This document shows positions 1 to 56,004 of a DNA stretch of 56,004 nucleotides, in pieces; within the stretch, counting starts at the first letter, position 1; each line of letters begins with the position of its first letter. The notes beneath the pieces were generated by a model. That model saw only the letters and a program-made list of their open reading frames with translations, was not told where the DNA came from and did no database searches. Source of the DNA: a virus (taxonomy: Duplodnaviria > Heunggongvirae > Uroviricota > Caudoviricetes); IMG/VR virus record IMGVR_UViG_2744054632_000003; one strand, written 5' to 3'. Both the position numbers and the translations under genes were made by a program.

Positions 1-201
1 TCAACAATACCCGATATTTATTCCATGCCTCCAGCAACGATCTTTCTTCCTCCGTTGCGATTTCCCAGCATCCTGCAGTGGCGCAATATACTCACTGAAT
101 TCCTGGATGTAGAACTGTGTGGTGACGGTCTTCCAGCCATTCGGCTCCTGCTGTATCGAAGCATACCAGGCTATTTCAATATCGCTATGCTGCGGCAGCA
201 T
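1..201 (-). pseudogene. tail fibre assembly (Tfa)-like C-terminal fragment, frame-shifted at its 3' end; cut by window edge
   Basis: ORF contains SEYIAPLQDA, matching the conserved Tfa C-terminal region; an alternative frame of bases 1-60 reads ATEEERSLLEAWNKYRVLL, i.e. the Tfa C-terminus in a different frame. Confidence 0.45.
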
Positions 202-342
202 TTAACCCCTTGTAATTCATCGCCATAATTGATTTAATTCACAAATAAAACTATAACATGGTGAAATTAATGAAAAAAAAACACAGATGATGGGGCTAAA
301 ATTTACACACCACTTACCCTAAAGCTTTATGACTGGTGGGTT

Positions 343-927
343 TTGGGAGTATCAAATCGGCTTGCATGGGGATGTCCTACAAAGGAACACCTTCTTCCAC
401 ACTTTCTGGAACATTTAGGTAACAACCATCTGGATATTGGTGTTGGAACTGGGTTTTACCTTACTCACGTACCTGAGAGTAGTCTGATATCTTTAATGGA
501 TTTGAACGAAGCTAGCCTGAACGCGGCATCTACAAGGGCTGGGGAATCAAAAATTAAACATAAAATTAGCCATGATGTTTTTGAACCTTATCCCGCAGCG
601 TTACATGGTCAATTTGATTCCATTTCCATGTTTTACCTTCTTCACTGCCTGCCTGGAAATATATCTACAAAAAGCTGTGTAATACGCAATGCGGCGCAGG
701 CCTTAACTGACGATGGAACTCTATACGGAGCCACAATTCTTGGCGATGGAGTTGTGCACAATAGCTTCGGTCAAAAACTGATGCGCATTTACAATCAGAA
801 AGGCATCTTTTCAAACACAAAAGATTCCGAAGAAGGCTTAACACATATACTCTCAGAGCATTTCGAGAATGTTAAAACCAAGGTTCAAGGTACTGTAGTA
901 ATGTTTTCCGCTTCAGGGAAAAAATAG
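343..927 (+). CDS. class I SAM-dependent methyltransferase-like protein; TTG start, N-terminus uncertain
   Basis: Glycine-rich motif LDIGVGTGFY near N-terminus resembles MTase motif I; frame is open from 274 with no in-frame ATG. Confidence 0.4.
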   Translation: MGVSNRLAWGCPTKEHLLPHFLEHLGNNHLDIGVGTGFYLTHVPESSLISLMDLNEASLNAASTRAGESKIKHKISHDVFEPYPAALHGQFDSISMFYLLHCLPGNISTKSCVIRNAAQALTDDGTLYGATILGDGVVHNSFGQKLMRIYNQKGIFSNTKDSEEGLTHILSEHFENVKTKVQGTVVMFSASGKK

Positions 928-968
928 CATCCAACCGCAGCACGTTCTTGCTTAAGACGTGCTGCGGC

Positions 969-1092
969 ATAATCCCAATGATTACTCCCTGACAGGGTTC
1001 GTAGGCCACTCAATATCAGGTGCAGTTGATGTATCAACACGGTTCAGCAACACCCGATACTTCTTCCAGGCTTCCAGCAACGAGGTTTCTTC
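969..1092 (-). pseudogene. Tfa C-terminal remnant
   Basis: Minus-strand translation reads [39 protein letters not shown]-stop, matching the lambda Tfa C-terminus; only about 40 codons open. Confidence 0.55.
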
Positions 1093-1120
1093 CTCCGTTG
1101 CATATACAGCTCACCTTTTT

Positions 1121-1420
1121 TCACCCACGATTAACCAACAGCCAGACCAGCAGACACGCCACCACCGGCACAGCAAAATCCATCAGACTTGCTACATCCC
1201 ACGCGCGCGGATCAAAACCGCCCCACCACGGCATATTCATTCGCTTGCCATGCCCGAACATTTCAATCCAGCGATATTCTGCCTGGGTGTGTTCACGCGC
1301 AATGAAGAACGTACAACCGGCTATCGCCCCGTAAGCCCAGTTCCCGGTAAAAAGACCAATCAGTAGCTGCGCAGCCACAGCACAAAGCGCATGAAGGAAA
1401 GGTGTTATATCCATTTTCAT
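1121..1420 (-). CDS. small hydrophobic protein of unknown function
   Basis: ORF MKMDITPFLHALCAVAAQLLIG... with hydrophobic segments; first ATG is the fourth codon of the listed ORF. Confidence 0.4.
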   Translation of the reverse strand: MKMDITPFLHALCAVAAQLLIGLFTGNWAYGAIAGCTFFIAREHTQAEYRWIEMFGHGKRMNMPWWGGFDPRAWDVASLMDFAVPVVACLLVWLLVNRG

Positions 1421-1459
1421 CCTACCCAATAAAACGGGGCGCTCGACCCCTTAATATTA

Positions 1460-2495
1460 TTAAGACGCAAGCGCCGCCTCAATTGCAGATAATCTTTGTC
1501 TTAATTCTGCGTTTTCTTCTTCCAGTGCTGTTATCCTGTCGTCTGACTCTCTGGCTACCTGAACAAGCAAGCCAGTAACACCAGAATAATCTACTGTGTA
1601 ATAACGTTCACCTTCTTCACCTTCCGATCCGCTTGCACCGTCCTGATATTTCATTGCGGAACCTACAACTTCTGGGATTGCTTCCAGAGCTTCCTGTGCA
1701 ATGACACCAGCATAGGGGATACCGTTTTCTTTAAGCGTGTATGTATAGCCGTTCATTTTACGGATGCGGTCGGTTGCATTATCGATCACCTGAATGTTGT
1801 CTTTCAGATCCCGGTCGGAATGCTGGTTAAATGTGGTGGCATGACATGCACCATTAACGCTTAACATATAGGTGTTATCGGTATTTTTCTGCGCATAGAA
1901 CATATAAGCGCCACCATCAACACCGACTTCATAAACAACAGGACGGCTGGAGTTGCCCCACAATTGAGCAGTAACACCAGCATAAGCGGTTCCCTGTGTG
2001 TTTAATGTCATGGTTGACCCATGATTGGCATATTTGATCTGTAATGTGTCGGTGTAATCAAATTTAATAAGCGCGTTACTTCCACGCTTGCTGTATGACA
2101 TAAGGCAGTTACCCATTTTGAGGTATCCGCTGTCACCGGGAAAAATCATCGTACCGCCATAAAGGTTGGTAGAGTCCCAGCAAATGTTTGTCCCGTTATC
2201 GTTCAGGTTAAGGCGCGCCATTGCGTTACCTGGACTGTCTATCCATTTTTTGAGGTATAGTTCGCAATACGCATCCTCAACACCTGCCGTCCTGTGAGTT
2301 GAGCGGAGTTTTCTCCCAAATATAGCTCCGCTAGTTGGCAATACCTGCTGATACCATGAAGCAGACCAGTCACCAACGATTTCATCTTTGCTGTCTACAT
2401 ATAATTTTGTTGCGTAGCTCCTTGATCGTTTTTTAATTTGCTAACGTCGGATTTTAGCGTTTTGATGTCATCAGGAATTACTGTCGATGTAGCCA
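1460..2495 (-). pseudogene. tail fibre/spike distal protein with C-terminal intramolecular chaperone (peptidase S74-like) domain; apparent frameshift near 2395-2400
   Basis: C-terminus GYTYTLKENGIPYAGVIAQEALEAIPEVV...YYTVDYSGVTGLLVQVARE matches the endosialidase-type chaperone domain; a 33-codon ORF (MATSTVIPDDIKTLKSDVSKLKNDQGATQQNYM) from ATG at 2495 ends in TAG while the 293-aa frame is open just upstream of it; one missing base in an A/T run would join them. Confidence 0.55.
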
Positions 2496-2505
2496 TTTTT
2501 CTTCC

Positions 2506-2787
2506 TCACATCCAGCCACGAAGTTGATGCTCAACAGCAACCACGTATTCATCGAATAATGACGATATTTGCGAATCATTAATGATGCGCACGTTTACAA
2601 AATATCCGTCTTCCTTAACACATACCGGTTCGCCATCTTCAGTCAGTTCTCCGGTTTCTTTGTACGCGTTACCTATCACGTCAATAAGAATATCATCCTG
2701 CATCGACTCGTCATCATAATAGCCAATACTCTCCATAAAGGCCGAAAAGTCGGCCCTGTCGGCAAATTTGAGTGTTAAATCTTTCAT
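2506..2787 (-). CDS. hypothetical 93-aa protein coupled to stf (possible fibre chaperone)
   Basis: ATG overlaps stf stop (TAATG); acidic small protein; no recognised family. Confidence 0.35.
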   Translation of the reverse strand: MKDLTLKFADRADFSAFMESIGYYDDESMQDDILIDVIGNAYKETGELTEDGEPVCVKEDGYFVNVRIINDSQISSLFDEYVVAVEHQLRGWM

Positions 2788-5168
2788 TAGATTGACTCCC
2801 CCACCTGAGCATCAGTCAATGCCTTGTGCCATATTCTAAAATTCCTGACATGACCAAATAAATGACGTAACCCGGCTGTAGTCTGGCCTCCAATACGGAT
2901 AATTGCGGTGTTCTGAATACAGGACCATGTGGTTTTTGTTTCGCTGGATATATGCCCGTTACTTACTGAGCACGTAGACTGCTCTGACTTTACACGCATC
3001 CCCATAACCATTTTTTCAAGCGATGCGTTTTCGTTTACCCGTCTGTTAGCTCCTCCAATATCGCAATAAGGAAATCCGTCGTAATCTGTTGAACGACCGA
3101 AGCCAAGAATAATAGCCGCTCCGGTTTGATGACCGCCGGTATCAAAAACACGTGGCGCTGCATTTGGCGTTTTATACCAGTTCTTATGTACCTCACAAAG
3201 AACCGTAAAAGGAAGATTATAAAGATTATTCTTAATTGGAACTGTAACTATATCGCTTGCGCGGGTCGCCGCCGTCGCTCCTGATATAATAAAAGATGAT
3301 ACACAAGGCCCATCTTCTACTTGTGGGGTGGCCAGATAAATATAGTCACCAGATACGGTTGCCCCGCTCTGCTTAGGAGAATACTGTATCTGAGAGCCTA
3401 TTTTTAACTCCCCATCAATTGCCTGAATTGTTGCCTCTGCAAAAATCCATCCGGTAGCTTCGTCCTTTCTGACTCTCGCTGTAATTCTTGAGGCAGCACC
3501 GCCTGTCATATTAATTTCAAGCGTTTGTGTATCAATATACGCATCACCAAGAAAAGTTGTTGTGCTACCGTCATATTTATCAAACCGGATACGCAACCTT
3601 ACCTGCAGTTCTGTTTTAAAACGACATGAGGTTGTCACGTGTTTATTATCGCCTGAGACATCAACTGACTTTGTTGCAGCAATTGATGCCATATTAATGG
3701 CTGAGGTTTGCCCAATCAGAGAATCGTTGCAGACAAACTTTCCATAGGTAAAACCAAAATTATCCGTCCCTGTTTCGGGCACATCCATATTTGATGATCG
3801 CCCCCAACTTGCAGGGCTTTCCGAATTGAGCATGTAGTTTGTTCTTTGCCCCTCAATAAGCAGGCCATCACGTTCAAATCGTGGCTCGTCAATGGCAGCC
3901 TCTGTCAGCACACCAGATTTGTTAATATAGGTTGCTTTCGATGCACGTTTAAACTTAACAATCTTGTCGCCAGGCATCGTTATTTCATCGTCACCAATAA
4001 CAATTTTTTTATATGATGGCGAAAAGCCCGTAATCATATCCAGCGAATCGTTAAATGGTATCCACACATCAGGCAGCGGCTGTAAGACATATTTATACGG
4101 CTCTGCTGCCTGACTTGCATACTCTCTGGCTGCGTCTTCACTTGCTTTAGCTGCTGTCTGGCTTGCTGCCGATGCTTTCGCCGAGTTCGCCGCTGCAGTC
4201 TCGCTTGTCTTTGCATTGGTTTCACTGGTTTTTGCTGCTTTTTGACTGTTGGCTGATGCAGTGGCAGAAGCAGCCGCCGCGCTTGCAGAACCAGCTGCAG
4301 CACTCTCGCTTTGGGCTGCTGCATCCTGACTGTTTTTCGCCGCAGTTTCGCTGGCTTTGGCATTCGTTTCGCTGGTCTTCGCTGCCGTCTGGCTGGACTT
4401 TGCGTTAGTTTCACTCGTCTTCGCAGCTTTCTGGCTGTTAGCCGCAGCAGTTGCTGATCCAGCTGCTGAAGTCGCAGAACCGGCTGCCGCGCTCTCGATT
4501 TGGGCTGCTGCAACCTGGCTGTTTTTTGCCGCAGTTTCACTGGCTTTGGCATTCGTTTCGCTGGTTTTCGCTGCCGTCTGGCTGGACTTTGCGTTGGTTT
4601 CGCTCGTCTTTGCGGCTGTCTCGCTATTTTTCGCGTTGGTTTCTGATTTTTTGGCTGCTGTCGCGGAGTTTGCCGATGCAGTCTTTGAGGTCGCTGCCGC
4701 CTGTGCACTATTAGCTGCATTCGTTTCTGAGGTTTTCGCCGCGTTCTTCGATGATGCCGCTGCAGTTTCGGATTTCTTTGCCGCCGCTGCGCTCTGAGAG
4801 GCGGCTTCAGCGTTGCGTGCCGCTTCTTCCACCATTTCCTCAAAACGACGCAATGCCTCCGGCATGACATCATCTTCCGTCATGGCACCGAGAAAATCAT
4901 TCAGCGTACCTGGTCTGGAGCCTTCATAGACGGTAATGGTCCCGGCATGTGAAGGCGGAAAACCTTCAACCAGCAGGGTGACGCTGTACTGGCCATACTC
5001 AACATCCATGCTGTAACGTCCGGCTTCATCCGGATTTTCAGAAGCCACCGTGTTCACCAGTACCGTGGTGCTGTTACGCTTTGCCTTCAGTTGAATAGTG
5101 CAGTTCTGTATTGGTTTTCCCGCACCATCTTTCAGCACACCTGAGATTTTTACTGCTGCCATATCCAC
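2787..5168 (-). CDS. stf: side tail fibre protein Stf with Ala/Ser/Thr-rich repeat shaft and LamG-like C-terminal domain
   Basis: N-terminus AVKISGVLKDGAGKPIQNCTIQLKAKRNSTT...GRYSMDVEYGQYSV matches lambda Stf; repeats AAKTSETNAKSSQT; C-terminus NFRIWHKALTDAQV resembles lectin/LamG domain ends. Confidence 0.85.
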   Translation of the reverse strand: MDMAAVKISGVLKDGAGKPIQNCTIQLKAKRNSTTVLVNTVASENPDEAGRYSMDVEYGQYSVTLLVEGFPPSHAGTITVYEGSRPGTLNDFLGAMTEDDVMPEALRRFEEMVEEAARNAEAASQSAAAAKKSETAAASSKNAAKTSETNAANSAQAAATSKTASANSATAAKKSETNAKNSETAAKTSETNAKSSQTAAKTSETNAKASETAAKNSQVAAAQIESAAAGSATSAAGSATAAANSQKAAKTSETNAKSSQTAAKTSETNAKASETAAKNSQDAAAQSESAAAGSASAAAASATASANSQKAAKTSETNAKTSETAAANSAKASAASQTAAKASEDAAREYASQAAEPYKYVLQPLPDVWIPFNDSLDMITGFSPSYKKIVIGDDEITMPGDKIVKFKRASKATYINKSGVLTEAAIDEPRFERDGLLIEGQRTNYMLNSESPASWGRSSNMDVPETGTDNFGFTYGKFVCNDSLIGQTSAINMASIAATKSVDVSGDNKHVTTSCRFKTELQVRLRIRFDKYDGSTTTFLGDAYIDTQTLEINMTGGAASRITARVRKDEATGWIFAEATIQAIDGELKIGSQIQYSPKQSGATVSGDYIYLATPQVEDGPCVSSFIISGATAATRASDIVTVPIKNNLYNLPFTVLCEVHKNWYKTPNAAPRVFDTGGHQTGAAIILGFGRSTDYDGFPYCDIGGANRRVNENASLEKMVMGMRVKSEQSTCSVSNGHISSETKTTWSCIQNTAIIRIGGQTTAGLRHLFGHVRNFRIWHKALTDAQVGESI
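4140..4800. repeat. imperfect tandem direct repeats (~190 bp unit) inside stf coding sequence
   Basis: Blocks around 4310-4420 and 4500-4615 are near-identical; encode the repeated TSETNAK motif. Confidence 0.6.
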
Positions 5169-5173
5169 TCCAC

Positions 5174-5199
5174 AAAAAAGCCCGCCTGAACCGGCGGGC
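5174..5199 (-). terminator. rho-independent terminator downstream of lom
   Basis: Hairpin GCCCGCC-tgaacc-GGCGGGC followed on the minus strand by TTTTTT. Confidence 0.5.
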
Positions 5200-5226
5200 T
5201 GTCATAACACTGTGTTACCTGGCTAA

Positions 5227-5826
5227 TCAGAACTTATAACCGACACCCACGATGAAACCGTCAGTGCGCCAGTCGCCACTGCCGGAGCCTTCATAAGCAA
5301 TATCAATGGCCACGGATTCGGTCGGGTTAAACTGCACGCCAGCTCCCCACGCCAGAGACGTGTTGCTGTGGCGATCGTCATCACTTCCGGTCAGCACATC
5401 GTGCGTTTTCCCCTTGTTGTCAGTTACGCGGAGATAATCCCCGGAGAACGTCGAAACGCGGCTGTAAGCCACACCTGCCATCGCATAAGCACTGAACCAT
5501 TCATTCACGCGTACAGATGGCCCCGCCATCATGCTGAACCAGCGGTTACGCACTGAATCTTCATGCCAGCGGGTATCGCTGTAATGCGTTCTTTGCTCAT
5601 CTTTGGCATTGGCATAACTGAATGACGTCACCAGCCCCAGCGTGTCCGTAAATTCATAACGGTATTTCACGTTAATGCCCTTCAGGTCATCACTGCCTGG
5701 CATATCAGTATGGGTCTGAAGATACCCGGCGCTTAGTGTGGACTGATGCTCTGCTGCGCTCGCTGGCGTACCAGCGGCAACCAGCCAGACTACTGCGGAC
5801 AGAATAACAGCACATAATTTACGCAT
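5227..5826 (-). CDS. lom: Lom outer membrane protein (Ail/Lom family)
   Basis: Near full-length match to lambda Lom (MRKL...HQSTLSAGYL...GFIVGVGYKF). Confidence 0.95.
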   Translation of the reverse strand: MRKLCAVILSAVVWLVAAGTPASAAEHQSTLSAGYLQTHTDMPGSDDLKGINVKYRYEFTDTLGLVTSFSYANAKDEQRTHYSDTRWHEDSVRNRWFSMMAGPSVRVNEWFSAYAMAGVAYSRVSTFSGDYLRVTDNKGKTHDVLTGSDDDRHSNTSLAWGAGVQFNPTESVAIDIAYEGSGSGDWRTDGFIVGVGYKF

Positions 5827-5850
5827 AATTACCTCTCGCTTTTCTGCAAT

Positions 5851-5874
5851 AAAAAAGGCACCATTTCTGGTGCC
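5851..5874 (-). terminator. rho-independent terminator downstream of J
   Basis: Hairpin GGCACC-atttct-GGTGCC followed on the minus strand by TTTTTT. Confidence 0.5.
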
Positions 5875-5893
5875 CGTATCTGGGTTATAAAAT

Positions 5894-8800
5894 TCAGCTA
5901 ATCGTGATGCCTGCAGTGGCTTTCTTCATCACAACAACCAGCAAATCGCTGATACTTGCTGTGGGATACCAGCCATTTACCAGCCATGCTGACACCGAAA
6001 ACTCCAGTGTCATGTGACCGTGACCGGCAGGCATATCAATAACGCCACTGTAAATCAGCGTATTATCCAGCGCGGTACGGTTATAAATTTCAGCACCGTT
6101 TTTCCGCACTATCAGACGGCATGAGGAGTAAATATCAGTATGCTCTCTCTCATGCTTAGCGCCACTGAATGCCACCGCCGGAATAACAATTTGCCGGTCA
6201 AACGGCTGATCGTCATAAACCCTGACGGTAATGGTCCCTGATGGCCACCGCTCCGGTGCTCGGGAGTCACGGGGGAAAGCTTTGCCCACTGTTTTAACGA
6301 GATCGCCTTCAATCTGGTTCGCGGACAGTTTTCCCAGAACCCGGCAGTTCTCGTTAATCGTGACGTTGTTGAGCGTCCCGGAGTTCGCATTCACGTTACC
6401 GCTGATATCGGCATTTTTCGCCGTCAGCCGCCCGTCCGGTGTCAGGGAAAATGCCGGAGGATTACCGCCGCTGGTAATGGTGGGAGCCGTCAGATATTTC
6501 AGGAACACTTCGTTCATGAATATCTGATTGCCCTGCGCCACAAACATCGGCGTTTCATTCCCGTTTGCCGGGTCAATAAATGCGATACGGTTAGCGGCAA
6601 CCAGGAACTGGCTCAGTTTGCCTTCCTCCGTGTCCTCCATGCTGAGGCCAAGCCCCGCGACATAATGTTTGCCGTCTTTGGTCTGCTCAATTTTGACAGC
6701 CCACATGGCATTCCACTTATCGTTGGCGTCCTTCCACTCTTTCGAAAACTCCTCCAGTCTGCTGGCGTTATCCTCCGTCAGCTCGACTTTTTCCAGCAGC
6801 TCCTTGCCGGGATGGGATTCGGTTATCTTGCCTTTGAAAAAATCCAGGTAACCTTCCGCATCATCGCTCGCCCGACTGACAGCCTCCACGAATGTCGATT
6901 TGCCGACGGTGTTCACACTGCGAACGTAAAAATAATAATCATGGCCCGGTTTGATATTGATACTGGCGGCTATCCAGTACAGCGCCGTGCCAAGATAACG
7001 CGCGCTGGTTTCAACCTGCCTGATATCCGCAATCCGATTTTCCGAGAACCAGAACTCAAACTGTACCGTCGGATCATAAACCGCAAGATGCGGCGTGGCG
7101 GTTATCTGAAAATAGCCCGGCGTCAGCTCAATCCGCGATGGCGCTGCCGGTGCGGCAATCCGGAACGATACCGACGCCGGATCGCCCTGCTGCCCCCACG
7201 CATTTACCGCCCGGACTGTCAGACTGTAATTTCCCAGAGCCAGCTGCCTGAAGCGGTATGTGGTTTCCGTCGTCCGGGCCGTGCTGACCAGCCGCTCACT
7301 GCCGTCATCCGCTGCCACGGTCAGGCGAAGCATAAAGCTCACGCCCTTCACCACCTTCGGCGTATCCCAGCGCGCCAGCACCTGGTATTCCCCGCTGTCT
7401 GCGGTGACTTCGGCGGTCAGGTGCTGCACCGCTGGCGGCGTGACACCATTCACCGTGCCGCTCTGGTCGCCGTCAAAGTGCGCCCCGTTATCCACGATGG
7501 CTTCTTTTTCCGGTACATGCTGCACGGCAGTGATGGCATACGTGCCGTCATCGTTCTCACGGATACTCACACAGCGGAACAGGCGCTGGCGCAGCGTCGG
7601 CAGCTTCAGCCCCCACACGCTGTATCCGGCAACGCCGTCAGGAACCCGACTCACTTTCACCTTCACGCCGTCGGTGACGGACTGAACCTCCACGCTGACC
7701 GGACTCCCCTGCCCGTCAACCAGGCTTATCAGCGTGGTACCGGAGGATGGCAGCGTGATTTCACGGTCGAGCGTCAGCGTCCGGGTCTGGCTGTTCACCG
7801 CCAGCACGCGCCCGCCAATGCTGATCCCCGCATAGTCATCATCGCAGATTTCAATAACATCACCCGGTACATGGCGAAGCCCTTCTGCGCCGACGCTGAA
7901 ATCCACGGTCTGCGTTTCCAGCAGTTCTGTTTTAATCAGCCACAGCCCGGCGCGGTGTGCCTGCCCCCGGCTGGTACAGCCAAAGGCATCCATCTTCGTG
8001 ACGTTACGACCGTAACGGGCAATGGCCTGCGTGTCCTCCACAAGCTCTGTCGCCGTCTCCCAGCCGTTATTCGGGTCAATCCAGTTCACCTCAACGGCAT
8101 TATGACGGTCCTTCAGGGCGCTGAAGCTGTAGCGGAACGGCGCGCCATCATCCGGCATCACCACATTACTACGGTTATAGGTCCACACCTTATCCGATGG
8201 CCGGTCCTGCACGAACGTCAGCGTCTGCCCGTTCCATACCGGCATACAGCGCATCGCCGAGCAGAAATCACTGAGCACATCCCACGCCTTGCGCTGCGTG
8301 GTCAGCCAGGCATTACAGGTGATGCGCGGCTCCGTGCCACCAAAGCCATCCGGCACCGACTGGTCGCAATTCTGGCCGATGACATACAGCGCCCATTTGT
8401 CCACATCCGCCGCACCGAGACGCTTCCCCATGCCGTAGCGCGGATGGGTCAGCATATCCCACAGACACCAGGCCATGTTGTTGCTGTATGCCGGTTTAAA
8501 CGTCCCGTCCCAGATACCGCTGTATTGCCGCGTCTGCGGGTTATAGTTCGACGGCACCTGCAGAATACGCCCGCGCAGATGATAATTACGGCTCACCTGC
8601 TGGCTGCCGAACTGCTCCGAGTCCACCTGCACGCCGACCAGTGCCGTGTTCGGGTAGCACTGTTTCACATCGATGATTTCGGTGTATGACGACCAGAGCG
8701 TTTTGTTCTGCAGCTGGTCTGTGGTGCTGTCCGGCGTCATCCTGCGCATCCGGATATTAAACGGGCGCGGCGGCAGGTTATCCACCACCACTGAGGCCAG

Positions 8801-9289
8801 ATACTGCGAGGTGGTTTTACCCTTAATGGTGATGTCTTTTTCCGTCACCCAGCCACCGTTACGTTGTATCTGAACCAGCAGGCGGACTTCCGATGGATTC
8901 CTGTCCCCCTTTGAGGTGGTTTCCACCAGTGCCTGCACACCGAAGGTAAAGCGCAGACGGTCGATGTTTGCCGACGTGATGGTGCGGGTGATCGGCGTGT
9001 CATATTTCACTTCCGTACCCAGCACCGTCTCGGAACCGGAGGATTCAAATCCCTCCGGCGGAGTCTGCTCCTGCTCACCGGCCCGGAACACCACCGTGAC
9101 GCCGGATATATTGGTATTCCCCTCACTGTCCAGCACCGGCGTACTGTTCAGCAGCACGCTTTTTAATCCATCCACCGGACCTTCAACCGGCCCTTCGCTG
9201 ATGGCATCGATCACACTCAGCAGCTGCGTGGACTTCAGGTTGTCCTTCGCTTCGCGCGGGGTATGCCCCTTACTGCTGCCTTTACCCAT
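5894..9289 (-). CDS. J: tail tip host-specificity protein J
   Basis: 1131 aa, colinear with lambda J ([26 protein letters not shown]...); C-terminal receptor-binding part diverges. Confidence 0.95.
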
Positions 9290-9349
9290 TCGTCATGCTC
9301 CATAAACGATAAAACCGCCCGGAGGCGGTTTCACATAAAACGTTTTTCA

Positions 9350-9991
9350 TCAGCGACCAATCACCACAACCTGACCACCATCACCTTCATCTGCTGTGCT
9401 GATCTCCTGAGATACCACACGTGATCCCACGCGCATTTCACCGTACAGAACGGGCAGAACATTGCCCTGGGCAACCATATTATCCAGTGAAGAAAAATAG
9501 GTGTTCTGTTTGCCGTTATCCGTTGTCTGTGTGCGGGGGGTTTTGGGTTTAGGGGCCAGCATCTGTGCAACACCGCCAAGCGTCATACTGGCACCGAGAG
9601 AAAACAGCAGATTACTCGCCATAATTCCTACCCCCGGCATCCATATAGCAACCGCCATAACAGCCGCCCCCAGCACAGCCTGAAACACACCGCCACTTTT
9701 GGCTCCTGCCAGACGCGGCACGATATGGATCACAGCACCATTTGCCAGCGGTTCATTAAGACGGGCTGATAATTCCGTTTCACCTGTATCACGCCCGGCA
9801 ATCCGTACCTGATACCAGCCGTCGCTCAGTTTCTGACGAAACGCCGGGAGCTGTGTGGCCAGCGCCCGGATGGCTTCAGCCCCCGTTTTCACACGAAGGT
9901 CGATGCGGCGACCAAATCGTTGTAAATCCCCGTAAAGGCAGATGCGCGCCATGCCCGGTGACGCCAGAGGGAGTGTGTGCGTCGCTGCCAT
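9350..9991 (-). CDS. I: tail assembly protein I
   Basis: MAATHTLPLASPGMARICLYGDLQRFGRR matches lambda I. Confidence 0.9.
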   Translation of the reverse strand: MAATHTLPLASPGMARICLYGDLQRFGRRIDLRVKTGAEAIRALATQLPAFRQKLSDGWYQVRIAGRDTGETELSARLNEPLANGAVIHIVPRLAGAKSGGVFQAVLGAAVMAVAIWMPGVGIMASNLLFSLGASMTLGGVAQMLAPKPKTPRTQTTDNGKQNTYFSSLDNMVAQGNVLPVLYGEMRVGSRVVSQEISTADEGDGGQVVVIGR

Positions 9992-10632
9992 TTGTCGGTA
10001 TACCTCTCTCGTTTGCTCAGTTGTTCAGGAATATGGTGCAGCAGCTCGCCATCACCACAGTAAATGGCGGCATGATTCGGCACCGATGAACCAAAACAGC
10101 ACAGCAGCACATCGCCCGGTTGTGCTGATGACAACGGCACCTGATACAGCCCTGTGGCCTCCAGATTATCCAGATAGAGATTCTGACCGTGACGCCACCA
10201 GTCATCCTCGCGATGAAAATCCGGCATCTCAATCCCCGCCAGATGATAAGCATCCCGGAACAGCGTGTAACAGTCCGTCACCCCGTGCTCAAAGCGCCGC
10301 CCGGTGAGATGCGGCACACAGCGGAACTTATGAATCGCCCCCCGGCAGACCAGCAACCACGGCAAATCACTCTGCACCTGCAGCCGCCGGTCAGCCTCAC
10401 TCAGCCAGGGCAGACCACCGGGGTGGCTGTGGACCAGCGCCACAATCTCACCCTGCATTTCTGCCTGCAGCCAGTCCTCCGGAGCCATCCGGAAATAATC
10501 CTCCGGCTCACCGGAGATATTCACGCAGGGGAAATATCTTTCCCCCTCCGGCGTGCTTACCACGAAGCCGCACGACTCCGCTGGCGCACATCGCCGGGCG
10601 TGCGCCAGAATCGCTGATTCTGTCTCTGTCAT
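9889..10632 (-). CDS. K: tail assembly protein K (MPN/JAMM + NlpC/P60 domains)
   Basis: MTETESAILAHARRCAPAESCGFVV with HSHP motif and Cys/His NlpC-P60 signature; start taken at MTETES; 3' end overlaps I by about 100 nt. Confidence 0.8.
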   Translation of the reverse strand: MTETESAILAHARRCAPAESCGFVVSTPEGERYFPCVNISGEPEDYFRMAPEDWLQAEMQGEIVALVHSHPGGLPWLSEADRRLQVQSDLPWLLVCRGAIHKFRCVPHLTGRRFEHGVTDCYTLFRDAYHLAGIEMPDFHREDDWWRHGQNLYLDNLEATGLYQVPLSSAQPGDVLLCCFGSSVPNHAAIYCGDGELLHHIPEQLSKRERYTDKWQRRTHSLWRHRAWRASAFTGIYNDLVAASTFV

Positions 10633-10636
10633 GGGA

Positions 10637-11335
10637 TTACTGCGAAAGTTTGTTAATGGAAAGGAAGCCGCCAAAGTTGCCGACGTTATTGCGGAACTTA
10701 CAACCGCTCAGGCATTTGCTGCATTTATCCTTCGTGATATCGGACGTTGGCTGGTCATATTCATCCGCGACCGCCGGACCGTGATAACCGCACTCATCGC
10801 CGCGATAGATCCAGGTGCAGGTGTTGGCCAGCATGATACGTCCCGGAAAAACAGCGCCGTCCGTTTCCGTCGGCGTGGACAGTACAAAGGAGGCACTGAC
10901 CGCGCTCAGTTCGCTGCACTGCTCAATGCGCCAGCGGCTGATCACCTCCTGCTCCGAATCGGCGTCTCTGTTTCCGTTGACGAAGTTCACCGCATCCAGA
11001 AAACGGGCGTAAACCTTACGCCTGACCACCGTTCCGCCGACCAGACTCTGCAGATCTTCCGCCATCCCGGTGACCATGCCGTACAGGTTAGAAACCGTCA
11101 GCGTGGGGCGCGTACTGGTGCCTTTGCCATTCAGTTCAAAACCACTCCCCTGAATGGGATACGCCTGATACTGCCGCCCCTGCCAGGTGACCGGCTCACC
11201 TTTTTCGTTCTGCTCATTACAGAAAAAATAACGTTCTCCACCAACCTCTGTCAGATCGATTTCCCAGAGCACCACGCTGGCCGACTGCTCCGCACGGGTG
11301 CATTCATTCAGTGTTTCCTGCCGGATATCCTGCAT
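10637..11335 (-). CDS. L: tail tip assembly protein L
   Basis: MQDIRQETLNECTRAEQSASVVLWEIDLTEVGGERYFFCNEQN matches lambda L. Confidence 0.9.
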   Translation of the reverse strand: MQDIRQETLNECTRAEQSASVVLWEIDLTEVGGERYFFCNEQNEKGEPVTWQGRQYQAYPIQGSGFELNGKGTSTRPTLTVSNLYGMVTGMAEDLQSLVGGTVVRRKVYARFLDAVNFVNGNRDADSEQEVISRWRIEQCSELSAVSASFVLSTPTETDGAVFPGRIMLANTCTWIYRGDECGYHGPAVADEYDQPTSDITKDKCSKCLSGCKFRNNVGNFGGFLSINKLSQ

Positions 11336-11664
11336 CAGTTCACCACCTGTTTAAACTCTGCGCTGAACTCAACACGCAACATACTGACCTGCGACGACCA
11401 TTTTGCGCAGGTCACCTTTATCTGCCTGTAACCATAAGGCGGCGTCCACAGAAAGGCCTTCCAGCCCCCGTGCTCAGCCAGAAACGACTCCAGCGCCGTG
11501 GCCTCCTCACGGGAGACAGACAGCGTCACGCTGTACGTTTTCAGGTCAGCGTTCAGCCCGGCAGGCGCACGCTGGGAATAGCCATCACCAAAGCGCACCT
11601 CCCTGACGGAAGGAGCCGATGTCACATCCATACCGGGTTTCACTTTCCAGCGGAAGGTCTTCAT
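11335..11664 (-). CDS. M: tail tip protein M
   Basis: MKTFRWKVKPGMDVTSAPSVREVRFGDGYSQRAP matches lambda M. Confidence 0.9.
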   Translation of the reverse strand: MKTFRWKVKPGMDVTSAPSVREVRFGDGYSQRAPAGLNADLKTYSVTLSVSREEATALESFLAEHGGWKAFLWTPPYGYRQIKVTCAKWSSQVSMLRVEFSAEFKQVVN

Positions 11665-14221
11665 CGTCCACCTCCGGAGAACAGGCCACCATCACGCATC
11701 TGTGTCTGAATTTCATCACGGGCACCCTTGCGGGCCATGTCATACACCGCCTTCAGAGCGGCCGGACCTATCTGCCCGTTCGTGCCGTCGTTGTTAATCA
11801 CCACATGGTTATTCTGCTCAAACGTCCCGGACGCCTGCGACCGGCTGTCTGCCATGCTGCCCGGTGTACCGACATAACCGCCGGTGGCATAGCCGCGCAT
11901 CAGCCGGTAAAGATTCCCCACGCCAATCCGGCTGGTTGCCTCCTTCGTGAAGACAAACTCACCACGGTGAACAATCCCCGCTGGCTCATATTTGCCGCCG
12001 GTTCCCGTAAATCCTCCGGTTGCAAAATGGAATTTCGCCGCAGCGGCCTGAATGGCTGTACCGCCTGACGCGGATGCGCCGCCACCAACAGCCCCGCCAA
12101 TGGCGCTGCCGATACTCCCGACAATCCCCACCATTGCCTGCTTAAGCAGAATTTCTGTCATCATGGACAGCACGGAACGGGTGAAGCTGCGCCAGTTCTG
12201 CTCACTGCCGGTCAGCATCGCCGCCATATTCTGTGCAATACCATCAAAGGTCTGCGTGGCTGCACTTTTTACCTGCGACATACTGTCCGTGGCGCTCTCT
12301 TCCCACTCACTCCAGCCGGACTTCAGGCCTGCCATCCAGTTCCCGCGAAGCTGGTCTTCAGCCGCCCAGGTCTTTTTCTGCTCTGACATGACGTTATTCA
12401 GCGCCAGCGGATTATCGCCATACTGTTCCTTCAGGCGCTGTTCCGTGGCTTCCCGTTCTGCCTGCCGGTCAGTCAGCCCCCGGCTTTTCGCATCAATGGC
12501 GGCCCGTTTTGCCCGTTGCTGCTGTGCGAATTTATCCGCCTGCTGCGCCAGCGCGTTCAGGCGCTCCTGATACGTAACCTTGTCGCCAAGCGCAGCCAGC
12601 TGGCGTTTGTACTCCAGCGTCTCATCTTTATGCGCCAGCAGGGATTTCTCCTGTGCAGACAGCTGGCGACGTTGCGCCGCCTCCTCCAGTACCGCGAACT
12701 GACTCTCCGCCTTCCACAAATCCCGGCGCTGCTGGCTGATTTTCTCATTTGCTCCGGCATGCTTCTCCAGCGTCCGGAGTTCTGCCTGAAGCGTCAGCAG
12801 AGCAGCATGAGCACTGTCTTCCTGACGATCGCCCGCAGACACCTTCACGCCGGACTGTTTCGGCTTTTTCAGCGTCGCTTCATAATCCTTTTTCGCCGCC
12901 GCCATCAGCGTGTTGTAATCCGCCTGCAGGATTTTCCCGTCTTTCAGTGCCTTGTTCAGTTCTTCCTGACGGGCGGTATATTTCTCCAGCGGCGTCTGCA
13001 GCCGTTCGTAAGCCTTCTGCGCCTCTTCGGTATATTTCAGCCGTGACGCTTCGGTATCGCTCTGCTGCTGCGCATTTTTGTCCTGTTGAGTCTGCTGCTC
13101 AGCCTTCTTTCGGGCGGCTTCAAGCGCAAGACGGGCCTTTTCACGGTCATCCCAGTAACGCGCCCGCGCTTCATCGTTAACAAAATAATCATCCTTGCGC
13201 AGATTCCAGATGTCGTCTGCTTTCTTAAACGCAGCCTCTGCCTTAATCAGCATCTCCTGCGCGGTATCAGGACGACCAATATCCAGCACCGCATCCCACA
13301 TGGATTTGAATGCCCGCGCAGTCCTGTCTGCCCAGGTCTCCAGCGTGCCCATGTTCTCTTTCAGGCGGCGGGTCTGGTCATCAAACCCTTTCGTTGCGGC
13401 CTCGTTCGCCGCCTGCAATGCCCCGGCTTCATCGCCGGAACGCTGCAACTGAGCAACATACGCAATCTGCTCCGCCGTCACGTTATGGAACTGGCGTGCC
13501 ATCGCCGTCAGCCCCGACGTCGGTCTGTGGTCAGCTTCCCGAAGGCTTCAGCGACCTTGTCCACCTCCACGCTGGATGCAGAGGAGAAACGCGCCACACT
13601 CTGGCTGATGGACGCAATCTGAGCCTCACCGCTTACCCCCGCCTTAACCAGTGCGCTGAGTGACTCGCTGGTCTGGTCAAACGTCAGCCCTGCCGCCTGC
13701 CCGGCTCTGGACAGGACCAGCATGCGATCTGCCGTCAGCCCCGACTGATTGCCGGAAAGGACCAGCGTTTTGTTGAAATCGGACAGGGTTGAGTTGCCCT
13801 GATACCAGGCATACGCCAGCGCACCGGTCGCCACCGCCAGCGAGGTGGCCCCGACCATCGGCAGGGTGAGCGCACCGGCAAGCCCCCTGAACATGGGGAT
13901 CATCCCGCCGAAGGAGTCCTTCACCTGACCACCCTGTTGCAGCAGGATCAGCCACGGACTTTGCCCGCCTGCAAGCTGCGTGGCCACGTCAGTGAACTGC
14001 GCAGGCAGCATACGCATGGCAGCTTTATACTGCCCAACGGAAATCCCCGCTTTCTGTGCAGCCAGCGCCTGTCGGCTCAGCGACTGTTCAACGACTGCCG
14101 CTGTTTTTTTCGCATCACTTTCCGTACCGGAAAAATGACGCCTGACTCTGGCCATCTGCTCGTCAAATCTGGCCGCATCCAGACTCAAATCAACGACCAG
14201 ATCGCCTACCGGTTCAGCCAT
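11661..14221 (-). pseudogene. H: tape measure protein H, split into two ORFs by a frameshift near 13503-13510
   Basis: 13508..14221 matches H N-terminus (MAEPVGDLVVDLSLDAARFDEQ...KLTTD) then reads RRRG-stop; 11661..13502 continues H (MARQFHNV...); junction gaccgacgtcgg versus lambda gacccgacgtcgg (recalled). Confidence 0.8.
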
Positions 14222-14654
14222 ACCGGACTCCTCCTGCGATCCCTTCTGATACTGTCATCAGCATTACGTCATCCTCCGTCATGTCCGCCACATCCGTGGA
14301 AGTAGGGATAACTTCATTCCCGTCCGGGCCAAAGCGGACACCTCCGGCAAGCCCTGCCGCTTTCTGCATCAGCACATCATCTTCAGGCTCTTCGTCAGCC
14401 TCGCGCCGGTTCAGCAGACTGAAATCCAGCGGATGCATATCCGGATCGCTGAAAAACAGGCTGAGCACGGTGTACGTCAGCCCGGAAAAGTGCATATCCA
14501 GCAGAACATCATGAAAATAATGGGTACTGTAAAAGCGGTGCCAGTCGGCATACTCCGTGGATGACATCCCGGCAAGCATGGCACGCCAGTCGGGTCGCCC
14601 CATCTCACGCGCCAGTTTCAGGGCAAAACTCAGCTCACCGTCGAACGCTTTCCC
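14214..14654 (-). CDS. T: T segment of the G-T tail assembly chaperone (-1 frame extension of G)
   Basis: ORF in -1 frame relative to G, beginning at the slippery heptamer near the end of G. Confidence 0.7.
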   Translation of the reverse strand, partial: GKAFDGELSFALKLAREMGRPDWRAMLAGMSSTEYADWHRFYSTHYFHDVLLDMHFSGLTYTVLSLFFSDPDMHPLDFSLLNRREADEEPEDDVLMQKAAGLAGGVRFGPDGNEVIPTSTDVADMTEDDVMLMTVSEGIAGGVRYG

Positions 14655-15052
14655 GCAGAAACAGGCTCTGCAGGCCCGGAGTCCTCTGCCTGTTCAGGGG
14701 CATCATTCACCACAAACTCATACATACCGGACAGCCGGTACACCACGTTTTCAGCATGAGAAATTGCCTCCGTGGGCCAGGTGGTAAGCACTTCCTGCTC
14801 AATCTGTTTAACGGCTTCATTCATGGAAGGCAGCTTTGTCTTCTGCGGATGGTTATGCCACAGGGACATCGCCACCACAAAAGCACCGGTTCTGATGGCG
14901 TCTTCCACAGTAAACTTCCGGTTGCTGTCTGACTCCGCCTGTTCTGCCTGCCGTTTCATCAGGGCGAGATGCTCAATACGCTGCAGGGCTGACAGTTCAG
15001 AAAGCGTGACGGTCACACCGTTATGTTCAAATGATTCGGTTTTCAGGAACAT
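14630..15052 (-). CDS. G: tail assembly chaperone G
   Basis: MFLKTESFEHNGVTVTLSELSALQRIEHLALMKRQAEQ matches lambda G; 140 aa. Confidence 0.9.
   Translation of the reverse strand: MFLKTESFEHNGVTVTLSELSALQRIEHLALMKRQAEQAESDSNRKFTVEDAIRTGAFVVAMSLWHNHPQKTKLPSMNEAVKQIEQEVLTTWPTEAISHAENVVYRLSGMYEFVVNDAPEQAEDSGPAEPVSAGKRSTVS
14648..14654 (-). promoter_or_regulatory. programmed -1 ribosomal frameshift slippery site GGGAAAG
   Basis: Minus-strand G GGA AAG in the G frame at codons 134-135 (plus strand CTTTCCC). Confidence 0.7.
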
Positions 15053-15067
15053 CGCTGACTCTCCGGA

Positions 15068-15808
15068 TTAACTGGCGGTGACGTTGATTTCTGCAACCGC
15101 AGCAAGTTCACCATTACCGGATACGACCGGAATGTTGACCTTGCCTGCAGCAACACCTTTCACGGTGATGGTCATACCACTGACCGACACGGTGGCTTTT
15201 GTTTTATCCGCAGACACCGCACGGAAGCTCTTGTCGGTTGCGCCTTCCGGCTGGAATGCCACGGTCAGCGTCGTGCTCTTCCCTTTCACCACCGAGGTGC
15301 TGGCAGGCGTCACGGTCATGCCGGTTGCCGCTGTTACCGTGCTGCGATCTTCTGCCATCGACGGACGTCCCACATTGGTGACTTTCACCGTGCGGGTGAT
15401 CACTTCCTTCGCCGTCACCGCCTTACCGATACTGCTGACCCAGCCGCGGAACACATCGATCGTGCCGTTCGGGAAGCGGATTTTATAGGCACGGGTATCA
15501 CCTTCATTAAACCACGCCAGCAGCGCCTGCTGCCCCTGCTCTCCGGGCATCCACGCCAGCGTGAAGCTGGTATCTCCGGCAGATTTCTGCCCCTGTCCGG
15601 TCGCGGTCCAGTCCGCATCTTCATCATCGAGATAACTGTCGTCATAGGACTCAGCGGTCAGTTCGCCGGGCGTCAGGTCTTTAACCTTTGCCAGACGCGA
15701 CCAGTCATTGTCTGAAAGCGGGTTTGCATAAGGGTCGCCGCTCCCGTTATAAACCCACAGTGTGGTCCCGGCCCCTTTCACCGGTGCCAGAGGATTTGGT
15801 GTTGGCAT
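15068..15808 (-). CDS. V: major tail protein V
   Basis: [33 protein letters not shown] matches lambda V; start taken at MPTPNP. Confidence 0.9.
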
Positions 15809-15815
15809 ATCGTCC

Positions 15816-16211
15816 TCACATTTCATAGGTAATGACATAAGTCAGATCGGCTGAACTCCACAGGCCCGCATCATCGTCGCGCCGGTAGTCATAGCCACTG
15901 GCCACCATACTGGTGATCAAATCTGACAGTGCCGGGATATCGCTCATCACCGGATAAATCCGGGACTCCATCCACGAATCCAGCTCTGAATCCGGCACCT
16001 GAGCAGGCAGGAAAACTTCAATATGCAGCTCCGCCTGCCAGGTATCGCTGTCCAGCTCTTCGCCCGTGTATTCAGCGCCGGTGAGATAAACGGCAATTGC
16101 CGGAAAATCTTCCTCATCAAAAACAGCAGGGCGACCATCAAAAAGCGTCGCCCCGGTGTCATGCTTCTCCAGTGCATCCAGTACGGCTGCACGGAGTTCA
16201 GTATGTTTCAT
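15816..16211 (-). CDS. U: tail terminator protein U
   Basis: [45 protein letters not shown] matches lambda U. Confidence 0.9.
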
Positions 16212-16786
16212 CGCTTTATTACCATTCTCAGTTGATGCTGCAGCGCATAGCCCAGCTCTTTCGGAAGACGCTCACGCCGTATCCGCTCAATATTCTGTTT
16301 AAACGCCGTGGTCAGCGGCACCGCCATCGGGATTTTCACCACATCAATGGGGTAACGGTTTTTCCCGGCCACACGCTGCATGACATGCCACCGGCCATTT
16401 TTCAGTTGCTGAATAAACGCGCCGGGAATACGACGGTTTCCCACCACAAGCACGCTGCCGCCACCTTTCAGGGATGAACGCTGCCCCTTTTTACGACGCC
16501 TGCGTCGGGACAGGACAACCCGCGCGTTACCCAGCCTGATTACGGGCAAATCCCCCCGGTTAACCTTGATTCTGGCCTGCGGATTTTTGACCGTGGCCCT
16601 TTTCAGCCTGGCCCTTTCCTTTACCAGTTTCCGGCGTACCTTTGTCTCACGGGCAACCTGTGACGCCGACTGCGATATCGCGGATGAAGCAACGCGGTTA
16701 ATGGCCATTGCGGCGGCACCGGGCACCGCCGTTCTGCTGATACGGCTGAGGTTTTCAACGGCCTGCTCAAGACCTTTTATGGCCAT
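16208..16786 (-). CDS. Z: tail completion protein Z
   Basis: MAIKGLEQAVENLSRISRTAVPGAAAMAINRVASS matches lambda Z. Confidence 0.9.
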   Translation of the reverse strand: MAIKGLEQAVENLSRISRTAVPGAAAMAINRVASSAISQSASQVARETKVRRKLVKERARLKRATVKNPQARIKVNRGDLPVIRLGNARVVLSRRRRRKKGQRSSLKGGGSVLVVGNRRIPGAFIQQLKNGRWHVMQRVAGKNRYPIDVVKIPMAVPLTTAFKQNIERIRRERLPKELGYALQHQLRMVIKR

Positions 16787-16797
16787 ACATCCCCCTT

Positions 16798-17151
16798 TCA
16801 GCGGCGACGGTTAACGGCAGGCGGTACGCCCCGCCCAAGCCAGAGATGACAGCTTCCGCCATCATCCGGCGAAATCCGGTCTATCCAGAAGTTTTCCTCA
16901 CCGATGGTCAGCGTGTCGCCGCGCCGCAGCTGCCGCACATCATCAGTCCGGACAAACAGGGACGGGCTGGAGCCTTCAACGCGCACGCCCTGTCCGGCAT
17001 AGCTGATATTTTCAGGGTCATCAAAAACACCACGTATCACAGCACCGGACTGCTCACCGGATGTCATGGTGGCTGACGTTCCCATGTACCCGCGTATCGT
17101 TTCATCGGCGCGGGCAATGGCAGCATCGAACAGGTTATCGAAATCAGCCAC
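16798..17151 (-). CDS. FII: head-tail joining protein FII
   Basis: MADFDNLFDAAIARADETIRGYMGTSA matches lambda FII. Confidence 0.9.
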   Translation of the reverse strand: MADFDNLFDAAIARADETIRGYMGTSATMTSGEQSGAVIRGVFDDPENISYAGQGVRVEGSSPSLFVRTDDVRQLRRGDTLTIGEENFWIDRISPDDGGSCHLWLGRGVPPAVNRRR

Positions 17152-17162
17152 AGCGCCTCCCG

Positions 17163-17561
17163 TTATTGCATTCTGGCCAGGCCGCGCTCTGTCATTTCAG
17201 CTGCCACACCGGCAGAGACACGGAACGCCGTTCCCGGCAGCACAAATGCCACAGGTTCATCCCGCGTGGCGTGAAGTGCATCAGTATGCAGCGTCACCAG
17301 TGCCACAACCGTGACCAGTTCAGCCGTATCCTGAATCACGGTATCCGGCTGCGCTGATACCACCTCATTTTCATGCCCGGTCAGCACATTTTCCCGGCTG
17401 AGAGGGGTGTCCTGACCGGCAGTTTCATCCGTGTCATCAAGCTCTTCTTCCAGCTCTGCCACACGAAGCGCCAGTTCTTCTTTCGTTCCCGTCAAACTGA
17501 CATCGCGGTTCAGTTGCTCACCCAGCTCCTGAAGACGGGCAATCAGTTCATCTTTCGTCAT
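17163..17561 (-). CDS. FI: DNA packaging protein FI
   Basis: MTKDELIARLQELGEQLNRDVSLTGTKEELALRVAELEEELDDTDETAGQDTPLSRENVL matches lambda FI; start at MTKDEL. Confidence 0.85.
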   Translation of the reverse strand: MTKDELIARLQELGEQLNRDVSLTGTKEELALRVAELEEELDDTDETAGQDTPLSRENVLTGHENEVVSAQPDTVIQDTAELVTVVALVTLHTDALHATRDEPVAFVLPGTAFRVSAGVAAEMTERGLARMQ

Positions 17562-17602
17562 GAACTCCTCCACAGAGAGAAAATGGCCCCGAAGGGCCAT
17601 GA

Positions 17603-18379
17603 TTACGCCAGTTGTACAGACACGAACTCATCAGGATCAGCCAGCAGCATCAGCGGTGCTGACTGAATCATGGTGAACTCACGCGCCGGATCGCCGGTGG
17701 TCACCCAGTTTTTCGGGTAACGGGCAGAGGCGTTAATGCCTTCGCGCTGTGCGTCCGCATCCTGAATGCAGCCATAGGTGCGCAGACCGCGTGCCTGAGT
17801 GTTCCCCAGCACCATCGTGTTGTCCGGCAGGAAGTTCTTTTTGACGCCGTTTTCCACGTACTGTCCGGAATACACGACGATGGCCACATCGCCATACATC
17901 CCCTTGTAGGACACCGCTTTGCCCAGGTCTTTCACCGCTGTCTCCAGCTCGGAATGAGAGCCGCGACGAGTATCCAGCTTCTCCTTGACGGCTTTGAAGG
18001 AACGGAACAGCGCCCAGCCTTTCGGATCAAACACGATGATATTCACCACTCCGCTGGCGTTCAGCGCGTAGGCTTCGATATCGTCGGTCGGGTCATACGT
18101 GGACTTGTCACGCTTGCTCCACTCCGTGCCGCCGGACTGCGTGATGTTGTTGGCCGCACTGCGGCCCATATCCACCTCAACCGGATCGAAAGCTTCACCG
18201 GTCATGGTGTATTTGCCCTTAAGCACGGCAGAAACTGCCTGCATCTCTTCGACCTGGGCAATGGCCAGCTCTTCGTCACGCATGTTCTGCATAATGATGC
18301 GACGGCGGCGGTAAGCCGGGTCCGCCAGATTCTGCGGATCTTCATCCGGCAGGCGACGCAGGGTCATCTGCGGATTCAC
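17603..18379 (-). pseudogene. E: major capsid protein E, C-terminal ~260 codons, separated from its N-terminal part by the island
   Basis: VNPQMTLRRLPDEDPQNLADPAYRRRRIIMQNMRDEEL...EFVSVQLA matches lambda E residues ~83-341; frame has a stop immediately upstream. Confidence 0.9.
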
Positions 18380-18520
18380 CTCATGCTTCGGCTACATGAG
18401 TCAAATATGAAAGGATCTGAATGATTTTTAATGAAATAAATGGCTCTCTCTATCAAAATACAGCTAAAAAGCAATACACGTAGCAATACAGCGCTTCGCA
18501 AAGGTATGTCACTATATCTA

Positions 18521-19486
18521 CTAGTGCCAACCAGAATACGAATATCTTTGCTTTGCTTCTTCTGGGCTCATACCCACTAGTAAAGATACTAATTCAAAGT
18601 CAGGTTGTGGAATTGGAATCAATGCAGCCAAATATGCTGGCTTATTGAGAACAATTGTTGATAATCTAGCTTTATTCACCTTAGATAACTCAATATTACT
18701 TTCCGCTACCTTCGGGAATTCCATAATAAATGAATCAATTTCCCTTATGAGATAATCGATCAACGCCACTATACTTTCTGTCAAATCAATATATTTTGAC
18801 AACTCACTAGCATCAATTTCTTTCTTTATTTCATCCAATTTAATTTCAAACACTGGCTTGTCTTTACTGGCAATATTAGACAAACGTTTCTTTAAATCTG
18901 AATCAAGCTGATTCCTGACAATTAAACTTTTCAAAACAAAATTATAATTAAACAAAAAAGCATCAATTCGAGCAATATTCCTCCATGAGTTTCCAATTTC
19001 TTCATCTGACGGCATAATAAGTTCATGTTTTAGTATCTTGTACTTAATAAAAAAAACAAACCTCTCAAATAGAGTTTTATTAGCTGTGGGTATCTTTTTT
19101 ATAAATGAAAGACGGCTAATATCGAAATTCACCTCCCCGGCGTTAAATAAAAGTTCATTTATTGCCAGCGCTCTAAATATTGGATTTCTAGATCTCAAAC
19201 CAATATAACTACTTTTAATTGCCACAAGTGTATTTATCATCTGAAAAGAAACCATCATAAGCGTATTAGCAGAATTAAATTTCTCCGTTTCTATTTTAAT
19301 CTTCTCCTGCCTATTATTGATACAATAAGCAGTTAAGCCTCCCATAAGCGCCGATAAAAAAGATAATGCAATAGGGAATACATAATCTTTTGTATAATCA
19401 ACATCTGCTTTCAACATTAGTATTGCTTTAGCAATCAAAACTGCATCAGGGGTCATGTTAGAGCCGTCATTAAAAATTAAACACAA
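18521..19486 (-). CDS. AT-rich membrane-associated protein of unknown function (island cargo; candidate defence gene)
   Basis: Ile/Lys/Asn-rich 321-aa ORF with N-terminal hydrophobic segments; low GC versus flanks; sits at island end next to attL. Confidence 0.5.
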   Translation of the reverse strand: MCLIFNDGSNMTPDAVLIAKAILMLKADVDYTKDYVFPIALSFLSALMGGLTAYCINNRQEKIKIETEKFNSANTLMMVSFQMINTLVAIKSSYIGLRSRNPIFRALAINELLFNAGEVNFDISRLSFIKKIPTANKTLFERFVFFIKYKILKHELIMPSDEEIGNSWRNIARIDAFLFNYNFVLKSLIVRNQLDSDLKKRLSNIASKDKPVFEIKLDEIKKEIDASELSKYIDLTESIVALIDYLIREIDSFIMEFPKVAESNIELSKVNKARLSTIVLNKPAYLAALIPIPQPDFELVSLLVGMSPEEAKQRYSYSGWH

Positions 19487-20149
19487 TACCCATAAAATAT
19501 AACAGCTTATTGTTTAGAAAAGCAATATCATACACTCTATGATAAGCGTAATATCTTACAGGCATGGTGTGTTACGACACTTAATTAAACGTAATTTGCT
19601 AAAATTTTACACACAGAATCACACCAGGCTCTAACTCTCCTTTCATTACAATTGTAAGCATACAATTATCCTACCAGAACTTTATTGTTAAGCTCTCCCT
19701 TTTGAGCCCATCCCATAATGAATTGACGAAAGAACCGTATCTGTGGAGTAATCATTTCTGCGCGGTTCTATGTCGAAGACAAAATATGGTATGCGCATCT
19801 AGTCAGAGGGAAAGCAATTTTTCAGGGAAATATCATCTCTACATGGTTAAAACAACCAGAAGAAGTTATCAAGCAAGTTGGGTATGAAGATTTTCCTATA
19901 ATAGTAACGAAACGGGTTTCACCTGAGCGGTTGTGTTCGATCCGCCACAATACGCATAGGATGCCCTGTAATCCGTATTCTGCTTACTCAACAGCTTACC
20001 AGCAGGACTCGTAAGGCTGTTGCGATAGTGCAGAAGTAGGCCACGACCATAAAGTGAAGCCAGTGGCGCGTTATCGACTACTTTAGTGTAGAGCCTGATT
20101 TCAACGCAAGCGTGAGAGTTTTTTCTGGCGATAGGCCGTGACAAACAGC

Positions 20150-20330
20150 AACAAAATCAGAGAAAGGAAACGGCAGAGGCCAAAAAGCCCGTTTTCAGCG
20201 CCAGTCATTTCCTTTCTTTTCAGGGGGGATTTTAAATAAAAACATAAAGTTACGGCGAAGAAGAACGGAAACGCCTTAAACCGGAAAATTTCCATAAATA
20301 GAGAAAAACTGCGCGCCTGACGCCCCGTAA
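20150..20330. other. island cos site: cosB-like region and divergent cosN
   Basis: About 85 percent identical and colinear with prophage cos region 34950-35130; at the cosN position island has GCCTGACGCCCC where the prophage has AGGTCGCCGCCC. Confidence 0.65.
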
Positions 20331-20381
20331 CGTTCTGGATCGCCGGAAAGGACCCGCCAGCCAGAGCGGGCCCTAATTTCA

Positions 20382-20765
20382 TCAACCAATCAGCTTATAG
20401 CGACCATCCCGTGCATTGCGGCGTACACGCTCAATCTTGAGGCATAGCGCCGCATCTGGCTTTTTTGGGACAGGTACGCGGCAATATTCAGAAGCGCGAG
20501 GAATATTATTTATCCAGTCGATCACTTCACTTAAATACCAGGCCTTACGCCCTTCCGTAACCTGCACACGCTCCGGGAACTCTCCACTAGCCTCAAGGTT
20601 TAGCAGTGTACGACGACTCAGGGTTGTAATTTCCATCACCTGATTCATATCAACAAGGCGCTCGCTTAAACACATTTTGTCAGCGATAGCTTTTAATTCC
20701 TCTACAGCTGGATTCGGGTACATCATTTCGGCAATTGGCTTAAGGTCATTGTAATCATTCTGCAT
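20382..20765 (-). CDS. AlpA-like HTH protein adjacent to island cos (candidate packaging-redirection or regulatory protein)
   Basis: LSRRTLLNLEASGEFPERVQVTEGRKAWYLSEVIDWI resembles the AlpA/excisionase HTH fold; gene ends immediately at the island cos. Confidence 0.5.
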   Translation of the reverse strand: MQNDYNDLKPIAEMMYPNPAVEELKAIADKMCLSERLVDMNQVMEITTLSRRTLLNLEASGEFPERVQVTEGRKAWYLSEVIDWINNIPRASEYCRVPVPKKPDAALCLKIERVRRNARDGRYKLIG

Positions 20766-20776
20766 TGTATCCCCCT

Positions 20777-21118
20777 TTACACACGAGCCAGCGGCTGAAC
20801 AGAAATACCTGAGCCAACAAACGCTGCAACCTTTACTGACAGTTCTTTAACAGACTCAGGCCAGTTCAGAGCATCAACATTTAAGACACCTGTCTTATAG
20901 ACCTGAGCCTGTGTTTTTTTCGCGGTGTCGATTTGTACAGCGGAAACATAAACCGCTTTACCTACGCTCGAACCATCCCATACCACCAGTGCACCTGTTG
21001 CATCTTCCTGCATCAGTGGCGTAAATGCAGGAATTACCCCTTTATTAGCTGAAAATATCCCCAGCGTAGTCACCAGTGCTTCAGTGCCAGCCATGAGTTC
21101 AGTGTAATGAGTAGCCAT
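20777..21118 (-). CDS. head decoration protein D homologue (island-encoded)
   Basis: TPLMQEDATGALVVWDGSSVGKAVYVSAVQ...VYKTGVLNVDALNWPES aligns with lambda [32 protein letters not shown]...[17 protein letters not shown]. Confidence 0.7.
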   Translation of the reverse strand: MATHYTELMAGTEALVTTLGIFSANKGVIPAFTPLMQEDATGALVVWDGSSVGKAVYVSAVQIDTAKKTQAQVYKTGVLNVDALNWPESVKELSVKVAAFVGSGISVQPLARV

Positions 21119-21127
21119 TGCTCCCCC

Positions 21128-22168
21128 TTAGCCAATGCGAACGGTAACAAAACGATTGATGCGGGCCGGTATTGGCTGTGGTGCTGAATGTGTCTGCACA
21201 TATTCAATAGCCGGATCACCAGGCACAATATAGTTTTTCGGTGCAAGTTCGGCTTTAGTCAGCCCCATTCGGATTAGCTCCGGATCCTGAATACCGCCAT
21301 AGGCGACAATCCCCTGAAGAGCCGTATTGCCAAGCACCATCAAATCAGGATCAAGGAAATGTTTTTCAGTTCCGTCCTCGTCGGTATAACGCCCGCTGTA
21401 AACAACAATCGCAACATCGCCCATATATCCTTTAAAACTCACCGAATCACCAAGGTCTTTAAGGGCCGTTTCCAGTTCGGAATTAGAACCACGACGGGTA
21501 TCCAGAGCCTCTTTTATCGCTCTGAATGAACGGTATTTCTTCCATACATTACCGCCCATAATGATGATATTAGTGACGCCCTCACTAAATTCTGCGTAGC
21601 TCTCAATATCATCATTTGGATCAAAAGTTTCTTTATCCTTACCTGACCACTCAGTACCGCCAGACTGAGTGATGATATTTTGTGGTTTAATATTCCAGTC
21701 CAGCTCATAACGTTCAATACCATCGCCCTCAATGATATTTTTCCCCGTTGTGATTGCCTGAACGGCAAGCCATTCAATACGTGCACGAATAGCTTTAGCT
21801 TGATTTACAATCGCCTGTTTAACTTTAATATTACGCGCCCCAAAAGCATTGTATTGCTCAGGTGATACACCAGCAGGGCGCACAGCTAACTTATTTGGAT
21901 CAATGCTGCTTTTCGGCTTCATATAGCCTGGACGAATTGTTTTTGATTCGTACCCTTCGTCACGTGAAACTTTACTACCCACCATAGGAGAACAAAACGC
22001 TGCAATTGGGATATTTGGATCGTCGATTGTATCAAGAATAATATCGCGCGATCCAAACATTACCGAGCGAGTAAAAAACAAACTGGTAAACAACGCATTT
22101 AGTTGTTTTTGTACATCTACAGCATTAACCACCTGTACAAGCTGGGTAGGCGAATATAAATCAACCAT
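21128..22168 (-). CDS. major capsid protein E homologue (island-encoded, divergent)
   Basis: ITQSGGTEWSGKDKETFDPNDDIESYAEF...RSFRAIKEALDTRRGSNSELETALKDLG...VAIVVYSG colinear with lambda E; start taken at MVDLYSPTQLVQ with AAGAGG 6 nt upstream. Confidence 0.8.
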   Translation of the reverse strand: MVDLYSPTQLVQVVNAVDVQKQLNALFTSLFFTRSVMFGSRDIILDTIDDPNIPIAAFCSPMVGSKVSRDEGYESKTIRPGYMKPKSSIDPNKLAVRPAGVSPEQYNAFGARNIKVKQAIVNQAKAIRARIEWLAVQAITTGKNIIEGDGIERYELDWNIKPQNIITQSGGTEWSGKDKETFDPNDDIESYAEFSEGVTNIIIMGGNVWKKYRSFRAIKEALDTRRGSNSELETALKDLGDSVSFKGYMGDVAIVVYSGRYTDEDGTEKHFLDPDLMVLGNTALQGIVAYGGIQDPELIRMGLTKAELAPKNYIVPGDPAIEYVQTHSAPQPIPARINRFVTVRIG

Positions 22169-22385
22169 ACGCATCCTCTTTGCATTCATTAAAAATAATT
22201 GTGGATATATGCTATCACCGATATTTGTCATGCGAACACATGCAACCGAGTGCAATGTTGTATAAAGTTTTGGGGTGACAACTTCAGTGCGAACAATTAG
22301 TGTTAATATATTCACTCCCTTTGGTCGGGATTTATGTAGCATGCCGGAAAATTTATTTTTTCCGGCCTTTTTTTATTGGCAATAT

Positions 22386-22835
22386 TTAAAATGGGATATC
22401 ATCTCCCCATTGCTCATTATCTCCCACTGGTGGCTGGCTTCCTTGCTGATCTGCCTGTTGTTTTGCTCTGTTCAGTGCGTCAGTAGCCTGCCCCTGTTGG
22501 CCTTTTTTGCCGCCCGGTCGCACCGATCGCGCACTGATTACGCTGTCTGCGATAACCTGCCAGCCCTGCCGCGTTTCGCCGTTCTGTCCAGTCCACTGGC
22601 TCATCTGCATGTTACCCGCCACGCTCAGGAGTTCGCATTTGTGATGCTTTGCCAGCGCGTCGGCTTGTCTGCCAAACGCCAGGACAGATAACCACATCGT
22701 CGCCTGACCGTCATCCGACTGACTGCAAGGCAGTGATACCGCCATACGCGCCAGCGTCATGGGGGTGCCCTTGCTGGTCTGTTTTGTCTGCGGGTCGTCC
22801 ACCAACCGCCCGTAAACTGATATTTGCGCCGTCAT
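22386..22835 (-). CDS. single-stranded DNA-binding protein-like
   Basis: OB-fold-like N-terminus and Gly/Gln-rich tail ending in acidic DDIPF, the SSB C-terminal signature. Confidence 0.65.
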   Translation of the reverse strand: MTAQISVYGRLVDDPQTKQTSKGTPMTLARMAVSLPCSQSDDGQATMWLSVLAFGRQADALAKHHKCELLSVAGNMQMSQWTGQNGETRQGWQVIADSVISARSVRPGGKKGQQGQATDALNRAKQQADQQGSQPPVGDNEQWGDDIPF

Positions 22836-23077
22836 GCTGCCTGCTCTCCGGACTTAATATTGATTGTTGTCACTTCCTCCGCTTCAGCAATCTCCCGTTC
22901 GGTCAGAGTGGCAAAGTTTGCAGCCGCCGTTGTCATGAATGCGCTAATCAGTTCGGGATGTGCTTTCGCGTATCCTTCCCCGGCGTTGCGGTCGATGATT
23001 TTTATCGACACCCTTAACCAGTGTTCAGTCAAATCAAGGGCGTGCGATTGTGATTTTTTTGTGTGCTTCGCTGTCAT
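22832..23077 (-). CDS. hypothetical protein (81 aa)
   Basis: ORF overlapping start of SSB-like gene by 4 nt; no recognised family. Confidence 0.35.
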   Translation of the reverse strand: MTAKHTKKSQSHALDLTEHWLRVSIKIIDRNAGEGYAKAHPELISAFMTTAAANFATLTEREIAEAEEVTTINIKSGEQAA

Positions 23078-23128
23078 AGGCTTTATCTCACAGCAGTAAA
23101 TTAAAATTTTTGCGTTTTAACCCTTCAC

Positions 23129-23351
23129 CTGTTCACCTTTTGATATTTTCTCTTTTAATTCATAATGTTAATGGGTGAACAGTTTCACAAAAACTATTCA
23201 CCAACTGTTCACCACTGTTCACCCTTGAAGCTCAATAAACAATCAAAAAGGTGAACAGTGAATAGTTTGGTGAACAGTTCATAAATAACTGTTCACCCTA
23301 TAATACACTGATATAAAAGATATTTATGACAGGGTGAACAGTGGTGAACAG
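23129..23351. repeat. iteron cluster, probable island replication origin
   Basis: At least 10 copies of GGTGAACAG or its complement CTGTTCACC in both orientations in an AT-rich stretch just downstream of the primase-helicase gene. Confidence 0.7.
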
Positions 23352-23364
23352 TTATTCCATAAGT

Positions 23365-25185
23365 TTAATTTTTGCTATCGTCATTAGTGACCGATACACA
23401 TGATGGCATCCAGTCCTCTGATTCCTCCGTCAGTGTCACGTTTGAACGCAAACCGTGCTTCGTTTTCCGTTTCATATACTCCCTGCCATATTCCGCCATT
23501 GCCCCCGGCATATCTTTACCGAAGCGCGTCAGTGTTACAGGTTTACCAAACCCATGTGCCCTCATATAAGCCAGATAGGCATGATAGAGATACCTGCGTG
23601 GGCTGAATGGCACAATTTCAGCATTACCCACTAATAGGCCATCACACATTACCGATGCCATGAGATAGCCGCAGAAGTCCACCAGCGAATCCCCCTCTCG
23701 CTTTATCGCCAGTGCTTCTTCAGATTTCTGCTGCTCATATAACAGGCGTCTGGCTTCGTCCTGATCAGCAAACCGTGTAAGCAGATGACGAATCACTACC
23801 GCCAGCTCACCTTCTATTTTTTCCGCCAGCATCGAATCGCGTTCGTTCTCCGGTACAACTTCCGAAAAATTGAATATCACCCGACGACGTGAGATCCCCC
23901 CGCTGCGGTCACTGAATGACATGGCGTTATTGTTAACCGCCAGTACTACTGCCGGAATACGCGTTGAATAGGGGGCTTTGTGTTTCGGGTCAATTGCCAC
24001 CTTGTCACCGCCTGTAATGGCCTTAATCCCTGCCCCATCACCAGCGTAGCGGGTCATATCCGGCATGATAATCAGCGAAAAGCCAACCACTAACGCACGT
24101 TCCCTTGCATCTTCCAGCGCCTTCATGCTTGCTGATACTGTATTAGCCTTACCCGCCAGCATGGTGCAAATCTCCGCCATCACACTTTTACCACTTCCCC
24201 CCGGCCCTGTTACCTCAATGAATAACTGCCAGTCGTACCGGTTCGCCAGCACCATGAATAATGCCGCCAGTACGCGATCTGCCTTGCGGTCATTCTCAGC
24301 CACCGAACGGCGCAACCACTTCCAGAAATTCGGCGCATGTGTTGCCAGCGTTTCCCCCTCTGCTGGTGGGCTGAAAGGTAATTCACTGGCAATTAACAAC
24401 CAGTCGTTTTTGTTATGCTCCCGAAAATTACCAGTTCTGGTATCAAATACCCCGTTACTGAATCCAATCAGGTTACGGGCAGTATTCCCCATTACAGGCA
24501 AACTTAACTTCATGGTATCTACCGCCGATTTAATGGCGTTCTGCGAATAGCTGATCTCCGCATCAATGAAAATCTGCGCCATAGCACGCTGTAACTCTTT
24601 ATCCTGAACCGGCTCCCATACAACGCCGTTGTAATGATGAACGGTGTCAGAGTCGGCATTGATTGCCAGTTCGCCGCCGTAATGTGCAAGGAGAACTTCA
24701 CCGCGCTGGCTGGCCCCCATCTGATTCAACGCCAAAGATGAAGCACGCTCGTCATTTTTGCGCTCTGCCTTCTTCACTGGCAGTTCAATCACCAGACTTT
24801 CCCCATGCTCCGCTTCAGCTTTTAGGCCGACAAGGCGCGGAGTCCAGTCTTCAGGCTCTCGATCAACAAAGCTACGGTAACAACGTGCTTCCTTTACGCC
24901 TGCAATAGCAAGTAATGTCGCAACCTTCGTCAGACTTTTCTCTGCAATCTTTCCGGCACGATAAACACGCACATAATGACGGCCTTCATCGATAATTTGC
25001 ATATCATCCAGGTTTTCCAGTTGTTCCGTACCCAGAATGACTGGTGGTGTATCATCTGCTGCAATATGCTTACCTGCCCATTCATTCCATTCTTTTGCAT
25101 GGCTCCAGGCATCACTGCCAGCAAAAATGATGACTTCCGTCATTTTGTCGCGCGGTTGGTATTTTAAGTTCGGAGCACGTTTCAT
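23365..25185 (-). CDS. primase-helicase (P4 alpha / D5-like SF3 helicase family)
   Basis: Walker A GPGGSGKS, followed by conserved SF3 helicase-like region; GGAGGT 5 nt upstream of ATG at 25185. Confidence 0.8.
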   Translation of the reverse strand: MKRAPNLKYQPRDKMTEVIIFAGSDAWSHAKEWNEWAGKHIAADDTPPVILGTEQLENLDDMQIIDEGRHYVRVYRAGKIAEKSLTKVATLLAIAGVKEARCYRSFVDREPEDWTPRLVGLKAEAEHGESLVIELPVKKAERKNDERASSLALNQMGASQRGEVLLAHYGGELAINADSDTVHHYNGVVWEPVQDKELQRAMAQIFIDAEISYSQNAIKSAVDTMKLSLPVMGNTARNLIGFSNGVFDTRTGNFREHNKNDWLLIASELPFSPPAEGETLATHAPNFWKWLRRSVAENDRKADRVLAALFMVLANRYDWQLFIEVTGPGGSGKSVMAEICTMLAGKANTVSASMKALEDARERALVVGFSLIIMPDMTRYAGDGAGIKAITGGDKVAIDPKHKAPYSTRIPAVVLAVNNNAMSFSDRSGGISRRRVIFNFSEVVPENERDSMLAEKIEGELAVVIRHLLTRFADQDEARRLLYEQQKSEEALAIKREGDSLVDFCGYLMASVMCDGLLVGNAEIVPFSPRRYLYHAYLAYMRAHGFGKPVTLTRFGKDMPGAMAEYGREYMKRKTKHGLRSNVTLTEESEDWMPSCVSVTNDDSKN

Positions 25186-25469
25186 TTGTTACCTCCGGCA
25201 ACTAACATTGCCCGAATTTTACGGATATAGCCTGCGGCACGCCTCTGATTATCTGTCTTGCAATTTTTTACCAGAATGAAATCTCTTTCGAACTGCTGAC
25301 GCGGCATAACACATTCAAAATCATAACCATCACGCAAATAAGAGACACGACGATCATCAACCGAAATAATCTTTACCCGATAGCCATAGCTGTCTTTGAA
25401 AATATCCCCAAGGCTGATTTTTGAATGAGTTTGACCGCTGGCAATAAAGCCAGAAAATTTATTTTTCAT
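25182..25469 (-). CDS. hypothetical protein (95 aa)
   Basis: ORF translationally coupled to primase gene; no recognised family. Confidence 0.4.
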   Translation of the reverse strand: MKNKFSGFIASGQTHSKISLGDIFKDSYGYRVKIISVDDRRVSYLRDGYDFECVMPRQQFERDFILVKNCKTDNQRRAAGYIRKIRAMLVAGGNK

Positions 25470-25472
25470 TTT

Positions 25473-25697
25473 TTATTCTCCGGTATAGCTCTGGTCGTGT
25501 ATTTTTATAGCTTCATCCAGCTCTTTGATGACAGGATCAAGTAACGTAATTAACGCTCCAGCTAAATTAGCATCCCGTTCATCGTGTTCCGCATTTGTTG
25601 TCCCATCAAGCCAGGTTGATAAGATTTCTCGCATATTTTTGCCACAAACGAGCGCGTTTTCAGCATGTGTCAGCACTTTAAAATAAAGATCATTCAT
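25473..25697 (-). CDS. hypothetical protein (74 aa)
   Basis: ORF in same operon; no recognised family. Confidence 0.35.
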   Translation of the reverse strand: MNDLYFKVLTHAENALVCGKNMREILSTWLDGTTNAEHDERDANLAGALITLLDPVIKELDEAIKIHDQSYTGE

Positions 25698-26055
25698 GGC
25701 ACACCTCCTGACGAATACGGGCGGCGAATATCATCACGCAGCCAGTTGGGGATTGCTGGCGGGCTTCCTGTTCGCTGGTGGCCTCGATGGTAATCACGCG
25801 CGGTTGTGCCGTACTCAGGGCGATAAAACGCCAGATGAAATTGTTTTCACATTTCTGAATAAACAGCGTGTTTTCTTCCCGCCCTTTCCAGAAAGCCGCA
25901 GTATAGCCCATCTCCTTAACCATCTTGCGCGCATCAACCAGCGTGTCAGCGGCTACATGTACCGTAGTTGCTCCATCTGCTATGCGATCGCGATGTAGCG
26001 CCAGAAAGATGTATATAAATTTAGGGTGAGTTTGGGTATGCTGTGTTCCAGCCAT
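25690..26055 (-). CDS. hypothetical protein (121 aa)
   Basis: First gene of leftward island operon; no recognised family. Confidence 0.35.
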   Translation of the reverse strand: MAGTQHTQTHPKFIYIFLALHRDRIADGATTVHVAADTLVDARKMVKEMGYTAAFWKGREENTLFIQKCENNFIWRFIALSTAQPRVITIEATSEQEARQQSPTGCVMIFAARIRQEVCHE

Positions 26056-26085
26056 AGTCGTTACTCCAGTTAACGGTTTGTGGTT

Positions 26086-26190
26086 AGACGCCTAGGTGTG
26101 TTGCGAGCACCCTAGGGCGTTGTTTATAGGTATAACATCATGTTAATGTGTGTACCTATTCAACACTGATGCTAAGCAATAGGTACACAC
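26086..26190. promoter_or_regulatory. divergent promoter/operator region with two palindromes
   Basis: Perfect 15-bp inverted repeat ATGTGTGTACCTATT / AATAGGTACACACAT and imperfect palindrome CGCCTAGG...CCTAGGGCG between divergent operons. Confidence 0.5.
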
Positions 26191-26385
26191 ATGTCAACTA
26201 CAATTCAAAGAGATAAGCAGCCAAAAGGAGCCGGCAAAGCCCCTGCGTTTCAGATCCGAATCAATCCTGAACTCAAAGAACAGATGGCTGAATCAGCAGC
26301 TCAGGAAGGAATGAGCTTGGCCAATTGGATTAAAGAATTAGTTCGTGCTGAGCTTCGCCGTAAAGGTATAGAACCTAAAGGCTAA
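26191..26385 (+). CDS. ribbon-helix-helix (Arc/CopG-like) DNA-binding protein
   Basis: 64 aa; FQIRINPELKEQMAESAAQEGMSLANWIKELVRAEL fits the RHH beta-alpha-alpha pattern. Confidence 0.55.
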   Translation: MSTTIQRDKQPKGAGKAPAFQIRINPELKEQMAESAAQEGMSLANWIKELVRAELRRKGIEPKG

Positions 26386-26417
26386 TTTTTTTAATTTTTA
26401 TTGAATAGGATATTCAA

Positions 26418-27101
26418 ATGACTCCAACTCCTGACGATGCTGTATTCACTGCATCAAACATTATAAATTTCTTCGTGGCACTCGGGACTTGCACAGCAGT
26501 GTTAGTTGCATTAATTGCTAAAAAGCAATCATCTTTTGAATCAACATTTTCTCTCATGTTATCTCAACATAACAATGCTCTAAATGATCTTAGAAAAAAA
26601 TCAAATTACTCAGAGTTAATTAATAAAATGATGAATGGATTGGTTTCTTTAAAAGACACTAATACACTGATGCACAATCATGATGCTGTTTTTGGAAGCT
26701 ACTTCAGAATATTATATCATCTATTGAAGTTCATTGATGAAAATGCTGGATACCATCCCTTTGATCTAGATCGTAAAAAAACCTATACAAGCCTTGTCCG
26801 TGCACATCTAGATAATGAAATAACGTATTTACTTGCAATAAACTGTGCACATGCTAACAGTGAAAATCAATATCATTTTTATAAAACATTGATTGAGCGC
26901 TATGCCATGTTAGAACATTTAATCTTGGATAAATCAACGCTATTGGACTATACCCCTCCAGATTTAAATGAATATCAAAAAGATTTGCGCGTAGCAACAA
27001 TAGTGGTTACCGATGATATAAAAACTATTTTTAACGAGATTGCAACAGTATATTATAAGAGCGCATTTGGAAAAAACCCTGATTTAAAAAATTTCCTGTA
27101 A
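26418..27101 (+). CDS. AT-rich membrane-anchored protein of unknown function (island cargo; candidate defence gene)
   Basis: N-terminal TM helix IINFFVALGTCTAVLVALIA; AT-rich codons; co-oriented with RHH gene. Confidence 0.45.
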   Translation: MTPTPDDAVFTASNIINFFVALGTCTAVLVALIAKKQSSFESTFSLMLSQHNNALNDLRKKSNYSELINKMMNGLVSLKDTNTLMHNHDAVFGSYFRILYHLLKFIDENAGYHPFDLDRKKTYTSLVRAHLDNEITYLLAINCAHANSENQYHFYKTLIERYAMLEHLILDKSTLLDYTPPDLNEYQKDLRVATIVVTDDIKTIFNEIATVYYKSAFGKNPDLKNFL

Positions 27102-27127
27102 GATATAGGGAGGAATACCTCCCTAAC

Positions 27128-27358
27128 TTACCATTCACCTCTTATCCAAGCTTGAATCTCAGAGAGTCTATAAGCCACCGCCGTAGATCCGATTTTGATT
27201 CGCTTGGGGAATTTCCCCTCCTTTTCAAGCTTCCAGCGTGTGCTGTTCGCAAGAGTGGTTAGCTCCCGACATTCTTTCTCACGGATCATTCGGTCAATGT
27301 TAGGAATGTACTCCAGACCCTTTTTATCAACAATTGCCATTTTTTTCATGTTAACCAA
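27128..27358 (-). CDS. alpA: AlpA family transcriptional regulator / excisionase-like
   Basis: Small HTH protein immediately downstream of integrase; LEYIPNIDRMIREKECRELTTLANSTRWKLEKEGKFP. Confidence 0.7.
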   Translation of the reverse strand: MVNMKKMAIVDKKGLEYIPNIDRMIREKECRELTTLANSTRWKLEKEGKFPKRIKIGSTAVAYRLSEIQAWIRGEW

Positions 27359-28586
27359 CCTTTTGTTTGAGGATTGTCACTTTTGAATCAGCACCTGCGA
27401 TGCTATTGAGATATGTAGTCCAGAGTTCCAGAGCATCCAGTTTTTTAGCCATAAACTTACTCCGGTTGTAAACACCTGCCACGCCAGGTAGCGCATGGCC
27501 TAACAGTTGTTCTACTACATAAAATTCAACACCGAGATCACTTAGATGAGTAGATAGCGTTCTTCTAAGGTCGTGTAGTGACCATTGTTTTTCATGGCCC
27601 AAACGTTTACCGATTTTCCCCCCAATCTTGCTTACGCTTTCTCTAATTCGCAGACTTCCCAGCACATAACCAGTATGTTTTGTCTCTTCGTGAACATCCG
27701 TTACCCACTGTCGTAGAATTTCAGGTACTGGTCTGACGATTTCAACACCAGTTTTTGAGTGATCTTTTGGTACAGTCCAAACCCAACTTTCGAGATCCCA
27801 TTCGCTCCATTCTGATAATCGGGCTTCACTCATTCGACATCCAAATACTGTACAAAGCACAAACATTTTTCGCGTGTATTCAGACATTAGTTTTAAATCA
27901 GGCTCGACAAAAATTGCCTTCCAGAGCTGGCCGAGTTCGGCTTCATCCAGAACCCGATCCCGCTTACCTGCAATCTGCCCCACATCACTCATGCGCAAAT
28001 CCTTTAAAGCATCACACGTCGCGTACTGGCGTACCCGACAAAAACGAAGAGCTAATTTAGTGTCAGAAAAAACATACGCCGCCATAACTGGTGCATTACG
28101 TTTAATTCGGTCAAAACAGTCCAGCCATTCATATAGGTGAGTGTCATTTACGGGCAAATGACCGATATAGGGAAAGATATGCTTTCGAAATCTGCCAAGC
28201 GTTACAGCATGAGTTTTACGACGCACCTTACAGTAATTTTCATACCAGTAATTTAGTGCATCCTCCACTGTGACCGGCTTTAAGCGTTCTTCAGCCTGAA
28301 TCTTAATCTGGATACGCGGATCACGTTTGTCAGCCAACCAACCACGGCACTCGTCGCGCTTTTCCCTTGCCTGTTTGAGTGACATATCAGGATATTTACC
28401 CAACGTTAGCCAGACCGGAGCAGCCCGGCCACCTGCTAACCTGTAGAAGAAAACAAAGCTCACAGCCCCTTTAGTACTCACACGAATAGAAAGCCCCTTT
28501 CCATCAGCAATGGTGATCTGCTTTTCTCTGGGTTTCCCCAGATATCCTTTAAGCGCTTTGTCGCTCAGTTTGTTCTCGCCAGCCAT
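27351..28586 (-). CDS. int: tyrosine integrase (P4-type)
   Basis: Conserved HDLRRT and LLGH motifs of tyrosine recombinases; start taken at MAGENKL; adjacent to attR. Confidence 0.85.
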   Translation of the reverse strand: MAGENKLSDKALKGYLGKPREKQITIADGKGLSIRVSTKGAVSFVFFYRLAGGRAAPVWLTLGKYPDMSLKQAREKRDECRGWLADKRDPRIQIKIQAEERLKPVTVEDALNYWYENYCKVRRKTHAVTLGRFRKHIFPYIGHLPVNDTHLYEWLDCFDRIKRNAPVMAAYVFSDTKLALRFCRVRQYATCDALKDLRMSDVGQIAGKRDRVLDEAELGQLWKAIFVEPDLKLMSEYTRKMFVLCTVFGCRMSEARLSEWSEWDLESWVWTVPKDHSKTGVEIVRPVPEILRQWVTDVHEETKHTGYVLGSLRIRESVSKIGGKIGKRLGHEKQWSLHDLRRTLSTHLSDLGVEFYVVEQLLGHALPGVAGVYNRSKFMAKKLDALELWTTYLNSIAGADSKVTILKQKVG

Positions 28587-28748
28587 TTTTAGCCCCAAAA
28601 AGCAATACAAGCTGCAATACAGAGATGATTGCAACACACAGATAACGAGGAAAATTCAGTGAAAGCGCCAGATAAACTTATTCTTTATTATCAAAAGATT
28701 AAGTGTAAAAACCAGCAACTACACGAAAGCCTCAGAAAGCCATGCTAA

Positions 28749-28994
28749 GTGCTTCGGCTTGACATATCCCGGCGTAAATTCAGAGGTGGAGCCGCCACGG
28801 GAGCGGATAACCTCACCGGAAACAATCGGCGAAACGTACAGCGCCATGTTTACCAGCCCCGGAATTTGTGAGAGATAGACTTTCTCCGTGGTGAAGGGAT
28901 AGCTCTCACGGAAAAAGAGACGCAGAAACAGCGGATCAAACTTAAATTTCTGCTCATTTGCCGCCAGCAGCTGGGCGGTTGTGTACATCGACAT
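28749..28994 (-). pseudogene. E: major capsid protein E, N-terminal 82 codons, interrupted by island insertion
   Basis: MSMYTTAQLLAANEQKFKFDPLFLRLFFRESYPFTTEKVYLSQIPGLVNMALYVSPIVSGEVIRSRGGSTSEFTPGYVKPKH then reads LAWLSEAFV-stop into island DNA. Confidence 0.9.
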
Positions 28995-29049
28995 AAAAAA
29001 ATCCCGTAAAAAAAGCCGCACAGGCGGCCTTTAGTGATGAAGGGTAAGG

Positions 29050-29382
29050 TTAAACGATGCTGATTGCCGTTCCGGCAAACGCGGTCCGTTTTTTCGTCTC
29101 GTCGCTGGCAGCCTCCGGCCAGAGCACATCCTCATAACGGAACGTGCCGGACTTGTAGAACGTCAGCGTGGTGCTGGTCTGGTCAGCAGCAACAGCAAGA
29201 ATGCCAACGGCAGCACCGTCGGTGGTGCCATCCCACGCAACCAGCTTACGGGTGGAGGTGTCCAGCATCAGCGGGGTCATTGCAGGCGCTTTCGCACTCA
29301 ATCCGCCTGGCGCGGTTGCGGTATGAGCCGGGTCACTGTTGCCCAGCGGCTGGTAATGGGTAAAGGTTTCTTTGCTCGTCAT
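29050..29382 (-). CDS. D: head decoration protein D
   Basis: [43 protein letters not shown] matches lambda D. Confidence 0.9.
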
Positions 29383-29391
29383 AAACATCCC

Positions 29392-30691
29392 TTACACTGG
29401 TGTGTTCAGCAAATCGTTAACGGCATCAGATGCCGGGTTACCTGCAGCCAGCGGTGCCGGTGCACCCTGCATCAGACGATCCAGCGCAGTGTCACTGCGC
29501 GCCTGTGCACTCTGTGGTGCTGCGGCCAGAATGCGGCGGGCCGTTTCCACGGTCATACCGGGGGTTTCTGCCAGAACGCGCGCCTGTTCTTCGCGTCCGT
29601 GAGCCTCCTCACAGTTGAGGATCCCCATAATGCGGCTGTTTTCTGCCGCAACCGCTGCAGTGATCTGCGCGTTCACGTCCGGCTGCGCCGCGCTGGCGTT
29701 TTCGCCCTCCGTCGCTGGCACCACCTCAGTAACGTCAGCCTGCGAAGCAGTGGCTGAAACAGTTGTTGATTGAGTCTCTTTGGTCATTCGCCCTCCTGAG
29801 AGACGGGATTTATGTGCATCCAGTGCATCACGCATGACGGTGATCGCATCGGTGCTGTTAACAAGTTCATCAGCCAGTCCGGCATCAATGGCCTCCTGAC
29901 CGCTGTACACTGCAGCCTCGGTATCCAGCACAGCCTGCACAGACAGGCCGGTATATGCCGACACCTTCTGCGCAAACATCCGGCGGGTTGCGTCCATCCG
30001 GGACTGCAGTGTCTCCCGGACGTCATCCGGAAGATGGCTGTAAGGATTGCCATCCACCTTATGGCTGCCGCTGTAAATCAGCGTGATTTCCACGCCCTGT
30101 TTCTCCAGGGCAGCACCGTAATTACTGTGAGCCATCATGACGCCGATGGAGCCTGTCCGGGCGGTCTGCGTGACCAGACGCCGGGAGGCGGCACTGGCAA
30201 GCAGCTGACCTGCACTGCAGTTCATGTCGTTGGCCAGCGCCCATACCGGTTTTATGTCACGCACACGGGCGATGATGTCAGCGCAGTCAAATGCCCCCGC
30301 CACCATTCCGCCTGGCGTGTCCATATCGAGCAGAATGCCGTCCACCATCGGGTCGCTGGCGGCCTGTTGCAGACGGGCGATAATGCCGTTGTAACCGGTC
30401 ATCCCCGAGTACGGCTGCAGCGCCCGCGTCCGGCTGACCAGCGTGCCGGACACCGGCAGCACGGCGATGCCGTTCATGACCTGATAACTGCGGGCCTGTC
30501 GTGGTCCGTCATCATCACCGGATAATGCCAGCGTCGCGAGTGCCTCCTGGGCAGTCAGGCTGTCGCCGGACACCGCATCCGTCAGGCGGCTGATCCCAAG
30601 CTGGCCTGCAAGCGCACAAAAGAAAACCCGCGCATAGGCGGGTTCAAGCATCAGCGGCTCATTAAAGGCCATGCTGGCAATATGCGGGAGA

Positions 30692-30711
<20 letters not shown>
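29392..30711 (-). CDS. C: capsid assembly protease C (S49 family), Nu3 scaffold nested in frame
   Basis: TAELRNLPHIASMAFNEPLMLEPAYARVFFCALAGQ matches lambda C; likely GTG start. Confidence 0.85.
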
Positions 30712-34391
<3,680 letters not shown>

Positions 34392-34417
<26 letters not shown>

Positions 34418-34937
34418 TCAGCAACCCCGGTATCAGTTCATCCAGCGCGGCTGCTTTGTTCATGGCTTTGATGATATCCCGTTTCAGGAAATCAACATGT
34501 CGGTTTTCCAGTTCCGGAAAACGCCGCTGCACCGACAGGGGGATCCCGTCGAGAATACTGGCAATTTCACCTGCGATACGCGACAGCACGAAAGTACAGA
34601 ATGCGGTTTCCACCACTTCAGCGGAGTCTCTGGCATTTTTCAGCTCCTGTGCGTCGGCCTGCGCACGCGTAAGTCGATGGCGTTCGTACTCAATAGTCCC
34701 TGGCTGGAGATCTGTCTCGCTGGCCTGCAGCAGTTCTTCAACCTCCCGGCGCAGCTTTTCGTTCTCAATTTCAGCATCCCTTTCGGCATACCATTTTATG
34801 ACGGCGGCAGAGTCATAAAGCACCTCATTACCCTTGCCACCGCCTCGCAGAACGGGCATTCCCTGTTCCTGCCAGTTCTGAATGGTACGGATACTCGCAC
34901 CGAAAATGTCAGCCAGCTGCTTTTTGTTGACTTCCAT
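34392..34937 (-). CDS. nu1: terminase small subunit Nu1
   Basis: MEVNKKQLADIFGASIRTIQNWQEQGMPVLRGGGKGNEVLYD matches lambda Nu1. Confidence 0.95.
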
Positions 34938-34939
34938 TG

Positions 34940-35126
34940 CTCATTCCACGGACAAAAACAGAGAAAGGAAACGACAGAGGCCAAAAAGCTCGCTTTCAGC
35001 ACCTGTCGTTTCCTTTCTTTTCAGGGGGTGTTTTAAATAAAAACATTAGGTTACGGCGAAGAAGAACGGAAACACCTTAAACCGGAAAATTTTCATAAAT
35101 AGCGAAAACCCGCGAGGTCGCCGCCC
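34940..35126. other. prophage cos site (cosB and cosN)
   Basis: Reverse complement matches the recalled lambda left end GGGCGGCGACCTCGCGGGTTTTCGCTATTTATGAAAATTTTCCGGTTTAAGGCG; 12-nt cohesive-end sequence at 35115-35126. Confidence 0.85.
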
Positions 35127-35325
35127 CGTAACCTGTCGGATCGCCGGAAAGGACCCGCAAAATGATAATAATTATCATCTACATGTCACAACGTGCATCT
35201 ACGCCATCAAACCACGTCAAATAATCAATTATGACGCAGGTATCGTATTAATTGATCTGCATCAACTTAACGTAAAAACAACTTCAGACAATACAAATCA
35301 GCGACACTGAATACGGGGCAACCTC

Positions 35326-35520
35326 ATGTCAACGAAGAACAGAACCCGCAGAACAACAACCCGCAACATCCGCTTTCCTAACCAAATGATTGAACAAATT
35401 AACATCGCTCTTGAGCAAAAAGGGTCCGGGAATTTCTCAGCCTGGGTCATTGAAGCCTGCCGTCGGAGACTAACGTCAGAAAAGAGAGCATATACATCAA
35501 TCCAAAGTGATGATGGATGA
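35326..35520 (+). CDS. ribbon-helix-helix-like small DNA-binding protein
   Basis: 64 aa; IRFPNQMIEQINIALEQKGSGNFSAWVIEACRRRL resembles the island RHH protein at 26191. Confidence 0.45.
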   Translation: MSTKNRTRRTTTRNIRFPNQMIEQINIALEQKGSGNFSAWVIEACRRRLTSEKRAYTSIQSDDG

Positions 35521-35882
35521 ACATCCCGGTTTCTTCCACCATCGCACCGGAAAAGCGACTATGAGGGTAACCCTGCGTCTGTCAGCACAGTAAAACCCGG
35601 TGTGCATCGTTTTTGATTATTCCCGCACACTCACGCAGAAGGAATTCCCCGTCGGGCTACGGTCATGGTTAATGCGGGAATACGGCGACGATACAGCGCA
35701 GCTAAAAGGGTAATAGACGGATAGACCGGTTTATTTCATTCCACAGGATTCTGAGTGTCCCCAACTTCCTCCAATAGTCTGAGCGTACACCTATATAGTT
35801 TTAATTTTCATCAATCCATTTAACTATCGTTTAATTGTTGTCACATAGGATTCTGCCGTTTTTAACAATGCAGGATAATAAG

Positions 35883-36176
35883 ATGAAAAAAATGTTGTTT
35901 TCTGCCGCTCTGGCAATGCTTATTACAGGATGTGCTCAACAGACGTTTACTGTTGGAAACAAACCGACAGCAGTAACACCAAAGGAAACCATCACCCATC
36001 ACTTCTTCGTTTCGGGAATTGGACAGGAGAAAACTGTTGATGCAGCCAAAATTTGTGGCGGCGCAGAAAATGTTGTTAAAACAGAAACCCAGCAAACATT
36101 CGTAAATGGATTGCTCGGTTTTATTACTTTAGGCATTTATACTCCGCTGGAAGCGCGTGTGTATTGCTCACAATAA
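35883..36176 (+). CDS. bor: Bor serum-resistance lipoprotein
   Basis: MKKMLFSAALAMLITGCAQQTFTVGNKPTAVTPKETITHHFFVSGIGQ matches lambda Bor; lipobox LITGC. Confidence 0.9.
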   Translation: MKKMLFSAALAMLITGCAQQTFTVGNKPTAVTPKETITHHFFVSGIGQEKTVDAAKICGGAENVVKTETQQTFVNGLLGFITLGIYTPLEARVYCSQ

Positions 36177-36207
36177 TTGCATGAGTTGCCCATCGATATG
36201 GGCAGCT

Positions 36208-36669
36208 CTATCTGCACTGCTCATTAATATACTTCTGGGTTCCTTCCAGTTGTTTTTGCATAGTGATCAGCCTCTCTCTGAGGGTGAAATAATCCCGTTC
36301 AGCGGTGTCTGCCAGTCGGGGGGAGGCTGCATTATCCACGCCGGAGGCGGTGGTGGCTTCACGCACTGACTGACAGACTGCTTTGATGTGCAACCGACGA
36401 CGACCAGCGGCAACATCATCACGCAGAGCATCATTTTCAGCTTTCGCATCAGCTAACTCCTTCGTGTATTTTGCATCGAGCGCAGCAACATCACGCTGAC
36501 GCATCTGCATGTCAGTAATTGCCGCGTTCGCCAGCTTCAGTTCTCTGGCATTTTTGTCGCGCTGGGCTTTGTAGGTAATGGCGTTATCACGGTAATGATT
36601 AACCGCCCATGACAGACAGACGATGATGCAGATAACCAGAGCGGAGATAATCGCGGTTAATCTGTTCAT
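36208..36669 (-). CDS. Rz: i-spanin Rz
   Basis: [72 protein letters not shown] matches lambda Rz. Confidence 0.9.
36267..36449 (-). CDS. Rz1: o-spanin Rz1 lipoprotein, nested in Rz in another frame
   Basis: [49 protein letters not shown] matches lambda Rz1. Confidence 0.85.
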
Positions 36670-37142
36670 ACCTCAATCTCTCTGACCATTCCGCCCGCTT
36701 CTTTGAATTTTGCAATCAGGCTGTCAGCCTTATGCTCGAACTGACCATAACCAGCGCCCGGAAGTGAAGCCCAGATATTGCTGCAACGGTCGATAGCCTG
36801 ACGAATATCACCGCGATCAATCATCGGTAAAGCGCCACGCTCTTTAATCTGTTGCAGTGCCACAGCGTCCTGGCTTTTCGGAGAGAAGTCTTTCAGGCCA
36901 AGCTGCTTGCGGTAAGCAACCCACCAGCGTGAAAGAAGTTGATAACGGCCTGCAGCTGTTGATTTGAGTTTCGGGTTTAGCGTGACAAGTTTGCGAGGGT
37001 GATCGGAGTAATCAGTGAAGAGTTCTCCACCGACAATAACGTCATAACCGTGGTTACGTGTCGGTTGTCGCCCGTTATCCGTTCCCTCTGACCATGCCAC
37101 CATATCAAGGAAAGCTTTACGCTGGGAATTTAGTACCTGCAT
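36666..37142 (-). CDS. R: endolysin R (lambda-type lytic transglycosylase)
   Basis: [60 protein letters not shown] matches lambda R. Confidence 0.9.
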
Positions 37143-37145
37143 AAA

Positions 37146-37472
37146 TTACTCCTTAGAGCCACCAAACTTGTTACCGATTACTCTCATTGCAGCCCCACGA
37201 ATAGCATCAACACCGATCAGCCCCACCCCACCACCAATGGCAACAGATAGTGATTTAGGCCATCCGACATACTCAAGAGCGGATGCAAAAGTCAGCGTCA
37301 GAGCGCCACAGAGTAGAATTTCGAGTGTTTTTCGCTTCCAGCCGCCACCACCGCCAAAATAGGCAATACGTAAACCAGCCATAACAATCGACATAATCAC
37401 TGCGCCCAGCGGTGTGTCTCCACGCCACCAGCTCTGGACCAACTCCAGCCATGTATTTGGGTTATGAGGCAT
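37146..37472 (-). CDS. putative holin (not lambda S type)
   Basis: 108-aa membrane protein with hydrophobic helices immediately upstream of R; sequence unlike lambda S. Confidence 0.55.
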   Translation of the reverse strand: MPHNPNTWLELVQSWWRGDTPLGAVIMSIVMAGLRIAYFGGGGGWKRKTLEILLCGALTLTFASALEYVGWPKSLSVAIGGGVGLIGVDAIRGAAMRVIGNKFGGSKE

Positions 37473-37620
37473 TTGTAGTTATCTCTCACCTCGCTGATAC
37501 AGCAGGTGCAAATTGAGGAAACATCATGTACCGCAAATCAGAAGCGGAAACGTCAAAGAAGCCGAGTCAATGGATAACTGCGGGATAGGCTAGGACCAAG
37601 GAATCCCCAGACCCAGAAAC

Positions 37621-37646
37621 GACAAAACCCGCTCGATGGCGGGTTT
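37621..37646 (-). terminator. hairpin terminator between moron module and lysis genes
   Basis: ACCCGC-tcgatg-GCGGGT; minus strand is followed by TTTTGTCGTTTC, plus strand by TTT only. Confidence 0.4.
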
Positions 37647-37763
37647 AAGCTGTGTGGCGAAGTGAGCACACTTAACAGATTACGATATTTTTTGCGTACG
37701 CGTTAGTGTTTTGATAGAATTTTCAGCCACATAAAAATTCATTCTTATAATTCGGGATATATA

Positions 37764-38939
37764 ATGGATATAACTTGTTTAGAATGTGGCAATGTTCTTG
37801 ACGACCCAACTGTAGCTTGCGATAAATGCGGTGCCACGCCTCATGTTGTAGTGCTGGGCAAACAATCGTACTTTCCTATTGGTGCTGTAACAGCAAATCT
37901 TGAAAAAAATGATTCAAGAGCATTTGATTATCGATTAGGTGAAGTTTGGGATCTAAAAAATGAAGTCACATCTGAATTCATAACCAGAATTGAGAAAAAA
38001 TTTAGCCGAAAAAACAAATTTCATAACTTCCTAGACTCAGATCACAACCCTTCATCCATTCCTACGATCCTAAAAAAATACATTAATAAGAATAATGAAT
38101 TCATTGATTTATCTAGAGCTATAATAGAGAAGCTTAAACATAATGCTAATAACGAATCGAGAGTTGCCCAACTTCAGGGGGGGAGCGTTGTTTTCATCCA
38201 CTATAAGTCTACCGAACCAGAGGATTTGGGGAAACTTCTAATCGTAATGGTTGATAAACAAAGCGCCTATGACTTTGATTCGGATAAGTTGACCCCAACA
38301 AGATTAAATCCAATTAATACCGATGCCTTACGGCAGGCTGCGATGTTCGATTTAACTTTATTCGAAGCCAGTTATCCAGAAAACAAGGGTGACTCATATG
38401 TACATTTCTTGCAAGGTAAATCTAAAAGCGATTTTTTCAAAGACTCATTAGGTTGCCGACATGATTCGGACAATAAAAGAAGCATTCAGCAATTATTCAG
38501 TGCTATAGATATTTTTGCTAGTAAAAACTCACTCGGTCGTGTACTGCGTGATACTATTGACAATGAAGTTAAATCCTTACTGGAAAAAAAATCAAAAGAT
38601 AAACACGGAAATAAGTCCGTTAAGATAGAGGATATTTCAAAAATAATTGACTCATGCCTGACTGATTCACACAAATGTAAGGGAACGTTTGTCGATTTTG
38701 TTAATCTTAATGGTTTCCAGATTGACCCTCAATTTGAACCAACTCCTAAAGCAGCTGAAAGCGCGCTTACAATTGAAGTGGCAGATAACGACAATAATTT
38801 TAAGTTGAAAATAATGCGTGGAGCTATTGGAGACGAAAAGTCAAATAAGCCTGTAATTCTCACTGACAACAAATGCGAAATTGTGATAAAATTGAGTCAG
38901 GCAAATTATGATGAACTCAAAAGATATAGAGACAGCTAA
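37764..38939 (+). CDS. zinc-ribbon + NdpA/YejK-like (NA37 family) protein, AT-rich moron gene 1
   Basis: N-terminal CLECG...CDKCG ribbon; GGSVVFIHYKS...LLIVMVDKQSAYDFD...YVHFLQGKSKSDFFKDSLGC aligns with recalled YejK GGIVLFCHYRY...LLVAVLNNLSSMRVN...[23 protein letters not shown]. Confidence 0.5.
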   Translation: MDITCLECGNVLDDPTVACDKCGATPHVVVLGKQSYFPIGAVTANLEKNDSRAFDYRLGEVWDLKNEVTSEFITRIEKKFSRKNKFHNFLDSDHNPSSIPTILKKYINKNNEFIDLSRAIIEKLKHNANNESRVAQLQGGSVVFIHYKSTEPEDLGKLLIVMVDKQSAYDFDSDKLTPTRLNPINTDALRQAAMFDLTLFEASYPENKGDSYVHFLQGKSKSDFFKDSLGCRHDSDNKRSIQQLFSAIDIFASKNSLGRVLRDTIDNEVKSLLEKKSKDKHGNKSVKIEDISKIIDSCLTDSHKCKGTFVDFVNLNGFQIDPQFEPTPKAAESALTIEVADNDNNFKLKIMRGAIGDEKSNKPVILTDNKCEIVIKLSQANYDELKRYRDS

Positions 38940-38941
38940 TA

Positions 38942-40156
38942 ATGACAATTGCTGATGACTTATCAAGATTAGCGCAGATTATTAACGGAGCCTCAAGCAG
39001 AGTTGAGGGCTACTACACTGTCATAAGTCTTGAAGAAAGCATTGTTATTGTAAATAGTTCTGAAATAATTAGACTGTTACAATCTATAGGTTATAAAAAG
39101 GCAACAACCTGCATCGAAAATAATGAAATTTGGCTAGATCGCCAAGCTTCATCTTGGGATGATGCTATAATTTATGAGAATGTTGAGTCTTTTTGGTCTA
39201 GAGTAAACACCCAAAACGCTCTTCCGAAAAATTATATCATCGGAACGCCGTTAATACTCCCTACTTCTAAGAATGAAAGCATCGAAAAAATCCATATTTT
39301 CTTTATGTGGAAAGATATCCTTTCATTAATTGCTGATCATCATAACAGTGACTGCTCTGTCTTATTTTTCACCAATGAAGACAAAAGTTATACAGTCGAA
39401 CTCACGCATTTTTTACAATATAGCGAGATTAATCGCTTATCGAACTCGTCTCTTAAATATGAAATTATAAAGGAGCTTCTCGACACAATAAAAATCAATG
39501 ATTTACACAAAAGCGAGCGCAAGCTCGTTATACGCTCAGCCATAAACGAAGTATTTAAAGCAAATGGTACGTTCAATTTCTTTGACTTGCTTAACTCTAC
39601 TGAACTCGTCAGGAAAAAATATGATGAACTATATGAGATTTACACAAAGAGGTTTTCTGTAAATAAAATTCTTAACGAACTCGATGAGAAAAATCTTGAG
39701 TTCACGAGTAAAATTAACGAATTCATATCATCTAATCAGACAAAAGCATTGACTATTCCCGGTGCATTAATAGCAGCTGGTGGCTTAGTGAAGGCTAATG
39801 AAACAACCGAAGCAATATTGATTATCGCAGGACTTTGGATGATAAAAAAAGTCAATTACATTTCTATTGAGATATTCAATGAAACATTCGACAACTTACG
39901 TTCTCGAGTGGAGTCCGCTTTCGATAAGTATTTAAAGTTTGAAGAAAATAAAGAAATCAAAGATAATGCAGATAGTATTAAGAGTAGCATTACAGGTTTG
40001 ATTGATAAAGCTAAAAAAAGGATGAGAACTGTTAAATATCTCGCATCAGCCATGTTTTATGGAGGCCTTATTTACGTTGGATATAAACAGTTCCCAGTCT
40101 TTTTTGAAAAATCGGCAGTAAATCTATTTTATTTTTTATGCCATACTATAAGCTAA
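38942..40156 (+). CDS. membrane protein with C-terminal TM helices, AT-rich moron gene 2
   Basis: 404 aa; starts 3 nt after gene 1 stop; hydrophobic segments ALTIPGALIAAGGLV, AILIIAGLWMI, ASAMFYGGLIYVGY; no recognised domain. Confidence 0.5.
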   Translation: MTIADDLSRLAQIINGASSRVEGYYTVISLEESIVIVNSSEIIRLLQSIGYKKATTCIENNEIWLDRQASSWDDAIIYENVESFWSRVNTQNALPKNYIIGTPLILPTSKNESIEKIHIFFMWKDILSLIADHHNSDCSVLFFTNEDKSYTVELTHFLQYSEINRLSNSSLKYEIIKELLDTIKINDLHKSERKLVIRSAINEVFKANGTFNFFDLLNSTELVRKKYDELYEIYTKRFSVNKILNELDEKNLEFTSKINEFISSNQTKALTIPGALIAAGGLVKANETTEAILIIAGLWMIKKVNYISIEIFNETFDNLRSRVESAFDKYLKFEENKEIKDNADSIKSSITGLIDKAKKRMRTVKYLASAMFYGGLIYVGYKQFPVFFEKSAVNLFYFLCHTIS

Positions 40157-40492
40157 CATTGCTAAACAGCCGTCAACAAACCCCATTGCAGTTTGCAGTT
40201 CCTTCCTAATTGTGCCATCAGAGCATTTTCTCTTCTTCGCAATAGTGCGTAATGAGATACCGATAACAAAGTGGGCGATGATGAGCTCATATTCCTCTGG
40301 TTTATACCTTCTCAACCGAGCCACACAACTGTCTATCATGATGCCTTCGTCATCATCACACTGAATCCGTGACTTTTTGCCATGAGGTAAAAGTCCCTTG
40401 AAACCAGCCGCTATCGGCTGCCAGTCCACTCCGCTATTGTCTGAAGCAGCCCAAGCTCCCCAACGATCCATTACTTCATACATATCACGCAT
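40136..40492 (-). CDS. quuD: late antiterminator Q (QuuD-like)
   Basis: MRDMYEVMDRWGAWAASDNSGVDWQPIAAGFKGLLP resembles DLP12 QuuD; start taken at MRDMYEV. Confidence 0.75.
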   Translation of the reverse strand: MRDMYEVMDRWGAWAASDNSGVDWQPIAAGFKGLLPHGKKSRIQCDDDEGIMIDSCVARLRRYKPEEYELIIAHFVIGISLRTIAKKRKCSDGTIRKELQTAMGFVDGCLAMLAYSMA

Positions 40493-40713
40493 CAACTTTC
40501 TCCACAAAATCAGGCCAGAACGCCAATTACAAGCAAAAATCAACAAAACAGTATTAGTTGATTGTTATCTCTGACTTCATACTCCTGCTCCTGTCAGGGT
40601 TTTGGCGTAATTCTTCAGTATTCGGTAATCGGTCAAAACAGAACCGGGGAAACGATATAAGCGCAGACGCCCCCAGCGGTGGCGAAGAAATTCTGCCATA
40701 TTAAACTCAAACA

Positions 40714-41076
40714 TCATTCATTCCCCATTTCGGTGATGGTCAGTTCCAGCCTCCCACCTTTGGTAACAGGCATCTTCACAACGCGGTAATCAACGACCTG
40801 AGCATCATCCAGCCAGAAACCTGCTTTAGTGAGTGCGTCAAAAGCGGCTTTTTGCAGATTATCCAGGTCACGGCGACGGCGATCCGGCATGTGGCACTCA
40901 ATGCGGATTTTCACAGGCATAGCTAGGCCGATATCCAGCATTGCGTTTTTAATGATTCGGGCGACGTTATCGCGGTATGCCTGCCCCTCTGCGCTGACGT
41001 GCGTGCGCCCGCGATTATGGCGGTAATAGCGATTATTGCTCGGAGGCCAGGGTAATGTGATACTGTAGGTATTCAC
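40714..41076 (-). CDS. rusA: Holliday junction resolvase RusA
   Basis: [73 protein letters not shown] matches E. coli RusA. Confidence 0.95.
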
Positions 41077-41363
41077 GCCTTAATAACCCCCTCTTTCAGC
41101 CAGATAACCTGTGTTCTCGCCATACCTTCCAGCGCGCATTCTTTTGCATATGCAGCATCGACAAAATGTGTGCGGCGGTCGATTTCGTCGTGGCAGGCAG
41201 AACATGCAATGGTGGCAATCAGGTCTGGCGGTTTGATACCGGTACCGCACAATCCAGCCAGCCGGATATGTGCCAGTACAGACGTTTCAGAATTGCCATT
41301 ACATACGCCAGGGATTCTTACCTGGCATTCCCGACCACGCGCTGCTTTTCTCAAATCAGCCAT
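41073..41363 (-). CDS. ybcO: YbcO-like protein (DUF1364)
   Basis: [47 protein letters not shown]; AGGAGG SD upstream of ATG. Confidence 0.8.
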
Positions 41364-41526
41364 GATTCCTCCTTGCTGCCAGTCGCAACCATTTTTTATC
41401 AACCAGGCTAGCGGTATATCCGAGCAGTGTTGGTATTTCGGATGGCTTCGGCTCAGGCTTACGCTTACGACGATTTGATACTCTGTAGATGTGTCCGTTC
41501 ATGACACGAATAAGCGGTGTAGCCAT
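41356..41526 (-). CDS. ninE: NinE family protein
   Basis: 56-aa [59 protein letters not shown]; start overlaps ybcN stop (TAATG). Confidence 0.75.
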   Translation of the reverse strand: MATPLIRVMNGHIYRVSNRRKRKPEPKPSEIPTLLGYTASLVDKKWLRLAARRNHG

Positions 41527-41981
41527 TACGCCTCCTGCTTGTCACGGAGCAGCTGGAACTCGCAGCTCTGCGGAATAGTCAGGTGGCAGCCAATATTCAC
41601 CGCCCAGGCTTCAACCTTACACAGGAAGACATACATCTCTCCGGTATCAAGATCGGAGGTATGGCGTAACGACTGGATAGTGGTGATATCACCGGTTACG
41701 ACATCAACCAGGTCTTTGGTTTCATAACCGAGATATGTGTGTTTGAGAGCATCTTTTACCCAAGCTGGAGTGGCGAACGTTTTACCCCTGTTGATGAGGT
41801 ATTCACTGATTTCGCTGTACCACATGTGGCTGAGTGCATTCTGGGAAAGACTGCGTTTCTCACGCCACGGTTTAAGCACCATGCGAAAGCATTTGCCCTC
41901 CTCCAGATAAGGCTGGATCTGCCGACCGATAGCGGTGAAGTTACCGCGATGTAATTTGATGCCATCTTGTGGGAGATTCAC
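41526..41981 (-). CDS. ybcN: YbcN / NinB-like protein
   Basis: [58 protein letters not shown] matches DLP12 YbcN. Confidence 0.85.
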
Positions 41982-42177
41982 GCTTCACCTCCGCAGAGGT
42001 CAAACGCTGGATGCAAAAAATCGCAGGTGCATCTCTGCATCTGTGAAGGGAGAAGAGAGTTTGGATTGTATGTGCGCATAAACGTCCCCGTTTAGCGCAG
42101 AAGTCACCGGAGTTGTTCAGGCTCCGATGACATGATTATGGCAAAATGATTATGTAAAATCAAAAGCCAAAAAACAA

Positions 42178-43122
42178 TTATGGTTTATTTTCTAGCTCTG
42201 ATTTTTTGAAAGCTTCTATCAGACGATTAGCATCTTCTGTACCACCAGGAAGCACGTTTGATTTTTTAAGAATATACGGTGGGAACTTTGTGGTTAAATA
42301 TTCATGCTTAAACCATCTACGAAACTCTGACAATGCAGAATCAGGATAGGCATTAATGATCTGAGGATTGGAACTTGCCTGAAGAAAATCTTCAGGGTAA
42401 TAATGCTCACAGTCTACTCTTTCTCCAAATTCTGTTGCTAACCCCTTTGCTTTCCAGTGACGCGCCCAGCAAGAACCAACACTGCCATCAGGTACGGTAT
42501 GCTGATTAATCGCTAATCCAGCATTGATGAGATCTACCATCATACCTGCAATTTCATTAAATATAATGAAATACCCATCAGGTATGGTTCCCTTATCTTT
42601 TAATAAAGATACTCTGTCATGGTAATGCCTCCACGGGTCCTCCGGTTGATATTTTAGCGCCTCGTATATAAATGTCTTGAGGCCTTTTTTAGCAAGCTCT
42701 CTGTAAGATCTAATTGCAGTCTCACTTTCTGCTTGTTTTGCTTCAAAGGCATAGTATTCAAGTATAGCCATGCATACAACATCTGGATAAGCATGGTACT
42801 CAACACCATTTCGAATTATTGGTATATAAAGTTTTTCATCTGTAAAACCTTCATTAAGAAGATATGTACCAATAAAAGTCATTCTTCCTTTTTTGAAAAT
42901 ACCGTTCTCAACAGATTGAGCCCACTCATCGGTAATTTCCTTGATTCGCAAACGCTGAACACCACAAACATTTGCCAACCCATTCTGAGTAAGGTACGGA
43001 ATTCCGTTATCGAGTACCCCCATTTCTATACCGTTAATGACAGCCTCTTGCTTAACATCTAAGTCTAAAGGTATGGATCTGAGGGAGGTAGTTCTCTGTT
43101 GTGCCATTTTTGATCCTATCAA
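42178..43122 (-). CDS. AT-rich moron protein with possible N-terminal KilA-N-like DNA-binding domain (BstA-like defence candidate)
   Basis: 314-aa ORF with AT-rich codons; N-terminal segment INGIEMGVLDNGIPYLTQNGLANVCGV resembles KilA-N/Bro-N pattern; no catalytic motif recognised. Confidence 0.4.
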   Translation of the reverse strand: MIGSKMAQQRTTSLRSIPLDLDVKQEAVINGIEMGVLDNGIPYLTQNGLANVCGVQRLRIKEITDEWAQSVENGIFKKGRMTFIGTYLLNEGFTDEKLYIPIIRNGVEYHAYPDVVCMAILEYYAFEAKQAESETAIRSYRELAKKGLKTFIYEALKYQPEDPWRHYHDRVSLLKDKGTIPDGYFIIFNEIAGMMVDLINAGLAINQHTVPDGSVGSCWARHWKAKGLATEFGERVDCEHYYPEDFLQASSNPQIINAYPDSALSEFRRWFKHEYLTTKFPPYILKKSNVLPGGTEDANRLIEAFKKSELENKP

Positions 43123-43311
43123 TTTGAATTCATTGAAAAAATTAGGTGTTCCCTATGCATTAGAACACTCATCATAGTAACCCCACTCGTTTGTGAAAAA
43201 AACTAATTTCACAATCAGTTAACTCTCAAAATAACTGATATTCATACTCTCGCTATCCCATATATAGACATCCTTGTTTTAATACAACACTCATGGCTGG
43301 CGGCTATACTC

Positions 43312-43629
43312 CTAACAGATTTGACGCAAATACGGCAATACTCGACTCCACTTATCATCCTGCCACGGCTGAAGTTTTACATGTGCCGTTTCTCGGACGA
43401 GGATTGCTCGCGCTCTGTTGAGTATCTGGGGATATTCTTGCTCGATGGAAGTGAAGTGACCAGCTTCACCATGCTCCGCATCCTGAAGAAGATGAGTAAC
43501 GTTCTGGTAGGCAATTAACATCACATTCCCTGCTCGCCATAACCAGGCGAGTGTGCAAAGTTCGTTATCAGTGAATTGTTTTGTGATTGGGGATTGTTGA
43601 ACTGCTAGAACGAGAACGCCAGCATCCAT
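43312..43629 (-). CDS. hypothetical protein (105 aa)
   Basis: ORF with no recognised family. Confidence 0.35.
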   Translation of the reverse strand: MDAGVLVLAVQQSPITKQFTDNELCTLAWLWRAGNVMLIAYQNVTHLLQDAEHGEAGHFTSIEQEYPQILNRARAILVRETAHVKLQPWQDDKWSRVLPYLRQIC

Positions 43630-43740
43630 TGGCAGTCCCTATAGTAAAACCATAGCTCAGGACGCTTCGTTCAGGATAGATAATTTTATTGTACTTACCT
43701 AACTTTCTTACTATAGCACGGTTGAAAAAGTGATTATTAC

Positions 43741-45267
43741 TCAAAAATAAACCTCACCATCAACCATATATTTGAGAGTACTTATCGCCTGCTGGGCGGA
43801 TATTGTTTTCATTAAAGGATAGTGTTTAAAAACAATGCCATTCATAAAATAGATATCACAGGTTTTATTATCTGTATTGATTATGATTTTTTCGAATGTT
43901 TTATAGGCAAGTGTACGACATAGCTCTCGCCCATTTTTACTGGTTAAGTCAATAGCATGAAAATCACCAAGTGAGCTCACCGCTTTACTCTTCAAAGTTT
44001 TTAATGATACAGAAGCCCTTCGTAATTCCTTATCTAATACTCTGATTTTTTCTGCTATAGCGGTAACTTCAGGCGCAACAGATAATGCAGCAATTAAATT
44101 ATTAATTTTCATCTGGAGCTCAATAATTTTCAACTCTAAAGTTTCATTAGCATCTTTCTTGTTTTCAACTGGTTGGATTTTACTACAATTAAAAAGCAAC
44201 TCATTAATGATATTATAATCAACCAAATCTCTCTTTATTGATGGCCTGTCACATCGATGCAGTCTTCTCATCGGACAAACATAATAGCCATGCAAACTTC
44301 CAGATACCGCATGAACAATCATGGTATTACCACAAGCCTCGCACTTCATAACTGTTCGAAGTAGATTTATCAACATAGGATTTTTGCTACTATTGCTAAT
44401 ACCAAAAGGTGCCAACCGAATTTCCTGCACAGCGTAAAACAAATCATCTGATATGACTCTGGGATAATAGCCAGCGATTTCACTTATTCCTTTACCTCTT
44501 GCACGATATGAAGGTACGCATATACCTATCAGAGCTTTATTCGCTAATAATTTTTCAATTACAGAAGGTCCCCATGCACTTTCTTTTCCTGAGAAATTCT
44601 TTACAGCATGATCATTTAAATACTTGGCTATTGCATTCAATGAGCGCCTTTCCATCCTGAGTTTAAAAATTAGCTCAATAGTTTTCACCCTGTCGGGGTC
44701 TGGAACAAAAGCCGTTCTTTTGTCATCTAAGGAGAGCCATCTCGGACAAGACGCCGTCATAATCGTGCCTGACTCCAGTGCATCCTGCCGTTTTTTCTTC
44801 CATGATAATTTAACCCGACTTGACTTTATCTCGCTTTCTTCATTTGCCCTTTGTGCTATAAGTATGGCTTTTATTAATGAATATGGATCATTCAAAGAGT
44901 CAATATTATAGACTGTATTATCGCAAAGAGTTATAACATCAATACCGTGATTCAAAATCAATTTCAGACGCTCAATCGCTTCACCGACTTTTTCTCTTGA
45001 AAGTCTGTCCAGACTTTCAACTAACAATGTAGTTCCTGGCAATATATAACCATGCTCTATAGCATCTAAAAATTCCGAAAAAGCTCCTGATTGTGCATGC
45101 TTTCCTTTGAATGCACTTAATCCTAAATCTTCATATGTTATGGTATCAAGATAATAATCACTATTTACCTTTAACCATTCAGCAATAAGTCTTCTCTGTC
45201 GGTTTAATGAGTCGCCAGACATCTGACCTGGTGATGAAAATCGCATATATGCTATGGCTTTTTTCAT
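43741..45267 (-). CDS. ybcK: large serine recombinase (YbcK-like)
   Basis: N-terminal resolvase motif AIAYMRFSSPGQ...GDSLNRQ with catalytic Ser context, plus recombinase domain and Cys-rich zinc ribbon; 508 aa as in DLP12 YbcK. Confidence 0.8.
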   Translation of the reverse strand: MKKAIAYMRFSSPGQMSGDSLNRQRRLIAEWLKVNSDYYLDTITYEDLGLSAFKGKHAQSGAFSEFLDAIEHGYILPGTTLLVESLDRLSREKVGEAIERLKLILNHGIDVITLCDNTVYNIDSLNDPYSLIKAILIAQRANEESEIKSSRVKLSWKKKRQDALESGTIMTASCPRWLSLDDKRTAFVPDPDRVKTIELIFKLRMERRSLNAIAKYLNDHAVKNFSGKESAWGPSVIEKLLANKALIGICVPSYRARGKGISEIAGYYPRVISDDLFYAVQEIRLAPFGISNSSKNPMLINLLRTVMKCEACGNTMIVHAVSGSLHGYYVCPMRRLHRCDRPSIKRDLVDYNIINELLFNCSKIQPVENKKDANETLELKIIELQMKINNLIAALSVAPEVTAIAEKIRVLDKELRRASVSLKTLKSKAVSSLGDFHAIDLTSKNGRELCRTLAYKTFEKIIINTDNKTCDIYFMNGIVFKHYPLMKTISAQQAISTLKYMVDGEVYF

Positions 45268-45523
45268 GGTGACACCTGCTAACGTATGCTTTTATAAACC
45301 TTAGTGGTGAGATATAATTTTTGTTTAATTTTTATTTAAAAAGACAATTAAGGTCACATTATCTTGAATATACAACAATAATCGTATTGCAATTTTCTTA
45401 CGCCATAATCTTGAAAGCACAAAAGAATACATAAAAAAATAAAGACATTAACAAAAAGCATAAAACGAGGCTCATATAAATATAAGAGCCTCCATATTTT
45501 AGTCGTTTAGAAACAAATTATTT

Positions 45524-45856
45524 TTAATGTGGTGTGCTTCGTGACAATAAATTAATAACCAACACACCGGCACAAATCAACATCATGCCTATAATGGCTG
45601 GCAGGTCCAGCCGTTGGCCGAAAAATCCCCATGACAGTAAGCTAATCAGGACAATACCGACTCCTGACCAGATAGCATAAGCAATCCCTGTAGGAATATA
45701 AGCCAGCGTCTGAGCTAATAACCAGAATGATGCACAATAACAAATAATTGTACCAACAGATGGCCATAACCGTGTAAAACCTTCTGAAAACTTCATTAAG
45801 GTTGTACCAATGACCTCTGCAAGTATTGCACCACCAAGATAAATATAAGGGTTCAT
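45524..45856 (-). CDS. emrE: small multidrug resistance efflux transporter EmrE
   Basis: MNPYIYLGGAILAEVIGTTLMKFSEGFTRLWPSVGTIICYCASFWLLAQTLAYIPTGIAYAIWSGVGIVLISLLSWGFFGQRLDLPAIIGMML matches EmrE. Confidence 0.95.
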   Translation of the reverse strand: MNPYIYLGGAILAEVIGTTLMKFSEGFTRLWPSVGTIICYCASFWLLAQTLAYIPTGIAYAIWSGVGIVLISLLSWGFFGQRLDLPAIIGMMLICAGVLVINLLSRSTPH

Positions 45857-45923
45857 AGCATATTCTTTCCTGTTCAAACTGGAGAGAATTGTACTACAGT
45901 TTGAAATCAACTCACCTGTTTCA

Positions 45924-46226
45924 TCATTGTGTACCCATTGATGTTCTTTTATATACCCTCAATAAGCGTTTCATCGCGGCACTCTGGCGACACTCCTTAA
46001 AAATCAGATTCGTGCTCACCTTTCCTTCCCGTTCTTCTCTGGTAGCGAACCGGTAATACACCGTTCGCCAGACCTTACCATCAACGACCAGGATTCCTGC
46101 CCGCGCCATTTTAGCCGCAGCCTGATTTATGCTGGTTACGGTTGCGCCTGTTACCGCGGCAACGTCCTGTGCACAGAAGCTCTTATGCGTCCCCAGGTAA
46201 TGAATAATTGCCTCTTTGCCCGTCAT
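45924..46226 (-). CDS. ren: Ren exclusion protein
   Basis: MTGKEAIIHYLGTHKSFCAQDVAAVTGATVTSINQAAAKMARAGILVVDGKVWRTVYYRFATREEREGK matches lambda Ren. Confidence 0.9.
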   Translation of the reverse strand: MTGKEAIIHYLGTHKSFCAQDVAAVTGATVTSINQAAAKMARAGILVVDGKVWRTVYYRFATREEREGKVSTNLIFKECRQSAAMKRLLRVYKRTSMGTQ

Positions 46227-46924
46227 ACACTTGCTCCTTTCAGTCCGAACTTAGCTTTAATTTCTGCGATCTTCGCCAGAGCCTGTGCACGATTTAGAGG
46301 TCTACCGCCCATAACAGGAAGTTGTTTTACTGGTTCAGGGATCGCCTCACCACGGTTAATTCGCGCGGTCATACAAGTCAGTTCATCGGCAGCCTTGCGC
46401 CGTAATTCCGTATCAGTAAGCGCATTGGCCCGCATATTCTGGTACAGGCTAGTAACCAGCCAGTAGTGCGCGTTTGATTTCCACGGATAAGACTCTGCAT
46501 CCGGATACAGGCCACGCTTCCGGCAATACTCGTAAACCATATCAACCAGCTCGCTGGCGTTTGGCAGTCCGGCAATAACGGATACTTCTTCACGGCACCA
46601 TGCAACAAACTGCCCGGGTGATGGCAGGAATGGTCGATTCTGCCGACGGGCTACGCGCATTCCTGCGTTAACCTGTTCCATTGTGGTGATCCCGTTTTCC
46701 CGGAAAGCCAGAACCCACTGGCGGCGGATTTCGTTCAGTTCGTTCTGGTCCCGGTTAGCCAGGCTCGCCGGGAAAGTTGCCAGTAACTGGCTGAACACAC
46801 CATTGATGATCTGCGCTACCTGCTGTACCTGAGGCTTTTCGTCGTACTGTTCCGGCATGTTGTTGGCGATCCGACGCATCTGCTCACGGTCAAAGTTAAT
46901 CATCTGTGCGGCGATGTTTTTCAT
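46223..46924 (-). CDS. P: replication protein P (helicase loader)
   Basis: MKNIAAQMINFDREQMRRIANNMPEQYDEKPQVQQVAQIINGVFSQLLATFPASLANRDQNE matches lambda P. Confidence 0.95.
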   Translation of the reverse strand: MKNIAAQMINFDREQMRRIANNMPEQYDEKPQVQQVAQIINGVFSQLLATFPASLANRDQNELNEIRRQWVLAFRENGITTMEQVNAGMRVARRQNRPFLPSPGQFVAWCREEVSVIAGLPNASELVDMVYEYCRKRGLYPDAESYPWKSNAHYWLVTSLYQNMRANALTDTELRRKAADELTCMTARINRGEAIPEPVKQLPVMGGRPLNRAQALAKIAEIKAKFGLKGASV

Positions 46925-47850
46925 AAATCCACCCCGTAAATCCAGTCTGTGTTTGTCAGGTCGAGTTTTGGTTTGCTAGCTGTCACGCCTGCCTGTTGCT
47001 TGTTACGGTTGATTTCGAGTTGGGTCCACTTGTCGCGGAGTTTGGCCGGACTTAGCACGTTACCGGACCAGAAGTTGTCCTGGCATGCCCAGCGGAACAG
47101 CACGCACATGTCGCGGTGGTTACGTCCGTCACGTTCACGCATCAGGCGGATATCGTTAGCCCACCCTGCAAAATTCGGTTTTCTGGCTGATGGCGCGATG
47201 GTCTTCACCATGTCAAACATCCACTCTGCGGCGGTCAGGTCTTCTGCTGTCCCCCACCTGCTGCCGCTCTGAATTGCAGCATCTGGTTTCTCCACAGGAA
47301 GGTCGTTTTCTGGCTGGTCAGAGGATTCGCCAGAATTCTCGGACGAAAAAGGTTTTATATTGTCTTTTGTTAGTTTGTCTTTTGTGTTTACCTGATTCGG
47401 GTAAACGTCTTTACCTGATTTGGGTAAACTTTTTTTACCTGATTCAGGTAAATTTACCTCTTTCAGGTAAACTTTATTTTTCTTACCTGATTCGGGTAAT
47501 GTTGACCATTCACTGACCACATTATTAATGCCGATATTCCGCCCGCTCTGAATAAAAATCCCACGCTTTACCAGAACACTTTTTGCAGCAGAACACTTGT
47601 GCGGCAATATCCCGGTCAACTCGGAAAGTTGCTCGTTGCTCACCCAATCCAGTTTTTTATTAAAGCCATATGTTTTGCGCATGACAGCCAGGAAGACCAG
47701 AAGCTGGTGCTGTGTTAATCCGGCCAGCATTACAGCTTCCAGCAACTCATTTGCAATGCGCGTATAACCATCATCGAGATCTGCCACGCGCGGCTCCTTT
47801 TGTGCCGCATCCGGCACTGGAAAATTGAATATCTCAGCAGTGTTTGCCAT
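46921..47850 (-). CDS. O: replication initiator O
   Basis: C-terminal half DYSSENSGESSDQPENDL...WACQDNFWSGNVLSPAKLRDKWTQLEINRNKQQ matches lambda O; start taken at MANTAEIFNFP. Confidence 0.9.
   Translation of the reverse strand: MANTAEIFNFPVPDAAQKEPRVADLDDGYTRIANELLEAVMLAGLTQHQLLVFLAVMRKTYGFNKKLDWVSNEQLSELTGILPHKCSAAKSVLVKRGIFIQSGRNIGINNVVSEWSTLPESGKKNKVYLKEVNLPESGKKSLPKSGKDVYPNQVNTKDKLTKDNIKPFSSENSGESSDQPENDLPVEKPDAAIQSGSRWGTAEDLTAAEWMFDMVKTIAPSARKPNFAGWANDIRLMRERDGRNHRDMCVLFRWACQDNFWSGNVLSPAKLRDKWTQLEINRNKQQAGVTASKPKLDLTNTDWIYGVDL
47389..47502. repeat. ori-lambda-type iterons inside O
   Basis: Five 19-bp repeats TTACCTGATTCGGGTAAAC and variants, followed by an AT-rich stretch. Confidence 0.85.
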
Positions 47851-47936
47851 AATTCCTCCCGCAATGAGTGTGTTACGATTTGCACCTGAAAGTCGGTTCT
47901 GTTCCCGCAGACCGACTTTCGCCATTTTTGAACCTG

Positions 47937-48482
47937 TCATATTGCCCCCAGCATGGTGGTGACCATCGCCATCAATGGACCAGCCAGATCCGGGTCCACT
48001 CGAAACATCGACACAATGCCTTCACTCATCTCCTTCAGTTTCTGGTGGCGTGGTGCGTTGAGAATGACCGCCTGCTTTGCCTCACTGAGTTCCTTTTCCA
48101 TTTCAGCCAGCCGAGCCATGAAGCTATCCTGCTCAACCAGGTGGCCGCGATATTCCAGCGGTAGTACCGCCAGAATTGCCGGGGTCAGTTCACGCACGTT
48201 ATTTCGGTATTTTTCAGAATCGAATTTGTTATCGAGGAAGCGGAACAGCTTCTGGCGTGCACGACTGACATCATCAGGAAAATCGATGGTGCCGCCGCCC
48301 TGTGCTCGATACTCATTCACAATGAGTGCGGCAACTACATCCTGATTATCTTCAGCAGACCAGGCGCGGACGGCATCACGAATTTTTTCGTGGCCTGGCA
48401 CCTGTTTTATTTGAGAACGATTTATCACCGCAGTCGGGCTAAATCCGCTAGTCTGTTGGTATGTAAGTGGTTGCATAATCAT
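47937..48482 (-). CDS. YdaT-like regulator in the cII position
   Basis: EYRAQGGGTIDFP and LTPAILAVLPLEYRGHL resemble Rac YdaT motifs; sits between cro-like gene and O. Confidence 0.5.
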   Translation of the reverse strand: MIMQPLTYQQTSGFSPTAVINRSQIKQVPGHEKIRDAVRAWSAEDNQDVVAALIVNEYRAQGGGTIDFPDDVSRARQKLFRFLDNKFDSEKYRNNVRELTPAILAVLPLEYRGHLVEQDSFMARLAEMEKELSEAKQAVILNAPRHQKLKEMSEGIVSMFRVDPDLAGPLMAMVTTMLGAI

Positions 48483-48506
48483 CGCCTTATCAGTTAACGC
48501 CGCAGA

Positions 48507-48740
48507 TTAGGCGGCAGAATTACTCGCGTTAAACAATGGTGCGAGGTCGGGACGAATATCTGCTGGCTTAATCTTTCCACCAGTGGCTGAGACAATTTTC
48601 ATTACATAGCGGGCATCAATTCCGCCACCGTGTAGCCAACGCCAAACAGTGGGCTGGGCTACACCGCATAGATCTGCCAGTCGTTTTTGACTACCTGTAA
48701 TACTGATTGCGAGTTGAATGGTTTGATTTGTCATTATCAA
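48507..48740 (-). CDS. Cro-like HTH regulator (YdaS-like)
   Basis: 77 aa; HTH QKRLADLCGVAQPTVWRW; divergent from cI-like gene. Confidence 0.7.
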   Translation of the reverse strand: MIMTNQTIQLAISITGSQKRLADLCGVAQPTVWRWLHGGGIDARYVMKIVSATGGKIKPADIRPDLAPLFNASNSAA

Positions 48741-48844
48741 TTCCTATTGGTATTACAATGAATGAATAATAGCAATGCGTATTAACCATGGCAATAGCAA
48801 AACGTGTTTTGACCATCAATACGCAAGCGTATAAATTAAAACTT
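48741..48844. promoter_or_regulatory. OR/PR-PRM region with AATAGCAA(T) operator repeats
   Basis: AATAGCAAT at 48768-48776 and AATAGCAA at 48793-48800 (25-bp spacing) between divergent cro-like and cI-like genes. Confidence 0.4.
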
Positions 48845-49537
48845 ATGAAAAAAGAAACTCTTGCTGATCGCTTAAACCTAGCGATGGAACAATCTGGGAT
48901 GTCTCAAGGCGCTCTTGCAAAGGCGTCTGGCGTAGCTCAACCCACAATCTGGAGACTGACAAGCGGCAACGCGCGCGGCTCAACAAAAATTGTTGAAATA
49001 GCTAATGCATTGGGTGTTCGAACAGAGTGGCTCTCATCAGGCATAGGCCCGATGAGAAATGACGGTCAACAATCAGGGAAGCCTACTGTCAACCATTCCA
49101 AATACTTCAAGATTGACGTTCTTGATATAGAAGTGAGTGCCGGGCCGGGAGTCATCAACCGTGAGTTTGTAGAAGTCCTACGCTCGGTTGAGTACTCGTT
49201 TGACGATGCTCGTCACATGTTCGATGGCAGGAAGGCGGAAAATATCCGCATCATTAACGTGCGTGGTGACAGCATGTCAGGAACGATCGAACCAGGTGAT
49301 CTGCTGTTCGTTGATATCACGGTTAAATCTTTCGACGGTGATGGCATCTATGCGTTTCTGTACGACGACACCGCCCATGTAAAGCGCCTGCAAATGATGA
49401 AGGATAAGCTGCTGGTTATCTCTGATAACAAGAGCTACTCACCGTGGGACCCGATCGAGAAAGACGAGATGAACCGGGTGTTCATCTTCGGTAAGGTTAT
49501 TGGGAGCATGCCCCAGACGTACAGGAAACATGGATAA
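48845..49537 (+). CDS. cI: CI-like repressor (HTH + S24 LexA-like peptidase domain)
   Basis: HTH MSQGALAKASGVAQPTIWRL; C-terminal RGDSMSGTIEPGDLLFVD with Ser, and AHVKRL with Lys, as in the S24 autocleavage domain; start at MKKETL placed after operators. Confidence 0.85.
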   Translation: MKKETLADRLNLAMEQSGMSQGALAKASGVAQPTIWRLTSGNARGSTKIVEIANALGVRTEWLSSGIGPMRNDGQQSGKPTVNHSKYFKIDVLDIEVSAGPGVINREFVEVLRSVEYSFDDARHMFDGRKAENIRIINVRGDSMSGTIEPGDLLFVDITVKSFDGDGIYAFLYDDTAHVKRLQMMKDKLLVISDNKSYSPWDPIEKDEMNRVFIFGKVIGSMPQTYRKHG

Positions 49538-49865
49538 TCAGTACTGTGCTGATGAGTCGTTTAGGGGATAGTAAATTTAATTAGAATTAGACGAGAGCGA
49601 TTTATGGATTGTGACGCTTTACAGGATATAAAAATCTCTCTTAGGTATGACGGAAAAGATGCTTTAAATCATGAAATAGATTTGAACTGCCCTAGGAGAA
49701 TCCCTAAAGGGTTTTTCTAAAGTTCTCTCAACAGCAGCTTCTTTCTCTGTTACACAAAAATATAGTAAATACATTAATTATCAGGAAGTTAAGGTTTACG
49801 CACGCGAAGCAAAAGCTAACTGCTTTACTCTTGAAGCAGTTCTTAACTTCGCCACTCAGAACCAG

Positions 49866-50468
49866 TTGTTCTCGGGGATCGCCGCAACTATACTTGGCGC
49901 AATACTACAATATATTTTTGCGAGAAATTCTAACAAGAAAGATGAAATGAAAGCTTTGCAGCAGTCACTTGAAAAGGCCATAGAGGCACTAGGAAACAAG
50001 GATGCTGGAACCATTGATAAGTTGATCTCTTTGATTGACCGAATGGCTGTAGAGCTTCGCCCCTCTGTAAGGCAGGCAGTATCACCTATTGGTAATACTT
50101 GCGATCAGATAAGTGTTGCAACAAATGTTGACGGCTGCCTTCTAAAAGTTAATGAGAGAGATAAAGCTGAAATTGATAGGCTTGATGATGATGAAGTTCT
50201 CGGTCTTCGTGAGTATCGTGCTTTTCTTACAGAATTTGATGCACAAAATATGACAGCTAAAATAATTTTAGATGGTGATGACTCAAAAAAGAGAATCACT
50301 GCTGAAATTAGCGATCCAGCTGCAGGAAAGAAGAATAACCCGTATATTAGAGCTCTTAGTGCATATATATCAACCAAAGGTGATCCATCTGCAGTATTCA
50401 CTATAACCGCAAAGGCTACTGTTAAAAAAGGCCAGATAAACAGGTTATTTATTGTAGATGCGAAATGA
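49866..50468 (+). CDS. membrane-anchored protein downstream of cI (rexAB-position moron; exclusion candidate)
   Basis: 200-aa ORF with TTG start (frame open from 49686, no in-frame ATG); N-terminal [19 protein letters not shown]; followed by terminator. Confidence 0.45.
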
Positions 50469-50472
50469 TTTC

Positions 50473-50499
50473 CCCGGCCGTCGTGCCGGGTTTTCTTTT
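50473..50499 (+). terminator. rho-independent terminator ending the cI-side operon
   Basis: Hairpin CCCGGC-cgtcgt-GCCGGG followed by TTTTCTTTT. Confidence 0.6.
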
Positions 50500-50619
50500 G
50501 CCTCCCCTCATCACACACCGTTCAAAAAACCACCATAACCCCCGCTTCAGTTATCGCTATGCGATGCAAGTCACAAAATTAATTCCTTTTGCTATCAAAC
50601 AGTTAATATCAAAATGCAT

Positions 50620-50670
50620 CAATCAATAGCAATAAGTATTGATATCACTAATAGCAATAGCTATTATCAC
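50620..50670. promoter_or_regulatory. OL/PL-like operator region
   Basis: AATAGCAATA at 50625-50634 and 50650-50659 (25-bp spacing), plus palindrome AATAGCTATT at 50656-50665; same half-site as the OR region. Confidence 0.4.
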
Positions 50671-50860
50671 CATGTCGCAACAACACAACGATACGGCAAC
50701 CACCTGATTCGCCGTTGCGATGACCGCTTAGATCCGCAGCTTGAATTTCAGCAGGCTCCGGGGAGTGCGAGGGGTGAAGCGGACGCGTTAACGTCGGTGT
50801 GACCAGCTGAAATCAACTCAACACTTCATACCTCAGTCGCTTCAACGAGGCGGCTTAGTT

Positions 50861-51151
50861 ATGACAACCGGCGGCCATCCACCGCCTGAATACGCGCAGA
50901 AGTCTCTATATGTTCAGCAGCCCAGCTTACGGGCAGGAGTTTTTATGGTTCATCAACATTACGGAACTCAGACCGTTAATCGCGGTGCCGTCCGGCCAGG
51001 TATGCTGGTTAAACACAAAGATGGTACCTGGACGGCATCAGCTAATTTGCGCGGTCGGCTTTACTTGCATCGCGGCATCGAACGAACGTACACAAAAGAT
51101 TTGCTCGTGGAGGTTTACCTGAATGGTACTGGCGGTGGTCTGAGCCACTAA
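50861..51151 (+). CDS. hypothetical early-left protein (not N-like)
   Basis: 96-aa ORF at the position where N is expected; no Arg-rich motif. Confidence 0.3.
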   Translation: MTTGGHPPPEYAQKSLYVQQPSLRAGVFMVHQHYGTQTVNRGAVRPGMLVKHKDGTWTASANLRGRLYLHRGIERTYTKDLLVEVYLNGTGGGLSH

Positions 51152-51155
51152 CTAC

Positions 51156-51470
51156 TCACTTGTTTGGGCCGTGTGGAGCCAAAGCAAATTCAAGGTTGTA
51201 GATACTCCCATCAGGGGCTTTGAAATCAACCTCAAACCGAGATGGCGGATTGAATGGATCGAGTACATTTTCTGCTACGCATGTAGATCTCCAATTGATA
51301 TGGCCTTTGCCAAGCGAGCGAGATTCCCACCAAGCTCTCCAGGTCTGGTCTTGCGGTTGATCACTCCCCTTTTCCCTTACATACCAATGATTCTTTTTCG
51401 ACTGCTTACCCATTTCTGCGGTTGGGTACATCGGAGAAGACTTTAACTTATCAATCAGCATTCTAGACAC
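51156..51470 (-). CDS. hypothetical Trp-rich protein on opposite strand in early-left region
   Basis: 104-aa ORF; no recognised family. Confidence 0.35.
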   Translation of the reverse strand: MSRMLIDKLKSSPMYPTAEMGKQSKKNHWYVREKGSDQPQDQTWRAWWESRSLGKGHINWRSTCVAENVLDPFNPPSRFEVDFKAPDGSIYNLEFALAPHGPNK

Positions 51471-51599
51471 CTTATTTATCAGATTTTGAGCAAGACATAG
51501 TGTGATCCAACATTTTGATTAATCAAGCGAGTTCATTCAAACAACTATGCAGTTAACGCACTGTCTGGATCCGCACATCAAAATTTCAGGAGTTTATCC

Positions 51600-51896
51600 A
51601 TGAACGCTTATTACATTCAGGATCGTCTTGAGGCTCAGAGCTGGGCGCGTCACTACCAGCAGATCGCCCGTGAAGAGAAAGAGGCAGAACTGGCAGACGA
51701 CATGGAAAAAGGCCTGCCCCAGCACCTGTTTGAATCGCTATGCATCGATCATTTGCAACGCCACGGGGCCAGCAAAAAAGCCATTACCCGTGCGTTTGAT
51801 GACGATGTTGAGTTTCAGGAGCGCATGGCAGAACACATCCGGTACATGGTTGAAACCATTGCTCACCACCAGGTTGATATTGATTCAGAGGTATAA
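51600..51896 (+). CDS. gam: Gam (RecBCD inhibitor)
   Basis: [60 protein letters not shown] matches lambda Gam short form. Confidence 0.9.
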
Positions 51897-51901
51897 AACG
51901 G

Positions 51902-52687
51902 ATGAGTACAGCACTCGCAACGCTGGCTGGGAAGCTGGCTGAACGTGTCGGCATGGATTCTGTCGACCCACAGGAACTGATCACCACTCTTCGCCAGACG
52001 GCATTTAAAGGTGATGCCAGCGATGCGCAGTTCATCGCATTGTTGATCGTCGCCAACCAGTACGGCCTTAATCCGTGGACGAAAGAAATTTACGCCTTCC
52101 CTGATAAGCAGAACGGCATCGTTCCGGTGGTGGGCGTTGATGGCTGGTCCCGCATCATCAATGAAAACCAGCAGTTTGATGGCATGGACTTTGAGCAGGA
52201 CAATGAATCCTGTACATGCCGGATTTACCGCAAGGACCGTAATCATCCGATCTGCGTTACCGAATGGATGGATGAATGCCGCCGCGAACCATTCAAAACT
52301 CGCGAAGGCAGAGAAATCACGGGGCCGTGGCAGTCGCATCCCAAACGGATGTTACGGCATAAAGCCATGATTCAGTGTGCCCGTCTGGCCTTCGGATTTG
52401 CTGGTATCTATGACAAGGATGAAGCCGAGCGCATTGTCGAAAATACTGCATACACTGCAGAACGTCAGCCGGAACGCGACATCACTCCGGTTAACGATGA
52501 AACCATGCAGGAGATTAACACTCTGCTGATCGCCCTGGATAAAACATGGGATGACGACTTATTGCCGCTCTGTTCCCAGATATTTCGCCGCGACATTCGC
52601 GCCTCGTCAGAACTGACACAGGCCGAAGCAGTGAAAGCTCTTGGATTCCTGAAACAGAAAGCCACTGAGCAGAAGGTGGCAGCATGA
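51902..52687 (+). CDS. bet: Bet (Red beta single-strand annealing protein)
   Basis: [72 protein letters not shown] matches lambda Bet. Confidence 0.95.
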
Positions 52688-53364
52688 TACCGGACATTAT
52701 CCTGCAGCGTACCGGGATCGACGTGAGAGCTGTCGAACAGGGGGATGATGCATGGCACAAATTACGGCTCGGCGTCATCACCGCTTCAGAAGTTCACAAC
52801 GTGATAGCAAAGCCCCGCTCAGGAAAGAAGTGGCCTGACATGAAAATGTCCTACTTCCACACCCTGCTGGCTGAGGTTTGCACCGGTGTGGCTCCGGAAG
52901 TTAATGCTAAGGCGCTGGCCTGGGGAAAACAGTACGAGAACGACGCCAGAACCCTGTTTGAATTCACTTCCGGCGTGAATATTACTGAATCCCCGATCAT
53001 CTATCGCGACGAAAGTATGCGCACCGCCTGCTCTCCCGATGGTTTATGCAGTGACGGCAACGGCCTTGAACTGAAATGCCCGTTTACCTCCCGGGATTTC
53101 ATGAAATTCCGGCTCGGTGGTTTCGAGGCAATAAAATCGGCTTACATGGCCCAGGTGCAGTACAGCATGTGGGTGACGCGAAAAGATGCCTGGTACTTTG
53201 CCAACTATGACCCGCGCATGAAGCGTGAAGGCCTGCATTATGTCGTGATTGAGCGGAATGAAAAGTACATGGCGAGTTTTGACGAGATGGTGCCGGAGTT
53301 CATCGAAAAAATGGACGAGGCACTGGCTGAAATTGGTTTTGTATTTGGGGAGCAATGGCGATGA
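52684..53364 (+). CDS. exo: Exo (lambda exonuclease)
   Basis: [67 protein letters not shown] matches lambda Exo. Confidence 0.95.
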
Positions 53365-53543
53365 CGCATCCTCACGATAATATCCGGGTAGGCGCGATCA
53401 CTTTCGTCTACTCCGTTACAAAGCGAGGCTGGGTATTTCCCGGCCTTTCTGTTATCAGAAATCCACTGAAAGCACAGCGGCTGGCTGAGAAGATAAATAA
53501 TAAACGGGAGGCGGTATGCACAAAGCATCTCCTGTTGAGTTAA
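53355..53543 (+). CDS. small protein in the lambda orf60a position
   Basis: 62-aa ORF immediately after exo. Confidence 0.5.
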
Positions 53544-53707
53544 GAACGAGTATTGAGATGGCACATAGCCTTGCTCAAATTGGAGTCAGGTTTGTGCCAA
53601 TACCAGTAGAAACAGACGAAGAATTTCATACGTTAGCCACATCCCTTTCACAAAAGCTGGAAATGATGGTGGCGAAAGCAGAAGCAGATGAGAGAGACCA
53701 GGTATGA
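53516..53707 (+). CDS. small protein in the lambda orf63 position
   Basis: 63-aa ORF; position conserved. Confidence 0.5.
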   Translation: MHKASPVELRTSIEMAHSLAQIGVRFVPIPVETDEEFHTLATSLSQKLEMMVAKAEADERDQV

Positions 53708-53783
53708 CAACCACTGAATGCATTTTTCTGGCAGCGGGCTTCATATTCTGTGTGCTTATGCTTGCCGACATGGGGCTTGTTCA

Positions 53784-53999
53784 ATGACACCTCAGCAAGA
53801 AAACGCCCTTCGCAGCATTGCCCGTCAGGCTAATTCTGAAATCAAAAAAGCCAGACAGCATTTTCCGGATAAAAACGTCGATGACATTTGCCGTAGCGTA
53901 CTAAAGAAGCACCGCGAAACGGTAACGCTGATGGGATTCACACCGACTCATTTAAGCCTGGCGATCGGCATGTTGAACGGCGTCTTTAAGGAACGGTGA
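53784..53999 (+). CDS. small protein in the lambda orf61 position
   Basis: MTPQQENALRSIARQANSEIKKARQHFPDKNVDDICRSV; start at MTPQQ. Confidence 0.5.
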   Translation: MTPQQENALRSIARQANSEIKKARQHFPDKNVDDICRSVLKKHRETVTLMGFTPTHLSLAIGMLNGVFKER

Positions 54000-54097
54000 A
54001 CATGAAAAGCAAAATCATCAGGGAGCTACAGGCTCCTTTTTTATTATTCGCATTTACCCTCAAGCGTATTAACCAACAATTCAGGGATTAATGAAAG

Positions 54098-54316
54098 ATG
54101 GCAGACATCATTGATTCAGCATCAGAAATCGAAGAATTACAGCGCAATACAGCAATAAAAATGCGTCGTCTGAACTACCAGACTGTATCCGCAACTCATT
54201 GTTGTGAGTGTGGCGATCCGATAGATGAGCGAAGACGCCTGGCTGTTCAGGGTTGTCGGACTTGTGCGAGTTGCCAGGAGGAGATCGAACTTAAGAACAA
54301 ACAATGGGGACTGTGA
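54098..54316 (+). CDS. TraR/DksA-family C4 zinc-finger protein
   Basis: CCECGDPIDERRRLAVQGCRTCASCQ four-Cys motif. Confidence 0.7.
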   Translation: MADIIDSASEIEELQRNTAIKMRRLNYQTVSATHCCECGDPIDERRRLAVQGCRTCASCQEEIELKNKQWGL

Positions 54317-54363
54317 TGGCCTCAAAGCAGCAAATTTCAACATCGTCCAACTGAGGTGTAAAA

Positions 54364-54642
54364 ATGTTCAGAATCATTTTTCCTAACACCTGGTACGTCG
54401 ACCACCACGGCACTCCCTGCAAAATCCTGCGTTCTACCCACAACAAAGTTCACTACATCCGAAAAGGCAGAACATGTATCGCCAGCATGTTCCGCTTTAA
54501 TCATGACTTTGAACCTGTGAATAAAGCTGATGCAGATCGGATAGCAGAAGAGATCGAAACGGCAGAACACATTAAGAAGTTACGTGACATGCGTTCAAAA
54601 AGCAGAGGTAACCATGGAATCATACAGCCTCACACTCGATGA
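54364..54642 (+). CDS. hypothetical protein (92 aa)
   Basis: ORF with no recognised family. Confidence 0.35.
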   Translation: MFRIIFPNTWYVDHHGTPCKILRSTHNKVHYIRKGRTCIASMFRFNHDFEPVNKADADRIAEEIETAEHIKKLRDMRSKSRGNHGIIQPHTR

Positions 54643-54985
54643 GGCCTGTCAGTTTCTTAAGATATCCAGACCAACCGCCACCAACTGGATACGAACAGGC
54701 CGCCTACAGGCAACACGTAAAGATCCAACCAAGCCAAAATCTCCTTACCTCACAACACGGCAAGCCTGCATTGCGGCGCTTCAGTCTCCGCTGCATACTG
54801 TCCAGGTGAGCGCGGGTGATGGCATAACAGAGGAAAGAAAATGTCACTCTTCCGCAGAAATGAAATATGGTATGCCTCGTATTCGCTCCCGGGCGGGAAA
54901 CGAATTAAGGAATCTCTTGGCACAAAGGACAAGCGGCAAGCTCAGGAGTTGCACGACAAGCGAAAAGCAGAACTCTGGCGAGTAG
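54614..54985 (+). CDS. xis: excisionase-like HTH protein; 3' part overlaps int
   Basis: [33 protein letters not shown] resembles excisionase/AlpA HTH; directly upstream of int; true stop uncertain. Confidence 0.5.
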
Positions 54986-56004
54986 AAAAGCTAGGGGATT
55001 TACCTGATGTCACTTTTGAAGAGGCCTGCCTAAGATGGCTTGAGGAAAAAGCTGATAAAAAATCTCTCGATTCAGATAAAAGCCGGATTGAGTTCTGGCT
55101 TGAACATTTTGAGGGTATAAGGCTTAAAGATATCTCGGAGGCAAAGATTTACTCTGCTGTAAGCAGAATGCATAACAGAAAGACGAAAGAAATATGGAAA
55201 CAGAAAGTTCAGGCCGCCATCAGGAAAGGTAAAGAACCGCCTGTTTATGAACCAAAGCCAGTATCAACTCAGACAAAGGCAAAGCATCTTGCCATGATAA
55301 AGGCCATTCTCCGTGCTGCAGAACGCGACTGGAAGTGGCTGGAAAAAGCGCCTGTCATCAAGATACCAGCGGTCAGAAACAAGCGAGTCAGATGGCTGGA
55401 AAAGGAGGAAGCAAAACGCCTTATTGATGAGTGCCCCGAACCACTGAAATCTGTCGTCAAGTTTGCGCTGGCAACTGGTCTGAGAAAGTCGAACATCATA
55501 AATCTGGAATGGCAACAAATCGACATGCAGCGACGAGTTGCCTGGGTGAATCCAGAAGAGAGCAAATCAAACCGCGCCATTGGTGTGGCGCTGAACGATA
55601 CCGCCTGTAAAGTGTTGCGTGATCAAATAGGCAAGCATCACAAATGGGTGTTTGTACATACCAAGGCGGCTAAGCGAGCAGATGGAACATCAACGCCTGC
55701 GGTCAGGAAGATGCGCATCGACAGCAAGACATCATGGCTATCAGCTTGTCGTCGTGCAGGAATTGAAGATTTCCGTTTCCATGACCTCAGACACACCTGG
55801 GCAAGCTGGCTGATTCAGTCAGGCGTCCCATTATCAGTGCTTCAGGAAATGGGCGGATGGGAGTCCATAGAAATGGTTCGTAGGTATGCTCACCTTGCGC
55901 CTAATCATTTGACAGAGCATGCGAGGAAAATAGACGACATTTTTGGTGATAATGTCCCAAATATGTCCCACTCTGGAATTATGGAGGATATAAAGAAGGC
56001 GTAA
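54841..56004 (+). CDS. int: prophage tyrosine integrase (IntD-like)
   Basis: [48 protein letters not shown]; C-terminal [27 protein letters not shown]...VRRYAHL catalytic region; stop at window end. Confidence 0.9.

Follow-up and report, generated by a model that had tools for sequence, protein, structure and literature searches.

A widespread DLP12-type cassette of tfa remnants and a methyltransferase gene beside a tail-fibre module

The tfa–ybcY–tfaX arrangement at the start of the DNA analysed here is already known: it is an ordinary DLP12-type cassette, widespread in Escherichia coli and found in sequenced phages. The DNA is a stretch of 56,004 nucleotides of a caudoviricete (IMG/VR record IMGVR_UViG_2744054632_000003), referred to below in its entirety as the window. 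The account that we favor has several parts, and our strong confidence in it applies to them jointly. The window is a lambdoid prophage whose integration site is that of DLP12, argU, and at positions 1-1430 its late (tail) operon reaches its distal end. The cargo of the cassette is a moron, encoding a small-molecule or lipid methyltransferase, that originated as a chromosomal enterobacterial segment. Positions 982-1101 are the scar of a tail-fibre module replacement, in which a phage-21-type fibre module displaced tfa. The tfa fragments are non-functional scars, and the cassette was built by the joints described below.

A preliminary description of this DNA had called the region a graveyard of Tfa 3' ends. 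The distribution of the region argues instead for a fixed and widespread cassette. It is found in the DLP12 prophage of K-12 and in sequenced lambdoid phages, and at least 80% of window 1-1100 is present in 3,791 of 5,426 complete E. coli genomes (~70%). The methyltransferase gene is present in 3,822 of the same 5,426 genomes, and fifteen phage records carry it at 99% identity or more.

The prophage and its chromosomal site

The closest genome is NZ_AP021933, and many E. coli chromosomes match window 1-1460 at 99.9% identity. The gene order in NZ_AP021933 begins with nfrA, ybcH, envY, ompT, an alpha/beta hydrolase gene and a tfa pseudogene. It continues with a class I SAM-methyltransferase gene on the opposite strand, a second tfa pseudogene, a gene for a 97-aa hypothetical protein and a tail-fibre gene, and then with a 93-aa gene, a gene for an stf N-terminal protein, lom and J. 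At its other end, the prophage has intD beside a tRNA-Arg gene. It is these neighbors, ompT, envY and nfrA on one side and intD with tRNA-Arg on the other, that identify the window as a lambdoid prophage occupying argU, as DLP12 does. The capsid gene of the prophage is disrupted by a 10.4-kb island. Within the cassette the order is tfa 3' end, hairpin, convergent ybcY and tfaX. The features are collected in Table 1.

Table 1. Features of the cassette and the adjoining fibre genes, in window coordinates.
Feature	Coordinates	Strand	Basis
Tfa-derived part of the tfaX remnant; Tfa codons ~137-174	1..108	-	tblastn; alignment to K-12 tfaX, PhiR26_1 tfa and ev243
5' part of the chimeric tfaX ORF, non-Tfa	109..201	-	Citrobacter freundii loci; phrog_3893 match
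Divergent spacer between tfaX and ybcY with predicted promoter	202..269		SELEX site reported for K-12; sequence reading; consensus scan
Class I SAM-dependent methyltransferase gene of the ybcY type (phrog_2132), frameshifted here; intact length 218 aa	270..927	+	Pfam; PHROG; alignments
Strong hairpin between convergent ybcY and tfa remnant	935..967		Folding on both strands; alignment with lambda, PhiR26_1 and K-12
tfa 3' remnant, codons 156-194 and stop, without its own start codon	982..1101	-	Pfam Caudo_TAP; identity to PhiR26_1 Tfa
~20-nt spacer at the joint of membrane-protein gene and tfa remnant, common to phages 21 and ev243	1102..1120	-	Alignments
97-aa membrane protein, three helices, last gene of the phage-21-type tail-fibre module (phrog_1443)	1121..1414	-	PHROG; homologue search; structure model
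Tail-fibre protein with C-terminal Peptidase_S74 intramolecular chaperone domain	1460..2497	-	Pfam; alignment

The first Tfa remnant and the tfaX frame

The preliminary description had reported two Tfa C-terminal remnants in direct orientation and no complete tfa gene. Both statements hold. The two remnants align to intact tfa when PhiR26_1 Tfa is used as a tblastn query, and they form a direct repeat of 75 nt with 88% identity at a spacing of 1,042 nt, 58 nt of the first copy lying in the window. A full tfa gene of ~190 aa with its fibre-specific N-terminal part is found nowhere in the 56-kb window, where PhiR26_1 Tfa matches only the two remnants.

Two tfa copies in one region might also be taken for the relic of a tail-fibre segment that was once invertible, like those under Gin of Mu, Cin of P1 or Pin of e14, and whose invertase has been lost, and prophages e14, Rac and Qin do have duplicated tfa/stf ends beside pin genes. 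We give this reading almost no credence. The tfa copies are direct, there are no inverted repeats in the region, and the sequenced phages show the same direct arrangement. The nearby invertase that the preliminary description had proposed to look for is lacking: there is no small serine invertase in the window or within 8 kb to its left, the sole serine recombinase being a 508-aa YbcK-type protein 42 kb away. Nor was a gix-like site found at up to three mismatches.

The first remnant had been described as a frame-shifted Tfa end covering 1-201. It is Tfa-derived and frame-shifted over 1-108, but 109-201 is not Tfa. Of the intact PhiR26_1 Tfa, aa 137-150 match 108-67 and aa 154-174 match 64-2 in a differing frame; the frame breaks between them because, relative to K-12, ev243 and PhiR26_1, 7 bp have been lost between positions 65 and 66. 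The remnant runs ~21 bp past the left edge of the window. The intact 101-aa tfaX of ev243 matches Pfam Caudo_TAP (PF02413) with an E value of 9e-18, over profile positions 75-121.

For the remainder of the frame, two observations point to a second parent. TfaX aa 3-37 match the PHROG profile phrog_3893, and loci in Citrobacter freundii encode a full divergent ORF of 79 aa, MPRRSDIEIAWYASIQQEPNG..., which starts in a stretch matching window 115-201. On that evidence TfaX is a chimera: the 79-aa ORF supplied its first ~30 codons, and what follows is Tfa from codon ~137. In the alignment the joint falls at about 100-115, in a short stretch that is alike in both parents (CAGGAA…AGTGAG). TfaX is thus no separate gene family. 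The 101-aa ORF is nevertheless intact in several sequenced phages and may have a function. RefSeq also annotates a fragment of 'DinI' on the plus strand at 103-183. Neither the genuine DinI of the Citrobacter locus, used as a tblastn query, nor Pfam finds anything there, and we reject it as an annotation artefact. The locus can thus serve as a worked example in annotation: 'TfaX' is explained as a chimeric ORF, and the 'DinI' and 45-aa 'hypothetical' calls are probably spurious.

The second Tfa remnant and the fibre-module joint

The second remnant, previously placed at 969-1092, is a genuine tfa 3' end with a true span of 982-1101. By tblastn its protein (window 1101-985) matches aa 156-194 of the PhiR26_1 Tfa at 100% identity, and its segment 982-1080 on the minus strand matches Caudo_TAP (PF02413) at profile positions 103-130 of 131 (E 5.3e-14). 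The homology to PhiR26_1 and K-12 stops at 1101. PhiR26_1 is 99.4% identical to the left flank and to the window up to that position, and then runs on into a complete tfa of 194 aa with an stf of 1,025 aa ahead of it. Beyond 1101, ev243 has, like the window, a ~20-nt spacer and then the 97-aa membrane-protein gene. Phage 21, in which the order is stf – orf92 – membrane protein – sitABCD, shares the membrane-protein gene (96% aa identity), the ~20-nt spacer and the start of the tfa remnant with the window. Its tfa remnant, however, is cut after 57 nt (window 1045), and its convergent cargo is the sitABCD transporter, not ybcY. The comparison of PhiR26_1, ev243 and phage 21 shows that one old joint, between the membrane-protein gene and tfa codon 156, has passed to several phages. 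The arrangement is thus ancient as well as widespread.

At least three cuts have fallen in the 3' region of tfa, one of them at codon 156 and the others close to codons 137 and 174. The alignments therefore support this region as a recurrent recombination zone. The preliminary description had invoked Tfa 3' ends as recombination hot spots. That idea is sound to the extent that a recurrent mosaic joint is present (PhiR26_1, phage 21), but the left joint of the cargo is at about codon 137 and not at the 3' tip.

The two remnants are in direct orientation and overlap in Tfa coordinates (137-182/194 versus 156-194), as they would if a single insertion of the cargo into one tfa had duplicated its target and the copies had since diverged. 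We consider this quite improbable. The two copies are 88% identical over their 75 nt, whereas the surrounding cassette is 97-99% conserved among K-12, the phages and the window, and the C-terminus of K-12 tfaX, …DIEWLIQP, differs as that of another tfa allele would. The low identity and the differing C-terminal ends point to copies drawn from different alleles and not to one duplication. Transposition, moreover, does not typically duplicate more than 100 bp, and there is no mobile-element gene in the cargo.

The membrane protein and the tail fibre

Next to the scar is the small hydrophobic ORF that had been noted at 1121-1420. The ORF exists, although it occupies 1121-1414 on the minus strand and encodes 97 aa. 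The protein belongs to phrog_1443 and falls in no Pfam family; 575 homologues were found. Its predicted structure has three helices (pLDDT 91.8), and its central loop is highly conserved: REHTQAEYRWI...MPWWGGFD (AREHTQAEYRWI…NMPWWGGFD). The gene is located directly past the fibre genes in phage 21 and many lambda-like phages. It follows a gpJ-like gene in a Comamonas prophage and is a lone chromosomal gene in Aeromonas.

The S74 fibre is 345 aa long in relatives, and a 1-nt deletion at 2418 splits the window copy. Peptidase_S74 intramolecular chaperone domains generally fold their own fibre. By analogy, this fibre probably needs no Tfa, and a self-folding S74 domain would explain how the module can be without tfa.

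The methyltransferase gene and its reading frame

The preliminary description had also reported a plus-strand ORF at 343-927 with a glycine motif like that of SAM-methyltransferases. The motif, DIGVGTG, is present as motif I at 433-453, but 343-927 is only the out-of-frame remainder of a frameshifted ybcY-type gene. The start assigned by RefSeq in relatives is ATG 258, for 222 aa; nearly all homologues, like the PHROG profile, start from the second ATG, 270, for 218 aa. Right after ATG 270 the window has a run of nine A residues (A9, 273-281) where relatives have eight (A8). This interrupts the methyltransferase reading frame, which meets a stop at 288-290.

Three alleles of the A-run are seen: A8, the A9 of the window and a 2-nt loss in K-12. 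To compare the lengths of the run, 5,426 complete genomes were searched with the A8 and A9 forms of the sequence (queries of 96 and 97 nt). An exact A9 match was found in none of 3,827 records and an exact A8 match in 1,314, and all the sampled rows other than K-12 have the A8 length. Phase variation at the run was rejected on the exact-match counts.

The window and its nearest relative, compared over 45.6 kb, are separated by 4 SNPs and 4 single-base indels. All four indels are changes in short homopolymers, and each of them breaks a gene: ybcY, the S74 fibre (2418), the tape measure (13521) and the portal/terminase region (31539). Since the indels are all in homopolymers and A9 appears in no other genome, sequencing errors are favored, and the A9 frameshift in ybcY is probably one of them. 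The frameshifts could also be real pseudogenising mutations in a dead prophage. The island in the capsid gene had already broken this prophage, which would relax selection, and the ybcY of K-12 is likewise a pseudogene. We regard real mutation as possible but doubtful, because four frame-breaking homopolymer indels beside only four SNPs make a typical miscall pattern and because A9 is absent from the other genomes searched.

Enzyme class and selection

The domain search on 343-927 that the preliminary description had recommended returns four Pfam methyltransferase families above their cut-offs: Methyltransf_12 (38 bits, cut-off 30), Methyltransf_23, Methyltransf_25 and Methyltransf_11. The motif DxGxGTG and about 60 other columns are invariant among 31 homologues with identities down to 56%. 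An AlphaFold (AF2) model of the protein has a pLDDT of 90.7 and a pTM of 0.87, and it yields 1,356 PDB structure matches at E<=0.001. The best 50 of these 1,356 are all methyltransferases with the Rossmann-like alpha/beta methyltransferase fold, and there is no DNA methyltransferase among the 50. The best neighbors are phosphatidylethanolamine N-, phosphoethanolamine and juvenile-hormone-acid methyltransferases and natural-product C-, N- and O-methyltransferases, as matches of a generic kind (TM 0.55-0.68, identity 13-21%). Sub-threshold NCBIfam hits and PDB sequence searches give only weak, generic likeness to small-molecule methyltransferases. No DNA-methyltransferase domain or target-recognition region is matched in Pfam or NCBIfam.

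The dN/dS ratio is 0.11-0.19 against the homologues in Citrobacter, Salmonella and Enterobacter, which indicates that the methyltransferase family is under purifying selection. From the model and its neighbors, the protein is most likely a lysogen-expressed methyltransferase with a small molecule or a lipid head group, and not DNA, as its predicted substrate.

Orphan DNA methyltransferases are frequent in phages, and the three alleles of the A-run would suit a phage DNA methyltransferase, serving in anti-restriction or as an epigenetic regulator, that perhaps undergoes phase variation by means of the poly-A run following its start codon. We find this highly improbable. Besides the lack of any DNA-methyltransferase match in Pfam, the top matches in both sequence and fold are small-molecule methyltransferases, and the orthologues are lone chromosomal genes without a restriction partner. 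The A-run counts given above, with no exact A9 against 1,314 exact A8 and the sampled rows other than K-12 all of A8 length, also weigh against it.

For the small-molecule or lipid methyltransferase, a narrower role can be imagined. YbcY may be a lysogenic-conversion enzyme, maintained by purifying selection in ~70% of E. coli, that alters a host metabolite or an envelope component with an effect on fitness, and the 97-aa membrane protein may have a specific role of its own, for example in exclusion or related to the fibre. We think this unlikely. Separately, a role in defence was considered and rejected: PADLOC returned no meaningful hit for the membrane protein, orf93 or the methyltransferase, whose match was to mad2 (E 0.003, 14 bits).

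Limits and origin of the cargo

The cargo comprises the methyltransferase gene and the 5' end of the divergent 79-aa ORF, at about 115-939, and its right limit is the hairpin. The extent of DNA homology to the window shrinks with distance: it covers ~115-939 only in Citrobacter, 229-922 in Salmonella and 208-897 in Enterobacter. The Citrobacter copy is 90% identical and is located amid prophage-type genes, including DinI, without any tfa. The homologues in Salmonella and Enterobacter (56-65% identity) are single genes in non-phage chromosomal neighborhoods. These lone chromosomal genes, together with a G+C content of about 40.6% in the cargo versus 48.8% in the window, bear out the earlier suggestion that the tfa ends had captured unrelated cargo.

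The divergent spacer between tfaX and ybcY contains TTGATT (229-234) and TATAAC (252-257) separated by 17 nt, a second promoter-like site at 202-229 and an SD-like GGTGA at 261-265. In the corresponding spacer of K-12, genomic SELEX with RpoD holoenzyme reported a site, TTGATT-17-TATAAC, along with an H-NS mark (PMC3946193). The promoter is a literature prediction within the SELEX-defined binding region (PMC3946193), and our consensus scan did not return the TTGATT/TATAAC pair. The hairpin at the other end of the cargo folds with a dG of -23.9 and -27.9 kcal/mol on the two strands, with z about -5.2 on both.

Proposed history

The joints can be read from the alignments, and the order of the recombination events is inferred and irrecoverable from present sequences. 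In a first step, a chromosomal segment with the methyltransferase gene and the start of the 79-aa ORF would have been joined to the middle of a tfa gene, at ~codon 137, by illegitimate recombination through a short microhomology. The chimeric tfaX ORF would be the product. This unit would then have been placed beside the tfa of another phage, just past its terminator hairpin, in the slot of the b-region that holds ea47 in lambda, and so would have become a moron with its own predicted promoter. Lastly, in the lineage of the window, a phage-21-type module of stf N-terminal protein, orf93, S74 fibre and 97-aa membrane protein would have replaced the stf–tfa module. The downstream crossover would have been within tfa, leaving its last 39 codons.

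Significance and comparison with known phages

As a discovery the cassette carries little weight, having been annotated in K-12 for decades and being present in most E. coli. Its value is as a worked example of how the 3' end of tfa serves lambdoid phages as a place to exchange cargo and fibre modules. It also draws attention to ybcY as a very common and selected prophage methyltransferase without a characterised function in the literature, where ybcY and tfaX appear in gene lists and one promoter survey, with no functional assignment.

In the DLP12 prophage of K-12, tfaD (b0561), ybcY (b0562, a pseudogene) and tfaX (b0563) are the same cassette in the same orientation and at the same chromosomal site, by ompT, envY and nfrA. 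From the tfaD 3' end through ybcY and tfaX, the K-12 sequence is 97.7% identical to window 9-1101. In MG1655 the cassette is followed by appY and ompT, with appY replacing the alpha/beta hydrolase gene found to the left of the window cassette. A near-complete tfaD (187 aa) is kept in K-12, because the head and tail genes upstream of it were deleted there, while the window has only the tfa 3' remnant. The two copies also differ in their lesions. The K-12 ybcY lacks 2 nt at the A-run, and its tfaX has TGA in place of a W codon, where the window copy has instead the 7-bp deletion.

The phages PhiR26_1, ev243 (Nesevirus) and 2G7b have the order J–lom–fibre module–(tfa)–ybcY–tfaX–hydrolase–ompT, as in the window; their identity to the window, left flank included, is 98.8-99.4%. 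Unlike the window, they have ybcY (A8) and the 101-aa tfaX ORF intact. PhiR26_1 has a complete stf–tfa pair, and ev243 has no S74 fibre gene.

Other genes are found in the ybcY slot in phage 21 (sitABCD) and in lambda (ea47). In lambda, where the order is tfa – hairpin – ea47, the tfa 3' end and the hairpin directly past its stop codon are homologous to those of the window; the convergent cargo in the same slot is ea47/ea31/ea59, and there is no second tfa fragment. The morons of lambdoid phages, in the concept of Juhala and Hendrix, are extra genes between conserved genes, with a deviant G+C content, a promoter region of their own and a terminator-like hairpin. With its low G+C, the SELEX site in its spacer and the hairpin that it shares with lambda, the cargo appears to have the features of a moron. 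It differs from a typical one in that one of its flanks also bears part of a second gene, truncated and joined to a piece of tfa.

A probable island in the major capsid gene

The prophage of the closest E. coli genome, NZ_AP021933, lacks a 10.36-kb segment at window positions 18394-28749 and is elsewhere 99.98% identical. The insertion point lies within the prophage major capsid gene, and the joints show a 10-bp overlap. The segment encodes a capsid protein of its own, together with the integrase, primase/helicase and other features tabulated below, and it resembles a phage satellite, or a PICI-like island that forms capsids, residing within the prophage capsid gene. A gene for a large serine recombinase is part of the prophage early region; in the relative, emrE is its neighbour. 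This gene has no connection with the tail-fibre end.

Features of the window and its left flank
Feature	Position	Strand	Context
Partial "DinI family protein"	103-183	+	RefSeq annotation in nearest genome
45-aa hypothetical protein	872-1009	-	RefSeq annotation in nearest genome
93-aa ORF, phrog_1361 (no assigned function)	2506-2787	-	Between stf-N-terminal gene and S74 fibre gene
Phage_cap_E capsid protein, segment's own	21128-22342		10.36-kb segment
Iteron-like GGTGAACAGT repeats	23150-23360		10.36-kb segment
D5-type primase/helicase	23365-25185		10.36-kb segment
AbiC-like protein	26418-27101		10.36-kb segment
Tyrosine integrase	27351-28637		10.36-kb segment
Large serine recombinase, 508 aa, YbcK-type	43741-45267	-	Resolvase, Recombinase, zinc-ribbon domains
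TAP-like alpha/beta hydrolase/ompT	Locus L001 6235-7719		Left of window

Indels and annotation artefacts

Against only four SNPs across the same 45.6 kb, the window differs from its nearest relative by four single-base homopolymer indels (273, 2418, 13521 and 31539). Every one of them disrupts a reading frame: the first in the methyltransferase gene ybcY, the second in the S74 tail fibre, the third in the tape measure and the fourth in the portal/terminase region. These indels are probably sequencing errors. Two RefSeq annotations around ybcY look like artefacts. The supposed DinI fragment gave no match with a genuine DinI query and none in Pfam, and the 45-aa frame runs across the hairpin, on the strand opposite the end of ybcY.

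The fibre module and the genes beyond tfaX

The 93-aa ORF may be an accessory protein of the fibre module. The same ORF is found in phages 21 and ev243, flanked there by stf and the membrane protein. In the sequenced lambdoid phages ev243 and PhiR26_1, ompT and the gene for a 494-aa TAP-like alpha/beta hydrolase are located between the chimeric tfaX and the attachment site/integrase. The hydrolase matches the PADLOC candidate model C3a206 (E 7e-56), and where these phages encode it, K-12 has appY instead.

Follow-up and report, generated by a model that had tools for sequence, protein, structure and literature searches.

The closest described counterpart of the locus studied here is the lambda gene for gpH, the tape-measure protein, an 853-aa product that carries the Pfam domains TMP_2 and Tape_meas_lam_C. 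Directly upstream of it in the tail module lies another sequence that is read in two frames, G/GT, which encodes the tape-measure chaperones by means of a programmed -1 frameshift. Long homopolymer runs are a classic problem for long-read platforms. The systematic errors of nanopore sequencing are mostly homopolymer indels that cause gene frameshifts, and a Medaka-polished assembly of lambda itself was left with 7 indels in 48.5 kb (PMC8011154). In this report, we describe an H gene that is split into two open reading frames by the loss of one base. The missing base is very probably a consensus error that recurs in this particular sequence context and that stems from a platform prone to homopolymer errors.

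The window (the whole stretch of 56,004 nt that was analyzed) represents a lambdoid prophage of full length, which lies on the minus strand and occupies the argU/intD (DLP12) site. The order of genes around H is that of lambda (V-G-T-H-M-L-K-I-J), with H between G/T and M, and the H region has 99.0% nucleotide identity to lambda J02459 (10463-13155) over 2,692 nt. The first-pass annotation had held that two ORFs together cover lambda H colinearly, and this was borne out. The 237-aa ORF matches TMP_2 (E=3.8e-61, profile positions 2-184 of 208), and the 613-aa ORF matches Tape_meas_lam_C (E=1.4e-21). Domains and gene order are thus shared with lambda; unlike the lambda gene, H in the window has its frame split by one missing C, a state absent from finished relatives. 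The coordinates of these and other features are collected in Table 1.

Table 1. Features of the window discussed in the text. Coordinates are positions in the window.
Feature	Position	Strand	Remarks
H, N-terminal fragment	13508..14221	-	237 aa; 233 native codons, then out-of-frame RRRG and TGA
H, C-terminal fragment	11661..13502	-	613 aa; internal Met241 as start codon
H lesion (indel)	13522..13523	-	CC, against CCC in lambda and all finished relatives; GGG->GG on the plus strand
Premature TGA in H, from the frameshift	13508..13510	-	Sequence and ORF list
G/GT slippery heptamer	14648..14654	-	GGGAAAG, intact; 1.1 kb upstream of the H break
G ORF	14630..15052		ORF list
T-frame ORF	14214..14603		ORF list
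Indel, methyltransferase gene (SAM-dependent)	273..281	+	A8->A9, codons 2-4; nine relatives have A8, one A7
Indel, Peptidase_S74 tail-fibre gene	2418..2420	-	TT->T (~2419), frameshift; TT in 10/10 relatives
Indel, intergenic, inside the embedded satellite	26091..26092	.	CCC->CC; 24AR0376 has CCC
Indel, portal gene B	31540..31542	-	Plus-strand AAAA in relatives, AAA in the window
Helper-embedded PICI	18384..28759	-	10.4 kb; in capsid gene E, co-oriented with E and the late genes

At the break, the minus strand of the window reads AAG CTG ACC ACA GAC CGA CGT CGG GGC TGA CGGCG ATG GCA CGC CAG, whereas lambda and all close relatives have GAC CCG ACG TCG GGG CTG ACG GCG ATG. The CCC run of the latter comprises the last base of the Asp233 codon GAC and the first two of the Pro234 codon CCG, and the frame is broken after Asp233. 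The two surviving C residues lie at 13523-13522, as a plus-strand GG. The upstream ORF accordingly ends in KLTTDRRRG and the stop at 13510..13508, the RRRG terminus being directly legible in the sequence and the ORF list, as had been noted; the downstream ORF opens with the ATG at 13502..13500 and has the N-terminus MARQFHNV. The loss of a single C had also been recognized in the first-pass annotation, which assigned it to 13495-13515. The TGA and the ATG at which reading restarts fall within that interval, whereas the deletion itself lies 7 nt outside it.

As written, H is without a single uninterrupted frame of ~853 codons, and the re-insertion of one C restores it. The repaired product has 853 aa, is identical to WP_001567091.1 (E. 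coli 2016C-3878 and 24AR0376), and shares all but 7 of its residues with lambda H. Over the H region (2,701 nt), the missing C is the only difference between the window and E. coli 2016C-3878. Among seven related places that cover H, the product is 853 aa long in six and 1,018 aa long in the seventh. Taken at face value, the sequence of the window would specify a 237-aa N-terminal fragment, possibly a 613-aa C-terminal fragment, and tails that could not be built.

Could the two fragments nevertheless be functional? An in-frame ATG lies 5 nt past the stop, and a G-rich stretch lies upstream. Coupled re-initiation could therefore supply two fragments that assemble, or a -1 slip (tRNA-Gly moving from GGC to GGG at CGG GGC UGA) could rescue full-length H; judged from the sequence, such a slip at G GGG C would give an 853-aa protein with PTS->RRR as its sole change relative to native H. 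The site GAC CGA CGT CGG GGC TGA, however, lacks a slippery heptamer of the X XXY YYZ form; none of the finished relatives conserves the arrangement, and the break falls inside the TMP_2 domain, away from the domain boundary. We consider a functional split of this kind extremely improbable, and on the same evidence a frameshift at this point, whether programmed or rescuing, was rejected so far as sequence alone can show. The comparison with the neighboring G/GT site, which is intact in the window, is instructive: unlike G/GT, the H break lacks a heptamer and conservation, and it is explicable without recoding.

A broader view was provided by comparison of the entire window with its nearest finished genome, that of E. 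coli 24AR0376. The two align end-to-end and are set apart by 3 substitutions and by 5 homopolymer indels of one base each. Comparison with closely related prophages had been suggested in the first-pass annotation, and at least ten other copies of the same prophage served to polarize these differences. All five indel states proved to be private to the window. Of the three substitutions, 24AR0376 alone carries two, which leaves a synonymous change at 32741 as the only one private to the window. Thus, four private indels that break genes stand against one private substitution in 56 kb. Further, although the window holds 96 runs of at least 6 nt, all but one of the five indels affect runs of 2-4 nt.

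These figures may be set beside those for mismatch-repair-defective E. coli mutation-accumulation lines, in which each CDS shows ~0.85 indels for 6.02 substitutions and the indels cluster in long runs (PMC8510543). At that ratio, the probability that at least five of six changes would be indels is 1.6e-4. Such an excess of indels over substitutions is unlike E. coli divergence, and the spectrum of the window is error-like. Relative to its nearest finished genome, then, the window shows both changes in run length and an excess of indels; its substitutions do not equal or outnumber its indels, nor does it show other signs of decay.

These results bear on the alternative that the frameshift is genuine and private to the strain, such that H is a true pseudogene, no tails are made, and the prophage is starting to decay. 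Prophage decay is common, and other finished genomes have H annotated as frameshifted elsewhere in the gene (e.g., FDAARGOS_1296). Moreover, the base is in fact missing from the assembly, and an independent contig, L010 (ERR4605607), is the same over 2.6 kb. A genuine frameshift nonetheless fits poorly with the one private substitution against four gene-breaking indels, at the probability given above, and it fares no better in the collections of finished genomes and raw-run assemblies discussed below. We regard it as unlikely. Whether the lesion reflects sequencing error or decay was left undecided in the first-pass annotation; the sequence comparisons assembled here strongly favor error.

A 68-nt query centered on the lesion matched 3,602 finished E. 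coli records, at 5,064 places. The top-ranked matches were 68/69 with one gap. A perfect full-length match would rank first, and none was there; the CC allele is thus absent from all 3,602 records. A 401-nt query against finished genomes likewise recovered no CC allele. The exact 34-mer at the lesion was not found in the GTDB species representatives, IMG/VR, or the JGI metagenomes, and the exact 237-aa product of the window was not found in the protein collection. The lesion is therefore neither present in high-quality assemblies nor shared by descent, which speaks against a genuine frameshift.

The picture is different in public raw-run and draft assemblies. There, the identical change from CCC to CC occurs on at least 24 contigs, from at least 13 samples and at least five prophage haplotypes. 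Three of these contigs (L007, L009, and L010, all from Logan) were retrieved by searching for proteins identical to the 613-aa fragment, and each has the CCC->CC change. The others were reached by constructing the predicted deletion product of the lambda-type H allele and seeking it among 15 billion proteins; this 237-aa product, which ends in TTDRRRG, was found on 21 contigs, and all ten of the contigs that were fetched confirmed the deletion. As controls, comparable 1-nt deletions were placed at five other 3-nt runs in H, and none of their products occurs among the same 15 billion proteins. A sixth control deletion, with a product of 178 aa, was uninformative, as this product equals the native H prefix and matched contig-end partial proteins alone.

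Over 2.6 kb, lesion included, contig L010 matches the window at 100% identity. This match shows that the deletion is reproducible, though both may go back to one dataset or one strain. L007 and L009 represent a different prophage from that of the window. Compared with the finished genome of PF9285, both have 0 mismatches, with 2 homopolymer indels in L007 and 3 in L009, and the two contigs are mutually discordant at two homopolymer indel sites.

The ten fetched RRRG contigs derive from several different prophages that are 97-99% identical to lambda. For this reason, the possibility that they represent lambda control DNA, which would have proved the error directly, was rejected. One of them, L026, was compared over 20.7 kb with the prophage of the much-sequenced strain NC101, from which it differs by 1 mismatch and the H deletion. 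NC101 and its close relatives, eight finished genomes in all, score equally against this contig, over a span that is one base longer. Five others (L028, L029, L031, L032, and L034) have extra homopolymer-type indels relative to lambda, coinciding with abnormal calls of the portal gene, E, M, or Z. In general, the contigs that bear the deletion have 0-1 substitutions relative to a finished relative, and about half of them have further homopolymer indels that break essential genes. The deletion is thus seen repeatedly, in datasets that are independent and haplotypes that are unrelated, and other homopolymer errors accompany it.

A single real deletion allele that had been spread by recombination was also considered as a source of this recurrence. 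The flanking SNPs vary between backgrounds within 50-200 nt of the H lesion, which implies that the deletions are independent in origin and that recombination is not their source. Each background has its own nearby SNPs and 0-1 mismatches to its own relative, and recombinational spread was rejected on these grounds. For a genuine frameshift, the at least five unrelated haplotypes would necessitate repeated independent events at a 3-nt run.

Such repeated events are what would be expected if the site were a real mutational hotspot or switch, at which the CCC in the palindrome CCCGACGTCGGG often loses a base in vivo and H is thereby switched off. The at least five independent occurrences at the exact base, with none at the five control 3-nt runs, would accord with this notion. 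Yet finished genomes come from similar cultures, and the 5,064 places examined in them did not yield a single instance of the allele. In addition, the other homopolymer indels that break essential genes in about half of the carrier contigs point to data quality, and the predicted local DNA structure is unremarkable. Classical slipped-strand phase variation requires runs far longer than 3 nt, and the run in H is much too short for it. A hotspot or switch is thus highly improbable. We likewise think it very unlikely that an in-vivo hotspot recurrently abolishes tail formation in many prophages, PICI helpers among them, and is hidden from view by finishing pipelines or the choice of strains. Even jointly, a hotspot and a functional split would carry only a slight probability.

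A consensus error remains the preferred explanation. Under it, the H gene would be intact in the real organism, and the C would have been lost because the platform miscounted short mononucleotide runs. That platform was most likely nanopore. The error was perhaps kept in the assembly because lambdoid prophage DNA is repetitive and poorly polishable by short reads. The miscall falls at ...AGACCCGACGTCGGGG..., within which the palindrome noted above is perfect and 12 bp long. A strong hairpin was rejected as the cause, given that the predicted DNA fold at the H site has a z-score of about -1.7 to -2, which is unremarkable. None of the Dam (GATC), Dcm (CCWGG), and EcoKI motifs occurs at the H site. 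Among the lesions of the window, only that at 2419 has a GATC nearby.

The lesions of the window resemble long-read consensus errors in several respects: they are changes in run length, they are in excess over substitutions, the H deletion recurs across datasets, and it is absent from finished genomes. At 5 indels in 56 kb, or ~1 per 11 kb, they are about as dense as the errors left in polished nanopore assemblies (PMC8011154, Homopolish). They depart from the classic long-read errors in the length of the runs, which is no more than 2-4 nt in four cases out of five, and the comparison assumes the platform. A further consideration concerns the long, otherwise clean contigs that carry the deletion. 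L026 (32 kb) and L027 (26 kb) are of this kind, and L030 and L033 are without an extra lesion; the deletion-bearing runs that were counted as clean are SRR27596373, ERR15567896, ERR13669262, and ERR13669514. These four contigs would fit modern high-accuracy long reads. If they are instead products of Illumina sequencing, the deletion would look real there.

The other lesions of the window furnish parallels. That portal gene B carries a frameshift of the same kind had been pointed out in the first-pass annotation, and it does: the loss of one A (Table 1) splits the gene into ORFs of 253 aa (31531..32292) and 274 aa (30692..31516). The frameshift in the tail-fibre gene is also present, and it is a homopolymer lesion in a loose sense only, as a TT is reduced to T. 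The product of the portal deletion was found elsewhere only in the Logan contig L012 (SRR14141815), which comes from another prophage. Within 3.5 kb, this contig shows four additional A-run deletions, together with fragmented gene calls for terminase and W. In an Illumina-era metagenome scaffold that shares the portal C-terminus, the run is an intact TTTT. The portal lesion shows the same pattern as the H lesion.

The biological weight of the H lesion is probably small, as the restoration of one base gives an ordinary, intact lambda-type tape-measure gene. Its main value lies in the documentation of a false-pseudogene hotspot in lambda-type H genes. A miscall at ...AGACCCGACGTCGGGG... would lead annotators to call H frameshifted and the prophage defective, and would skew surveys that assess whether prophages are intact or competent as helpers of the embedded PICI. 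The triage employed here needs no reads and is reusable; it combines the ratio of private indels to private substitutions relative to the nearest finished genome, the reappearance of a change on several haplotypes in raw-run assemblies, and its lack in finished genomes.

The window has one more interrupted gene, that for the capsid protein E. This gene is split by a known helper-embedded PICI, and the split is separate from the H lesion. The element is flanked by a 10-bp direct repeat, TGCTTCGGCT, at 18384-18393 and 28750-28759, of which a relative with an empty site has a single copy. It encodes an integrase, a putative AbiC, a D5-type primase, a single-stranded-DNA-binding protein, and homologs of lambda E and D, and it agrees with the published definition of a helper-embedded PICI (PMC10111431). 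Elements of the 11capE type excise precisely and thereby restore the gene (Barth et al. 2023, PMC10111431). The split in E is thus a reversible insertion and gives no evidence of decay; as a sign of a dead prophage it was rejected, given the precise excision and the 10-bp att core. Neither an Rfam scan nor a tRNA scan gave a hit in the window. The element shares with 11capE the integrase, the D5-type primase, the E-like capsid and D-like decoration genes, the insertion in E with the same orientation as that gene, and the 10-bp identity at its ends (PMC10111431). It differs in its helper, which for 11capE is at the icd site and here is the prophage at argU/DLP12, and in the addition of the putative AbiC gene.

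At least 24 public contigs from raw-run or draft assemblies carry, in identical form, the single-base deletion that splits the tape-measure gene H (CC for CCC). These contigs derive from at least 13 samples and represent at least five prophage haplotypes. The CC allele was found in none of 3,602 finished E. coli records. The sequence context of the deletion, AGACCCGACGTCGGGG, contains a 12-bp palindrome. We conclude that the shortened C run in this context is most probably a reproducible false-frameshift hotspot.

Besides the H lesion, four single-base homopolymer indels are private to the window, and three of these break ORFs. The change in portal B was seen again only in L012, an error-ridden Logan contig from another prophage. 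Relative to all relatives examined, the window carries a sole private substitution, which is synonymous.

Features of the window and compared loci
Feature	Position	Gene or locus	Remark
A8 to A9	window 273-281	start of SAM-methyltransferase gene
TT to T	window about 2419	Peptidase_S74 tail-fibre gene
CCC to CC	window 26091-26092	intergenic stretch of PICI
AAAA to AAA	window 31540-31542	portal B
Substitution	window 32741	terminase large-subunit gene	synonymous
H CCC to CC	lambda coordinate 11240	L007, L009, L010, L026-L035	raw-run or draft contigs
H "frameshifted"	equivalent to window ~13635	L002 (NZ_CP070066.1, FDAARGOS_1296)	adjoins C5 run
Gene I "frameshifted"		L037 (NZ_CP132979.1, ARS-C101)
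S49 peptidase (protease) "frameshifted"		L025 (NZ_CP028755.1, strain A20)
Slippery heptamer GGGAAAG	window 14648-14654, minus strand	G/GT tape-measure chaperone genes	intact
Satellite	window 18384-28759	inserted in major capsid gene E	10.4 kb; co-oriented with E of the prophage
att repeats of satellite	window 18384-18393 and 28750-28759	both flanks	10-bp repeat TGCTTCGGCT

H is also split, into 229 and 613 aa, in the raw-run locus SRR33648738 (L005). The lesion there is the loss of a G at lambda coordinate 11171, from GGCGCG, a stretch that is no homopolymer. Any frameshift upstream of Met241, the internal codon at which the C-terminal ORF starts, yields the 613-aa ORF call.

Lambdoid late genes are annotated as "frameshifted" in finished RefSeq genomes too, at other single-base sites. 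Gene I, so annotated in ARS-C101, is intact in the Logan contig L027. Some of these annotations in finished genomes may be assembly errors as well.

The -1 frameshift of G/GT is a genuine programmed one; its GGGAAAG heptamer lies upstream of the lesion in H, at a distance of 1.1 kb.

The satellite in E encodes an integrase, a putative AbiC, an Icd-like protein, a D5-type primase and a single-stranded-DNA-binding protein (SSB), together with a lambda-E-like capsid and a D-like decoration protein. It fits a published type, the helper-embedded PICI "11capE" (PMC10111431), but differs from that example in that its helper prophage occupies the argU/DLP12 site rather than icd.

Follow-up and report, generated by a model that had tools for sequence, protein, structure and literature searches.

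A probable HE-PICI of the 11capE family embedded in gene E (major capsid protein) of a lambda-like prophage

The window (the whole 56,004-nucleotide stretch of DNA analysed) carries a lambda-like siphovirus prophage adjoining tRNA-Arg and intD, with 639 of 641 gpA residues and 178 of 181 Nu1 residues identical to those of lambda. Its major capsid gene E is found as two fragments, both on the minus strand. The 5' fragment (28750-28994, codons 1-82) corresponds to positions 1-78 of the Phage_cap_E profile in the current Pfam release, and the same interval in an identical locus is annotated by PGAP as a partial major capsid protein. Its frame runs into the intervening DNA for 9 unrelated codons (LAWLSEAFV*) and stops at 28719. 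The 3' fragment (17603-18393, codons 79-341) is 98-99.9% identical to the E genes of lambda and lambdoid phages.

Exactly two copies of a 10-bp direct repeat, TGCTTCGGCT, are present in the window (18384-18393 and 28750-28759), for a chance expectation of about 0.11 copies; two or more copies were obtained in 0 of 100 shuffles. These form the att identity block, 18384-18393 being the distal copy and 28750-28759 the integrase-proximal copy, which reads AGCCGAAGCA on the coding strand. The core corresponds to nucleotides 236-245 of E, across codons 79-82 (KPKH). Deleting positions 18394-28759 in silico, that is the insert plus one repeat copy, yielded an E open reading frame of 1,026 nt (341 codons and a stop), in which 19 of 1,026 nucleotides and 3 of 341 amino acids depart from lambda E (J02459). 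The original prediction, that a 10-bp repeat in the KPKH codons divides a lambda-type E gene whose fragments rejoin into an intact gene, was thus borne out. A natural empty site was also found: the related prophage contig L111 goes directly from window position 28750 to 18391 with E intact. The match to uninterrupted E genes of other genomes begins exactly at 28750, and G+C content is 0.53-0.61 in the prophage versus 0.31-0.50 in the interior of the insert. From the repeat, the drop in G+C, the empty site and the start of homology, the island proper was placed between the two core copies, at 18394-28749 (10,356 bp, minus strand). Because the island brings no replacement E 3' end, the prophage E is left split and unable to make capsid protein.

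The int, alpA and pri genes and all other backbone genes of the island lie on the minus strand, sharing the orientation of the prophage's late operon (Nu1 through J). A tyrosine integrase (27351-28586; Pfam Arm-DNA-bind_3 and Phage_integrase) is followed by AlpA, an excisionase/regulator (27128-27358; Phage_AlpA, E = 1.5e-15), and by three small early genes identified by profile searches: Icd-like (25690-26055), phrog_2196 (25473-25697) and DUF4222 (25182-25469). The 606-aa primase-helicase (23365-25185) matches Pfam D5_N, DUF5906 and Pox_D5 and the NCBIfam P4-family primase C-terminal domain. Directly downstream of its gene, an A+T-rich spacer holds an iteron array, a probable replication origin (23129-23351), with nine exact copies of GGTGAACAG in both orientations; these are 9 of the 10 copies in the window, where 0.37 would be expected overall. 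A small phrog_1231 protein (22832-23077, from PHROGs) and an SSB (22386-22835, from profile searches) come next. They precede a 346-aa major capsid protein homologous to lambda E (21128-22168; Phage_cap_E, E = 3.7e-41), a head decoration protein homologous to lambda D (20777-21118; HDPD, E = 4.5e-15) and a second AlpA-like helix-turn-helix regulator (20382-20765; Phage_AlpA, phrog_2790), immediately upstream of a cos site (20151-20357). The E-like protein is 42% identical over its full length to the reconstituted prophage E, and the D-like protein 38% identical to the prophage D.

Scans of the island ORFs against Pfam and PHROGs, together with the annotation, revealed no terminase, portal or tail gene, and neither protease/scaffold nor head-tail connector genes were found in the island. 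The gene content announced by the original prediction (integrase, AlpA, primase-helicase and iteron origin, with no terminase, portal or tail gene) was recovered. The E-like gene, the D-like gene and the cos site had escaped that first reading. It would be wrong to call the island free of structural genes, as it has its own capsid and decoration homologues.

The island contains two variable cargo slots. Slot 1 (26191-27101) is on the plus strand, opposite to the backbone, and lies where the alignment to the 11capE element discussed below breaks, between 27125 and 26092; it encodes a YlcI/HicB-like ribbon-helix-helix protein (26191-26385; Pfam HicB/RHH_1) and a putative abortive-infection protein (26418-27101; Pfam putAbiC, with weak AbiC/AbiP matches in PADLOC). 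Slot 2 (18521-19486, minus strand, 32% G+C) holds a 321-aa protein of no assigned function, matching phrog_21267 only, with no match in Pfam, NCBIfam or PADLOC. In relatives, slot 2 is occupied by HEPN and DUF262 genes, or by an Abi protein and terS; annotations of relatives also include TIR, restriction-endonuclease and DUF2971 genes, in one or the other slot.

The prophage cosN is the canonical GGGCGGCGACCT (35115-35126, minus strand), upstream of Nu1 and A. The island cos, also on the minus strand, is 87.9% identical to the prophage cos region 34952-35158 and has a lambda-type cosB. The 12-mer of its cohesive end reads GGGCGTCAGGCG (20314-20325) and differs from that of the prophage at 5 of 12 positions. 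Both alleles are found among satellites of the 11capE family, and the variant is shared by a small number of lambda-like prophages with terminases 98-100% identical to that of lambda. For 11capE itself, a 258-bp cos segment shared at 90% identity has been described, the cohesive-end alleles not being discussed (PMC10111431).

Taken together, these features very probably identify the insert as an HE-PICI of the published 11capE family, located at E:Phage_cap_E:80 of a lambda-like prophage at tRNA-Arg (argU/DLP12). The HE-PICI family was described by Tommasini, Mageeney and Williams (2023, NAR Genom Bioinform 5:lqad036, PMC10111431; bioRxiv July 2022), with HE-PICI Eco567.11capE of E. coli NRG857c as type element and 201 instances reported at site E:Phage_cap_E:80. 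The supplement of that paper lists the core agccgaagca for E_Phage_cap_E_80 HE-PICIs with helper prophages at tRNA-Arg (site R), and the junction sequence on the island side is identical to the one printed there. Over 1,240 nt, the integrase genes of the island and of NRG857c 11capE are 99.7% identical, and the island's integrase is assigned to the 11capE clade from this nucleotide identity rather than from a phylogeny. The island backbone is 98.9% identical at the nucleotide level over 5.7 kb, and gene content and order match those of annotated 11capE. According to PMC10111431, the family carries two co-oriented copies of the doubled motif tgTGTATTGCantgTGTATTGCa, one 81 +/- 2 bp upstream of the attP centre and the other 132 +/- 2 bp downstream. 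Here, both copies lie on the minus strand, one without mismatches at 18471-18490 and one with a single mismatch at 28602-28621, with a spacing inside the published specification. In the longer form of a doubled TGTATTGC motif (tgTGTATTGCagcTTGTATTGCa), they extend over 28601-28623 on the integrase side and, as an exact match, over 18470-18492 on the distal side, both on the minus strand; for this 23-nt motif, the former was computed to start about 131.5 bp downstream of the attP centre and the latter to end about 81.5 bp upstream of it.

The insertion lies in a late gene near Phage_cap_E position 80, without replacement sequence; it shows the published 10-bp identity block and an 11capE-clade integrase, and its int, alpA and pri genes are co-oriented with the interrupted gene. 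Of the four HE-PICI zones, published in the order Integration, Bro, Replication and Late (PMC10111431), three were recognised in order: int and alpA make up the Integration zone, DUF4222, primase, iterons and SSB the Replication zone, and the E-like, D-like and alpA-like genes with cos the Late zone. The position of the Bro zone holds the YlcI-like, putAbiC and Icd-like genes; Pfam detected no Bro-N domain there, and Rfam no C4/isrK RNA. These two absences weigh against the family assignment, as do the differing cohesive-end allele, the frameshifted tape-measure gene described below and the failure to detect virions of the type element. Apart from the Bro zone, the copy passes the HE-PICI membership tests that could be run at sequence level. 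It also differs from 11capE in several respects: its core allele is AGCCGAAGCA where 11capE has AACCCAAGCA (each encodes KPKH and appears in the supplement of PMC10111431), its helper is at tRNA-Arg and not at icd, slot 1 has the YlcI-like and putAbiC genes where 11capE has another, hypothetical gene, the 321-aa protein occupies slot 2 in the place of HEPN and DUF262, and a 64-codon ORF opening with the start codons of Nu1 after cos, kept in 11capE, is lost. Shared with 11capE are the integrase, the backbone order, the KPKH insertion point with its 10-bp identity block, the doubled TGTATTGC motifs at matching distances, the late-operon co-orientation and the cos segment together with the variant 12-mer of its cohesive end. 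The earlier view of a satellite integrated site-specifically in the capsid gene of its probable helper therefore matches the published description of 11capE (PMC10111431). The accompanying remark that E. coli satellites are not known to use this target is superseded by the 201 published instances; this claim to novelty is the only part of the interpretation that fails.

An assembly chimera, which the original prediction had named as a possible refutation, or a random insertion flanked by a chance repeat was also considered. The integrase-side E junction is present in 173 of 5,426 complete E. coli genomes, and the integrase in 175; with this recurrence in independent complete genomes, the insert is not an assembly artefact. 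No evidence in favour of a chimera or a random insertion was found. With the junction shared by 173 genomes and the repeat present only twice where 0.11 copies were expected, we rejected both as practically impossible. The family motif at fixed distances from the core and the experimentally validated type element (PMC10111431) also speak against them.

The island was also compared with other satellites. By sequence, it agrees with the Gram-negative PICIs, defined as helper-mobilised elements of 10-20 kb with int, alpA, pri-rep plus ori and a helper-type packaging site (Fillol-Salom et al. 2018): it measures 10,356 bp, has int, alpA, pri and an ori, carries a helper-type cos and is devoid of lysis, tail and most head genes. 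The int-alpA-pri layout, a size of about 10 kb, lambdoid helpers, a capsid-gene homologue, cos packaging without a terminase of its own and variable accessory genes are common to the island, to EcCICFT073 and to other Gram-negative cos PICIs (Fillol-Salom et al. 2018 ISME J; 2019 Mol Cell). However, the site of EcCICFT073 is chromosomal and its interaction with the helper is in trans only, whereas the present island is embedded in its helper. EcCICFT073 keeps a phage-like cosN and has a different cosB, its Rpp retargeting TerS; here, the helper-type cosB is kept and the cosN allele is different. No gene follows cos, where related satellites have a TerS/Rpp-like ORF, and no TerS-like Pfam or PHROG match was obtained among the other small ORFs of the island. 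Cf-PICIs (Alqurainy et al. 2023) also encode a major capsid protein, but their head module is complete, with portal, protease/scaffold, connectors and TerS, and only the tails come from the helper. Membership of the cf-PICIs was rejected, only capsid and decoration homologues being found in the island.

The possession of these two homologues raises the question of whether the island builds its own, perhaps smaller, heads from its E-like and D-like proteins, in which case helper E would be dispensable and its disruption pure interference. Both homologues are full length, in late-operon orientation and 42% and 38% identical to those of the helper, and a "backup copy" idea is put forward in PMC10111431. 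However, genes for a portal, a protease/scaffold or head-tail connectors are absent from the island, and in related Gram-negative PICIs the capsid genes are unnecessary for transfer, phage-length concatemers being packaged (literature quoted in PMC10111431). Capsid replacement is considered unlikely.

The label "P4-type" given in the original prediction holds for the integrase and primase families and not for the element, which is a PICI with a lambda-type cos. Like satellite P4 of phage P2, the island has integrase, AlpA and primase of these families and relies on helper structural genes. The integrase arm-binding domain, AlpA and the P4-family primase C-terminal domain would be expected of a P4-like satellite. 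Yet homologues of Psu, Sid, Delta and Epsilon are absent from the Pfam and PHROGs scans of the island ORFs, no P4-like CI (C4)/isrK RNA was found by Rfam, the cos is of lambda type and not of P2 type, the helper is a lambda-like siphovirus and the site is not a tRNA. We therefore rejected a P4-like satellite as very improbable.

The tape-measure gene H of the helper carries a 1-nt deletion causing a frameshift relative to strain EC-10. It could be a sequencing error in a run of C; with a frameshifted H, the composite may not make infectious particles unaided. The island might then be an HE-PICI by descent only, stranded and immobile, and kept as an island of defence genes in a defective prophage. 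In agreement with this, both slots are loaded, slot 1 with a putative abortive-infection gene and slot 2 with a gene of no assigned function where relatives carry HEPN and DUF262 or Abi genes, and even the type element yielded no virions (PMC10111431). But signs of decay are absent from the island: the two core copies are perfect, neither doubled motif is missing, and full-length ORFs are kept for int, alpA, primase, SSB, capsid and decoration proteins, several being the same RefSeq proteins as in other copies. Moreover, many unrelated strains carry island sequences that are 97-100% identical, in different E alleles, which argues for recent movement, and the frameshift could itself be a sequencing error. 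We hence consider a stranded remnant improbable.

For an HE-PICI of the 11capE family, the following life cycle may be proposed. The sequence shows that the island integrase recombined the 10-bp core in the KPKH codons of E. In 11capE, qPCR and deep sequencing after mitomycin C treatment revealed a precise excision of the composite, then replication, and a later excision of the satellite restoring E (PMC10111431); after SOS induction the type satellite leaves late, at about 2 h, by means of Int and AlpA (PMC10111431). The silencing of helper E until the island excises, as originally proposed, agrees with this published model. Transcription of the late operon would run on into the embedded island, and the excised island would replicate from its own iteron origin. 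The helper Nu1/A terminase may then cut island concatemers at the island cos and package them into helper-made particles, four units of 10.36 kb (41.4 kb) being of a size that would fit a lambda-sized head. Virions of the type satellite or of its helper were never detected (PMC10111431), so that transfer is only putative throughout the HE-PICI family.

The delayed expression of E would reduce the yield of the helper, to the benefit of the satellite. It is quite unlikely, in our estimation, that the cohesive-end mismatch has been selected rather than being accidental, and that it constitutes a cos-allele layer of the conflict between satellite and helper. If it does, the mismatch could prevent the ends of the satellite from annealing to those of the helper, chromosomes cut from cos to cos out of the unexcised composite could become dead ends, and such a layer would invert the Rpp/cosB strategy that EcCICFT073 follows.

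In the window, the late genes of the helper, the lambda-like prophage housing the island, lie on the minus strand in the order cos (35115-35126), Nu1, A, W, B, C, D, E, FI, FII, Z, U, V, G, T, H ... J, and gene E is found in two pieces. The 10-mer TGCTTCGGCT, expected by chance in about 0.11 copies and present twice in no shuffle, occurs in the window only at 18384-18393 and 28750-28759, exactly where the original prediction had placed the split of E at a 10-bp repeat. It had also anticipated that E would rejoin into an intact frame without the island and one repeat copy. Removing 18394-28759 in silico indeed yielded a 1,026-nt ORF, whose 341-aa product differs from lambda E by 3 residues (19 nucleotides). 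The 10-bp core corresponds to nucleotides 236-245 of E, in codons 79-82 (KPKH). At the level of sequence, the insertion is site-specific at this core, E is disrupted with no replacement sequence supplied, and the island is co-oriented with the late operon.

The boundaries of the insert are fixed by the agreement of three independent observations. G+C falls from 0.53-0.61 outside to 0.31-0.50 within the insert, homology to intact E starts precisely at 28750 across some 3,200 further E. coli genomes, and a related prophage with an unbroken E (L111, IMGVR_UViG_2913112809_000002) represents a natural empty site, since the alignment passes from window position 28750 straight onto 18391. The unoccupied attB of L111 is located at 7600-7680 in its intact E and shows a synonymous core allele, AACCCAAGCA; the cos of this prophage carries the variant cosN allele.

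The island (18394-28749, minus strand) is 10,356 bp long. In the late-operon direction, it comprises a tyrosine integrase that has an arm-binding domain, then AlpA; two plus-strand genes, for a YlcI/HicB-like protein and for a putative abortive-infection protein (putAbiC); small Icd-like, phrog_2196 and DUF4222 genes; a 606-aa primase-helicase of the P4 family (D5_N/DUF5906/Pox_D5); an A+T-rich spacer in which the iteron GGTGAACAG is repeated nine times without mismatch, in both orientations; a small phrog_1231 gene and an SSB; a full-length lambda E homologue (42% identity to helper E) and a lambda D homologue (38% identity to helper D); a second AlpA-like regulator; a 207-bp cos-like segment with 88% identity to the helper cos region; and a low G+C gene encoding a 321-aa protein of the unnamed PHROGs family phrog_21267, to which no function was assigned. 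By its sequence, the replication module is self-contained. The island was found to lack terminase, portal, protease and tail genes. The gene list initially proposed was right on the integrase, AlpA, primase and iterons and on the lack of terminase, portal and tail genes, but omitted the island's own E-like and D-like genes and its cos. The 321-aa cargo protein had no match in PADLOC, NCBIfam or Pfam, its unnamed family being the only match in PHROGs, and an Rfam search for RNAs of the P4-type CI, seqA or isrK kind in the island returned only sub-threshold chance matches.

In the original prediction this was not a known target of E. coli satellites, but the architecture and the mechanism have already been published by Tommasini, Mageeney and Williams (PMC10111431) and nothing in the finding is novel. 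Their type helper-embedded phage-inducible chromosomal island (HE-PICI), Eco567.11capE (hereafter 11capE), is an 11-kb PICI of E. coli NRG857c, integrated in a prophage's lambda-type capsid gene E; its attL and attR share a 10-bp identity block, and it has a capsid gene of its own. The authors counted 201 elements at the site E:Phage_cap_E:80, and 13 further prophage late-gene sites accounted for another 290 (PMC10111431). The proposed integration of a satellite into E of its probable helper corresponds to this same architecture. The window and NRG857c (H79) integrase genes share 99.7% identity, a 5.7-kb stretch of backbone (25871-20151) matches 11capE at 98.9%, and genes are annotated in the same order in both. 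The family signature, a doubled TGTATTGC placed 81 +/- 2 bp upstream of the attP centre and again 132 +/- 2 bp downstream of it (PMC10111431), is found at 18471-18490 and 28602-28621, about 81.5 and 131.5 bp from that centre. The island side of the int-proximal junction matches the sequence printed in the supplementary alignment of PMC10111431, where the core 'agccgaagca' is assigned to members with a site 'R' helper; the helper in the window adjoins tRNA-Arg and intD. The sole family feature without a clear counterpart is the second-zone gene with a Bro-N domain, none being detected by Pfam. Unlike the P4-like satellites and the cf-PICIs, from which its features set it apart, the island is a member of the described and experimentally examined HE-PICI family, at the commonest site of that family.

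The integrase was detected with at least 80% coverage in 175 of 5,426 complete E. coli genomes, and the int-E junction in 173 of these 175 at the megablast threshold. This recurrence excludes an assembly artefact, a chimera having been considered in the original prediction. About 3% of complete E. coli genomes thus have the island, or about 5% of the approximately 3,200 matching the lambda-type E 5' segment. In E. coli EC-10 and 24AR0376 the 11.1 kb of window 18000-29100 are matched with 100% identity. A comparison of E with other sites had been suggested as well, and one apparent case of integration outside E, the copy in E. coli K56-43-un, turned out to lie in a capsid gene too, that of a more divergent lambdoid prophage. 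'Escherichia phage vB_KppS-Ant' (LR881103), a 78% match to the primase gene, was considered as a packaged relative with defined ends and rejected from the family, since this 16.5-kb element encodes a terminase, a portal and a capsid protein of its own.

The alignment of the island with 11capE is interrupted twice, at 27125-26092 and from 20151 to the distal end. The two cargo slots of the window are 26092-27125, with the YlcI-like and putAbiC pair, and 18394-20150, with the 321-aa phrog_21267 protein. In this second slot 11capE carries HEPN and DUF262 genes instead, and the K56-43-un copy a full terS together with an Abi protein. Other relatives have annotated TIR, restriction-endonuclease and DUF2971 genes, not tied to a slot. 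Some family members (such as locus L006 of K56-43-un, 5346-5888) show a full-length Nu1-like small-terminase gene directly after the island cos, its product being about 72% identical to lambda Nu1 in four IMG/VR loci. In 11capE (locus L005 of NRG857c, 9979-10173) a 64-codon ORF beginning with the Nu1 start codons follows cos. Neither the gene nor the ORF is found after cos in the window island.

The island cos, found by BLAST of the island against the helper, is by sequence lambda-type. Its cosB region is conserved with that of the helper, whereas its cohesive-end 12-mer (20314-20325) is GGGCGTCAGGCG, as in 11capE, compared with GGGCGGCGACCT in the helper (35115-35126) and in lambda. Searching the island for GGGCGGCGACCT with up to 2 mismatches gave one chance-level match, inside the primase gene. 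Among 80 viral-contig loci collected through the second alpA-like gene, irrespective of cos, cosN was the variant in 46, canonical in 30, a rare allele in 2 and unreadable in 2; the commonest canonical-allele sequences had a different cosB and a TerS/Rpp-like gene. The variant cos core had a best match of 85.7% in a collection of 50,697 phages. A satellite-specific cosN allele was at first supported by the island context of all 22 variant viral contigs (22/22). This reading was dropped on the basis of an 18-mer scan, which recovered four non-satellite contigs carrying the variant with no satellite gene upstream. In three of them it lies immediately upstream of Nu1 and A, genes that share 98-100% identity with their lambda counterparts; the fourth (L129) shares its upstream flank with one of the three and ends before Nu1. 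The variant is therefore not satellite-specific, since these four contigs have it in a lambda-type Nu1/A or prophage-type flank. It is common in the satellite family and is shared by a few lambda-like prophages whose terminases are near-identical. As helper gpA is identical at 635 of 641 positions to gpA of one variant-cosN prophage, the helper terminase can probably cut the island cos.

Helper integrity was compared with E. coli EC-10. In the tape measure gene H (11661-14221, minus strand) one nucleotide is missing from a C run around 13524 (13503-13550), giving two ORFs of 237 and 613 aa. The deletion may be genuine or may reflect a sequencing error; if it is genuine, the helper would be unable to make tails by itself. 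Accessory genes, assigned by correspondence with the EC-10 annotation, lie at 37764-40156 (plus strand), 43741-45267 and 45524-45910 (minus strand). Between Q and the lysis genes are a nucleoid-associated protein and a 404-aa hypothetical protein; the nin region has a YbcK-type recombinase and emrE; and iss is found downstream of the lysis genes, before Nu1. Such accessory genes are typical of DLP12-site prophages.

For the type element, mitomycin C treatment followed by qPCR and deep sequencing revealed that the composite first excises precisely and then replicates, and that the satellite comes out late, restoring E; virions of the element or its helper were not detected by the authors (PMC10111431). 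They proposed that helper E is not expressible until the satellite departs, the consequence also foreseen in the original prediction. In the window, late transcription may read through into the island, and the helper terminase would package it at the island cos, presumably as multimers, because four units amount to 41.4 kb; helper yield would be lowered. On particles and packaging in the family, the window contributes small details only. In the published gene-integrity mechanism the satellite gates its helper's capsid gene: a parasite is lodged in the capsid gene of the very virus that it exploits, and the island carries variable, partly defence-like cargo between strains.

Follow-up and report, generated by a model that had tools for sequence, protein, structure and literature searches.

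A lambdoid prophage with a helper-embedded PICI in its capsid gene

The window, a 56,004-nucleotide stretch of Caudoviricetes DNA (IMG/VR record IMGVR_UViG_2744054632_000003), contains a lambdoid prophage with its late operon on the minus strand. The operon runs through Nu1, A, W, B, C, D and a 5' fragment of E; an island then intervenes, and the operon resumes with the 3' fragment of E, followed by FI, FII, Z, U, V, G, T, H, M, L, K, I and J. The helper TerS, a Nu1/nohD homologue (34392-34937, minus strand; EC-10 annotation and ORF list), is encoded directly downstream of the prophage cos site, and the helper TerL, a gpA homologue (32492-34417, minus strand), shares 99% identity with TerL proteins from phages that have other cosN alleles. 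DLP12-type genes (emrE, ybcK, rusA, nohD) are present in the prophage, which has an identical locus in EC-10. A lipoprotein gene, iss (bor-like; increased serum survival; ∼35884-36177, plus strand), is flanked by the lysis genes on one side and by the prophage cos on the other, and in the tail-fibre region a 189-nt unit is tandemly duplicated at 4191-4568 (81% identity). Relative to EC-10, the window has single-base homopolymer deletions at 13522, 31540, 10637 and 26091, which break up two genes: tape-measure gene H, into ORFs 11661-13502 and 13508-14221, and portal gene B, into ORFs 30692-31534 and 31531-32292. These deletions are probably assembly errors; were they real, the helper would be defective.

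The island spans 10.4 kb (18384-28759, minus strand) and is bounded by 10-bp att blocks, TGCTTCGGCT, at 18384-18393 and 28750-28759. It interrupts the capsid gene, a lambda E homologue, at about codon 80, leaving a 5' fragment (28749-28994, minus strand; annotated in EC-10 as a partial major capsid protein) and a 3' fragment (17603-18391, minus strand; EC-10 annotation). An empty site in IMG/VR (locus L159), where the equivalent of window position 28750 is joined straight to 18391, confirms these borders. The gene order starts with a tyrosine integrase (27351-28586, minus strand; annotation and Pfam) and alpA (27128-27358), continues with AbiC-like and YlcI-like genes (both on the plus strand), Icd-like, DUF4222, primase and SSB genes, and ends with an E-like major capsid gene (21128-22168, minus strand; Pfam Phage_cap_E and annotation), a D-like head decoration gene (20777-21118, minus strand; Pfam HDPD and annotation), a gene for a 127-residue AlpA-family HTH protein (20382-20765, minus strand; Pfam Phage_AlpA; PHROG 2790; PDB 8c3t AlpA, E=2e-9), cos and a low-GC gene. 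The HTH gene stops 27 nt ahead of cosQ, a position that it holds in all ∼80 sister islands. Beyond cos, cosB is followed by an unannotated ORF of 82 residues (19896-20144, minus strand; ORF list) and by the low-GC (0.35) cargo gene of 311 residues (18521-19456, minus strand), which falls in PHROG 21267 (function not assigned there) and has no match in Pfam or PADLOC. The AbiC-like putative abortive-infection gene (26418-27101, plus strand), on the strand opposite to the core island genes, is probably defence cargo.

The core island genes lie on the minus strand, co-oriented with the late operon in the manner that defines helper-embedded PICIs (HE-PICIs), and the gene zones of a PICI are all present: integrase and AlpA, an accessory/Bro zone, primase and SSB, and a late zone with captured late genes. 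The island is an HE-PICI of the published '11capE' type, its insertion site being the lambda-E-like capsid gene of the prophage. It is nearly identical to its counterparts in E. coli EC-10 and 24AR0376 (100.0% reported, one 1-nt gap), and the EC-10 composite is located at the tRNA-Arg/intD (DLP12) site.

A total of 201 elements have been described at this capsid-gene site (Tommasini, Mageeney & Williams, NAR Genom Bioinform 2023, PMC10111431; bioRxiv 2022). The island resembles one of them, Eco567.11capE in the prophage 50icd of E. coli NRG857c (PMC10111431), in its size (∼10-11 kb), in its tyrosine integrase, AlpA, primase, SSB and own capsid gene, in its co-oriented insertion at ∼codon 80 of an E-like capsid gene, in its 10-bp att block, in lacking terS and in having a cos-like block that is ∼90% identical to that of its helper. 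The two differ in the site of the helper, which is icd for 50icd and, in the identical EC-10 locus, tRNA-Arg/intD here; the cargo after cos may also differ. The same paper noted, without dissecting it, a 258-bp sequence at the lambda cos position that is 90% identical between 11capE and its helper, and makes no mention of a cosN difference (PMC10111431). Virions of 50icd, the model helper, were not detected (Tommasini et al.).

The island carries a complete lambda-type cos site

An ungapped direct repeat of 207 nt links the island (20151-20357) to the prophage (34952-35158), the two copies being 88% identical and spaced 14,801 nt apart (repeat search, with a concordant MAFFT alignment). They differ by 25 mismatches over the 207 positions and by no indels, a resemblance therefore far above chance. 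An earlier reading of the sequence alone (hereafter, the sequence-only reading) had described 20150-20330 as colinear with 34950-35130 at about 85% identity; the colinearity holds and is ungapped, but the identity is somewhat higher, and the block extends past 20330 to 20357, taking in cosQ. The repeat has sharp edges, lying exactly at cosQ (GGGTCCT) on one side and just past R1, before the Nu1 start, on the other. These edges are the functional limits of lambda cos, and the resemblance, tested against generic AT-rich sequence, is not of that kind.

Both copies are on the minus strand and each forms a complete lambda-type site with cosQ, cosN, R3, I1, R2 and R1. Elements were placed by alignment with the cos sites of lambda and phage 21; the phage 21 record labels R4/cosQ, cosN, I2, R3, I1, R2 and R1, and its R4 box is used for terminal cos cleavage. 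In the island (20151-20357, minus strand), the packaging-termination element cosQ (20349-20355, minus strand; lambda positions -30 to -24) matches lambda, phage 21 and the prophage exactly. It is followed by the 12-bp cosN overhang, 5'-GGGCGTCAGGCG-3' (20314-20325, minus strand), where the flanking CG dinucleotides are kept; the predicted top-strand nick follows ..TTACG and the predicted bottom-strand nick precedes CGCAGT (..TTACG|GGGCGTCAGGCG|CGCAGT..). The cosB portion comprises R3 (CGTTTCCGTTCT, 20262-20273, minus strand; 12/12 to the lambda consensus, lambda bp 53-64), the core of the IHF site I1 (TAACTTTATGTT, 20241-20252, minus strand; aligned to the annotated I1 of phage 21 and its lambda equivalent), the inverted R2 (AGAAAGGAAATG, 20206-20217, minus strand; 11/12) and R1 (CGTTTCCTTTCT, 20161-20172, minus strand; 12/12). 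The Nu1-binding repeats are thus retained, as the sequence-only reading had it, and the single R2 mismatch lies outside the TerS-contact segment (the equivalent of R3 bp 55-63). The corresponding elements of the prophage cos (34952-35158, minus strand) are cosQ at 35150-35156, cosN at 35115-35126 (GGGCGGCGACCT), R3 at 35063-35074, I1 at 35042-35053, R2 at 35007-35018 and R1 at 34962-34973.

The layout is that of a lambda-type cos throughout: cosQ lies ∼30 bp upstream of the top-strand nick, the left half of cosN reads GGGCG between CG flanks, and cosB has the order R3-I1-R2-R1 with R2 inverted. The distance from cosN to R3, which, like R3 itself, is critical (Feiss et al. 2022, PMC9026076), is the same in the island, the prophage and lambda, with no indel, so that R3 falls at bp 53-64. 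Compared with bacteriophage lambda, the island site has the same elements in the same order, orientation and spacing, with identical cosQ, bp 1-5, CG flanks and R-box cores; it differs at bp 6, 8, 9, 10 and 12 of the overhang and in what follows cosB, which is the 82-residue ORF and the cargo gene, not Nu1. All lambda-type elements and spacings are kept. The island block is a second cos site, as had been proposed, and a complete one, apparently belonging to a cos-packaged satellite. A scan of the island against Rfam returned no family at the gathering score, and a promoter and terminator scan around cos found nothing above shuffle expectation.

The overhang differs mainly in the mutation-tolerant half of cosN

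The prophage overhang, GGGCGGCGACCT, is that of lambda, and the island overhang, GGGCGTCAGGCG, departs from it at bp 6, 8, 9, 10 and 12 (on the plus strand, CGCCTGACGCCC at 20314-20325 in the island and AGGTCGCCGCCC at 35115-35126 in the prophage). The mismatches between the two cos copies concentrate here, in agreement with the sequence-only reading: 5 of the 25 fall within overhang bp 6-12 (hypergeometric P=3e-4), and 10 of the 25 within the wider interval from bp -12 to +17 (P=5e-4). The core does differ between the copies, although the island 12-mer first quoted was one base out of register. Four of the five overhang changes are in the right half (bp 8, 9, 10 and 12); the fifth, a G to T change at bp 6, borders it just outside bp 7-12, at the edge of the sensitive left half, at a position that does vary among phage-context cos sites in IMG/VR. 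The island retains bp 1-5, G2 and C11, both CG flanks, cosQ and the R-box contact segments.

This pattern of change and retention is familiar from the lambda-like phages, where cohesive-end differences at bp 7-12 are common (Feiss et al. 2015, PMC4669245). Departures from lambda are found at bp 9 and 12 in both N15 and phiD326 and at bp 8, 9 and 11 in Gifsy-1 (PMC4669245); the overhang of mEp213/LLS, GGGCGGCGCGCT, is a further natural variant (for the variants together: PMC4669245; Vahanian et al. 2017; PMC12315714). Experimentally, mutations at bp 7-12 had minimal effect, and the G2C change lowered yield about tenfold, whereas the symmetric C11G change had no cost, an asymmetry attributed to the anchoring of TerL by TerS at the nearby cosB (PMC4669245). 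Lambda TerL cuts the lambda and N15 cosN equally well, showing no cosN specificity, and the CG dinucleotides around both nicks, together with cosQ, are conserved (PMC4669245). TerL is described as 'not highly' sequence-specific and as requiring TerS-cosB anchoring (PMC9026076).

Variation in IMG/VR follows the same lines. Among phage-type cos haplotypes (74 unique), there is no variation at bp 1-5 and almost none at bp 13-49, but six of the seven sites in bp 6-12 vary. An R3-anchored sample of 118 cos sites included 84 in phage context, with GGGCGGCGACCT at 76, GGGCGGAAGGCG at six and GGGCGGCGACCG and GGGCGACGACCT at one each; GGGCGGCGTCCG was among the further alleles in a separate first scan. 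The lambda allele thus accounts for ∼90% of sampled phage cos sites, and the ∼10% with non-lambda overhangs stand beside terminases that are mostly 98-100% identical to that of the helper; nearly all of the 84 sites adjoin Nu1 and gpA genes whose products are 98-100% identical to those of the window. Vahanian et al. reportedly surveyed cosN variants in 2017.

The island allele shares with the natural variants of lambda-like phages an essentially right-half pattern of change, intact nick flanks and cosQ, and probable compatibility with a lambda-type TerL; it differs from those of N15, phiD326 and Gifsy-1 in its larger number of changes (five), in having one at bp 6 and in being mostly satellite-borne. 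It reads as a natural cosN allele altered mainly in the tolerant half, an ordinary and already described arrangement. The sequence-only reading had called the altered core unexpected, which does not hold: the right half is naturally variable and mutation-tolerant, since R3-bound TerS positions TerL, and four of the five changes sit there. Neither bp 1-5 nor the CG flanks are altered, and cosQ, the R boxes and the distance from cosN to R3 are likewise intact. Nor is there support for the altered core as a sign of a changed mode of cleavage.

The island overhang occurs beside near-identical terminases

In IMG/VR, the island allele was found at 57 loci, comprising ∼50 islands and 4-5 phage contexts (loci L125, L159, L170 and probably L134). 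At the phage-context loci, a lambda-type right flank and cosB follow the 12-mer. In L125, L159 and L170, GGGCGTCAGGCG is succeeded by Nu1 (99% identical) and gpA (99-100% identical to that of the helper); L125 has phage lysis genes upstream of cos, and L159 is an uninterrupted helper-like prophage. The same 12-mer therefore occurs with near-identical terminases, and no special nuclease is needed for the island allele. The natural variant GGGCGGAAGGCG is found on a separate 46.7-kb replicon of E. coli PEC1013 (locus L281, NZ_CP165740.1 43840-43914), annotated as a plasmid and carrying a lambdoid phage genome, whose TerL is identical to that of the window at 636 of 641 residues.

In phages, the exact 12-mer is rare, occurring at none of the 84 phage-context sites of the unbiased sample and at the 4-5 loci in all of IMG/VR. 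The phages that have it might have gained it from satellites. In a BLAST of deposited phage genomes (50,697 records), the best match to the 61 nt surrounding the island cosN was 83.6% identical, the context itself being unmatched, and the same context is present in 121 of 5,426 complete E. coli genomes. A search of species-representative genomes with the 18-mer TACGGGGCGTCAGGCGCG gave 38 matches, all in unrelated high-GC taxa (such as Streptomyces and MAGs), and these were set aside as chance. In complete E. coli genomes, no recombinant joining the island flank to the lambda 12-mer and lambda cosB was seen, the best full-length match (96.3%) being of the window type in a comparison that gives identities only, with alleles unreadable.

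Proposed packaging by the helper terminase

We infer cleavage and packaging from the observed anatomy, spacing, conservation and co-occurrence of allele and terminase: with a probability of roughly 0.8, the island block at 20151-20357 is a functional PICI packaging site cut by the helper terminase, its overhang being a natural cosN allele. On the sequence evidence, the island cos is very probably functional. Upon induction, the island would excise, restoring gene E, and replicate. The helper TerS (Nu1) would then bind R3, R2 and R1 of the island, with IHF at I1, and set the helper TerL (gpA) ∼47 bp away, where staggered nicks beside the CG dinucleotides would leave the 12-nt 5' overhang GGGCGTCAGGCG. 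Because cosB-bound TerS holds TerL in place, nicking in the right half does not depend on sequence, and normal cutting of the island cosN by the helper terminase is expected. Termination at the next island cos would be aided by cosQ, and the two ends of the island would still be complementary to each other.

The island has no terS, and given its helper-type R boxes, direct recognition by the helper Nu1/gpA is most likely as the simplest mechanism. It thereby differs from the cos-packaged PICIs typified by EcCICFT073 (Fillol-Salom et al. 2019, PMC6739421; PMC9026076), which are likewise Gram-negative elements with a lambda-type cos, dependence on helper TerS/TerL, an int-alpA-pri backbone and, often, their own capsid gene. 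EcCICFT073 keeps cosQ and cosN and has a foreign cosB, lacking R boxes, which is read by a heterocomplex of TerS and Rpp, a mimic of the TerS DBD whose gene lies downstream of cos as terS does, whereas the island shows the reverse, with cosB kept and cosN changed. Crystal structures of RppC and RppC-TerS have been reported (PMC6739421). Comparison of the small island proteins with the PDB, which we assume to include those structures, gave no Rpp or Nu1 match at E<=1 at the sequence level. AlpA, the Nu1 DBD and Rpp have a common winged-helix fold, so agreement in fold could not tell them apart. Rpp-dependent packaging was rejected at the sequence level, with no Rpp-like protein detected and a helper-like cosB carrying R3, R2 and R1; the 127-residue AlpA-like protein encoded beside cos could take part in packaging. 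In contrast to the Rpp-type PICIs, this family keeps cosB and would thus be packageable by an unmodified helper TerS, with only the sticky end altered.

The locus would then be a textbook cos-packaged HE-PICI, its odd core apparently lying in a part of cosN that the terminase does not read, which mostly closes the question raised by the altered overhang. A different helper, with a TerL that specifically cuts GGGCGTCAGGCG and with the resident prophage not acting as packaging helper, would accommodate the few prophages that have exactly this 12-mer and the absence of the island cosN context from the 50,697 deposited phage records. This is highly improbable: the Nu1 and gpA of those prophages are 99-100% identical to the resident's, leaving no distinct TerL, lambda-type TerL has no right-half cosN specificity (PMC4669245), and the island is embedded in the resident late operon and co-oriented with it. 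It is also very unlikely that captured phage DNA has left the island with a decaying cos relic that no longer functions. Its 12% divergence from the helper cos, the one R2 mismatch and the five overhang changes could suggest decay, yet every functional element and spacing is kept, homology stops exactly at the functional borders, and the substitutions avoid positions known to matter. Furthermore, the 12-mer is invariant in at least 25 island haplotypes with variable flanks, and the position of the module is fixed in ∼80 islands.

Distribution of the overhang among sister islands

Sister islands in IMG/VR (L283-L362) have in common a capsid-decoration-HTH-cosQ-cosN module, to which different cosB modules have been swapped. 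The cosB types are lambda-type (in some islands with a TerS of their own, at 70% identity to Nu1, and in others without), a diverged lambda-like type, and an unrelated 'GGTGGTGG' cosB accompanied by a TerS that is 37% identical to Nu1. A sample keyed on the neighbouring HTH protein (IMG/VR, n=78), and so unbiased for cosN, ties the overhang to the cosB type: GGGCGTCAGGCG is present in 42 of 42 islands with a lambda-type or lambda-like cosB, and of the 36 islands with the unrelated cosB, 27 have the lambda allele, seven the variant and two other overhangs. Allele-biased scans had indicated that no island has the lambda allele; this is refuted by the 27 of 78 islands in the HTH-keyed sample, all of which have the different cosB. 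Both the element, with its cos-like sequence, and right-half cosN variation are known from the literature; what is modestly new is the bias of this 12-mer towards satellites.

One reading of this distribution is that satellites sharing the helper cosB keep, by selection, an overhang unable to anneal with helper ends. The helper terminase would still cut, but mixed-cos molecules, or co-resident helper and satellite DNAs, could not anneal; as an added effect, the divergence would lower recombination between the two direct cos repeats of the composite. The uniform GGGCGTCAGGCG of the lambda-type and lambda-like cosB islands fits this, as does the prevalence of the lambda allele both among phage cos sites (∼90%) and among unrelated-cosB islands with their own TerS (27/36). 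One island haplotype matches the cosB of a phage with the lambda 12-mer at every position of bp 36-177 (100% identity), yet has retained its own 12-mer, which places a crossover just right of the overhang. Predicted duplex energies are ∼-9 kcal/mol for lambda paired with the island overhang, ∼-19 for matched ends and ∼-15 for lambda/N15. Even the two-base lambda/N15 mismatch lowers viable yield about fourfold (PMC4669245), and by these predictions mixed-cos hybrid molecules should cyclise poorly.

Selection for incompatible ends is nevertheless unlikely as the explanation. Helper and island alleles differ in seven of seven two-site IMG/VR contigs and in the window, but eight differing pairs of eight are unsurprising where ∼90% of phages have the lambda allele (0.9^8 = 0.43). 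The islands form one close lineage (95-100% identity in the upstream module), and the association may therefore go back to a single ancestral event or to a few; only ∼40 bp separate cosN from R3, a tight linkage. No clear fitness gain for the satellite was identified, and the same allele is present in a few phages. Tight linkage and shared descent explain the pairing of allele and cosB equally well. If the pairing is selected, cohesive-end incompatibility would be a cheap means of separating satellite and helper genomes, and a new, purely DNA-encoded one, operating both in the two-cos composite and in co-infection. The overhang as a natural, tolerated cosN allele at a site cut by the helper terminase remains the preferred reading. 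In the sister islands, the slot after cos is filled either by TerS genes or by cargo, annotated in the E. coli matches as TIR, DUF262, DUF2971, restriction endonuclease and abortive-infection genes.

Follow-up and report, generated by a model that had tools for sequence, protein, structure and literature searches.

A satellite island that splits the major capsid gene of a lambda-like prophage carries its own predicted shell and decoration genes

The 56,004-nucleotide window (the whole stretch of DNA that was analysed) holds a lambda-like prophage whose major capsid gene E is interrupted by a phage satellite. This island is a helper-embedded phage-inducible chromosomal island (HE-PICI) of the published capE type, and a cargo variant of the type HE-PICI, Eco567.11capE (11capE) of E. 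coli NRG857c (Tommasini, Mageeney & Williams 2023, PMC10111431). Region 20777–22168 is part of its late/packaging module, formed by E, D, an AlpA-like HTH gene and cos. Neither the element type nor its capsid genes are new, both having been published; what comparative sequence analysis adds is that the E-then-D pair appears to be a clade seen only in satellites in the present searches, with both genes under strong purifying selection. The reading that we favour as a whole, at roughly even odds (about 0.5), is a capE-type PICI module whose E and D would serve as a cognate shell–cement pair in full-size heads, without resizing.

A satellite inserted at codons 79–82 of helper E

The island measures 10,366 bp core to core, as the sequence-only reading had estimated (about 10 kb), and is bounded by the 10-bp repeat AGCCGAAGCA at codons 79–82 (K79–H82) of resident E, where it is integrated by its own tyrosine integrase. 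Joining the helper E halves in silico at the repeat restores an uninterrupted 341-residue protein, 99.1% identical to lambda E. The sequence-only reading was thus right that the resident prophage possesses a D gene of its own and an interrupted E, the latter traced by tblastn. Features of the island and its flanks are as follows, with the evidence for each in brackets.

17603–18393, minus: helper prophage E 3′ fragment, codons 80–341 (tblastn, 98.9% identity to lambda E residues 80–341)
18384–18393: right attachment-site core, 10 bp identical to the left core
18521–19486, minus: accessory gene, 321 residues, low G+C, variable cargo slot 2 (phrog_21267 only; no Pfam or PADLOC match)
20151–20357, minus: island cos site (alignment to helper cos, 34930–35170; cosQ and cosB about 90% identical to the helper's)
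20314–20325, minus: island variant 12-nt cosN end, GGGCGTCAGGCG, differing from helper cosN
20382–20765, minus: AlpA-family winged-helix protein, 127 residues, third gene of the E–D–HTH module, directly upstream of cos (Pfam Phage_AlpA 7.6e-9; phrog_2790 1e-49; PDB 8C3T AlpA 2e-9)
20777–21118, minus: predicted island head decoration protein, gpD/SHP homologue, 113 residues (Pfam PF02924, lambda D alignment, PDB matches, fold match)
21128–22168, minus: predicted island major capsid protein, lambda gpE homologue, 346 residues (Pfam PF03864, lambda E alignment, PDB matches, AlphaFold model)
22386–22835, minus: island SSB, a single-strand DNA-binding protein and not a capsid gene (Pfam SSB 8.7e-15)
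23174–23357, both strands: origin-like iterons, GGTGAACAGT, 8 copies, just downstream of the primase gene
23365–25185, minus: island primase/helicase (D5_N, DUF5906 and Pox_D5 domains)
26418–27101, plus: accessory gene, putative AbiC-like abortive-infection protein, variable cargo slot 1 (Pfam putAbiC 2.8e-16; weak PADLOC AbiC/AbiP matches)
27128–27358, minus: island AlpA regulator/excisionase (Pfam Phage_AlpA 1.5e-15)
27351–28637, minus: island tyrosine integrase (Pfam Arm-DNA-bind_3 and Phage_integrase)
28750–28759: left attachment-site core, AGCCGAAGCA on the minus strand
28750–28994, minus: helper prophage E 5′ fragment, codons 1–82 (tblastn, 100% identity to lambda E residues 1–82)
29050–29382, minus: helper prophage D, intact (98.2% identical to lambda D)

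The layout is that of a Gram-negative PICI: int, alpA and primase all on the minus strand, a size within 10–15 kb, a helper-type cos, and origin-like iterons whose position downstream of the primase gene fits the ori described for these elements (PMC6092414). Island genes (the AbiC-like cargo gene excepted) and helper late genes are co-oriented on the minus strand, as in the capE group of HE-PICIs. Homologues of Nu1, A, W, B, C, FI and FII were not found within the island by tblastn with all lambda head proteins, nor lysis, tail, portal or terminase genes, or a scaffold-like size determinant, in Pfam and PHROG scans. Apart from E and D, tblastn gave no lambda head or tail homologue in the island. 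The portal, protease, connectors and terminase of a cf-PICI were likewise not found in it by Pfam, PHROG and tblastn, in agreement with the sequence-only reading, which saw no portal, protease or terminase.

Likeness to 11capE covers the insertion point in helper E (a 10-bp identity block at codons 79–82), orientation, gene order and the variant cosN. Protein identities are 99.5% for the integrase (in keeping with the HE-PICI integrase clade), 98.6% for AlpA, 99.8% for the primase, 96.6% for SSB, 99.4% for E, 99.1% for D and 100% for the 127-residue HTH protein. The two elements differ in cargo, an AbiC-like gene and a 321-residue protein here against a 178-residue hypothetical protein and HEPN+DUF262 (the latter in cargo slot 2) in 11capE; slot 1 holds TIR, DUF262 or other genes in relatives. 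They also differ in the att core, AGCCGAAGCA here and AACCCAAGCA there, by two synonymous bases that track the helper E allele.

The E–D–HTH module has strong ribosome-binding sites and intergenic gaps of 9–11 nt. Promoter and terminator counts in the island are not above those of shuffled sequence, so we make no claim of a dedicated E promoter. A short repeat common to the E upstream region and to about 25.4 kb (families D5 and D9) was discarded as a coincidental alignment of coding sequences. PADLOC gave no match for island E, island D or the 321-residue cargo protein.

Every one of the 23 IMG/VR contigs with the variant cosN shows it linked to the satellite module. Adjoining cos, the 127-residue HTH protein was considered as an Rpp-type packaging redirector and rejected, since it is AlpA-like and a PDB search with it found no match to an Rpp structure; it could be a functional analogue of Rpp. 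Rpp, which retargets the helper TerS, is a feature of the EcCICFT073 subgroup. The 127-residue protein has a dN/dS of 0.01–0.17 and is 15–25% identical to three proteins encoded downstream of D in the E. coli satellite EcCICFT073.

In this window the helper portal gene B and the tape-measure gene H each have a 1-nt deletion. If these deletions are real, particle production by the present island copy with the present helper is impossible.

The shell and cement proteins

The sequence-only reading gave 20777–22835 as the span of its observation on capsid homologues; E and D lie within 20777–22168, and 22386–22835 is the SSB gene. Island E starts at an ATG with a Shine-Dalgarno sequence (AAGAGGA) 5 nt upstream, 22169–22342 being only an in-frame upstream extension of its open reading frame. 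The protein matches Pfam Phage_cap_E (PF03864) with 141.7 bits (cut-off 22.9, 3.7e-41) over profile positions 4–327 of 329, and its alignment with lambda gpE takes in the full length (349 columns, 42% identity, E = 6e-87), which substantiates the claim that it is colinear with lambda E yet divergent. PDB searches return 3BQW (2.4e-121) and lambda gpE (7VI9, 5.9e-77), and the AlphaFold model superimposes with a TM score of 0.87 on 3BQW and 0.80–0.84 on lambda gpE. The top structural match, 3BQW, is 100% identical to E of EcCICFT073 (c1499). Sequence and model together point to a lambda-E-type HK97-fold major capsid protein with a predicted role as shell.

Divergence from lambda is uneven. Across lambda residues 1–150, the N-arm, E-loop and spine-helix, island E is only 14–33% identical, rising to 40–80% across residues 151–330. 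The alignment is colinear, with no added domain relative to gpE, and conservation is spread along the full length of a complete HK97 fold and is not confined to one interaction surface.

Island D begins 9 nt downstream of E, giving an order (E then D) opposite to that of lambda (D then E). It matches Pfam HDPD (PF02924; 56.3 bits, cut-off 29.1, 4.5e-15) and shares 38% identity with lambda gpD and equally with the resident helper D, so its claimed alignment with lambda D stands. Its closest solved relative is SHP of phage 21 (1TD0, 4.7e-16), followed by lambda gpD (1e-11); the AlphaFold model, with a mean pLDDT of only 68, gives TM scores of 0.67–0.79 to SHP and gpD. Profile and predicted fold thus argue for a gpD/SHP-type head decoration protein, and the profile and structure checks proposed for both proteins agree with an E-like HK97 fold and a D-like fold. 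By homology and by its co-retention with E, island D would form trimers at the three-fold sites of the expanded shell. The N-terminus of gpD binds the E-loop and N-arm of gpE (PMC5701804), corresponding to the most diverged part of island E.

The island proteins share folds, lengths and colinear alignments with lambda gpE, lambda gpD and SHP of phage 21. The differences from lambda are the 42% and 38% identities, the reversed gene order, the diverged N-arm/E-loop/spine-helix third of E, and a satellite setting without portal, scaffold or terminase. Compared with gpD and SHP, the N-terminus of satellite D proteins is shorter, and their C-terminus bears a conserved QPLAR(V) extension.

Among known satellites, the model E. 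coli PICI EcCICFT073, whose capsid and decoration homologues are c1499 and c1500 (E. coli PICI homologues were described in 2018 by Fillol-Salom et al., PMC6092414), has int, alpA, an icd-like gene, DUF4222, primase, SSB, and E then D of the same clade. Its E and D are 54% and 55% identical to the island genes, it is integrated in the chromosome rather than in a prophage, and its D is followed by unrelated genes in place of the AlpA-like HTH gene, including a Nu1-like protein that we take to be Rpp. Its cos has a lambda-type cosN and lacks the phage cosB, the reverse of the island's pattern. The cf-PICIs (for example EcCIEDL933) have the same int–alpA–replication backbone and a capsid protein of their own, but encode the full set of protease, portal, connectors, HNH, TerS and TerL, and steal tails alone; the island has shell and cement only.

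Distribution and selection of the E–D pair

Among 50,697 phage records the closest is 42.3% identical to island E and 40.2% to island D. By identity to island E, homologues fall into two groups, at least 50% and at most 44%, the one exception being a lambda/island chimera. In the upper group, all eight contexts inspected are int–alpA–primase–E–D satellites, with D next to E in each; below the gap, the first context examined proved to be an ordinary phage head operon (Nu1–A–W–portal–protease–D–E). The pair would thus be a clade seen only in satellites within these searches. The lambda/island hybrid E, from one metagenome scaffold, is absent from the 5,426 complete E. coli genomes searched, and we build nothing on it.

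E–D satellites also occupy chromosomal sites (cspD/clpS, fis and roxA/phoQ), and single examples lie in a portal gene and in a tail cluster; the pair is thus not an adaptation to insertion in E. Many other Enterobacterales have it, as do about 7% of complete E. coli genomes, and the E::island junction occurs in about 173 of the roughly 395 E. coli genomes that have the E–D lineage. The modules of some relatives also hold an S49 protease of the lambda C type and a TerS of the Nu1 type, forming a graded series towards satellites that make their own heads.

For island E, dN/dS is 0.06–0.09 within the lineage and 0.11–0.21 against EcCICFT073, a comparison that is saturated; for island D it is 0.07–0.16. 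Selection of this strength (0.06–0.16) indicates that both genes are functional, and on the same ground we rejected the idea that they are decaying relics. Recent capture from the helper was rejected as well: island E and helper E are 38–66% identical per segment at the nucleotide level, with pS of 0.6–1.0 (saturated), and identity of around 50% with saturated synonymous sites means that the island genes are no recent copy of the helper's. Nor does any phage come nearer than 42% (E) or 40% (D).

A role in full-size heads, and its alternatives

Decoration protein binds only the expanded shell lattice, through contacts built from the E-loop and N-arm. A co-diverged D retained beside E is therefore sensible only if island E reaches expanded, DNA-filled shells. 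A structural role in particles is plausible for the lineage. We envisage that E and D would be produced late as a cognate pair, in the embedded state by read-through of the helper's antiterminated late transcript and otherwise from the island's own operon. With portal, scaffold/protease, terminase and tails supplied by the helper, they would build normal heads of full size (T=7-type), with shells either island-only or mixed, and the satellite would gain a supply of shell protein independent of a delayed or interrupted helper E. This presupposes that island E can work with the portal, the Nu3 scaffold and the C protease of the helper. Packaging from the island's own cos would place about four copies (41.5 kb) in each head; four copies equal 85.5% of lambda and are the sole concatemer within the lambda packaging range.

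Under this full-size-head reading, E and D should prove unnecessary in simple transfer assays in the laboratory, as they were in EcCICFT073, the nearest relative studied by experiment, where deletion of c1499 or c1500 left island transfer and lambda interference unchanged and where all DNA packaged with lambda was phage-sized (PMC6092414). We nevertheless count those deletions, the only genetic test, made in proteins 54–55% identical to the island's and without phenotype, as evidence against it. Particles of 11capE/50icd could not be recovered (PMC10111431).

An elaboration, which we regard as unlikely, is a satellite-specific lattice built on the helper portal, in which island D cements capsomers of island E. 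Since the island occupies helper E, the earliest proheads after induction would be all satellite shell, the GGGCGTCAGGCG cosN would stop satellite and helper ends from pairing, and shell stability or capacity might favour the 41.5-kb concatemer over the helper genome; such elements would be intermediate between head-stealers and cf-PICIs.

That island E is instead a substitute for the helper gene it interrupts, in the embedded state, seems rather improbable. The idea of "a backup intact copy" was raised by Tommasini et al. (PMC10111431), and it draws on the fact that the island both interrupts E and carries one, which late read-through could express before excision. Yet the pair also occurs in the chromosomal-site, portal-gene and tail-cluster satellites, none of which interrupts helper E, and the junction count given above leaves many E. 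coli carriers of the lineage without an E insertion. A backup would also leave D unexplained, the helper D being intact. Finally, 11capE excises precisely from 42–98% of replicated composites at 2–3 h (PMC10111431), and such efficient excision restores helper E. Helper E being merely delayed, capsids are not forced onto the island protein alone, and the suggestion in the sequence-only reading that all of them would be is not upheld.

We are sceptical, too, that island E, alone or with helper E, biases assembly towards heads small enough to take the 10.4-kb island but not the helper genome. Precedents exist: Ccm of SaPIbov5, a homologue of the helper capsid protein, redirects assembly to small capsids (PMC8569155), and PmCI172, a satellite of Pasteurella with a capsid homologue, produces small heads (PMC6092414). 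A single island copy would suit a much smaller shell, and the most diverged parts of island E, the N-arm, E-loop and spine-helix, are those that set inter-capsomer geometry. The likeness to Ccm is that of a satellite-encoded homologue of the helper major capsid protein in a cos-packaged satellite, but Ccm has no accompanying decoration protein and no sequence relation to island E beyond the shared fold. Moreover, Ccm alters both the size and the shape of capsids and blocks the phage, whereas the tested E. coli homologue (EcCICFT073, 54% identical) does neither: only phage-sized DNA was packaged with lambda, and interference survived deletion of the E and D homologues (PMC6092414). Island E is colinear with gpE and has no extra domain, and the scans described above revealed no scaffold-like size determinant in the island. 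The lambda-type cos is kept, and four copies lie within the lambda packaging window. Lambda-type D trimers, moreover, are known on a T=7 lattice. The proposal in the sequence-only reading that the satellite resizes capsids is accordingly disfavoured by the colinearity, the four-copy fit to a lambda head and the phage-sized DNA of EcCICFT073.

Equally doubtful is a role outside transmissible particles, with E and D acting in interference or as decoys, by poisoning head assembly, by titrating scaffold, portal or chaperonin, or by masking or triggering a capsid-sensing defence such as the island cargo. Satellites often interfere with helper morphogenesis, changing defence cargo (AbiC-like, TIR, DUF262/HEPN, Abi) adjoins the module in this island family, and strong selection without a transfer phenotype would suit a role outside packaging. 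Set against this, deletion of c1499 or c1500 did not relieve lambda interference (PMC6092414), a poison or decoy leaves the cognate D beside E in eight of eight satellite contexts unexplained, and conservation runs over the entire HK97 fold and not a single interaction surface.

That E and D are functionless passengers, decaying or neutral leftovers of a captured helper late-gene block, is barely credible: satellites are known to capture helper late-gene clusters (PMC10111431) and the EcCICFT073 deletions gave no phenotype (PMC6092414), but dN/dS stays at 0.06–0.16 at synonymous divergence up to saturation, frames are intact across hundreds of genomes and many genera, gene order is opposite to lambda's, no phage source comes nearer than 42%, and functional phage copies that could fake the dN/dS signal by recombination were not found among the 50,697 phage records.

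As discovery, the island adds little: lambda-E-embedded PICIs carrying a capsid gene of their own have been on record since 2023, and E/D homologues were knocked out without phenotype in 2018. What the present comparisons do is to sharpen a paradox, that of an E–D pair without known phenotype that is nonetheless widespread, strongly constrained, ordered in its own way and found here only in satellites. Once solved, the role of this pair would tell whether head-stealing and head-building satellites form a continuum, and it is of relevance to the engineering of lambda-based transducing particles.

The split E gene and the satellite inside it

The minus strand of the window is a lambda-like prophage (the helper), with Nu1, A, W, B, C, D, FI, FII, U, V, G, H, M, L, K, I and J arranged as in lambda (81–100% identity by tblastn with lambda proteins). 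Across ~18–29 kb, G+C falls from ~58% to 35–50% and E is split in two; D is intact, as the sequence-only reading had it. Joining the flanks in silico at a 10-bp repeat yields a 341-residue E, 99.1% identical to lambda E, and removes an inserted element (the island) of 10,366 bp. All island genes but one lie on the minus strand.

Features of the island and its junctions, in island gene order
28750–28994, minus: helper E codons 1–82, 5′ piece of split E
28750–28759 and 18384–18393: att core repeat AGCCGAAGCA, 10 bp, at both junctions
minus: tyrosine integrase, then AlpA, starting the island
26418–27101, plus: AbiC-like gene, cargo slot after alpA
minus: Icd-like gene, then DUF4222 gene
minus: D5-type primase, followed by GGTGAACAGT iterons
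minus: small phrog_1231 gene, between iterons and SSB
22386–22835, minus: SSB, adjoining the capsid genes
21128–22168, minus: island E, 346-residue Phage_cap_E protein
20777–21118, minus: island D, 113-residue HDPD protein
20382–20765, minus: HTH, 127-residue AlpA-family protein, between D and cos
20314–20325: cosN of the cos site, after the HTH gene
18521–19486, minus: 321-residue protein of low G+C, cargo slot after cos
17603–18393, minus: helper E codons 80–341, 3′ piece of split E

Both the element and the capsid genes it carries belong to a known, published type, an identification we regard as nearly certain. Tommasini, Mageeney & Williams (2023, PMC10111431) described Eco567.11capE (11capE), an 11-kb satellite of E. 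coli NRG857c, and counted 201 elements of this kind inserted in E, plus 290 in other late genes. The island core shares 97.8–98.9% nucleotide identity with 11capE (proteins: integrase 99.5%, AlpA 98.6%, primase 99.8%, SSB 96.6%, E 99.4%, D 99.1%, HTH 100%), differences being confined to the two cargo slots. Among 5,426 complete E. coli genomes, 395 carry full-length copies of the lineage and 173 the E–island junction. The att core of 11capE, AACCCAAGCA (L041 ~9331–9340 and ~20405–20414), departs from that of the island by two synonymous differences within the helper Lys-Pro-Lys codons. Since both copies within each strain are one variant, the satellite attP core appears to track the E allele of its helper.

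A tblastn search with lambda head proteins found no Nu1, A, W, B, C, FI or FII inside the island, in keeping with the proposal that it lacks portal, protease and terminase. The 321-residue cargo protein has no Pfam or PADLOC match. Both slots vary across the family and, in relatives, hold TIR, DUF262+HEPN, Abi, DUF2971 or restriction-endonuclease genes, a pattern resembling the defence hotspots of P4-like satellites.

Fold and divergence of the island capsid proteins

Island E and lambda gpE align over their full length (42% identity, E = 6e-87), and island D is 38% identical to gpD of both lambda and the resident prophage. Searches of solved structures return 3BQW (2.4e-121) and lambda gpE (5.9e-77) for E, and phage 21 SHP (4.7e-16) and lambda gpD (1e-11) for D. 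The structural-genomics entry 3BQW is exactly the E protein of EcCICFT073, the model E. coli phage-inducible island, which we located in the CFT073 genome (E 54% and D 55% identical to the island proteins). AlphaFold models agree, that of E superposing on 3BQW (TM 0.87) and lambda gpE (0.80–0.84), and that of D, at moderate confidence (mean pLDDT 68), on SHP/gpD (0.67–0.79). Comparison with lambda E and D structures, which the sequence-only reading had proposed, thus bears out its assignment of both proteins. Its E/D region, 20777–22835, holds up to the E gene; 22386–22835 is the SSB gene.

Identity of island E to lambda is 14–33% over lambda residues 1–150 (N-arm, E-loop and spine helix) and 40–80% over residues 151–330. 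At its N terminus gpD joins the E-loop of one gpE and the N-arm of its neighbour in a sheet (reviewed in PMC5701804), so the D-contacting parts of E are the most drifted, and D has drifted together with them. Codons ~150–270 of island E reach 60–80% amino acid identity to lambda E in some 30-residue windows and are lower against EcCICFT073 E (about 47–53%), with synonymous sites nevertheless saturated. This points, for this lineage only, to an old exchange with a lambda-type E or to unusually strong constraint.

An E–D lineage of satellites

In 40-codon segments, island E is 38–66% identical to helper E in nucleotides and synonymous sites are saturated throughout (pS 0.6–1.0), which rules out a recent copy of helper genes. 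The best matches among 50,697 phage records are 42.3% (E) and 40.2% (D). In a large protein database, E homologues descend in a graded series (99, 86, 79, 75, 74, 71, 62, 60 down to 50%) from Escherichia, Cedecea, Scandinavium, Serratia, Edwardsiella, Salmonella and Lelliottia; a gap separates these from the remainder, at 44% or less, the one exception being a lambda/island chimera. All eight contexts inspected above this gap are satellites, in which int, alpA and primase are followed by E and then D.

Contexts of the eight satellites
E. coli: cspD/clpS
EcCICFT073: roxA/phoQ
Serratia: fis
Edwardsiella tarda (L011 1–625, 10908–11681): embedded in, and splitting, the portal gene of a lambda-like prophage with its own D and E
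Lelliottia: fis
Metagenome contig: fis
Salmonella (L038 1–2167, 13183–17032): within a prophage's P2-like tail cluster
11capE: E gene of helper

The Edwardsiella and Salmonella satellites are two further helper-embedded cases with the same pair. Below the gap, the context examined first was an ordinary head operon of a phage (Nu1-A-W-portal-protease-D-E), with D before E as in lambda and the resident prophage. From these eight contexts and identity-based clustering, the E–D pair would form a clade found, in the data examined, only in satellites.

E, D and HTH are under strong purifying selection. For E, dN/dS is 0.06–0.09 within the lineage and 0.11–0.21 against EcCICFT073, a saturated comparison; D gives 0.07–0.16 and HTH 0.01–0.17, and low values persist from dS 0.07 to saturation. 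Each gene has a strong Shine-Dalgarno, and the gaps between the genes are 9–11 nt.

In some relatives cos is followed by a small terminase gene of Nu1 type (L006 10990–11532, L004 10943–11485, L039 11530–12078), and some also have a lambda-C-type S49 protease directly after D (L012 10409–11752, L039 9418–10659); among satellites that are otherwise alike, the head and packaging modules grow step by step. One metagenome scaffold (L040; ERZ28600228 scaffold_2787, 4,432 bp) holds a clean hybrid capsid gene (2801–3829), lambda-type to ~nt 667 and island-type from ~nt 651, crossing over within the sole 17-nt stretch identical between the two, with portal-C-D of lambda type before it and island D-HTH after it. 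A search of the 5,426 complete E. coli genomes did not find it; either a genuine helper–satellite recombinant or an assembly chimera could account for it.

The role of the pair and the island cos

Island E and D are intact, expressed-looking and selected; across the data examined they are specific to satellites, and they do not depend on the integration site. We propose that they are a cognate shell–cement pair ending up in particles. To our knowledge, decoration proteins have no activity beyond binding the expanded shell lattice; a co-diverged D kept beside E in every lineage would place island E in expanded, DNA-filled heads. Transcription of the embedded, co-oriented island could come from the helper's antiterminated late transcript, as proposed by Tommasini et al. 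(PMC10111431), and island E is assumed compatible with helper portal, scaffold and protease. We put the whole account, element identity and structural role together, at about 0.5; the structural role itself we hold tentatively, at slightly under even odds.

The sequence-only reading was confirmed in its observation and is partly supported in its interpretation. It had the island building or resizing capsids from its own shell protein. For resizing, SaPIbov5 Ccm and possibly PmCI172 are precedents; in the E. coli system resizing was sought and not found, EcCICFT073 DNA being packaged entirely phage-sized (Fillol-Salom et al. 2018, PMC6092414). That island encodes capsid (c1499) and head-decoration (c1500) homologues, and the only knock-outs, of each gene, had no phenotype, leaving island transfer and lambda interference unchanged (PMC6092414). 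Full-size heads would be expected from the colinearity with gpE, this phage-sized packaging and the fit of four island copies (41,464 bp, 85.5% of lambda; three make 64% and five 107%). Of island concatemers, only the four-copy form falls within the well-established packaging range of lambda. That all capsids are forced onto the island protein conflicts with excision of 11capE from 42–98% of replicated composites at 2–3 h, which restores E; particles of 11capE/50icd were not recoverable (PMC10111431). Compensation for the interrupted helper E cannot be why the pair exists, because the same pair occurs in satellites that break a portal gene, interrupt a tail cluster or disrupt no phage gene, and it leaves D unaccounted for, helper D being intact.

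Besides this proposed shell–cement pair, the island has its own cos. Its cosQ and cosB match the helper's at ~90%, and the 12-nt cosN, GGGCGTCAGGCG (20314–20325), differs at 5 positions from the helper's lambda-type GGGCGGCGACCT (35115–35126), so satellite and helper DNA ends would not be complementary. Across 23 IMG/VR contigs the variant cosN never precedes phage Nu1-A; it immediately follows island-type D and/or HTH in the 22 reaching upstream of cos (the other, L019, begins too near cos to show upstream genes), with E also present wherever the stretch reaches far enough. 11capE has the variant too, its helper keeping lambda cosN; on cos, PMC10111431 mentions only a 258-bp, 90% similarity.

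Relative to lambda, the helper has lost 1 nt from a short homopolymer in both portal gene B (~31540, TTTT to TTT) and tape-measure gene H (~13523, CCC to CC), each gene being left in two reading frames. B is intact at this point in E. coli EC-10, which has an identical island, and helper H is annotated as a pseudogene in L005 and L006 too. Either these are sequencing errors or, in this strain, the helper has lost the ability to form heads or tails.

With the element itself of a published type, the residual interest lies in an unexplained, strongly selected and, in the data examined, satellite-only E–D module accompanied by an island-specific cosN.

Follow-up and report, generated by a model that had tools for sequence, protein, structure and literature searches.

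P4-type iterons in dyad symmetry as the probable replication origin of a helper-embedded PICI

Introduction

Replication origins of Gram-negative phage-inducible chromosomal islands (PICIs) consist of iteron sets that flank AT-rich DNA (Fillol-Salom 2018, ISME J, PMC6092414). For EcCICFT073, the cloned pri-ori region maintains a temperature-sensitive plasmid. Deletion of pri or of ori reduced this maintenance, and the ori deletion lowered colony numbers without abolishing them (PMC6092414). Some PICIs reside inside their helper; the founding member of these helper-embedded PICIs is Eco567.11capE of Escherichia coli NRG857c (Tommasini, Mageeney & Williams 2023, PMC10111431). On induction of 11capE, two of three repeats gave an attP:attB ratio of about 1 and the third one of 1.6–1.9, with little post-excision replication, and the composite of satellite and prophage replicates before the satellite excises (PMC10111431).

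Satellite phage P4 provides the second point of reference. Its GenBank record annotates 8-bp 'ori type 1 repeats' (TGTTCACC/GGTGAACA type) in two elements, ori (9310–9413) and crr. That the alpha protein binds these repeats is taken here from the GenBank annotation, the entry name of PDB 1KA8, the title of Yeo 2002 and general knowledge. A literature search with the bare motif TGTTCACC gave only unrelated papers among the matches listed.

Here we analyze a 56,004-nucleotide stretch of DNA from a Caudoviricetes virus (IMG/VR record IMGVR_UViG_2744054632_000003), referred to as the window, in which an initial annotation had marked a cluster of 9-bp repeats as the replication origin of an island. 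Both the origin type (EcCICFT073, Fillol-Salom 2018) and nearly this exact island (11capE, Tommasini 2023) are already published, which limits the practical value of the present analysis. We describe the sites, their arrangement and their likely initiator, and weigh the other roles that the array could have.

Results

The island and its helper prophage

In the window, a 10.4-kb island interrupts the major capsid gene of a lambdoid prophage and is co-oriented with that gene (Table 1). The two halves of the capsid gene lie at 17603–18391 and at about 28750–28995 (minus strand), and the island is bounded by a 10-bp direct repeat, TGCTTCGGCT, at 18384–18393 and 28750–28759. Gene content was read from the annotation of the best match, E. 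coli NZ_CP065203, together with family scans. The window and NZ_CP065203 differ by 1 bp in length within the intergenic stretch 26056–26190, and positions in the annotation are offset by one to its right.

In order of transcription, the island starts with an integrase and an AlpA-like regulator (minus strand), followed by AbiC-like and YlcI-like genes (plus strand). Next come an Icd-like gene, a small unknown gene, DUF4222, the 606-aa 'primase' (pri), an intergenic gap, an 81-aa ORF and the gene for a single-stranded DNA-binding protein (SSB), all on the minus strand. The last genes, also on the minus strand, encode a lambda-E-like capsid protein, a D-like decoration protein, an HTH protein and an unknown 311-aa protein. 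The context is that of a PICI: int, alpA and pri are co-oriented (all minus), the length falls within 10–20 kb, and att repeats are present. The P4 hallmarks sid, psu, delta and CI RNA were not found in the island by annotation, family scans or an Rfam search of 18000–29200, a range in which no Rfam family matched.

Only one island segment, 20151–20357, has a counterpart elsewhere in the window, which lies in the prophage upstream of the small terminase (nohD-like) gene. Judged by this resemblance, the segment is presumably the island's cos site for hijacking helper packaging. A packaging role for the iteron array was ruled out, the cos-like sequence being far away.

Table 1. Positions of the iteron array, its surroundings and the island in the window
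Feature	Position	Strand	Remarks
Whole island, helper-embedded PICI (11capE type)	18384..28759	-	10.4 kb
Iteron array, consensus GGTGAACAG	23120..23351	both	12 sites
Minus-strand iterons	23120-23128 (2 mismatches), 23129-23137, 23194-23202 (1 mismatch), 23205-23213, 23215-23223, 23289-23297	-	
Plus-strand iterons	23174-23182, 23250-23258, 23257-23265 (2 mismatches), 23269-23277, 23333-23341, 23343-23351	+	
AT-rich spacer, outer pair to inner group	23138..23173		17% GC; candidate DNA-melting region
Central spacer with dyad centre of the array	23224..23249		27% GC
Second AT-rich spacer, mirror image of 23138-23173	23298..23332		23% GC; least stable 25-mer of the region
Initiator gene pri, 606 aa	23365..25185	-	N-terminal domain, D5_N/SF3 helicase, winged-helix origin-binding domain
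Conserved 81-aa ORF, phrog_1231	22832..23077	-	Directly after the probable origin; belongs to the replication module of related PICIs
Island single-stranded DNA-binding protein (SSB)	22386..22835	-	
Island capsid gene	21128-22168	-	
Island decoration gene	20777-21118	-	
Island cos-like packaging site	20151..20357		88% identity over 207 bp to prophage cos region 34952-35158

The iteron array

The array is housed in an intergenic gap of 287 bp (23078–23364) with 33% GC, compared to 49% for the window. The gap separates the 606-aa gene from the 81-aa ORF, beyond which lies the SSB gene. The initial annotation had placed the repeats just 3' of the primase-helicase gene, and the array indeed begins 14 bp past the pri stop codon. 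It had also counted at least ten copies of the motif, in both orientations, within about 220 bp. The orientations and the clustering stand, but exact copies of GGTGAACAG/CTGTTCACC between 23129 and 23351 number nine (five on the plus strand, four on the minus strand), and ten or more are reached only when degenerate copies are included. These are GGTGAATAG at 23194–23202 (one mismatch), and AGTGAATAG at 23257–23265 and GGTGAAGGG at 23120–23128 (two mismatches each), giving 12 sites altogether, from 23120 to 23351.

Such a cluster is not expected from the composition of the window. The expectation for GGTGAACAG is 0.37 copies per whole window, and under a null model of dinucleotide-preserving shuffles of the window (n = 100) none got to 10. 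A lone exact copy lies outside the array, at 7791. The 6-mer core GGTGAA/TTCACC reaches 11 per 250 bp at the array against a mean of 0.29, and a scan of its density found no second (crr-like) cluster in the island or in the 56-kb window.

The sites are arranged symmetrically. Read along the pri strand and counted from the stop codon of that gene, they start at offsets 14, 24, 68, 88, 100, 107, 142, 152, 163, 183, 228 and 236, with orientations <<><<<>>><>>. The dyad centre falls at offset ~129.5 (window ~23236), and the layout can be written as [<<]-AT-[><<<]-centre-[>>><]-AT-[>>]. By duplex stability, 25-mers in both AT-rich spacers rank within the lowest 0.1% of the window. The array itself contains no DnaA box, IHF consensus or GATC; the sole near-match to a DnaA box (23002, one mismatch) lies outside it. 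An iteron plasmid of the Rep_3/RepA type was considered and rejected, as the scanned island genes have no Rep_3 Pfam domain and no DnaA box adjoins the array.

Repeats in this position could also be mainly transcriptional operators, serving the SSB-capsid operon or pri autoregulation and bound by the initiator or by an AlpA-like/HTH protein. The array does sit between pri and the co-oriented genes that follow it, two AlpA/HTH proteins are encoded on the island, and initiator binding sites often double as operators. We nevertheless consider this reading improbable. Neither a sigma-70-like promoter nor a terminator was found in 22700–23500, and 12 sites in dyad symmetry, set apart by AT-rich spacers, are a typical feature of origins. 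As described below, the site is moreover the origin repeat of P4 alpha, and its sequence varies together with that of the origin-binding domain. A regulatory role would in any event be compatible with origin function.

Comparison with the P4 origin

The type 1 repeats of P4 ori read GGTGAACAG, the same 9-mer as in the island. The P4 ori core (9310–9413, >>> < AT-rich >>) aligns collinearly with either of the two array halves, at 61–68% identity, so the island origin looks like two head-to-head P4-ori units.

P4 also offers an argument against an origin, since it needs both ori and crr in cis and the island has one cluster. The P4 crr carries the same repeat family and lies directly 3' of the alpha gene, which is the position that the island array holds. 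The array might then be a crr-like cis enhancer, or a copy-number element acting by handcuffing or titration, in an island that is mainly replicated passively from the prophage O/P origin; replication of the 11capE composite before excision and little afterwards would fit (PMC10111431). By analogy with 11capE, where attP:attB is mostly about 1, a strongly autonomous replicon also seems less probable (PMC10111431). A crr-like role is nevertheless unlikely. The island has no second cluster that could serve as the true ori, the array halves are collinear with P4 ori and not with the crr repeat layout, and the collinear EcCICFT073 region together with pri sufficed for plasmid maintenance (PMC6092414).

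The prophage O/P system can be told apart from the island's. The O-like gene (46921–47940, minus strand) contains five palindromic TTACCTGATTCGGGTAA-type repeats at 47389–47502, followed by AT-rich DNA, and this is a lambdoid origin inside its initiator gene. We take the TTACCTGATTCGGGTAA-type repeats to differ from lambda's own iteron sequence, so the prophage would have a different O specificity from lambda. The initial annotation had called the island motif unrelated to these iterons, and a comparison of TTACCTGATTCGGGTAA with GGTGAACAG agrees; the island's initiator-site pair therefore differs from that of its helper. A lambdoid O/ori replicon was likewise rejected as a description of the array, which is intergenic and not inside an initiator gene, and to which the prophage repeats are unrelated. 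The island very probably carries an origin separate from the helper prophage O/P system. The further claim of an initiator specificity of its own is right with respect to the prophage O origin but not in the sense of being unique to the island, as P4 and P4-like satellites have it in common.

Comparison with EcCICFT073 and iteron specificity

EcCICFT073 has the same gene order as the island (DUF4222, pri, a gap of ~288 bp, a small ORF, SSB, capsid, decoration protein). Its gap contains 12 sites whose orientations match those in the island and whose distances from the end of pri are almost equal; ten of them were placed by an automatic scan, with offsets within a few bp, and the two inner ones by eye. 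The island array thus has the features of a Gram-negative PICI origin: it lies 3' of pri, its iterons flank AT-rich DNA, and it is collinear with the EcCICFT073 ori.

The iteron sequence itself differs, being GGTAGACAG in EcCICFT073 and GGTGAACAG in the island. The two Pri proteins are 44% identical overall and 32% identical in the origin-binding domain. Among elements with the island's iteron, identity to its binding domain is 83–96% in four elements and 48% in P4; for two elements with other iterons it is 32% (EcCICFT073) and 15% (Serratia phage Scapp). These sequences suggest that iteron specificity tracks the origin-binding domain, a pattern drawn from three iteron types only.

In Scapp, about ten unannotated TTGCACTTTTC/GAAAAGTGCAA repeats lie in both orientations at 3020–3340, after an alpha-like primase gene (391–2910). 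This array is probably the phage's origin. No iteron array was found in the short stretch after the primase gene of Pasteurella phage Pmp8, where the record is permuted and an integrase remnant adjoins.

When the five origins with the same iteron were aligned, invariant columns made up 80 of 107 in the iterons and 70 of 158 in the spacers (Fisher p = 8e-7). This bears on the possibility that the array is what remains of a decaying P4-like origin and has no present function, which the weak published replication of 11capE (PMC10111431) and the apparent loss of primase motifs from the initiator would suit. Such decay is very hard to reconcile with an array in which nine of 12 sites are perfect, with sites that outconserve spacers across elements whose initiators are 74–97% identical, and with an initiator gene that is intact in thousands of database entries; we regard a relic as highly improbable.

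The initiator protein and its neighbour

Residues 149–497 of Pri comprise D5_N plus an SF3 helicase, and residues 498–594 match the winged-helix origin-binding domain of P4 alpha (PDB 1KA8, E 1.9e-24). Over 449 aa, residues 149–596 are 51% identical to P4 alpha 323–771. Homologues of pri also occur in Klebsiella and Citrobacter.

The first 148 residues (24742–25185) match no Pfam family and are unrelated in sequence to the P4 primase domain. They form an alpha/beta domain whose predicted fold is weakly Toprim-like and which lacks catalytic acidic residues (the EGYATA glutamate and the DxD motif) and has no zinc ribbon or cysteine cluster. The family-invariant FAGSDAW stands at the position of AEGYATA in P4 alpha, and VYRAGK at that of LAADRD, a correspondence set by eye and by an unvalidated pairwise alignment. 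With hhalign, an alignment of pri N-terminal domains compared to P4 alpha was matched in the linker and D5_N part only, the Toprim region being left unaligned. A Foldseek search of the model of the N-terminal domain against the PDB gave no significant match, which makes the Toprim assignment tentative.

We hold with moderate confidence that this domain is a degenerate Toprim and that the protein may not be a primase. The N-terminal domain has none of the P4 primase motifs, which makes the name 'primase' doubtful, and 'DNA primase', as databases call this pri family, may be a misnomer. The earlier label 'primase-helicase' is doubtful in the same way, the P4 primase domain being replaced here by the 148-aa domain. 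The N-terminal domain is also mosaic, with 36–48% identity among elements whose helicase parts are 89–97% identical.

The 81-aa ORF on the other side of the array overlaps the start of the SSB gene by 4 bp. An ORF of this kind also lies directly after the origin in the NRG857c island, in EcCICFT073 and in the two other PICIs L005 and L006, but is not annotated in L004. It may encode an uncharacterised replication accessory protein.

Distribution

Of 5426 complete E. coli genomes, 688 contain the origin region. Most of these carry a second match to it, the median number of matching places per genome being two. P4-like satellites are common in E. coli, and one of them, at tRNA-Leu in E. coli STEC1590, has its own ori (7001–7075 of that locus) that matches the array. 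With this match and the median of two places, two satellite families may share initiator-site specificity in one cell.

Discussion

The array is very likely the vegetative replication origin of a PICI embedded in a lambdoid prophage. This reading, made from sequence, draws on the repeats and their symmetry, their conservation, the homology of both protein and sites to P4, and the collinearity with EcCICFT073. The position and architecture of the repeats point the same way, and the central proposal of the initial annotation, that the array marks the island's replication origin, is supported.

A mechanism can be proposed on this basis. Pri, as a P4-alpha-type SF3/D5-like hexameric helicase, would bind GGTGAACAG through its C-terminal winged-helix domain. 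Both halves of the array would fill with initiator, and helicase hexamers would assemble on them; the symmetry of the sites favours a pair of SF3 hexamers in opposite orientations. The AT-rich spacers of the two halves (17–23% GC), symmetric to each other, would then melt, the single strands would be coated by the island's own SSB, and host polymerase III would replicate bidirectionally. Primers would probably come from host DnaG, given that the N-terminal domain of Pri lacks the primase motifs of P4.

A bolder proposal is that the origin arose as a head-to-head duplication of P4 ori that kept the P4 iteron, so that the alpha proteins of P4-like satellites and the Pri of this PICI family could fire, titrate or block each other's origins, and that Pri may have lost primase activity and depend on host DnaG, unlike P4. 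We put this forward tentatively, as a possibility that we doubt more than we believe. If true, it would mean replication-level cross-talk or incompatibility between two different satellite families.

The analysis identifies the replicon of a widespread E. coli satellite, supplies an exact site map (12 iterons and two symmetric AT-rich spacers), and links the site to the P4 alpha binding sequence. In the related literature we did not find it stated that the iteron is the P4 type 1 repeat or that the C-terminus of Pri is homologous to the 1KA8 domain. The same holds for the 12-site dyad map with halves collinear to P4 ori, for the probable loss of primase motifs, and for the occurrence of GGTGAACAG and GGTAGACAG as a specificity pair on one scaffold, with a diverged binding domain in EcCICFT073. 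This natural pair offers a means of studying DNA recognition by alpha-type origin-binding domains, and of asking whether satellites interfere with each other's replication.

Comparison with known systems

Among viruses, papillomavirus E1 and SV40 large T antigen also combine an SF3 helicase with a separate origin-binding domain. Their origins are inverted arrays of short sites next to AT-rich DNA, thought to nucleate two opposed hexamers. These sites have no sequence relationship to those of the island, and the likeness is one of analogy.

The pri-rep-ori region of SaPIs, which are Gram-positive PICIs, has its origin immediately 3' of the initiator gene, with iteron sets flanking AT-rich DNA (PMC6092414), but host range and regulatory layout differ from those of the island.

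P4 shares with the island an identical 9-bp iteron, a homologous SF3 helicase and the C-terminal origin-binding domain (1KA8). It differs in that its ori (9.3 kb) and crr (4.3–4.6 kb) lie apart as two elements, where the island has one palindromic cluster. P4 alpha also has an N-terminal zinc ribbon and a DnaG-type primase (EGYATA), both missing from the island Pri.

EcCICFT073 matches the island in the plan of its origin and differs in detail beyond the iteron. The spacer ahead of its last iteron pair is GC-rich, whereas the island's is AT-rich, and EcCICFT073 lies beside phoQ on the chromosome, whereas the island lies inside a prophage gene.

Eco567.11capE likewise interrupts a capsid E-like gene, that of an icd-type lambdoid prophage; its att identity block spans 10 bp, and it has a capsid gene of its own. 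Identity between the cores of the two islands is 98–99%, and their origin gaps agree at all but 2 of 287 nt. What separates them is accessory cargo: an AbiC-like gene (26418–27101, plus strand) and the unknown 311-aa gene (18521–19456, minus strand) here, and HEPN and DUF262 genes with another hypothetical gene in NRG857c (21038–21574 and 28537–30253 of the NRG857c locus). The genes at these two positions look like exchangeable defence cargo on a 98–99% identical backbone.
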